Shown here: positions 1 to 22,734 of the stretch, one piece after another
Layout of the letters: every line of letters begins with the position of its first letter
Numbering within the stretch: the stretch's first letter is position 1
Origin: Candidatus Heimdallarchaeota archaeon
GTDB taxonomy: Archaea; Asgardarchaeota; Wukongarchaeia; Wukongarchaeales; JBHIFL01
DNA length: 22,734 nt
Assembly: GCA_046761065.1 (NCBI GenBank)
Contig: JBHIFL010000062.1
Location: 1-22,734 of the forward strand
Reading direction: 5' to 3'
Position numbers and translations under genes: made by a program
The notes under the pieces: model-generated
The model's database searches: none
What the model saw: only the letters and a program-made list of their open reading frames with translations
What the model was told of the DNA's origin: nothing

Positions 1-1651
1 TGGTTAGAGTAGCTATTATGACAACGAGGCTCGATCCTAGCATGAAACGCTCAAGCTCGCTGACTTCGATCCCCGGGGTAGATGTAACCATTGTTGAGGG
101 GGCGGAATAAGCGGTGAACACCGGATCGTGAATAATCCTAGAACCGTCCCATTGGGGAAATTGGATCCCTATCCGAAGGATCGCACGATCCAGATCGAGT
201 CCAATGTCACCTAGCTGGTCATTAACTGGGCGGACATCGCTTTGCAGACGTTGGCGAATCGCGGGGTGGACCCACATCGCGAGCCGCCGTAACAACTGGT
301 TCGTGATGTGATGAAAATAGCCTAACCGTTGAGTTTGAAGTCGGCGCGCTCGGATAGCCGTTTGAAACACCGGGAGGTTGGAGATCTGGGTTCCGTTAAG
401 GTAATCAAGGGTGTAGTGCGGCTTCACAGCAAAATCTGTTCGGAAAACACGTTCATCACTCACATCTACGTCGATGGTTTCATTGATGTCTTGGTCAACC
501 TCGGAGAGGTCTTCTTGCGCGGTGCCTTCATCCAGTCTGAGCCGAGGGGGACGGTCTAGTTGTCCAATGTTCATACTCGAGAGCACAGAAAGTCCCAGCC
601 CATAGTCCGCATACAGTCCCATTATCCGTGCACGGGCCTTCCCATCCGTGTAAAGAACTATGCCATGATTTGGAGCGAACATCCAAGGCTCTTCGGCACC
701 AAAAACGGTCCCATCGATGGTTTCCTCCTCAGCCAATTCGAGGGCCGTGGTGAGTTCCTTATCGCTCCCAATAAGATACAGCATTCCCATCAACTTCACT
801 TCCCCAATGTCATACTCGCTGGAAATATTTGAGATCACGGTATCTTCCGTTTCGTTGAAGGTCACTTTATACCTAAAGGTTAGTTCGTCTAGTAACGTAA
901 AACAACGGATGTGTTCAGCGCGTACCAAGTAAATTTCATCACTGGGGCGCTTGGGTGAGACATCCAAATGATACCATGCGGTTAGTAGATTGGTATAGGT
1001 AACCCCAAACATATAGGAATGGGTTTCTTCGTTGTATTCAAAGAAGGGCATAGCATTCCATTGATAGAGCTCGGTGTCTATGACCGAACTTAGTCGTTCT
1101 AGCAAGACCTGACTCGAGAGGGTGTACCCCATGAAGATTTCATCATCTCGGCTAAGCTTGTTTTCCTGGGGCGTTTCGGGGGCGGGACTCACCGTGTAGG
1201 CCGCCAGGCCCTCATAAGTGATGGTCACGAAGACATGCCTCCCTCCGGGGGACAGGAAGTGCTCCGCTAGAATCTGAAATGGCGCCGTCTGATTGAATTG
1301 CCTGGTTACCTCACCCTCATAGGGATCCAGGACGGTCACATTCGCCGAGTGCTCCAGCATCGCCGTATAGAGAACTTGAAAGCCAGAGTCGTTCAGGTAC
1401 GAGAGGAAGAATTCGTTGTTGACTTCAGGCATGGTGTCCGCTTGCTCGTTTGCTTCGTCAAAGAAATCTCGGATCACATTTGCTCCGGTTTGCGGGTCAT
1501 CATCCGGCCGGTTCAGGTCGACAACCAAGGCGAAATACTGCTCCACAGAGCCATGTCCTAGGAGGGACCTCGCACTGGCGGCACTTCCGGATACCCCACT
1601 CAACAACACCAAGAATGCCACCGAGATCGTTAAAACCGATTTTTTTCTCAC
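1..1651 (-). CDS. Secreted, C-terminally anchored surface (glyco)protein; full-length paralog of 1828..3462; 3' end runs off the window (absent from the ORF track)
   Basis: Hand translation from GTG at 1651 (AGGAGG SD at 1664-1659) stays open to position 2: MRKKSVLTISVAFLVLLSGVSGSAASA (signal peptide) ...GHGSVEQYFALVVDLNRPDDDP...NNEFFLSYLN...ERVFRTDF...IQFPQWDGSRIIHDPVFTAY...TPGIE...FMLGSSLVVIIATLT (TM). Colinear with the 544-aa neighbour. Confidence 0.9.
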   Translation of the reverse strand, partial: MRKKSVLTISVAFLVLLSGVSGSAASARSLLGHGSVEQYFALVVDLNRPDDDPQTGANVIRDFFDEANEQADTMPEVNNEFFLSYLNDSGFQVLYTAMLEHSANVTVLDPYEGEVTRQFNQTAPFQILAEHFLSPGGRHVFVTITYEGLAAYTVSPAPETPQENKLSRDDEIFMGYTLSSQVLLERLSSVIDTELYQWNAMPFFEYNEETHSYMFGVTYTNLLTAWYHLDVSPKRPSDEIYLVRAEHIRCFTLLDELTFRYKVTFNETEDTVISNISSEYDIGEVKLMGMLYLIGSDKELTTALELAEEETIDGTVFGAEEPWMFAPNHGIVLYTDGKARARIMGLYADYGLGLSVLSSMNIGQLDRPPRLRLDEGTAQEDLSEVDQDINETIDVDVSDERVFRTDFAVKPHYTLDYLNGTQISNLPVFQTAIRARRLQTQRLGYFHHITNQLLRRLAMWVHPAIRQRLQSDVRPVNDQLGDIGLDLDRAILRIGIQFPQWDGSRIIHDPVFTAYSAPSTMVTSTPGIEVSELERFMLGSSLVVIIATLT

Positions 1652-1827
1652 AATTTTTCCTCCTTTTTGGTTTGAAGGTACATGAAGAAAATAGAGGCCA
1701 AGAAATATAAGGAATTGCTTTTAAATCCCTAGAAACGCTCAGTTCTAGGATTGTAGAAATTCCAACGCCAGGTCCCCACTGGGGGGCTATCGCTGGTTTG
1801 CACCTTAAAAATCGCACCAAACGATGC

Positions 1828-3462
1828 CTAGGGTCTTCGTTTTGATACAACCATAAGAACCATGACGAGCAGGGTCATTCCAACAAAATAGCGAAGGTTT
1901 TCACGGAGCAAGGAACGTGTAGCGCTCCTCCCAAAGGCGATAAAGACGGGGTCATGATTGAGTTCTAATCCCCCCCACACGGGGAACTGGATTGCAAGAA
2001 ACACTTTGCTGTGGTGGAGATCCAGGCCGGTATCGTTGAGCCATCGGTCAATCTGAACGTCATTACTCCGTAATTGCGCTCGAATAACTGGACTCAACCC
2101 TTTTGTTAATCGGTACAGTAGGAAATTTGTGAGTTGGTGGGTCTGCTCAAACTGATCGAAATGGATTCGATCCGAACCGATAGTCGCCTGGAATACCGGC
2201 AACCCTGCGATCTGTGTTGAGTTGGGGAGGGTCAGAGAATAGGTCGGTTTCCGGGTGAAATCCGTTCGGAATATCCGTTCTTTGATCAACTCCACGTCAA
2301 CCGCGTGCGTGATATTTTGGCTTTGAGTTGCAAGTGACCTTGCAACCGGCCCTGCATCAATCCTGAACCCGGGACGCACCGTGCTTATTATGTTCATTGC
2401 CGAGAGAACAATGAGCCCAAACCCATGTTCCCCTTGAACCCCGCGAAGTCGCGCCATAGCTTTTTCATCGGTATATAGAATGAATCGCGCCTTTCGGAGA
2501 CTGCCCACCTTGACCGTTCCGTTTAGCGCCTCATTATCCAGCAAGACTTGCGCAATAGGAACTTCACGTGCATAAGCTTGCAGCGCCAACACTCTGATGC
2601 GACCAATGTCGTAAGTTGACGCGACCTCGGTTTGAACGCGGTTCGAATCTTCTTGAAAACTCAGGCGATGGCGAAATGTCAAATGTTCTAAAAGGGTGAG
2701 CGCCACGAGCTCCTCAGGTTGAGGAAGGTAAAGCGTTTCATTCAAGCGGCTAGAAATTTGGGTACGTCGCCATGCCACAAGAACATTGGAATAGGTGATT
2801 CCAAAGGTGTAAGTGTTGTCTTTACTGTTGTATTCAAAGAATGGCGCCGCATTCCAACGATAGGTCTCATTCGCTGCAGGTAAAAGCTGTTGACTCAGCA
2901 AATCTAGAAGGATCTGCCCCGAAAAAGTGTATCCCGTGAGAAGAACGTCAGTTGGGCGGAGTGCAAGCCCGCTTTGAACGAAGGGGGTCAGGGGTGTACG
3001 ATAAGCTAGGAGGCCTTCATACGAATTCATCACTAATACATCCCGACCCTGGGGGGATCTGAAGTGTTCGATGAGCATTTGAAAAGGGGATGTCACATTG
3101 AATTGGGTCAATGGGAAAGAAGACGCAGGTCCCTCCTCCAGCTGAAGGGGACTTACCGAATGTTCCATTAACGACAGATAAACGAGCTCAAACCCCTTCT
3201 GATTTACGTATGCCAGGAAGAACTTGTTGTTTATCGATGGATCCGAATCGGTTTCTTGGTTTGAAGGCTCTGTGAAATCCCTAAGGACATTGGCAGCCAC
3301 CCTGGGATCACGATCCGGTTGGTTCAGATCTACCACGACCCCAAACGATTGCTCCGAGAGGTCGTGGCCGAATACAGTGATCGGGGCGGCTTGGCTGCCG
3401 GCAACACTTAAGGTTAGACCCAAGAGCAGGAGCAGATATCCTGCGTGAATTTGCTTCCGCAT
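1828..3462 (-). CDS. Secreted, C-terminally anchored surface glycoprotein (544 aa), function unknown
   Basis: N-terminal signal peptide, several N-x-S/T sequons (NVT, NET x2, NGT, NIT, NST, NDT), QFPVWGGLELNHDPVFIA motif, C-terminal TM helix followed by KRRP. Confidence 0.9.
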   Translation of the reverse strand: MRKQIHAGYLLLLLGLTLSVAGSQAAPITVFGHDLSEQSFGVVVDLNQPDRDPRVAANVLRDFTEPSNQETDSDPSINNKFFLAYVNQKGFELVYLSLMEHSVSPLQLEEGPASSFPLTQFNVTSPFQMLIEHFRSPQGRDVLVMNSYEGLLAYRTPLTPFVQSGLALRPTDVLLTGYTFSGQILLDLLSQQLLPAANETYRWNAAPFFEYNSKDNTYTFGITYSNVLVAWRRTQISSRLNETLYLPQPEELVALTLLEHLTFRHRLSFQEDSNRVQTEVASTYDIGRIRVLALQAYAREVPIAQVLLDNEALNGTVKVGSLRKARFILYTDEKAMARLRGVQGEHGFGLIVLSAMNIISTVRPGFRIDAGPVARSLATQSQNITHAVDVELIKERIFRTDFTRKPTYSLTLPNSTQIAGLPVFQATIGSDRIHFDQFEQTHQLTNFLLYRLTKGLSPVIRAQLRSNDVQIDRWLNDTGLDLHHSKVFLAIQFPVWGGLELNHDPVFIAFGRSATRSLLRENLRYFVGMTLLVMVLMVVSKRRP

Positions 3463-3713
3463 TGCGCTTCCTCAGCTCCAGAGAAGGATGATCCTTCGTA
3501 TTTTGTAACACAATGTCGATACCCATTGTTCGCGATCATGATGTCCAGTTTGGGGCAAGGAGGACCTTCGCATGTGAAAAGGCCATTTTCCTTTGTGCAG
3601 CATCTTGTATTTCAATCCTCGGTTTGAATCCTTTAGAAAGGTTGAGATCAAGAACCCTAGAAGTTGGGCTCTCCCAGTCCGAGGGGTCAAGTGAGCAGGG
3701 ATCCAAGGTTTAT

Positions 3714-4580
3714 TCATAGGATAACCACCATCGCAATCGCTAAACAGGTATACAGGGTGAGAAGGGATATCAAGACGGCTCTGTCTTGTTTTAGTGCCAA
3801 GTTAATCTTGATCGCGGTTGACAGTAGGCCAACAACCCAGAATTGAAGCCCCACTAGTACTAAAAGAGGGAAATCCTCAAAGAAATGATTCAACAGATTG
3901 ATTGAGAACTTGTTTTGTAAAGTGAGAAGAGCCGGGTAAAGTAACAGGGGACTCAGCGTGATAGGAATTGCCACAAAGAGTCGAGCATTCCAAAAGGGGG
4001 ATCTATACAGAAGCCACGCATACGAACTCACGAGGAAGAAGATGCCGATCCATGATATGGTGGCTTCCAGATAGATTATTGTCGGCGGCCGAATCATCGA
4101 ATCTCCGAAGAACGATAGAATGATCTCTAGTTGGGCAGTTTGGGAGGTGACCCATCCCCAGAGAAGAATAATAAAACAAGAATGCAGGACGTAGGCTCTT
4201 GCTTGAGTTTTCACCGTCATAAAAACCTTATCGAAAAGAATGACCTTCGTGACCGCGGAAAGCCGCGGAACGGAAGGAATCTGAAGCCCTGTGTGACTCG
4301 CTAATTTGTTTTCGTCGGTTGTTATGAGCTCATATGCTACCCATCCGCTCGGGGTCAGAAAATATTTCTTGCGCGGATCTTGCGAGATTAACCCCCCTAA
4401 TGCGTCGAGATGGTGATAAATCGTCCCAACCGATTCGGAGGAGAAGTGGGCTTTAAGTTCGGTGAATCCGATCTTCCCTCTTTCAGCCAATAATTTGATC
4501 ATTTGCTGACGCAGGGGATGGCCCAGCCTGCTGTAGATCTCCGCCAATGTTTTTTCGTCTCTTTCGCCTTTCCTTGGCAA
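3714..4580 (-). CDS. ArsR-like winged-helix DNA-binding domain fused to a multi-pass membrane domain
   Basis: LGHPLRQQMIKLL..IGFTELK..SVGTIYHHLDAL..KKYFLTPSG (ArsR/HTH_20-type wHTH), followed by ~5 hydrophobic helices. Confidence 0.85.
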   Translation of the reverse strand: MPRKGERDEKTLAEIYSRLGHPLRQQMIKLLAERGKIGFTELKAHFSSESVGTIYHHLDALGGLISQDPRKKYFLTPSGWVAYELITTDENKLASHTGLQIPSVPRLSAVTKVILFDKVFMTVKTQARAYVLHSCFIILLWGWVTSQTAQLEIILSFFGDSMIRPPTIIYLEATISWIGIFFLVSSYAWLLYRSPFWNARLFVAIPITLSPLLLYPALLTLQNKFSINLLNHFFEDFPLLVLVGLQFWVVGLLSTAIKINLALKQDRAVLISLLTLYTCLAIAMVVIL

Positions 4581-4591
4581 GATCTTGACCC

Positions 4592-4837
4592 CTAGCCCTT
4601 CAAATAGCCGGATGCGTTGACGTCCATCTTCGCATAGGAGATGCCGCTTGTCTCTCTATGTTCGTATTCAGAAGGTCGCGATTTTTTGAAGCTTTCGAAC
4701 GCATCTTCAATTTTTTCACAGAGCGTTTCGGTTTCAGTTGCCACTGCTCGAGTGTCGACAGACCTGCTTGGTTTCAGGAAACGATAGTATTGGGACCTTT
4801 TTTCATTATATCGTCTTGATTCGATTATCGTCGGCAA
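4592..4837 (-). CDS. Possible small hypothetical protein
   Basis: 81-aa ORF filling the gap and ending 11 nt before the wHTH gene on the same strand; no recognisable motif. Confidence 0.3.
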   Translation of the reverse strand: MPTIIESRRYNEKRSQYYRFLKPSRSVDTRAVATETETLCEKIEDAFESFKKSRPSEYEHRETSGISYAKMDVNASGYLKG

Positions 4838-4893
4838 TAAAAAAGGTTAAACGCCTTCATCCCCAAATGACCTTCTGACTAGAGAGTGATGAA

Positions 4894-5571
4894 TTGACCT
4901 CAAGCATGGACCCAATATTGAGAGTCTGTCGAACCAAGGCTCAGGCAAAAGAAAGCTACGATAAAATCAGTCGGTTCTACGACTTTTTTGCGGGAACGTT
5001 CGAGAACAAATACCGAACCATCGCCTTGGAGTGGTTACATGTGACCAATGGGGAAACGGTCCTTGAGATCGGGTTTGGGACGGGACAGTGCTTACGGCAC
5101 CTCGCAGAGGCAGTCGGGGAGCAGGGGAAGAGCTATGGGATCGACATTTCCTCGGGGATGCTGGAAATCAGCAAGAAGCGACTTGAAGCCGCCGACCTTT
5201 TAGAGCGTATCGAACTCTACTGCGGCGATGCCCTCCACTTACCGTATGCGGATGCGAAATTTGATGCTGTGTTCATGAGCTTCACCCTTGAACTCTTCGA
5301 TACCCCGGAAATCCCACAAGTCCTCGGCGAAGTCCAGCGGGTTTTGAAACCCCATGGGCGGCTCGGCGTCGTCAGTATGTCCAAAGAAGACGGCGATTCG
5401 TTCATGCTGCGCTTGTATGAGTGGGTCCACCAAAAACTTCCCACCTATGTGGACTGCCGGCCCATCTATGTGGAAGAAGCCATAAAGGACGCCGGATTCG
5501 CAATAAAGCGCAAAATGAAAGTGAAGCTTTTCGGATTACCGGGCGAGATTGTTCTCGGTGTTAAGCCCTAA
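4894..5571 (+). CDS. Class I SAM-dependent methyltransferase, UbiE/MenG-like (start may be ATG 4906)
   Basis: Motif I VLEIGFGTG, GIDISSGML, GDALHLPYADAKFDAVF, RVLKPHGRL. Confidence 0.92.
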   Translation: MTSSMDPILRVCRTKAQAKESYDKISRFYDFFAGTFENKYRTIALEWLHVTNGETVLEIGFGTGQCLRHLAEAVGEQGKSYGIDISSGMLEISKKRLEAADLLERIELYCGDALHLPYADAKFDAVFMSFTLELFDTPEIPQVLGEVQRVLKPHGRLGVVSMSKEDGDSFMLRLYEWVHQKLPTYVDCRPIYVEEAIKDAGFAIKRKMKVKLFGLPGEIVLGVKP

Positions 5572-5894
5572 CCTTTATCATTTTATAACAGCAAATACAA
5601 GCGAAAGCGAAACCTCCCCGCAAGTTGCCACATACACCTCCTATAGATGCGTGTTACATTGTCTGTTATGCTTGCAGTTGCTCCCTCTATTAAACACCCA
5701 ATTCCTACTCCTATAAACCCAATGCGAGTATATGCTCTTTCGTGTCGTCTTGACAGCCTTACCTCTATAAAAGACTATGTGACTCTTCCTCATTCTTGGA
5801 CGTGCGACTTACATCATTAACATTGAAGGAATTTCAGATATTTTTTCCTCTCATTTCTGACCTTGAATGCGCATCGAAGAATCAATTACCGTGC

Positions 5895-6038
5895 TCAAGA
5901 AATTAGTAAATATATAGGGAGCAAATGAACTGCTATCTACAGAAACTCGTGCGCATCGACACGCAGGTTCCTCCCGGGCACAATTATGATCAGGCAAGCT
6001 GGGTAAATGGAAGTATTCCCAAAATGCTGGCAGATTAA
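5895..6038 (+). pseudogene. N-terminal remnant of an M20 (ArgE/DapE-like) metallopeptidase
   Basis: Frame from 5913 reads YREQMNCYLQKLVRIDTQVPPGHNYDQ, matching the M20 N-terminal pattern 'LxxLVxIxTxxPPGxNY'; it stops at TAA 6036-6038 and no catalytic core follows. Confidence 0.55.
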
Positions 6039-6086
6039 CAACCAATTAAGTTAAAAAGTTACACAGCCGTGATGACATTTAGTAGT

Positions 6087-6577
6087 ATGGTGGAGCCCTT
6101 GCGAAAAGGATTTGGTGAGGAACATCAACTTTGTGACTTTGGACAGAATAAATTCATCGTATTATACTTGGTAACGTAGCTTATGGATTCTTTCCAGGTT
6201 CATAGGCCCACGTTTCTAATAACTTCTTCTCATTGGAGGTTCCAAGGTTCATTCGTGATCATTTGTTTGATTATTAGCATTTACCTTACGTGGGGCGCTC
6301 ACAAAGCGGTTTTTAATGACACCCTACTGAACCGCAAGTAATTGATTTTGGGGTTTTTAGCATTGTGTGTCACCCTATGTATCTTGGAGTACTCCTAATG
6401 ATGATTGGACTTTTCTTTTAGTCACTTTCGTTGTCATCACTATGCATCTAGGTCGTGTTCTTTTACATCTATGACCAAATGGCTAGTTACAAGGAAGGGG
6501 ACCTGATCCGGATATTTGGAGAAGATTACATAGAGTATTAGCTTAGAATAGGGAAATGGTTCCCCATGTTGCTGTAA
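6087..6577 (+). pseudogene. Isoprenylcysteine carboxyl methyltransferase (ICMT/PEMT) family pseudogene
   Basis: MVEPLRKGFGEEHQLCDFGQ..VT*LMDSF...AHKAVF[frameshift ~6322]EPQVIDFGVFSIVCHPMYLG...FF*S...CI*V...MASYKEGDLIRIFGEDYIEY*LRIGKWFP. Degenerate RHPMY and EExxL..FG..Y..Y motifs; TAG stops at 6177, 6419, 6449 and 6539. Confidence 0.85.
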
Positions 6578-6583
6578 CGGATA

Positions 6584-6600
6584 ATAAATAAAAAAAAAGA
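6584..6600 (-). terminator. Oligo-T tract, probable archaeal terminator of the 6653 gene
   Basis: A9 run on + (6590-6598), read as T9 on -, ~55 nt past the stop at 6653. Confidence 0.45.
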
Positions 6601-6652
6601 AGAGCGGGGTTTGAGCCACGCTAAGCGCATCTCAACTAGCTGTTGTTGTATC

Positions 6653-7204
6653 TTAATTAATTCGGAATGTGCCCGGGGCATATTGAGGGGCACCGAATGG
6701 ATACCATTCAATAATGCCACTCATGTGCACACTGCGACCTTCCCACATCGAGAAGTCCCCACACGCTTCTTCGACGTTGCCGTTCATATGGTATTTACTG
6801 GTTTTTAGATTGGTTTGGCCTTCGTCATATCCCCAAAGGAATGGTTGACCAACCACCAAAAGTGTCAGTACCCCATCCTCATTAAATTCAAATTGAAAAT
6901 TGGCCATATCGTATATCTCCCATATTTCTTCGAAGAAATGGATGTTATTTCCTTTGTAGGGAGGTGTAACGAACGCCTTTCCTGAGCCAATAGCGAAGAA
7001 TAACATGCCGTACACTTCGCCATCGATGGTAATGGTTCCGACCCAATCCGGTATTGCTTCTTGTGGTCCGGGCCATCCCAGATTAAACTGCAAGTCCATA
7101 GTTCCTCTTAGCGGCTTCATAGCATGGACCGGTACTACAGGGACTAACACCAGTATTATTCCTAATGCCACCAGTAAAATACGTGCTCTCCTAACCGCGT
7201 TCAC
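6653..7204 (-). CDS. Secreted hypothetical protein; true start probably near 7195-7204, not 7360
   Basis: GGAGGTGA SD next to (V)RRARILLVALGIILVLVPVVPVHA (signal peptide with VHA cleavage site), then a beta-rich soluble domain. Confidence 0.75.
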   Translation of the reverse strand: MNAVRRARILLVALGIILVLVPVVPVHAMKPLRGTMDLQFNLGWPGPQEAIPDWVGTITIDGEVYGMLFFAIGSGKAFVTPPYKGNNIHFFEEIWEIYDMANFQFEFNEDGVLTLLVVGQPFLWGYDEGQTNLKTSKYHMNGNVEEACGDFSMWEGRSVHMSGIIEWYPFGAPQYAPGTFRIN

Positions 7205-7467
7205 CTCCTCTGAAGTTCTTCCCTTTACTTTATGTAAACACAAGCTGTTAATTCGCGCTGTGATCATAGGAAGGAATTGGTCACTATTAATAGGTGCTGG
7301 GAACAAGTGACCAGCAAGTGACCACTGTATATTTAGCAGAATGTATTCTCGATCCTCCACTCACGAAAAATTGCATACATGTTCTTGGTTTTCTTCCTCC
7401 GCTTGAGAGAATGCTCATAATTTGGAAGAAGAATCTTAATATCCTATAAAATCTCAAGATGTGGATC

Positions 7468-9603
7468 TTACCCGTCAGAAAGGGGAATTACTCTCAATTG
7501 CCTCCCATACCCTTCATCTAATTCTTCGATTATTCCTTGGTGAATTAAGTTATTCACGCGTTCTCGAATGATTCGCCTTGAGGCACGGCCTCTCTGGGTT
7601 CTAACTTCCTCGGTTAATTGAGAGATATTTAATCGATCTTTTCTCTCTAAACAACTGATTATAACTGTAGAAATGGCATCGTATTTGAGATAAGGATATT
7701 TGCGGATAATTCTATCTTTCAATGATACGGGGTGTGTTTTCTTGGAGCTAGGATCTTCAATGATTTCAACAGAATTACTTATCACTTTTGAGAGATTATC
7801 AGTAATTTCATTCATACGCTTGCGAATCATGCGAACCACTTGGGCTTCCACGCCAGCCAATTCACTGACTTCATCGGGGAGCGCTTTTCGAGCTTGGAGG
7901 ACCTTCCATTGGTTGAGTTGACTTAGTAATATTTCTTGTTCGTTGGAAATGCTCCGAGCCAATAGTTGCAGCCCTTGGTTGCCTGCGATGGCTTGTGCTT
8001 GGGTGAACAATCGGCGGGCGCGCGGTACGTCTAGTTCGAGGAGGACAAGCTTGGCTTGCAACAAATAGGTTTCAGCAAGTAGAAAATGAGACTGTTGTGT
8101 CTTAGCTACTTCAAGGAGGCGACTCGTCACTGCTTGGATCTCGCGAAAGATTTCCGGATCTTCGGACGTTTTGTACTCGAAGAACAGTAATTCGCAAAGA
8201 TGGAGGCTTGCTAGAACCCAAAGTTCAAAGGACAGGGCCTGATCTCCTACGAGTTGCTGAAAGAGGATTTGCGCATGCATTTTATCCCGCATCCGAGGGC
8301 TCGCCTTGAGCACTAAGGCTCGAGCGAGGTGATATACCAGATCTGTGAACTTGTTAACTACTTTGTCCTGGAGCTCCTTGAGCTGCTGCTGAAAGCGGCG
8401 CGCGGTCTTAAGATTACCCAGTTCGAGGGATATGCTAACCAAATAAAAGAGGCTGATAGCGATGAATAGATCGTTTCCTAATTCCTTTTGAACCTTCAAA
8501 CCTTTTATCATATATTCGAACGCTGCTTCTAACTGACCTTTTTTCATGTGTGTAATCCCGAGGTGGTTAAGACACCACCCAATCCCTACCTGATACCTTT
8601 GCTCCTCTGAAAAAGCCAATGCTTTCTGAAACGACTCTAAGGCGTGTTCCAATTCGCCTTTCAGTAAATAAATACGCCCGAGTTGCATGAAACAGTTAGA
8701 TTCCGCAATAGTCCCAGAAATTCCCAGTTGCTCAGTTATCGCCAAACTGTTTTGAAGTACCTCCAAAGCATACTCCAATTCGCCTTTTTGTATGGAAACT
8801 AAGCCGATAAAGGAGAAAGCCCAGGCCATCCCGTGTTGGATTCCCAACTGCTCATAAATGGCCAAGCTTTGCTGAAAACATTCTAAGGCACGCTCCCTTT
8901 CTCCTTGAAGTGAGTAAGTCCAACCGAGACATAAGAATGAATGGGCGATCTCCAGTGGATGTTTCAGGCGTTCTCTAATCGTCAATCTTTGCTGTAAGGA
9001 GTCTACTGATCGTTCGTATTTTGTTTGATACAGATAAGCCCAACCGAGATAATAGAGCGAATGGGCGATCTCTTGAGGTTTGCCCCACTCCTCGCGAAGT
9101 ATTAGACTCTGCTGAAGGCACTCTATAGCACGCTCTATTGGTCCCGTATACGCGTAAATCCCACCTTCGAGCGCCAGTAACGTCGCCTCACGTCCGATAA
9201 GATCTGAGCTCTTGGCACTTGTAAGGGATGCCAGCATGGTCTTTCCTTGGTCAATTAAGTGAAGGCATGTCTCTGATTTCCACAGCTCTAGCCAAGCTTC
9301 AGCCATGACGCTGAGTGCATCAACCCCGATCAACGGCTGGTTCAGGTCTTGACTCGCCTTGACTAGCTGATTTGCTACATCTTGCGCCTTCTTAATGTCC
9401 AACTGGGCCAAGATGCGACATTTGAGCAGTTGGCTCTGTAACTGTGCAAGCTGGGAGACGTCCTCTTGAGTTTCCAACTGATCCAGATGCTTCAGAGCTT
9501 CCTGGAACTTACCGTGCCAGAATAAGTGCTCTGCTTGCCGGATAGGCTCTTGTTGGGCAGGATCGGTAGAACCGCCTGCATCCTCTTGTCGCACCACTTT
9601 CAC
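7468..9603 (-). CDS. Tetratricopeptide repeat protein with a C-terminal winged-helix domain (711 aa)
   Basis: ~40-aa TPR units (IAHSLYYLGWAY / IAHSFLCLGWTY; ATGGGCGATCTC at 8941 and 9061, 120 nt apart), ALVLKASPRMRDK helix block, C-terminal LNISQLTEEVR...RRIIRERVNNLIHQGII wHTH. Confidence 0.9.
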   Translation of the reverse strand: MKVVRQEDAGGSTDPAQQEPIRQAEHLFWHGKFQEALKHLDQLETQEDVSQLAQLQSQLLKCRILAQLDIKKAQDVANQLVKASQDLNQPLIGVDALSVMAEAWLELWKSETCLHLIDQGKTMLASLTSAKSSDLIGREATLLALEGGIYAYTGPIERAIECLQQSLILREEWGKPQEIAHSLYYLGWAYLYQTKYERSVDSLQQRLTIRERLKHPLEIAHSFLCLGWTYSLQGERERALECFQQSLAIYEQLGIQHGMAWAFSFIGLVSIQKGELEYALEVLQNSLAITEQLGISGTIAESNCFMQLGRIYLLKGELEHALESFQKALAFSEEQRYQVGIGWCLNHLGITHMKKGQLEAAFEYMIKGLKVQKELGNDLFIAISLFYLVSISLELGNLKTARRFQQQLKELQDKVVNKFTDLVYHLARALVLKASPRMRDKMHAQILFQQLVGDQALSFELWVLASLHLCELLFFEYKTSEDPEIFREIQAVTSRLLEVAKTQQSHFLLAETYLLQAKLVLLELDVPRARRLFTQAQAIAGNQGLQLLARSISNEQEILLSQLNQWKVLQARKALPDEVSELAGVEAQVVRMIRKRMNEITDNLSKVISNSVEIIEDPSSKKTHPVSLKDRIIRKYPYLKYDAISTVIISCLERKDRLNISQLTEEVRTQRGRASRRIIRERVNNLIHQGIIEELDEGYGRQLRVIPLSDG

Positions 9604-10009
9604 ACCCCCAAGTGGGAACGTCTAAGGTGGCATGAGACGAAATCTCCCTAACAGCTAGTATTTGAAGACATTCGATGGAGTACCACCCAAGATGTGGGAT
9701 GCTGCAGCACTTTATTGTTATATTTGTGGCAGATGATATAAGTTTTATGGGTTTTTAGTTCTTTAATGGGACTTAAAAACTGGAACAAGGACGAGTTCAG
9801 GGGTTTAACAACCAAGAGTTATTAAACAGAACTCCCGTCAGTCGGCGGTGCCATATTACTCTGATTATGAACAAAGAAATTCAAGATATCTTGCGAACAT
9901 CTCACCCCAAAAATCAACGGAATAGTTGCCCTGCTTTTCATTCATTTGGGATGTGGTGTACCGTAACAATATATTACTTAATGTGTCTTATTGTGATATA
10001 AAAGCCGGT

Positions 10010-10414
10010 ATGATGCCCATGGAACCCCCAGATATGGAACGGTTAACGCAAGAGATTCAGCGTGCTTGCCTCGGCTACTTAGATCAGGTTGGGTTCGTGC
10101 TACTTTTTGGTTCGACATCCGAGGGCAACGCCACGCCCCTATCAGATGTCGATCTCGCTATCTGCTACCTGGGCACCCCGCCGGAGGCCTTCCAGTTTTT
10201 GAAGTGGTTTCTGGGCGGCTCGATGCCCAATACGATGTGAAGATCTTCCAACTGCTCCCCCCTTTACGTTCAAGTGGAGGCGGTTAAGGGACGCCTGCTC
10301 TTCGGAGACGAGGCGCTCGTTTATGAGGTTGCAACGGCAACGGTACGAGAGTACGAAGCGTTCAAGCCATAATACCTTGACTACATCCATCCCTACACCG
10401 AGGTGAGCGAATGA
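10010..10414 (+). pseudogene. Minimal nucleotidyltransferase (MNT/MntA-type antitoxin), disrupted
   Basis: LFGS...SDVDLAI motif; one base missing at ~10203, one extra C in the C6 run 10257-10262, in-frame TAA at 10370. The repaired reading (..YDVKIFQLLPLYVQVEAVKG..YEVATATVREYEAFKP*YLDY..) ends in an ATGA overlap with the HEPN start. Confidence 0.85.
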
Positions 10415-10860
10415 AGCGGAGGTTACGAAGGGAACGGATTCACAAGAAGCTGAAGGACATAAGTGACACGACGACGATTGTAGCCGATCACCTCCCCGAG
10501 GATTTTGACGCTTTCACCCAGCTAGGACTTGTGAAGGATGGCATCTATCAGAAAATTGAGTTCGCAATAGAGTGCATGCTGGATGTCTTGGCGATTTTGG
10601 ATGCTAATCTCGCCTTAGGCGTCCCTGGAAATGAGGGAGCCATCATTGGACACGTAGAACAGAAAAACATCATAGACCACAACCACGCAGAGAAGGTCCG
10701 GGAAATGCGCGGGTTCCGCAATCTCCTCATTCATCGGTACAGCGATATCAACGATCGGCTGGCCTTTCATACCCTGAAGGAGCACCTCACCGATTTTGAT
10801 GAGTTCATCCGGATCATCGAACGCTTCCTTGCGACAGTAAATCCCGATAACCCACCATAG
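10411..10860 (+). CDS. HEPN (DUF86/HepT-like) RNase toxin
   Basis: GFRNLLIHRY is an intact RX4HXY motif; GAGGTGA SD; translationally coupled to the MNT gene. Confidence 0.92.
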   Translation: MKRRLRRERIHKKLKDISDTTTIVADHLPEDFDAFTQLGLVKDGIYQKIEFAIECMLDVLAILDANLALGVPGNEGAIIGHVEQKNIIDHNHAEKVREMRGFRNLLIHRYSDINDRLAFHTLKEHLTDFDEFIRIIERFLATVNPDNPP

Positions 10861-10980
10861 CAGAGGAAGGCCTGGCAATCGGCCCTTATTTCTAGAGGCT
10901 GCTAAAACAGAGAGCATAGATAGCGGAAAGACAGAGGGCTACCCAAATACACTCCTAATTGAAAAATCATTCCACCTTTT

Positions 10981-11225
10981 ATGAGGAATAGTATTGCAAC
11001 ACTACTTGGTGAGAGGCTACAAGAAGCTGCAGATATAGCATCAAAAAGATAGAAACAACCCGACACAGAGCCTTAAATAAAACAGTGAAAAAATATGGAG
11101 CAGAGGACGTTTGGCACATACTACAAGCCCAGGTAGTCTTTAAAAAACGAAAACCGCCAGAAGATAAGACTATTTTTGAATAGGACCGAGGGTGGCTAAC
11201 AAAGTCGTTCAAGTCCAAATATCAC
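10981..11225 (+). pseudogene. DUF5771-like remnant
   Basis: GERLQEA[frameshift ~11030]YSIKKIETTRHRALNKTVKKYGAEDVWHILQAQVVFKKRKPPEDKTIFE*DRGWLTKSF resembles the DUF5771 pattern (GY..K...RxRAL.KAV..YG...V...L.A.......P....IF..DR.W); TAG at 11181. Recognised by eye only. Confidence 0.6.
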
Positions 11226-11699
11226 CAACTGAAGCAATTGAAGCATGAAATTCTAGGAGTGAAGCAGAATAAGCGCGTAGGATGGCGGGTGGCTAGTGAA
11301 AAAAATGAAATATCAAACATATCAAACACAGAGAAAACGCTACAGCACTTTTTTCTTCGAGCAAGGGGTAACAGGCCCACTCTAATACTTATTTTGTTTG
11401 TTGAAAAAGTGCGTTCGCCTGCGGTGAAATTTGTTTATATTCCTGTCCCCAATCTTTTTGAGAGAACAGTGCTTTTATCTTTATATGTCCCGGTTTTCCT
11501 CAAACATGGTTTCTGAATCCCTCCACATTTTGCTCTACTCCCTGAGCGCCACTGGGCTCAGCCACCTACACATTGTCCTGCTTGTGGAACTGGGACTCTG
11601 AACCCGGTTTGGCACCGCGTACACGTATTATTGCCAAACGATTCCTAGGTGGCTCCCTACTATCGGACGCACAGCTCGCACCCCGTTGGAACGGACCAA

Positions 11700-13109
11700 T
11701 GACTGACCTCCACCCTCGTCTCCCCGCCCCACCCCTCTCCCGCCTCGACCCCACCGATGCACCGCCACCTCCCTCTCTCCCCCGCCCCCCCTTGTGCCCT
11801 AACGCAACACACATAAACTCCCCCTTCCACCCTACCTCCTACTAGGAGTCGACCTACCATGCCCTCGACCTTCCTCCGCGCCTTCAAACCCTTCATGGGC
11901 TTCGTCCCCGAAGTCAAAAAACCCGAGGTCGAAGTCCCCTTCAACCGGAAACTCATCTACACCTTCCTCGCCCTCATCACCTACTTCATCATGTCCTCCA
12001 TCACCATCTATGGCATCGAAATCCAACAAGGCGGCACCGACCCCTTCTACTGGGTCCGCACCATCATGGCCTCCTCCCGCGGCACCCTCGCCGAACTCGG
12101 CATCGGCCCCATCGTCACCGCCGGCCTCATCATGCAGATCCTCGTCGGCTCCAAAATCATTAACGTCGACATGGCCGACCCCGAAGACCGCTCCCTCTAC
12201 ACCGGTGTCCAAAAGGTCCTCGCCGTCTTTATGACCATCTTCGAAGCCTTCGCCTACATCCTCGGCGGCGCCTACGGCGACCTCGGCCTCAACCAGGTCG
12301 TCCTCGTCCTCACTCAGCTCATCGCCGCCGGCCTCGTCATCATCCTCCTCGACGAAATGGTCCAGAAAGGCTGGGGCCTTGGCTCCGGCATCTCCCTCTT
12401 CATCGCCGCTGGCGTCGCCCAGCAAATCATGTGGAACGCCTTCGCCCTCATCCAGTCCACGACCGACACCTTTTACCACGGCGCCATCGTTGCCTTTCTC
12501 CAAGCCCTCTTCGGCGCCGGCGCCGTCCGCGCCACCCTCATCCGCGCCGCTGGCACCCCTGACATCCTCGGCGTCTTCGCTACCATCGCCGTCTTCCTCA
12601 TCGTCATCTACTTCGAAGCCATGCGCATCGAAATCCCCGTCCAGTACGCCCGCTACCGCGGCCTTCGCGGTAAATACCCCATCAAACTCCTCTACGTCTC
12701 CAACATCCCCGTCATCCTCGCCTCCGCCGTCTTCGCCGACATCTTCTTCGTCGCCAAAATGTTCCACAACCGCTGGGGGGACAACTTCTTCGTCCGCCTC
12801 CTCGGCACCTTCAACGACAAAGGGAGCCCCGAAGGCGGCCTCGCCTACTTCATCAGCCCCCCCCGCGGCCCGCAAGAGGTCCTCGCCGAACCCCTCCACG
12901 CCCTCATCTACGCCGCCATCCTCATCATCCTCTGCATCGGCTTCTCCAAAATGTGGCTCGAAACCGCCGGCATGGGCCCCGCCACCGTCGCCCAACAGCT
13001 CATCGACGCCGGCCTCCAGGTCCCCGCCTTCCGCCGCAAGTCCAAAGTCATGGAAAAGATCCTCGCCCGCTTCATCCCCACCGCCGCCGTCATCGGCGGC
13101 CTCTTCATC
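11700..13109 (+). other. Strongly C-skewed tract covering the upstream non-coding DNA and most of secY
   Basis: Hand count: 38 of the first 50 secY codons end in C and none end in T; non-coding 11705-11858 is dominated by C runs; abrupt end at 13110. Confidence 0.95.
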
Positions 13110-13271
13110 GGTGTTCTTGCGGCTTCTGCCGACTTTTTGGGAGCGCTCGGGACTGGAACTGGGATACTCCTCACGGTCTCCATACTTAAGCAATATGCTG
13201 AACTTTTAGCCAAGGAACAAGCGGCGGAGATGCACCCAGCAATGCGAGAATTTCTGGGTATTTTAGGATAG
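11859..13271 (+). CDS. secY: Preprotein translocase subunit SecY / Sec61alpha
   Basis: DPFYWVRTIMASSRGTLAELGIGPIVTAGLIMQ, LLDEMVQKGWGLGSGISLFIA, YPIKLLYVSNIPVIL, ADFLGALGTGTGILL; ~10 TM segments; AGGAG SD before the ATG. Confidence 0.98.
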   Translation: MPSTFLRAFKPFMGFVPEVKKPEVEVPFNRKLIYTFLALITYFIMSSITIYGIEIQQGGTDPFYWVRTIMASSRGTLAELGIGPIVTAGLIMQILVGSKIINVDMADPEDRSLYTGVQKVLAVFMTIFEAFAYILGGAYGDLGLNQVVLVLTQLIAAGLVIILLDEMVQKGWGLGSGISLFIAAGVAQQIMWNAFALIQSTTDTFYHGAIVAFLQALFGAGAVRATLIRAAGTPDILGVFATIAVFLIVIYFEAMRIEIPVQYARYRGLRGKYPIKLLYVSNIPVILASAVFADIFFVAKMFHNRWGDNFFVRLLGTFNDKGSPEGGLAYFISPPRGPQEVLAEPLHALIYAAILIILCIGFSKMWLETAGMGPATVAQQLIDAGLQVPAFRRKSKVMEKILARFIPTAAVIGGLFIGVLAASADFLGALGTGTGILLTVSILKQYAELLAKEQAAEMHPAMREFLGILG

Positions 13272-13342
13272 GAGCACGGAGATACGCCTAGAACGGATAT
13301 CAGTACTAAAGAAGAGGAATCTCGCGATTTCAAAAAAAATTC

Positions 13343-13367
13343 AAAAGGAGTCCGCTTTTCCTTTTTT
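13343..13367 (+). terminator. Probable secY terminator (short inverted repeat plus T tracts)
   Basis: AAAAGGA-gtccgcttt-TCCTTTTTT, ~70-95 nt after the stop. Confidence 0.4.
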
Positions 13368-13726
13368 ACATAACAAATACACTTAATTAAGTTCTTTTCA
13401 CTATAAAAAAGGCATCAAATTAATCTATTTGATAGAAGAAGGTGACTTTGTTAAAAATTCGAATTATATGTTTTGAAAGGACAGATTTCGTAAATTAGAG
13501 AAAATTGCTTATACTGTTCGAGTACCCAAGAACCCAAACAAAAGGGAATTGAGATTGGGAAACCAGTTTAAACGATAACAATTCTATAAATTTTAAAAGC
13601 GGATTTTTGAATTCTTAAACCAAATTTTTGTGAGTAATGATATTAAAACTATTATTTCTTAATTTAGGCTGAAAATTTTGTGTTTTTGGTGTAGGATTAA
13701 CAGAGTATGTAGGAGTATTTAAAGTT

Positions 13727-13744
13727 TGTTCCAAAATTGGAACA
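13727..13744. promoter_or_regulatory. Perfect 8-2-8 inverted repeat in the AT-rich intergenic region; candidate protein-binding site
   Basis: TGTTCCAA-AA-TTGGAACA. Confidence 0.4.
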
Positions 13745-13788
13745 TTTGTATTTTAAAATAGCCTTTATATTGAAAAAGAAGCTCAGAC

Positions 13789-13829
13789 GACAAAACTCCA
13801 ACCCCCCATATTTATCCTTGGAGTTTGTC
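13789..13829. repeat. Imperfect inverted repeat just downstream of the LAGLIDADG stop
   Basis: GACAAAACTCCAA ... TTGGAGTTTGTC (one-base bulge, 16-nt loop). Confidence 0.5.
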
Positions 13830-13836
13830 CCGCGAG

Positions 13837-15138
13837 TTATTCAAAGTTTTTAGGTAAAAATGAGTTCCAGTCTTCTAATAAGTTAATTTCTTCTTTTCGG
13901 GTGAGTGGGAGCCATGCTGACTCATAAACAAAGTAGGTACGGAGATAGTCACGGAGGAGTTTGTGTTTAGTATCGTATCCACCATTTGTTCGTGTTAAAC
14001 TTTGAAACCCGAAAAGTTGGTGAACTTTTTCAACTGTTTGTTCAAGGTCGCGATAGTGTCCCCGATGTTTACCAGTTGTCACTGCAATGCCATTTTTGGT
14101 AGGAGACAAGTATTTTAAGAGTATCAGCACTTGTTTTGTGGGTTTCAATGGTAAATGTATGGGATAGCTTGCATGAGGGTAGACAAATTTTGCGTGATGT
14201 GTAATTAAGTAGGGATATGCATCGTCTCCGAACATGGTCAGAAGGTGTAATACTCTTATTCGTTGATCTTTTATTATCACATGAAGCTTAGGAAGTAACG
14301 CGAGGTTCAAATATCCTTTTTCCGTCAAAGAACTCGACTTCACCCCTTTGAATACAGTGACCTTTGTACCTTGCCTTAGTAGATTGAGACATTGTTGTTG
14401 CTTGTTTGGGTGCCACGACCCAACAAGCTGGGAAAAAACCTTGTAGCTGCCAATTTTCAGCTGAATTGTATTACCTTTCTTATAAAAATGCGTATAATAG
14501 TTCAGCTCATGTTGTTCAAGGAAATATTCGAAATCTCGGATTAACTGATCTGAAACCGTACCAAACTGCATGGTTTGACTGTATGAGCCATCGGTATCAA
14601 AGAGCCCCCGCCAATAGAATCGTTCTAGTTTTGAATTTTTCAGAATCAGAGGACAGCGTAATACATGATATTTCTTACCGTATGGCTGGTCTGTTAGCAA
14701 ATTAAGAAGGCGACCTGCCCAGACTGATTTAATAAAGAGAATATACACGCCCCTTGAGCCCCGAACGATTTTGGGGCGCCCTCCAAACAGGGTAGTGGTT
14801 AACTCGAGGAGTTTTCGGATAAATGCAGGATAATTATCTATAATGGAGATATGAGTTCGAGTGAGGCTTCCATCGCCAGCACAAACTCCTAGGAAATAGG
14901 CTAATTTAGGAGATAGATGAATCGGCATACGGAAAGTAATGTGTTTAAAAGACTCCCAAGAAGTGTAAGAAAGCCAAGTTGCTAAAGCCTTCCGTCTGTT
15001 TTGGGTGAGTTCTGCTAACACACGTACAATAACAAAAGGAAGTCTCTTTTGGTGAATGTATTTTCGTAAAATCCTTTCAAAATACGTTGGATCTTTGGGA
15101 TACACATCATCCAAATAGTCTTTGGTCTTTAAAACCAA
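13837..15138 (-). CDS. Free-standing LAGLIDADG endonuclease-family protein (two motifs plus a C-terminal extension)
   Basis: LAYFLGVCAGDGSL and FYWRGLFDTDGSY motifs; no intein splice-junction residues (no N-terminal Cys block, no terminal HN). Confidence 0.88.
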   Translation of the reverse strand: MVLKTKDYLDDVYPKDPTYFERILRKYIHQKRLPFVIVRVLAELTQNRRKALATWLSYTSWESFKHITFRMPIHLSPKLAYFLGVCAGDGSLTRTHISIIDNYPAFIRKLLELTTTLFGGRPKIVRGSRGVYILFIKSVWAGRLLNLLTDQPYGKKYHVLRCPLILKNSKLERFYWRGLFDTDGSYSQTMQFGTVSDQLIRDFEYFLEQHELNYYTHFYKKGNTIQLKIGSYKVFSQLVGSWHPNKQQQCLNLLRQGTKVTVFKGVKSSSLTEKGYLNLALLPKLHVIIKDQRIRVLHLLTMFGDDAYPYLITHHAKFVYPHASYPIHLPLKPTKQVLILLKYLSPTKNGIAVTTGKHRGHYRDLEQTVEKVHQLFGFQSLTRTNGGYDTKHKLLRDYLRTYFVYESAWLPLTRKEEINLLEDWNSFLPKNFE

Positions 15139-15398
15139 TATTCAAATTTTTCTTTGATAAGATCTTTCAAAGGCTTTGTTAAATGAATATAGGGCATTCT
15201 CGCAAAAATCCTATCCCGTTTGGATGTTCTAATGAAATCTATTTTCCTTACAAGGGCCCCATAGAGATTGAATGTGTTGGAAGTGAGATATAGAACATTG
15301 GATGCATTCTTTTCAAGAAGTACATTAGCTGTAATCCAATTATTTGGTCCTACAGGTTTTTGATCTAATAAGAGAGGGTCATTCTGCCACGTTATCAA
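15129..15398 (-). CDS. Small ORF, or frameshifted N-terminus of the LAGLIDADG protein; begins with the 'WxNDPLLLD..WITAN' module
   Basis: GGTGAT SD followed by TTG at 15398; overlaps the LAGLIDADG ORF by 10 nt; coding status supported by a homologous copy at 18964. Confidence 0.7.
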   Translation of the reverse strand: MITWQNDPLLLDQKPVGPNNWITANVLLEKNASNVLYLTSNTFNLYGALVRKIDFIRTSKRDRIFARMPYIHLTKPLKDLIKEKFEYWF

Positions 15399-15519
15399 CG
15401 CTATCACCTATCAAGTACACTGGTAACCATATATAGACCAACAATTAAGAGATATAATCAAAGAATGGGTTACTCTAATAGAATGGTTATTGCATATAGT
15501 AAGTTCCACTAAACGGCGG

Positions 15520-15723
15520 TCAAGAATCGGAAGGGTTCGAGATTGAAGTTCCAGGCTTCAAAATAATTAGTTCTTTCCCATTTCTGAGGATCATTTCTAG
15601 TTCATCTTGTGGCTTAAGATCCCAAGTATCGGCGACCACCTTGGGGATAGTAATCCGGAGTCCTCCACCCCCTGCAGCACTCACTCTATATTTTTTTAAA
15701 CGAATATCTGCGATTTTACTCAC
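15520..15723 (-). CDS. AbrB/MazE/SpoVT-family DNA-binding protein
   Basis: GGGLRITIPKVVADTWDLKPQDELEM...KELIILKP swapped-hairpin signature. Confidence 0.88.
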   Translation of the reverse strand: MSKIADIRLKKYRVSAAGGGGLRITIPKVVADTWDLKPQDELEMILRNGKELIILKPGTSISNPSDS

Positions 15724-16007
15724 CAGCAGGTGATTTTGTGCCTAATTATTTATCCTTTTTTCGACTGATGAAATGACAGATACCTTTTTATATCCTTATT
15801 TATTACTTATTTTATGACTGATATTTTAGGCATTTTGGAAGGTTAGAGTTATGGAGTCAAAATTTGTCACCCAAATTCGAAGATTACACAATTTTAGTCC
15901 TTTTGTTAGTAGATATTCTAGTCATTGGGATAGTATGTTTTATTCAAGATTTTCCAAAGAGTGTAGGGGTTTTTAAGAATAATTAGCTACATAAAGAAGG
16001 ATTCAAG

Positions 16008-18854
16008 ATGAAAGATAAAGAACACGAATTTGCTACCCGAAACAGTCTGGATGAAATTCTTGAACATATTGAAAACGCTATTAAAAATACAAAATTCTCT
16101 TTGCAAGATGTATTAAATGTGACTAGACACTTACTTGTTTGTGAAAATGGGAGCATAAAAGCAAGGGCTCGAGAAACAATTGCACCGGAAGTAAGAAAAT
16201 ACCTTATAGGAGAAAGGAACCTAAGAGCGATTCTTGAAATCCTTCGGAAGGTCAAAATCATCCGAACGGAAGGACATCGGACCATACCATTAGAAAGAGC
16301 TACTGTGTTGCTTGAATATTTACATTCTTTACCTGAAGAGGCGCAGATTAATAAAAATGTCTGGAGTGAGATCGAAAAAGCAGCAAAAAGAGATGGTCAC
16401 AACCCACGAGAAATTTTTGCAGTAGTGAAACATCTGTTTGTACGAAAGGGTGAATTAATTCGTTGTCGTGGAAGAGAGAGAGTTGTAAAAAAGACTGTGG
16501 CCTATAACATAGGTGGCAAAAAACTCCGGAAGTTACTCGCGTACTTAGAACAGGAAGGAATAATTGGAACTAGCGATAAAACCCGTTTTCCTACTGCACG
16601 AGGCGAACAACTCTACCACCAGCTCGAGCAAGGCCAGATCCCTGCAGAATTACCTCCACGCTCAGATCGCTTGACAAAACAAAAAGAGGACTTAAAACAA
16701 AAGATTGCCCAGTATCTTGTAAAATACAAACAACGTTATGGGAAACCCCCCGATGAGGAAACGGCAAAGCAATTTCTTGTTAAGATATGGGACTTACCTA
16801 CTTTTACACGGAAAGATTTAGTTAAAATGTTAACAGAAAAGACGGGGGTTAACCTTAGTGGAGCAAGCTTGTCTAGATACAAACTCGGCCAAAGGGAAAT
16901 GCCGGAACATATTTGCGCTGCACTACACGAGATATCCATAGAGCTGGATGTAGAACGTCTCAAAGAGCGGCAAAAAACTCAACAAGAGCAACTGAAAAAG
17001 CGGGTGGAAACTGCACGAAACGCGTTGCGAGAGCTCTTTGAGAAAGGATTTTCTTTTCCAAAACTCAGTAAACAACTTGAATCGTTGGGTCTGAATATCT
17101 CTGCACCGGTACTAGCTCATATGTCTAGAGGAACCCAAAAGATTCTTTCACAGCATATCCCGCCCATTCTCGAATTACATCATAGAATTAGCACAAAGTA
17201 TCCTGCAATTCCAACAGTTCAAGAGATTGCAGATATGATCAGTATGCTCAATAATATGGGTTATAGTACACTAGAGTTAGCAAGACAAGTCCATAAAAAA
17301 TTACCTCCCCCGAAGAAGAGAGAGATCCAATTCAATGGTGTATCTAAAGCGTTAAGAGAATTCAAGAAAAAACCAGATCGTAAAAAACCTATTCCTCTTT
17401 CTTTTAGGCTTGCGATTAAGCAAGTCTATGATGAATTATTGCTACAACAGAAGGTCGTAATTGACAAACCAATTCAAAAAATTGCTGAAGAGTTACAAAG
17501 CTTTAATTTGCCAATGGATCCCCGGAAAGCCAAGTTCACGGATGCGAAAATTCGAAAAGGGTTGGCTATCGTCCTTATAGCGAAACGGTTGCAAGAGTAT
17601 TTTTATGGAGAATTTCGAGATCGAAGAACTGACCGACCTGATCACTCACGGGTAGTTGCCCCTATTGGCAGCCGACGAATTGCGGCTTTCGCACGGGCCA
17701 AAGGAGTTGACTTAACCTATAACAATATCGAACAGTTCCAACGAATTCTTGAACAAGGAGGTTTTCTTGAACAGGGATGGCTTCCTTCTGGGAAAAAGAA
17801 ATGGTTAGACAGCATAATAACACTTAGTGACTTATTCTGTCTTGAAATCTTTTATCTCTCACGAATTAGAGGCCTAGATTATCTTAATTTTCAAAAACTT
17901 CTTGGCTTACTAAAGCATGTCACGAAGGCGCCTCAGGCGGCGATTGCGGATCTGTTAGGAATTGATAGAAAGACTTTCTATACGGCAATCTCTAATCTCG
18001 AACGCTATCAAGTGGTTACACGAGACGTCATAGGAGACCTTCTTTTAACTCCGAAGGGAGAACTGTTAGCAAATCGCTTACCCCAAGAAATAGACGAAAT
18101 TATAAACTCCAATGCTGATTTAGAAGAGCAATTGGTTTTAATCGGCAAGATAAATAACTATAAGGCGGCTTTGGGTGATATCCTCTTTGAATATATCCTA
18201 GAACGCCTTTTTCCCGATTATCAGATTATAGCCACGGTTCAACCCGTGGGGGAACATGGAATCGATCGGGTTCTCAAAAAAGAAGAAGAGTTAATCGGTG
18301 TAGAATTGAAAGCTCGAATGAAAAGTGACCCTATCTGGCGAACTGAAAAGACATTTCGAATCCTTCTTCGTCATAACTTAGAAATGAAACGTAATTATGG
18401 GAAGTTTCCTCACCATATGTTATTGATAACTACCGCAGATACCTCTGAATACTTTCAAATGATTGCATATCGAGTAAGTAAGCAAATGAAAACCTACCGG
18501 AGTACTCCCATCTTACGATACACTCAGAATCGACTTGCAGATGGGACGCTTCAACTGCGATTTCTCTACGATTTTTCTAAAAAACGATGGATTCGAAGTG
18601 AAGATTCACTGGAAAACACAGACAATAGTGGTATGCGAAATAAAAAGTGGTTCGAAGTTTTCATAATTGGAGATAAACAAATTCGCGAAGTTATAAAAGA
18701 TAATAACCCAGCACAAGAGCTTCTTGCCCTTCTTCAAACATCACGAGAGGAAGTAGTATTGCCAGAATCCCCTGAAGAGACGTTGGATAATTGGAAGAAG
18801 CGAATCATAATTGGAGGTTCACAATCTCTTAGATCAAAGGATTGTTACACATAA
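16008..18854 (+). CDS. 948-aa multi-HTH/wHTH protein with a C-terminal PD-(D/E)xK restriction-endonuclease-like domain
   Basis: Two N-terminal ~90-aa repeats (RHLLVCENGSIKARARE / KHLFVRKGELIRCRGRE), XRE-like helices (LSGASLSRYKLGQREMP; ISAPVLAHMSRG), MarR-like wHTH (QAAIADLLGIDRKTFYTAISNL..LLTPKG), and nuclease motif LGDILFE...GID...GVELK. Confidence 0.8.
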   Translation: MKDKEHEFATRNSLDEILEHIENAIKNTKFSLQDVLNVTRHLLVCENGSIKARARETIAPEVRKYLIGERNLRAILEILRKVKIIRTEGHRTIPLERATVLLEYLHSLPEEAQINKNVWSEIEKAAKRDGHNPREIFAVVKHLFVRKGELIRCRGRERVVKKTVAYNIGGKKLRKLLAYLEQEGIIGTSDKTRFPTARGEQLYHQLEQGQIPAELPPRSDRLTKQKEDLKQKIAQYLVKYKQRYGKPPDEETAKQFLVKIWDLPTFTRKDLVKMLTEKTGVNLSGASLSRYKLGQREMPEHICAALHEISIELDVERLKERQKTQQEQLKKRVETARNALRELFEKGFSFPKLSKQLESLGLNISAPVLAHMSRGTQKILSQHIPPILELHHRISTKYPAIPTVQEIADMISMLNNMGYSTLELARQVHKKLPPPKKREIQFNGVSKALREFKKKPDRKKPIPLSFRLAIKQVYDELLLQQKVVIDKPIQKIAEELQSFNLPMDPRKAKFTDAKIRKGLAIVLIAKRLQEYFYGEFRDRRTDRPDHSRVVAPIGSRRIAAFARAKGVDLTYNNIEQFQRILEQGGFLEQGWLPSGKKKWLDSIITLSDLFCLEIFYLSRIRGLDYLNFQKLLGLLKHVTKAPQAAIADLLGIDRKTFYTAISNLERYQVVTRDVIGDLLLTPKGELLANRLPQEIDEIINSNADLEEQLVLIGKINNYKAALGDILFEYILERLFPDYQIIATVQPVGEHGIDRVLKKEEELIGVELKARMKSDPIWRTEKTFRILLRHNLEMKRNYGKFPHHMLLITTADTSEYFQMIAYRVSKQMKTYRSTPILRYTQNRLADGTLQLRFLYDFSKKRWIRSEDSLENTDNSGMRNKKWFEVFIIGDKQIREVIKDNNPAQELLALLQTSREEVVLPESPEETLDNWKKRIIIGGSQSLRSKDCYT

Positions 18855-18963
18855 TAACATAATCAGGAAAGGATTTTATCTAAGATTTTTACTTCAGTTA
18901 CCAATTGTGAATATTTGGTGGGAATTTTTTAATTTTCGAGACCTACTAATGATGGGTGATGCT

Positions 18964-20370
18964 TTGTTGAGTTGGTACAATGATCCACTTCTCTTAGATG
19001 AACAACCGGTGAATGCCCAATACTGGATTACGGCAAATGACCTGATCATAGAAGGGGCTCAAGATCGCGTGTTTCTCATGCAAAGTGTATGGAATTCGGG
19101 CCAACAATGGATCGTTACCTGGGATGATCGCCTTTGCGAACAATGCCGCCCAATGGCCAACCAAGTCGTCGGCCTCGATCAGCCCTTTATCACTCCCACC
19201 GGGCAACGAATTTTTGTCTGCCAAGAGATCCACTCCAATTGTCGGTGTACGATCGTCCCCGTGCTCCACGAAAATATCGGGAAAAGCCTGAAAGGGTCAC
19301 CCTTTCTGAAAAGTGCCAAGATGCAAGAGGTCGAGGTCAAAGTGGGGCAATTCAGCAAGGCCTTAGCCATAACCGATATCGTGAGTGGCATGTATGAGGG
19401 GGGCATGAACTGTGAGCAGATTGGAAATGCCTTGGGGACTCCCAAACAGACCATCAGCAATTGGCTCAATACTATGGAGATCCCCCCGCGACCAGTTGGG
19501 TTTTTGCAGAAAGAGAAACGAGAGGTTCAGTATGACGACGAAGGGCATCCCGGCTATTGGGTGACTCACAATGGCGTAAAGATATTCATTCGAGAAGGGG
19601 AGTCTATAGAAGATGCATTTAAGCGATGGAAAGGAAAAAAGAAAGACAAGAACAAAGATAAGAGACGGGATGAGAATAAGGGTGACAAAGAAGCCGAGAA
19701 CGAGGCGTATGAGTCATCCATCAAGCTCCCACTGAAAGAAGGCAAGGTTACGGGATTCCCAAAGGATCTGGATAGTGCGCCTACAGAGATCCATCTGAGC
19801 AAAAAGATTCACGAACTTGGGGATAAGGCGGTCGAAAAGACCAAAGAGTCTGGTGAGGAATGGGGCTTTTTCTTGCACTTTAATGAGGCGGGTAGGCTCC
19901 TCCCTGATAAGTTGAAAAGCCCCTCTGAAAAAGCCTCGGGAGGGGAATGGATTATCCTTGCAGAGTATTCAGCAATCAAAAAACAAGATGAATCCATTCA
20001 AGGGATGTTTCATACCCATCCCAAATCCACAACGTTTCCAAGTGGCGAACTCTCCTTTAGCGAAGGGAATTTGGGAACACTTTTGGAAATGGAAGATGCT
20101 CTCCTTCTTTGTAAAGGTCCTCAAGGGGATTATCTACTCGCACTACGAACACAACAAACTCCTTTGGCTCGCAAAGGAATTGGACGTGAAGCAACTCAGC
20201 TCTATAGGGAAATTGCTCGAGACAAGACAATTCTGAATATAAAAAAGGGACTGGAGCGGAAAACCGCAGTTATTAAAGCCGTATTTGAGACCATGGTAGA
20301 AATATGCAAAAAGTATAATATTGCTTTATACAAAGGAGAAGTGGGGAAACCGGCCAAGAAGGTGATTTAG
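18964..20370 (+). CDS. Phage head-morphogenesis (MuF/SPP1 gp7-like) C-terminal half fused to an HTH, a 'WVTxNG' motif and a JAB/MPN-like domain
   Basis: WIVTWDDRLCEQC...IHSNCRCTIVP (MuF Cys/His motifs); MNCEQIGNALGTPKQTISNWL (HTH); GYWVTHNGVKIFIREGES; EEWGF...FHTHP...SFSEGNL. Start moved to TTG 18964 on the basis of the GGTGAT SD and homology with 15398. Confidence 0.8.
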   Translation: MLSWYNDPLLLDEQPVNAQYWITANDLIIEGAQDRVFLMQSVWNSGQQWIVTWDDRLCEQCRPMANQVVGLDQPFITPTGQRIFVCQEIHSNCRCTIVPVLHENIGKSLKGSPFLKSAKMQEVEVKVGQFSKALAITDIVSGMYEGGMNCEQIGNALGTPKQTISNWLNTMEIPPRPVGFLQKEKREVQYDDEGHPGYWVTHNGVKIFIREGESIEDAFKRWKGKKKDKNKDKRRDENKGDKEAENEAYESSIKLPLKEGKVTGFPKDLDSAPTEIHLSKKIHELGDKAVEKTKESGEEWGFFLHFNEAGRLLPDKLKSPSEKASGGEWIILAEYSAIKKQDESIQGMFHTHPKSTTFPSGELSFSEGNLGTLLEMEDALLLCKGPQGDYLLALRTQQTPLARKGIGREATQLYREIARDKTILNIKKGLERKTAVIKAVFETMVEICKKYNIALYKGEVGKPAKKVI

Positions 20371-20529
20371 TTGTCGAAGTCCGAAAAACTCTCCCAAGAA
20401 CGATCAAAGCGTTTTGAGGAAGGAAAGCTAGTTTGTGACTTGGACGGTCTTTATGAATACCTTGATGCAGTCGCAGAGGAAGCATTGGAAGAAAAAGCAA
20501 AAACCGAGAAAGCACAAACTAAACCCTAA
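20371..20529 (+). CDS. 52-aa charged protein, candidate immunity or partner protein (below the ORF-track cutoff)
   Basis: AGGTGAT SD inside the upstream gene end; TTG immediately after its TAG; MSKSEKLSQERSKRFEEGKLVCDLDGLYEYLDAVAEEALEEKAKTEKAQTKP. Confidence 0.6.
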   Translation: MSKSEKLSQERSKRFEEGKLVCDLDGLYEYLDAVAEEALEEKAKTEKAQTKP

Positions 20530-20633
20530 TTTTCCTTGCAATTCTTATTCTTGTCAAATAATGGTTCTCCAGCCGTTTTGACAAATCGCTTTTATGTTTC
20601 TAAATGACATATACAAGGGAGTGTGAGGTTTCT

Positions 20634-21005
20634 ATGAGTGTAGAAACCGAGAGCGAGACAATCCTGCTCCATGTCGAATTTAACAAGGGACTAGGGAATC
20701 CACTGTGCATCCCTTTTGCGAAAGACGCCATCGACACTGAGAAGCGAATGATCCGTGGGTATGCCTCCACGGAAGCCTTAGATCGTGAGGGCTAGATCAG
20801 CTCCAAGGCTGCGGTGGCTGAAGCACTAGTCGAGTATCTCCAGGTAAATCCGACGATCCGCGCCAAACACAGGCCGCCACCGATTGGCAAGGCGATCAAA
20901 GAACTGACCAAGATGGACAAGGTCGGCCTGTACGTCTATGCAAATATCTTCAAAGACTACCAAGCGGCCGATGACGCATGGTCCGTGATCAACCAAGGCG
21001 ATAGT
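20634..21005 (+). pseudogene. HK97-type prohead (maturation) protease, interrupted and truncated
   Basis: RMIRGYASTEALDREG*I...NPTIRAKH..PIGK...DKVGLYVYANI...AWSVINQG; TAG at 20793 joins the two track ORFs in one frame; similarity ends before the catalytic GxSIG serine motif. Confidence 0.85.
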
Positions 21006-21682
21006 ACACGTTTTTTTCAGTCCTTAGATACTCCACATAACTTTCCCATGTTCGTCCCTTTTTACCCATCTTTTCTTTTTCTTTGAGGACTTTATTAATT
21101 GAGTTCATAAGGTTCTTTAGATGTTCAGCCACTATCTGTACTTTTTCTTCCATTTTTATTCACTGTAGAAAAAAGAAGGAAGATATGTATTTAGACTTGC
21201 TCCGTGAAAGAGCCGTAAATGGTGGAGCAGATTGCTCCCAAGGAAACTCGTTTATTTTATCTTTAAATTGCTATTTTGCTTGATTTTAGATTTTCATGGT
21301 AGTGTCTCTTTTTCCCCAAGGATCCCAACCCACCGTTTCAACACATGATAGGGATACGTTAAAAATTGGCGGTGGGTTGTTCGCTGGGGGAAACTGGAAG
21401 GGGGATTGTCTCAACCGCCGATCTCTCTCAAGATCCTTCAGGTATGGTATCAAATTTGCGATTTTTCAACGAAGGTTCACCTAGGTGAAAGGGAGTTATC
21501 ACCCTCCCAAAGAGGAACGCCATAATTTCAGAAATGCCCCCCGTTCGTAGAACGTCTCGAACAACTCATAGATACGAGTATTGACATAATCTGGTTGTTT
21601 GATGCTTATCAAATGCTCTGTATTGAGTAATTTATCCCGCAATTGGGATGACGGCCTGAGTGATGGACGTTTAGACTTTGTA

Positions 21683-22207
21683 CTATTGAGTTTCTAAATG
21701 CTTTCTGGCTTCCTGCATAAGAATCCTGTGCACAGGGGCAGTGATCCAGAAGCCGGCTCTTGCAAGTTCAGTAAGGAGCAAATCGAGCTCTTCAAGCGAA
21801 ATCAGTTTCTTATAAGCCATCTTCAAGAGAAGGGCGGGTGTTCGTAACGGGGAGAAGTCTAGGGCTTTGGCGGCATTGTAGGCAATCTGGTCATCCACAA
21901 GAACATATTCACTGGATTCTTGTTTAGCTAGGGCCAACATGCTTGCTTCTCCTTTATGAAGCCCTTTTGTTGCTAAAACCTTTTCTCTCCATGCTTGCGC
22001 CTCTGTCTTTAGCTGGACAACATTTAATAACCCTCCCACTTCCTCCTCAATGCCTATGACTTCTGAATGTCCCAACTCTTTTCCTCGAAGAATCTCCTCT
22101 AACACCTCGGAAGCAATCAAAATGCTAGAGAATAGCTTGCGCAATAGTTTTAGTTTGGGAAGTTGGGCTAGGTAGATCAATGGAGACGCATTACTTACAC
22201 TGACCAA
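21683..22207 (-). CDS. DUF3368-family PIN-domain toxin; start TTG 22207 rather than 22336
   Basis: VSNASPLIYL...VLEE...LHKGEASMLALA...VLVDDQIA...AGFWI. Confidence 0.88.
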   Translation of the reverse strand: MVSVSNASPLIYLAQLPKLKLLRKLFSSILIASEVLEEILRGKELGHSEVIGIEEEVGGLLNVVQLKTEAQAWREKVLATKGLHKGEASMLALAKQESSEYVLVDDQIAYNAAKALDFSPLRTPALLLKMAYKKLISLEELDLLLTELARAGFWITAPVHRILMQEARKHLETQ

Positions 22208-22209
22208 AG

Positions 22210-22512
22210 CTAACCACCGAAAATCGCCCGAAGATCCTCTCGGGCCTCTTCTTCGGTGTAGACGACAATCCGTCGCTGCCTGATCTCCTCGATCATTTCC
22301 CAAAGGGACCGATCCGCGATCTCTGCCGCTTTCCACAAGGTGATTTTTCGTTTTGCATATAAATTAAGAGCTTTTTCGAGGGTTTTCACGGATAACCCGA
22401 TCTCAATTAGCTTACGAATTGCTGTTGATCGATCTGTTTGCTCTTCCTGTGCAATTTTATCAATTTCTGCGGCAGTCTTGGGATCTGTCCGTGTGGTCAA
22501 TGTAACCGACAT
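22210..22512 (-). CDS. UPF0175-family antitoxin with an N-terminal RHH; start ATG 22512
   Basis: GGTGA SD; IDKIAQEEQTDRSTAIRKL (RHH), ALNLYAKRKITLWKAAEIADRSLWEMIEE (UPF0175); coupled to the PIN gene. Confidence 0.88.
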   Translation of the reverse strand: MSVTLTTRTDPKTAAEIDKIAQEEQTDRSTAIRKLIEIGLSVKTLEKALNLYAKRKITLWKAAEIADRSLWEMIEEIRQRRIVVYTEEEAREDLRAIFGG

Positions 22513-22734
22513 GTCTTTCACCTGATACATTTGATGCAATTCGATACAAACTAAAAAAAAGATTCTCATTCATGCTAAAGATTCTACAGTAGCTGACAAG
22601 TAAAAATCCATACAACTTGGCGTGGGAATTGTAAGTTTAATATTACCCTTCGTGGGTGAAGGTAATACTGATACGATTCGTACACTTCTAGGGATTGGAG
22701 TATTCTGTTTAGCCGTAGCGGGAATAAACAGCCT

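Follow-up and report, generated by a model that had tools for sequence, protein, structure and literature searches.

The secY locus and its surroundings

The window analysed here is a 22,734-nucleotide contig of a Candidatus Heimdallarchaeota archaeon, taken from a fragmented metagenome-assembled genome (MAG) with 8% contamination. It carries secY on the forward strand (11859..13271), encoding a protein of 470 amino acids with matches to the Pfam families SecY (E=1.7e-69) and Plug_translocon (E=4.5e-13). This is the only full-length copy in the genome. An exact-sequence look-up of the protein gave no match, and its closest named relatives are the SecY proteins of Hodarchaeota and Heimdallarchaeota (55-63% identity). 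The gene is preceded by a non-coding leader (11700..11858, forward strand) and falls into two parts, a C-saturated block (11859..13109, codons 1-417) and a tail of ordinary composition (13110..13271, codons 418-470). On the reverse strand an antisense "shadow" ORF of 453 amino acids, rich in Gly, Asp, Glu, Ala and Val, spans 11832..13193. It exists because NNC codons reverse-complement to GNN, which is never a stop; in the relative L042, public gene callers have annotated such antisense ORFs in place of secY. An antisense overlapping gene as the cause of the NNC codons was considered and rejected: it needs the avoidance of just three codons, and its product is of low complexity.

Downstream of secY lies an AT-rich spacer (13272..13836, GC 0.28-0.35). 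It is followed on the reverse strand, convergent with secY, by a LAGLIDADG-domain ORF (13837-15138; LAGLIDADG_3, E=5.4e-6) and a small ORF (15129-15407), together spanning 13837..15407. Homologues of this pair in L042/L043 share 43% and 51% identity, and the small-ORF homologue there has a weak match of the MazE/AbrB type. Further downstream, a putative nuclease-like protein of 948 amino acids (16008..18854, forward strand) belongs to no Pfam or PHROG family. It is single copy in the genome and has only 9 representatives among 1.84 billion proteins. Its homologues are found 294 nt downstream of secY in L024 (38% identity), convergent with secY in L042/L043 (37%) and 199 nt from secY in the distant L044 (27%), while the closest homologue of all, L041, sits on a 3.8-kb contig that holds neither secY nor a relic of it. 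These neighbourhoods mark the 948-aa protein as a companion conserved at the 3' end of secY, and in two relatives the LAGLIDADG protein as well. The module of the LAGLIDADG and the ~950-aa nuclease-like proteins lies beside secY in several lineages and evolves fast. A MuF-like head-morphogenesis protein (18811..20370, forward strand) matches PHROG head-morphogenesis and minor-head families (E=1e-8 to 7e-7). The surroundings of secY are mobile DNA, with virus-like cargo further downstream.

The composition of the block is extreme. Among its 352 codons that can end in C, the third base is C in 331, T in 15, G in 6 and A in none. Its four-fold sites comprise C218, T10, G6 and A0 (93% C), compared with a genomic background of A.29, C.23, G.20 and T.28, and the probability of finding no A in 234 such sites is ~1e-35. 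The block comes close to a single codon per amino acid: leucine is encoded by 42 CTC and 2 CTT, arginine by 16 CGC and 1 CGG. Nc is 23.6 for the block and 26.1 for the whole gene, the lowest among 1,556 ORFs of >=300 aa (median 55.7), and secY reaches a C3 of 0.72, where 3,141 ORFs average 0.209 (SD 0.057). Motifs for G-quadruplexes (G4) on the minus strand reach ~5 per kb in the tract versus 0.04 per kb genome-wide. A likelihood change-point analysis places the switch at codon 418 (position 13110), with 2-lnL support for codons 417-418 and an LR of 115.6, and we found no gradient of saturation along the block with distance from this point. The counts on which a preceding sequence-only reading was built reproduce exactly: 38 of 40 C-capable codons among the first 50 end in C and none in T, and from GGT at 13110 onward only 9 of 43 end in C. 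The preference for AAA and GAA that it saw at Lys and Glu is real but lies at the level of the genome, the A:G ratio at the third positions of K/E/Q codons being 32:14 in the block and.65/.35 in the background.

Its statement that the upstream non-coding DNA is equally C-rich was too strong. The leader is 56% C (11701-11858) and 73% pyrimidine, in contrast to 93% C at four-fold sites of the block. It holds a promoter-like box at 11801-11820 (AAC..AACAYACATAAACTC), conserved in a three-lineage alignment, and a GGAG at 11845-11848; the part upstream of the putative promoter is biased as well. The leaders of relatives are CT-rich and 180-500 nt long, and homology between lineages begins just 80-130 nt upstream of the ATG. 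The only flanking repeat around the tract is an 11-nt match (11585/13154), at chance level, and searches for Rfam families and tRNAs at the block edges were negative. Adenine mutagenesis of the type found in diversity-generating retroelements does not match the pattern: 70% of K/E/Q third positions, at which A>G would be silent, still carry A, and there is no repeat pair around the tract.

Conservation in relatives and the strand test

Four independent environmental relatives (L013, L024, L025 and L042; 83-93% SecY identity) carry the same block with the same switch, and the domain edge at secY is conserved in five lineages. Outside the blocks the flanks of these relatives have ordinary composition, and order-level relatives and a Hodarchaeota MAG show normal usage. 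The earlier argument against an ordinary high-GC donor is borne out by this distribution, a local block in close relatives and none in more distant ones. A donor with the same composition genome-wide was not found among 5.8 billion proteins or in metagenome and genome scans.

When changes in secY were polarised against its relatives, T>C (11-15) exceeded C>T (5-6) on the window branch, showing that the drive toward C is still ongoing in this lineage. The sister lineages are decaying by C>T and C>G, (almost) never to A, and four-fold A is 0/225 in the L013 block. Polarising amino-acid replacements with outgroups gave no signal (7 versus 7 resolvable sites). The spectrum proposed earlier, T>C together with G>A on the forward strand, is thus half correct: T>C is real and continuing, while G>A is missing, as seen from the background K/E/Q ratio and from the 234 four-fold sites without A. 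With the G>A half falls the suggested deamination of a single-stranded minus strand, and the dominant change is the transversion A>C.

The sequence-only reading had recommended looking for other such tracts. They exist: the phenomenon is not unique to secY, whose domain runs from ~160 nt before the ATG up to codon 417, and the genome has a handful of such domains, with sizes of 1.6-10 kb. A second locus holds EF-1a, S7 / rpoA'', L30e, NusA, S12 / rpoA', and here genes on opposite strands carry mirror-image biases. The C-sense genes (secY, EF-1a, S7, rpoA') have four-fold C of.59-.93 and A of 0-.04, with K/E/Q sites at background. In the G-sense genes rpoA'', L30e and S12 four-fold G is.48-.59 and T.03-.10, K/E/Q sites have moved to G (.59-.65), and two-fold Y sites stay near background (C.26-.55 versus.35, with small n). 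Since the G-sense pattern is the exact complement of the C-sense pattern, the bias belongs to the DNA strand and not to the sense strand, as the claim of strand specificity had anticipated. RNA-level avoidance of self-pairing was rejected as the sole cause in view of these exact strand complements and of the stronger exclusion of A than of G in the C-rich mRNAs. Spacers are biased too (purine fraction.74-.79). Purine-rich sense strands occur in rpoA'', L30e, NusA and S12, and also in the helicases of contig C12, the HEAT protein of C33 and the POR genes of C13. An NTP-transferase gene, an unrelated neighbour, has the same bias in weaker and decaying form. The codon composition of EF-2, RpoB, L2, L3, L4 and the thermosomes is ordinary.

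The mirror domain of the second locus is conserved in L036 and L038 and present in an AT-rich form in L039. Its edge is again intragenic: the last ~35 codons of EF-1a are unbiased in four lineages, right where synteny breaks, and the internal genes of the domain are biased through to their stop codons. At the EF-1a edge we found neither 3' relics of the gene nor a companion nuclease, and the genealogy of the EF-1a tail is uninformative owing to too few sites. Across the genome the polarity is consistent with resection from a sharp edge at C62 (the secY contig), C2, C12, C33 and C95. A test of edge sharpness in the minor tracts was mixed: C95 fits, C44 is sharper on the "wrong" side and C13 runs off the locus. 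Only in C33 does the sign of the bias flip, adjoining an AT-rich repeat region; the C2 domain has no sign flip.

The secY tail and the recombination-active zone

The tail encodes a nearly invariant protein across lineages, and its synonymous sites are close to saturation. Its history differs from that of the tract. In the tract no two lineages are further apart than the window and L013, yet in the tail they form the closest pair: 52/53 amino acids are identical there (binomial p=0.004) and 20/52 codons differ synonymously, compared with 29-31 of 51-53 in every other pair. This genealogy test covers 52 codons, and convergent C usage compresses the distances measured in the tract, which weakens the case for a recombining tail. 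Past the secY stop codon, the DNA flanks are not alignable between lineages.

The end of secY is also part of an att-like repeat unit (13207..13331, forward strand; right end approximate, set by eye), composed of the last ~62 nt of the gene and a short downstream motif (GGAGAY...CTCGCGATTTC), followed by a T-run in other copies. At least 10 relics of the last ~62 nt of secY are located elsewhere in the genome (three on C124, two on C134, two on C144 and three on C84). Within contigs they share the same orientation and are 1.1-6 kb apart, with small cargo genes between them. Direct repeats of a gene 3' end, as expected of an att duplication, are therefore present in the genome. Metagenome contigs with relics only (L029-L033) and a truncated 3' copy of secY (L028) were found in addition. 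A longer relic on C124, suggested by a first tblastn (residues 407-470), was dismissed, as only ~22 residues align. No integrase was found beside the relics, whose contigs are short, and the four tyrosine-recombinase hits all lie on other contigs.

These features resemble integrative elements that target the 3' ends of tRNA or protein genes, in the same-orientation ~62-nt copies with cargo between them, the virus-like genes downstream and a tail with its own genealogy. They differ from them in the missing integrase and in the position of the composition switch, ~100 nt upstream of the relic homology, which starts at ~13207. Free-standing homing endonucleases such as the seg and mob genes of phage T4 offer a second parallel, with LAGLIDADG and predicted nuclease-like genes behind a conserved essential gene, a fast-evolving module and a mosaic end of the adjacent gene. 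However, the module is absent at the second domain, and homing explains the mosaic tail and not a 1.4-kb strand-biased block. The candidate role that the sequence-only reading had given to the downstream nuclease genes is accordingly only partly upheld: they are conserved companions of secY, but the L044 companion occurs without bias and the second domain lacks such a neighbour.

At 13110, the switch marks where the domain ends on its outer side, and this edge is conserved. The last 53 codons of secY belong to a recombination-active zone behind the gene, in which repeated site-specific insertions have left the ~62-nt relics and in which the fast-evolving module of nuclease type lies; the data show in part that this zone is exchanged too often to gain the bias. 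As an explanation of an edge near 13110, such a zone is no worse than a mutational start point. The earlier idea of a process anchored at this site therefore keeps its edge, conserved in five lineages, but has no gradient to go with it.

Possible origins of the strand bias

Where the two strands differ in composition, this is usually a weak side effect of replication or transcription on the scale of the chromosome. The data presented here point to an undescribed local process of strand-specific substitution that acts on short domains in one clade of Asgard archaea. Freely variable sites on one strand are driven to pyrimidine, in secY to almost pure C, regardless of gene direction. The signature is A>C as the strongest change, then T>C and G>C on one strand, and N>G on its partner. 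The bias covers spacers and coding sequence, leaves further highly expressed genes untouched and has been conserved in relatives at these same loci. In the literature on Asgard GC skew and codon usage, strand-asymmetric islands, secY integration and purine loading or transversion we found nothing describing such domains.

Several known systems are similar in part. Replication-associated asymmetry, as between bacterial ori and ter or the H and L strands of vertebrate mtDNA, is likewise a property of the strand, is indifferent to gene orientation and peaks at synonymous and non-coding sites, and the magnitude known from mtDNA is matched here (GC skew of -0.3 to -0.6). In contrast to these systems, the domains described here are local (1.6-10 kb), near-saturating (93% C at four-fold sites) and without an origin marker, and they are dominated by transversions (A>C, purine>pyrimidine) rather than by the deamination transitions C>T and A>G. 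The mutT-type signature consists of A:T>C:G changes through misincorporation of 8-oxo-dGTP. It shares with the domains the strongest directional change and the rise in GC, yet here the change is confined to a few loci and one strand and is accompanied by T>C and G>C. The GC-skewed R-loop CpG-island promoters of vertebrates are also kilobase-sized GC islands with a strong skew that starts near a promoter. However, the C-rich secY RNA has the unfavourable polarity for an R-loop, and here whole operons in both orientations are affected, in an archaeon.

We infer that the bias is mutational and that the two strands are repeatedly treated differently from a sharp edge onward. Our preferred version is break-and-resection, and we give this account as a whole about even chances. 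A recurrent break at the sharp edge would be followed by resection; the strand ending 3' at the break would persist as single-stranded DNA and lose purines, the resected strand would be refilled with a G-biased error spectrum, and the stretch nearest the break, the secY tail, would be copied from a donor. The conserved module of predicted nuclease type that adjoins the sharp edge of the secY domain speaks for this model. Several observations speak against it. Saturation shows no gradient with distance from 13110, and synonymous saturation by repair errors demands very frequent events. The exchanged segment is not directly delimited by the relics, which begin ~100 nt further downstream. There is no integrase by the relics, and the EF-1a edge has neither relics nor a companion nuclease; the unbiased L044 companion and the C44 tract with its sharper edge on the "wrong" side also do not fit. 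A pure mutation model is challenged by the higher saturation of four-fold sites relative to the leader, unless the leader is constrained. We know of no archaeal polymerase with the required G-insertion bias.

A bolder version, which we regard as possible and put forward tentatively, is that the tracts are heritable, self-maintaining strand-asymmetry domains that form a local mutational attractor. The G- or purine-rich strand might adopt a G4 or triplex fold, or breaks made by a resident nuclease module might be followed by its preferential resynthesis; the partner strand would repeatedly become single-stranded and lose its remaining purines, which would reinforce the asymmetry. Rearrangements would carry such a domain along with its segment of DNA, and its only limits would lie where the sequence is continually replaced by recombination.

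Selection might instead act on a property of the DNA itself and keep one strand purine- or G-rich, with a polarity that is arbitrary per locus and maintained once set. Candidates are a homopurine-homopyrimidine duplex, a G-quadruplex or R-loop on the G-rich strand, and the exclusion of histone chromatin. The same loci keep their polarity over deep divergence while the GC "flavour" shifts, and the bias moves with the secY segment despite its unalignable flanks, both of which this explanation would account for. The excess of four-fold saturation over the leader, the dense minus-strand G4 motifs and the replacement of lost C by T or G, almost never by A, in the sister lineages fit as well. Nevertheless, we find selection rather unlikely. 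It provides no rationale for the choice of secY, EF-1a, S7, S12 and RpoA but not RpoB, EF-2, L2-L4 and the thermosome. A and G are equally "wrong" for strand purity, yet A is far more excluded. The AT-rich L039 domain cannot form G4, and the decaying bias of the unrelated NTP-transferase gene looks regional and not functional.

Replication-linked asymmetry, locally amplified by fork stalling on the lagging-strand template or by an unrecognised origin or terminus, appears improbable. The bias is independent of gene orientation, the C33 sign flip beside AT-rich repeats is origin-like, and a similar orientation-independent saw-tooth in a giant virus has been read as replication-linked. However, the domains are not of replichore scale, strand skew shows no neighbour correlation genome-wide, and the secY segment retains its polarity while its surroundings rearrange; the lack of a flip in C2 argues in the same direction. 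The cdc6 genes lie at C2:50.7 kb, on C19 and on C28, none adjoining a tract: the C2 tract and the closest Orc1/Cdc6 gene are separated by 30 kb, and the secY contig carries none. A replication start or stop at 13110, named earlier as a candidate, hence finds no origin marker nearby.

Lower still we rate a transcription-associated process, in which purine lesions persist on the non-template strand while the template is repaired, leaving a pyrimidine-rich sense strand. This would suit secY, EF-1a, S7 and rpoA' and a bias that begins near the promoter region. It does not suit the purine-rich sense strands listed above, the unbiased state of other highly expressed genes, the biased leader upstream of the putative promoter or the end of the bias 160 nt short of the secY coding end. 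Just as doubtful, or slightly more so, is the import or gene conversion of the blocks from a related plasmid, virus or extrachromosomal element with asymmetric replication. Recombination imports typically have the features seen here, a block length of 1.6-10 kb, sharp edges within genes and genes of mosaic make-up; secY sits amid mobile DNA and the MAG is contaminated. Yet the searches returned no donor, only close relatives that share the local mosaic; the SecY protein belongs to the Hod/Heimdall type, the edges are kept in five lineages, and directional change continues in situ. Translational selection for C-ending codons, which with AAA and GAA resemble the optimal-codon sets of some organisms, and an assembly chimera inside secY, conceivable in a fragmented MAG, are refuted as far as sequence data show, the former, as had already been argued, by the opposite bias of L30e and S12, by ordinary usage in EF-2, RpoB, L2-L4 and the thermosomes and by the affected non-coding DNA, the latter by the same junction at the same codon in four independent assemblies.

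In the Heimdall/Hod-type clade, strand asymmetry is thus of kilobase scale, near-saturating, transversion-dominated and independent of gene orientation, and it recurs at the same essential genes. This has practical consequences, as phylogenomics routinely uses secY, EF-1a, RpoA, S7, S12, L30e and NusA as markers. A composition that is extreme and specific to a lineage can distort nucleotide trees, and perhaps amino-acid trees, of the very lineages that are used to place eukaryotes. Gene callers misannotate such loci, as seen in the public contig with antisense shadow ORFs instead of secY, and composition-based binning may misplace such segments. If the bias is mutational, a local process of DNA metabolism, be it recurrent breaks, resynthesis of one strand or long-lived single-strandedness, can be read from the sequence; if it is selective, core genes would have a hidden DNA-structure requirement. 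Should the attractor reading be true, the archaea most closely related to eukaryotes would have a mutational regime of a new, locus-specific kind.

A C-saturated block in secY

The window is an entire contig (22.7 kb) of a metagenome-assembled genome of 4.42 Mb, which has 234 contigs, 42% GC, a completeness of 91.5% and a contamination of 8.2%. Judged by how the best matches of SecY and RpoA'' are named, the source probably belongs to the Heimdall/Hod-type Asgard archaea. The only full-length secY copy of this genome is the open reading frame at 11859-13271 (Pfam SecY, E=1.7e-69, plus Sec61 plug). About 1 kb upstream lies a gene for a HepT-like (HEPN) ribonuclease toxin (10411-10860), and no MNT antitoxin partner was identified for it.

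All secY codon counts of the sequence-only reading were reproduced. Of the 352 C-capable codons among codons 1-417 (11859-13109, + strand; the block), 331 have C in third position, 15 have T and 6 have G, and A does not occur there. From codon 418 onwards, the GGT at 13110, C takes this position in only 9 of 43, and a two-segment likelihood model places the change-point at the same codon (support 417-418, LR 115.6). The block uses about one codon per amino acid (Leu 42 CTC and 2 CTT, Arg 16 CGC and 1 CGG), and AGR, TTR and four-fold-box NNA codons are absent. The effective codon number measure Nc (23.6 for the block, 26.1 for the whole gene) is the lowest among 1,556 long ORFs, with a median of 55.7, and C3 lies about 9 SD over the genome mean. 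Saturation is even along the block, with no gradient. The 158-nt leader (11701-11858) is 56% C, less than the 93% at four-fold sites of the block. Four-fold usage is unremarkable in EF-2, RpoB, the L2/L3/L4 cluster and the two thermosome genes; hence expression level or codon adaptation is not the cause, and translational selection was rightly discounted before.

Independent assemblies of relatives were compared with the window for block and junction. Four-fold sites are C/T/G/A 93/4/3/0% in the window, 79/12/8/0.4% in L024 (a GenBank metagenome contig, SecY identity 93%), 77/14/7/2% in L042 (an ENA contig, 92%), 76/14/10/0% in L013 (a Logan contig, 88%) and 54/33/10/2% in L025 (83%), a partial contig that stops short of the secY 3' end. 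In all relatives covering this end (L013, L024, L042) ordinary usage resumes about 53 codons ahead of the stop. Third positions are normal in more distant relatives, namely order-level genomes and a Hodarchaeota MAG (63% SecY identity), and protein, metagenome and genome searches found no organism or replicon with block-like composition throughout. These comparisons show that the junction at 13110 is genuine and predates the split of these lineages. An assembly artefact or a foreign donor was rejected on the same grounds, in agreement with the earlier argument against a high-GC donor. When synonymous changes were polarised by parsimony, T>C exceeded C>T in the window lineage (11-15 vs 5-6), as the sequence-only reading had expected, and this lineage is still gaining C while L024 and L042 are losing it (C>T 7-17, C>G 1-12), with almost no changes to A in these two. 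Thus, the force is ongoing and variable and not a frozen relic. In L044, a distant lineage (58% SecY identity, GC 0.40), four-fold sites of secY (7813-9255) are 76-86% purine (A-rich) and there is no tail switch, a polarity opposite to that of the studied clade.

The 3' end of secY and its neighbours

Between lineages, DNA homology at secY begins 80-130 nt upstream of the ATG and ends exactly at the stop codon. The last ~62 nt of the gene, with a short downstream motif, recur in at least 10 further copies in the genome, on contigs C124 (916-987, 2129-2197, 5167-5274), C134 (283-345, 4154-4216), C144 (2663-2719, 3785-3844) and C84 (6770-6820, 12929-13000, 14120-14179). These relics are diverged versions of the secY end (...AKEQAAEMHPAMREFLGILG*), each with the short downstream motif and a T-run. 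Within a contig they share one orientation and are spaced 1.1-6 kb, and the intervals hold small cargo genes (PIN toxins, DUF5615-PIN, a phosphorylase-like gene). The arrangement suggests that small elements accreted in tandem behind secY, and no integrase was found beside the relics. Several metagenome contigs (L029-L033) carry a relic without the rest of secY. A truncated copy of codons ~396-470 (L028, SDBU01079177.1, 2100-2464) is fused in frame to about 55 unrelated codons, which likewise use C-ending codons, and the flank that follows is shared with L013. The copy could represent a displaced secY end or a deletion derivative.

The protein encoded by the tail (codons 418-470, 13110-13271) is nearly invariant: window and L013 agree at 52 of 53 residues (p=0.004). 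Synonymous sites of the tail approach saturation in all pairs (.57-.58) except that of window and L013 (.38); in the tract these two differ most from each other. The difference from the other five pairs pooled (149/259) has p ~0.01 by a hand Fisher estimate. A formal tract-by-tail interaction gives z=3.35, with tract distances compressed by shared C usage, and for this reason we take it as moderate evidence that the tail has its own history.

Downstream lies a module (13837-18854) of a LAGLIDADG-domain protein, a small AbrB/MazE-like ORF and a ~950-aa protein; neither Pfam nor PHROG has a family for the 948-aa ORF of the latter (16008-18854), and a MuF-like head protein is found further downstream. 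The family is single-copy in this genome and has 9 representatives among 1.84 billion proteins. Homologues occur 294 nt behind secY in L024 (2440-5016, 38% identity), 199 nt from secY in L044 (5001-7613, 27%) and directly behind secY in L042 (with module, 2645-7868) and L043 (with module, 313-5536), both at 37%. In these last two the homologue is paired with homologues of the LAGLIDADG-domain ORF and the small ORF, the module being inverted relative to the window. This rare module thus sits beside the secY 3' end in several lineages, in either orientation, with a large protein of ~870-955 aa. SecY is 92-93% identical between these lineages (window, L024, L042) and this neighbour only 37-38%, so the neighbour changes fast, in the manner of selfish or defence genes. 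The earlier emphasis on downstream nucleases gains some support, but in L044 the neighbour is present without pyrimidine bias and the domain on contig C2, described below, lacks such a neighbour.

Strand-biased domains in the genome

A genome scan found further high-GC, strongly skewed tracts, which the sequence-only reading had suggested looking for. The largest, on contig C2 (9624-17975, locus L015), carries EF-1a(-), S7(-), rpoA''(+), L30e, NusA, S12(+) and rpoA'(-). Enrichment in G/purines covers the whole of its + strand, the spacers too (purine fraction.74-.79). The classical rpoA'-rpoA''-L30e-nusA-S12-S7-EF operon is rearranged here, with rpoA''-L30e-NusA-S12 in inverted orientation between rpoA' and S7-EF-1a; relatives L036, L038 and L039 have kept the same order. 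Away from the domain, rpoB (C20) and EF-2 (C76) are ordinary in composition. The sister lineages L036 and L038 keep the domain with its divergent gene order and polarity and are more extreme (rpoA'' four-fold G.64-.69, T.01), whereas in the more distant, AT-rich L039 four-fold sites are 88% pyrimidine in EF-1a and 77% purine in rpoA''. The constant feature is thus the purine/pyrimidine asymmetry, and its C-vs-T (G-vs-A) flavour depends on the lineage.

At the outer edge of this domain the last ~35 codons of EF-1a are unbiased in four lineages, coinciding with a synteny break ~70 nt past the stop, while the internal genes (S7, rpoA', rpoA'', NusA, S12) are biased up to their stop codons. The switch is hence a property of the domain edge and not of gene ends. 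The proposed anchor at 13110 holds as a sharp, conserved edge, but is better read as that of a recombining domain.

Another tract of 7-8 kb with a C-rich + strand lies on C12 (5800-13600, locus L016). It carries genes for a DEAD/Helicase_C-MZB helicase, a metallophosphoesterase and a protein of 1,301 aa that matches nothing in Pfam. All of these have G-rich sense strands, and the set looks like a defence system.

For a strand test, sites were split by degeneracy and genes grouped by whether their sense strand is the C-rich or the G-rich strand. Four-fold sites go to C with A ~0 in the former and to G with T ~0 in the latter. Two-fold Y sites shift to C in C-strand-sense genes and stay near background in G-strand-sense genes (small n); K/E/Q sites keep the background ratio of the genome in C-strand-sense genes (secY A:G 32:14 vs.65/.35) and shift to G in the others. 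These patterns are exact complements, and thus the cause acts on the DNA strand. On the + strand, in secY coordinates, A>C is the strongest component, joined by T>C and G>C. The earlier interpretation is therefore partly supported: a strand-specific, non-translational process stands, but its spectrum was wrong. The proposed G>A finds no support, since AAA/GAA is the background preference and A, expected to rise, is the most excluded base, and with it falls the reading of a deaminated minus strand. An adenine-specific process of the retroelement type is excluded by the absence of silent A>G at K/E/Q.

Possible mechanisms and consequences

The substitution bias is locus-specific, DNA-strand-specific and still active, from purine to pyrimidine on one strand, and where the biased domain ends sharply, it borders a recombining zone. 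Taken as a whole, we see the mutational-domain model as evenly balanced. The specific version that we prefer is tentative and less likely than not: recurrent breaks would occur at the sharp edge, the strand with its 3' end at the break would persist single-stranded, with purines as the labile bases, the resected strand would be refilled with a G-biased error spectrum, and the gap next to the break, that is the tail, would be copied from a donor. Such breaks would explain the orientation independence and the discordant tail, and polarity is as predicted at C62 (the window), C2, C12, C33 and C95, with the sharp edge on the predicted side and a fuzzy far edge. Against them count the missing gradient, the higher saturation of four-fold sites than of the leader, the very high event frequency required, relics that begin at 13207 and not at 13110, and C44, which does not fit.

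The main rival to recurrent breaks is selection on a DNA-structural property, favoured by a ~125-fold enrichment of G4 motifs on the minus strand of the secY tract. The case is weaker for models of replication-linked or transcription-linked asymmetry and of donor import. No Orc1/Cdc6 gene adjoins any tract in the genome, and genome-wide, neighbouring genes of opposite orientation have no common strand skew.

The phenomenon belongs to the same class as known strand compositional asymmetry; unlike it, the asymmetry here spans kilobases, comes close to saturation, is dominated by transversions and is conserved at specific loci. We found no published description of a kilobase-scale, saturating, locus-conserved strand asymmetry in the literature. 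Public annotation of L042 (8235-9775) calls shadow ORFs antisense to the C-rich secY, and in L036 (12636-15882) and L037 (4039-7099) rpoA' was missed or has small ORFs called in its place. Standard gene callers fail on these strand-biased genes.

Follow-up and report, generated by a model that had tools for sequence, protein, structure and literature searches.

The N-terminus shared by a LAGLIDADG nuclease and a MuF-type protein in an Asgard archaeon is probably a recombination scar

We analyzed a window of 22,734 nt, positions 1–22,734 of contig JBHIFL010000062.1 (Candidatus Heimdallarchaeota archaeon, assembly GCA_046761065.1), in which two otherwise unrelated proteins begin with a similar stretch of amino acids. 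A first-pass annotation had offered two readings of this stretch: a targeting, packaging or interaction tag shared by effectors of one element, or the N-terminus of a second LAGLIDADG paralog in which a viral fragment had replaced the body. Our results support the latter, and the viral fragment is the tail of a portal-MuF gene from about codon 808. Sequence comparisons identify the shared 45–50 residues as the normal N-terminus of an Asgard-restricted, multi-copy family of ~540-aa free-standing nucleases with two LAGLIDADG motifs (LAG family). Its occurrence on the MuF tail is probably a scar left by recombination within a mobile cassette prone to rearrangement, rather than a targeting tag that the two proteins have in common.

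Two N-terminal stretches in one window

The features of the window that bear on the fusion are listed below by position and strand.

13272..13836, no strand: AT-rich non-coding spacer at the left edge of a low-GC island (composition profile, GC ~0.27–0.30)
13837..15407, minus: LAG-A, belonging to the ~540-aa double-motif LAGLIDADG family; a 1-base frameshift near 15140 separates its 92-aa and 433-aa ORFs
15258..15407, minus: copy A, the native N-terminus of LAG-A, with all family-invariant residues present (W, DP, D, W, N)
15520..15723, minus: AbrB/MazE-type small DNA-binding protein directly upstream of LAG-A (Pfam MazE_antitoxin, E 6e-8)
16008..18854, plus: 948-aa protein divergent from AbrB and LAG-A, with copy B next on the same strand; sub-threshold matches to HTH families
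18949..19098, plus: copy B, a 5' fragment (~50 codons) of a second, divergent LAG-family gene and now the start of a chimeric ORF (HMM and alignment)
19090..19100, plus: fusion junction of the LAG fragment and the viral remnant (homology onset, GC step and bridging contigs)
19099..20370, plus: tail of a viral portal-MuF gene, with the second half of MuF, an HTH region, a Lys-rich linker and a JAB-like C-terminal domain

Both N-terminal stretches lay where they had been placed, and BLASTP aligned the 92-aa ORF (15132–15407, minus strand) with the 519-aa frame (18811–20367, plus strand) without gaps at 21 identities in 45 residues (E 4e-13). In the core of the two copies, 15 of 22 residues are identical and 8 of these 15 are encoded by different codons, exactly as counted before. 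The corresponding DNA identity is 44 of 66 nt in the core and 74 of 135 nt over 45 codons, with the similarity setting in ~10–12 nt ahead of the start codons and ending at about codon 47–50. Both copies read outward from the AbrB/948-aa pair, in agreement with the orientation originally described. The synonymous codons had been taken to imply old divergence under protein-level selection; the old divergence stands, as one between two LAGLIDADG paralogs, but the codon differences do not demonstrate selection on the stretch where it is joined to MuF.

The leaders in front of the two reading frames had also been noted to match. The match is present (GGTGAT), but it is probably coding sequence inside the same duplicated piece, given starts further upstream. 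Because LAG family members begin 6–8 residues ahead of a conserved Trp, the likelier starts, as judged from the family alignment, are GTG 15407 for copy A and ATG 18949/18952 for copy B.

What had been described as a LAGLIDADG unit retains that identity (Pfam LAGLIDADG_3, E 5e-6) but proved to be a single gene broken by a frameshift, the family HMM spanning positions 7–88 in the 92-aa ORF and 96–527 in the 433-aa ORF. A sister-strain contig from one of four vent samples (run X4) carries one extra base after 15140 compared with the window, and adding this base to LAG-A in silico gave a single 523-aa frame matching HMM positions 7–527. The break is therefore a strain-level polymorphism or an assembly error. 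Short two-allele bubbles were seen in the run contigs at 14937–15055, 15408–15522 and 18253–18374.

The window cassette thus has LAG-A and the AbrB gene on one strand and the 948-aa gene and the LAG-B fragment on the other. AbrB-like ORFs occupy the same position in some relatives, and no pairwise similarity was found between the AbrB protein and these AbrB-like neighbours of LAG genes. The nuclease reading of the 948-aa protein could not be confirmed, its matches being limited to weak, sub-threshold HTH families; no similarity was detected to the NERD or multi-HTH proteins that neighbour LAG genes in relatives. The low-GC island extends from ~13300 to the fusion junction, and its left-edge spacer contains no ORF of at least 40 aa. 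At the 3' end of secY (13219–13262), a sole 44-nt piece recurred in short contigs of all four runs with 4 mismatches and different flanks, which may represent conserved secY ends of other organisms.

The LAGLIDADG family behind the stretch

When 400 genomes of the phylum were scanned with a profile of the stretch, 13 contained it, with 84 matches in total. Almost all of these lay in frames of 520–570 aa, and the highest number in a single genome, reached in one genus, was 17. The body behind the stretch was LAGLIDADG in all of the 26 sampled cases, and a MuF/JAB body was found in the window only. The same genome also encodes an intact 540-aa paralog (contig C17) in which the stretch is followed by a LAGLIDADG body. 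In the profile scan of the 400 genomes, LAG genes were multi-copy and frequently decayed. The intact paralog on C17 (L052, G000) forms a row of genes on one strand together with those for an AbrEii-type nucleotidyltransferase, two small proteins, of which one has a MarR-like HTH, a multi-HTH protein of 843 aa and a DEAD-box helicase.

A wider profile search with a tabulation of downstream domains had been proposed as a check. A profile built from 28 sequences matched 54 clusters among 1.84 billion representative proteins, always N-terminally within roughly the first 100 residues, and all hits of 518–565 aa matched the LAGLIDADG family over their full length. A word-index search with residues 1–50 of copy B returned that protein alone, and PHROGs gave nothing for the LAG proteins. 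It had been stated beforehand that a stretch confined to LAGLIDADG proteins, together with a MuF fusion unique to this genome, would speak for a scar rather than a tag, and this is essentially what we observed.

The family has two LAGLIDADG motifs, each with a conserved acidic residue, in which G182, G186, D187 and G188 and G274, D277, D279 and G280 are invariant in the 28-sequence alignment. A conserved domain of ~165 residues opens these proteins, and the stretch forms its first third; invariant residues also occur beyond the stretch (R55, D58, F59, R67 and P73). Structure prediction had also been suggested, and an AF2 model of a family protein (pLDDT 90.3) presented residues 10–165 as a single confident region (pLDDT 90–98). 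Residues 1–60 were modeled mostly as coil with short helices, at a pLDDT of 90–95 in the full protein and 74–88 in the isolated N-domain. The paired α-β-β-α-β-β-α core of LAGLIDADG nucleases was found at model residues ~172–357, which aligned structurally with I-DmoI, I-Tsp061I and PI-PfuI at Z 16–18 over 160–180 residues.

For the isolated N-terminal domain, fold searches gave a best Z of 5.0 and no Foldseek match at E ≤ 0.001, and an Atlas search gave sub-threshold leads only (score 0.81). Some structural alignments with intein endonucleases start at model residue ~39; Pfam Hint and Intein_splicing gave no match in the LAG family.

Besides the window protein, two further chimeras were detected; they break at residues 58 and 118, and each forms a cluster of one. 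In P0011/P0059 (P0059 = NHK32624.1), 58 family residues are followed by a 375-residue orphan body that is absent from the 400 genomes of the phylum. In P0008, 118 family residues precede a body with homology to the product of a ~210-aa gene found beside LAG genes in a relative. Singleton chimeras that break at different residues fit scars and do not fit a module of constant extent.

A self-contained tag that the element attaches to the N-termini of different effectors for targeting, packaging or interaction should be found on unrelated bodies in several separate lineages, each time with its boundary at the same residue. The breakpoints observed here were 50, 58 and 118, each chimera is a singleton, and all full-length hits among the 1.84 billion representatives have LAGLIDADG bodies. 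Furthermore, copy B is broken inside the conserved domain, with R55, D58, F59, R67 and P73 lost just past the break, and its viral partner is a truncated gene. These observations leave the tag very unlikely, although three others count for it and against a scar. Copy B keeps all invariant and near-invariant residues of positions 1–50 despite an identity of ~40–47% to any known copy; the chimeric ORF runs uninterrupted for 468 aa, in contrast to ORF 20604–21086 downstream with its in-frame stop; and two of the three chimeras break close together, P0059 just 8 residues later than copy B.

The truncated viral gene and its junction

The body of copy B descends from the MuF family. It is 60–64% identical to P0055 and P0060 over 177–193 residues and has PHROG head-morphogenesis matches. 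P0060, encoded on a 16.5-kb Logan contig, is a 1344-aa protein with Phage_portal at 124–497 and a full Phage_Mu_F at 746–859, and P0055 is a 412-aa partial protein from a short contig that falls in the same 90% cluster. Homology to both begins abruptly at copy B residue 51 (GQQW), corresponding to window position 19099 and P0060 residue 808. From there, copy B residues 51–226 and P0060 residues 808–983 are 64% identical over 177 residues, and the C-terminal domains differ beyond.

While P0055 and P0060 have Phage_Mu_F profile positions 2–111, copy B has positions 65–111 only and scores 20.1 bits against a Pfam cut-off of 29.6, so that it does not qualify as a complete domain. The module had been said to replace a missing N-terminal half of the MuF domain; this is correct for MuF positions 1–64, and the portal is gone as well. 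On the LAG side, copy B matches the family HMM at profile positions 7–48 only, and the alignment shows its invariant residues retained. The GC content of this stretch (18949..19098) is 0.44, and across the junction it rises in 200-nt windows from 0.33–0.41 to 0.52–0.54. Given the onset of viral homology at residue 51 and the GC step there, ~50 LAGLIDADG codons stand in for ~807 residues comprising the portal and the first half of MuF.

We also considered the reverse origin, in which the stretch originated in viral portal-MuF proteins, from which the LAGLIDADG family would have captured it. The co-occurrence of the two in the window is all that speaks for it; the closest viral relatives (P0055, P0060 and P0056) have an ordinary MuF at this place without the stretch, and all other carriers are LAGLIDADG proteins, making this origin barely credible.

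The JAB assignment of the C-terminus was weak (Pfam Prok-JAB, E 0.032). This JAB-like half (19660–20370) is 41–42% identical to a stand-alone 233-aa paralog on contig C115 of the same genome (G000), which adjoins an AbrB/PIN-like pair; a further copy on contig C5 contains four stops. The relatives P0060 and P0056 (810 aa) are single polypeptides composed of portal, MuF, HTH region and a variable C-terminal domain.

Starting ~230 nt downstream of the chimera, ORF 20604–21086 has an in-frame stop at 20793–20795, and stops are abundant beyond 21086; the viral remnant therefore seems short and decayed. A prohead protease reading of this ORF was confirmed by neither Pfam nor PHROGs. Further on, 21683–22569 encodes a UPF0175/RHH-type small protein (E 5e-11) adjoining a 217-aa protein with a weak match to DUF3368 (PIN-like), probably a toxin-antitoxin pair.

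The junction is physically real in the sequenced population: Logan contigs of four samples (runs) bridge 19090–19100 without alternative joints at either copy, all of them from one study of one vent system. The chimera cluster has three near-identical members, found in this vent population only. That the genome is a metagenome bin of 234 contigs and that the LAG family is repeated in it could have favoured an assembly artefact, or else the inverted copies might drive a programmed inversion switch. Either is highly improbable, as contigs of all four samples run through the junction, the copies are only ~55–67% identical in DNA with a longest inverted match of 16 nt, and no recombinase gene lies nearby.

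We therefore return to the recombination scar. The window holds two LAG-family pieces, the nearly intact LAG-A and, downstream of the 948-aa gene, only the 5' end of a second, divergent member. In the simplest case a deletion, or else some other rearrangement, would have fused this second gene at codon ~50 to a portal-MuF gene at about codon 808, with the reading frame preserved, and the same event would have removed the portal, the first half of MuF and the rest of the second LAGLIDADG gene. The outcome would be the chimeric ORF of 468–473 aa, which takes its start codon and its first 50 residues from the nuclease gene. Since in a relative a LAG gene follows that of a large NERD protein in the same direction (locus L046), an earlier state with a complete LAG-B gene behind the 948-aa gene is plausible. 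Neither the donor gene nor the pre-fusion arrangement of copy B was found. We infer this order of events, and on the MuF remnant the stretch presumably does nothing of its own except provide a start.

Cassettes in relatives and known systems

In a relative genome with 17 LAG copies, the LAG genes are arranged head-to-head with TnpB (10), a RAMP pair (4) or a NERD-domain protein (3). The facing TnpB proteins matched Cas12f1-like_TNB and OrfB_IS605, and helicase and large HTH proteins were also found near LAG genes in relatives, while the large downstream proteins gave no Cas1 Pfam match. A conserved intergenic region of ~170 bp lies between LAG and the facing gene at loci L042–L067 (G085 and relatives). 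Within the genome with 17 copies, pairwise DNA homology blocks between LAG copies frequently have one of their ends in the interval from −180 to +55 relative to the LAG start, which indicates module swapping.

These block ends, at which the facing gene is exchanged in that one genome, and the three chimeras breaking within the first 120 codons could suggest that the 5' region of LAG genes is a preferred recombination junction of mobile cassettes, perhaps through a nearby cut by a cassette nuclease. On this view, in-frame fusions would arise repeatedly as a by-product or would serve to put foreign genes under nuclease-gene expression signals. We consider this quite unlikely. The chimeras break at +150, +174 and +354 nt, at places other than the mosaic junctions, and there is no known cleavage site. 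Moreover, a chimera without the stretch escapes the search and one with a long LAG part is hidden by clustering, so that the 5' bias may be one of ascertainment. It is likewise an unlikely idea, if a little less so, that the first ~50–120 codons of the LAGLIDADG hub gene form a recombination hot zone, possibly made by a cassette nuclease, that repeatedly yields in-frame fusions under the start signals of the hub gene; if true, it would be a route to new chimeric genes, here with a viral effector tail, beyond mere decay.

Reading copy B as a recombination scar removes the tempting notion of an undiscovered targeting tag common to effectors and leaves a precisely mapped fusion of a nuclease gene with a truncated portal-MuF gene. 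The analysis also defined a little-described Asgard-restricted LAGLIDADG family having a conserved N-terminal domain without a known fold, and gave evidence of LAG cassettes rearranging around the 5' end of the gene. With the portal and half of MuF missing, caution is warranted in regarding the copy B protein as a polymorphic MuF effector.

Compared with SPP1 gp7-type and Phage Mu F minor head proteins and their portal-MuF fusions, the relatives of copy B vary in their C-terminal domain as polymorphic MuF effectors do. Copy B itself differs from Phage Mu F and SPP1 gp7-type proteins in having neither the portal nor MuF positions 1–64, in scoring below the Pfam cut-off and in having no other recognised head genes adjoining.

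The LAG family shares with I-DmoI, I-Tsp061I and the PI-PfuI endonuclease domain the same two motifs with acidic residues and a core superposing at an rmsd of ~2 Å, and its genes are multi-copy and often decayed, as selfish nuclease genes would be expected to be. In contrast to I-DmoI-type enzymes, its members are ~540 aa long, with an N-domain of ~165 residues without structural match and a C-terminal extension of ~180 residues, and unlike I-DmoI-type homing endonucleases they are found outside introns and inteins, heading variable gene cassettes.

The aCas1-TnpB loci of Asgard archaea were described by Altae-Tran et al. 2023 (PMC10691335), where a LAGLIDADG partner is unmentioned. In the relatives studied here, cassettes resembling this type have a ~540-aa LAGLIDADG gene facing a swappable TnpB, RAMP pair or NERD protein. 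The window, by comparison, holds a partial cassette without a TnpB, Cas1-like or helicase gene, in which, unlike in the relatives' LAG cassettes, the facing gene encodes the 948-aa protein without detectable similarity and one LAG copy is cut to 50 codons.
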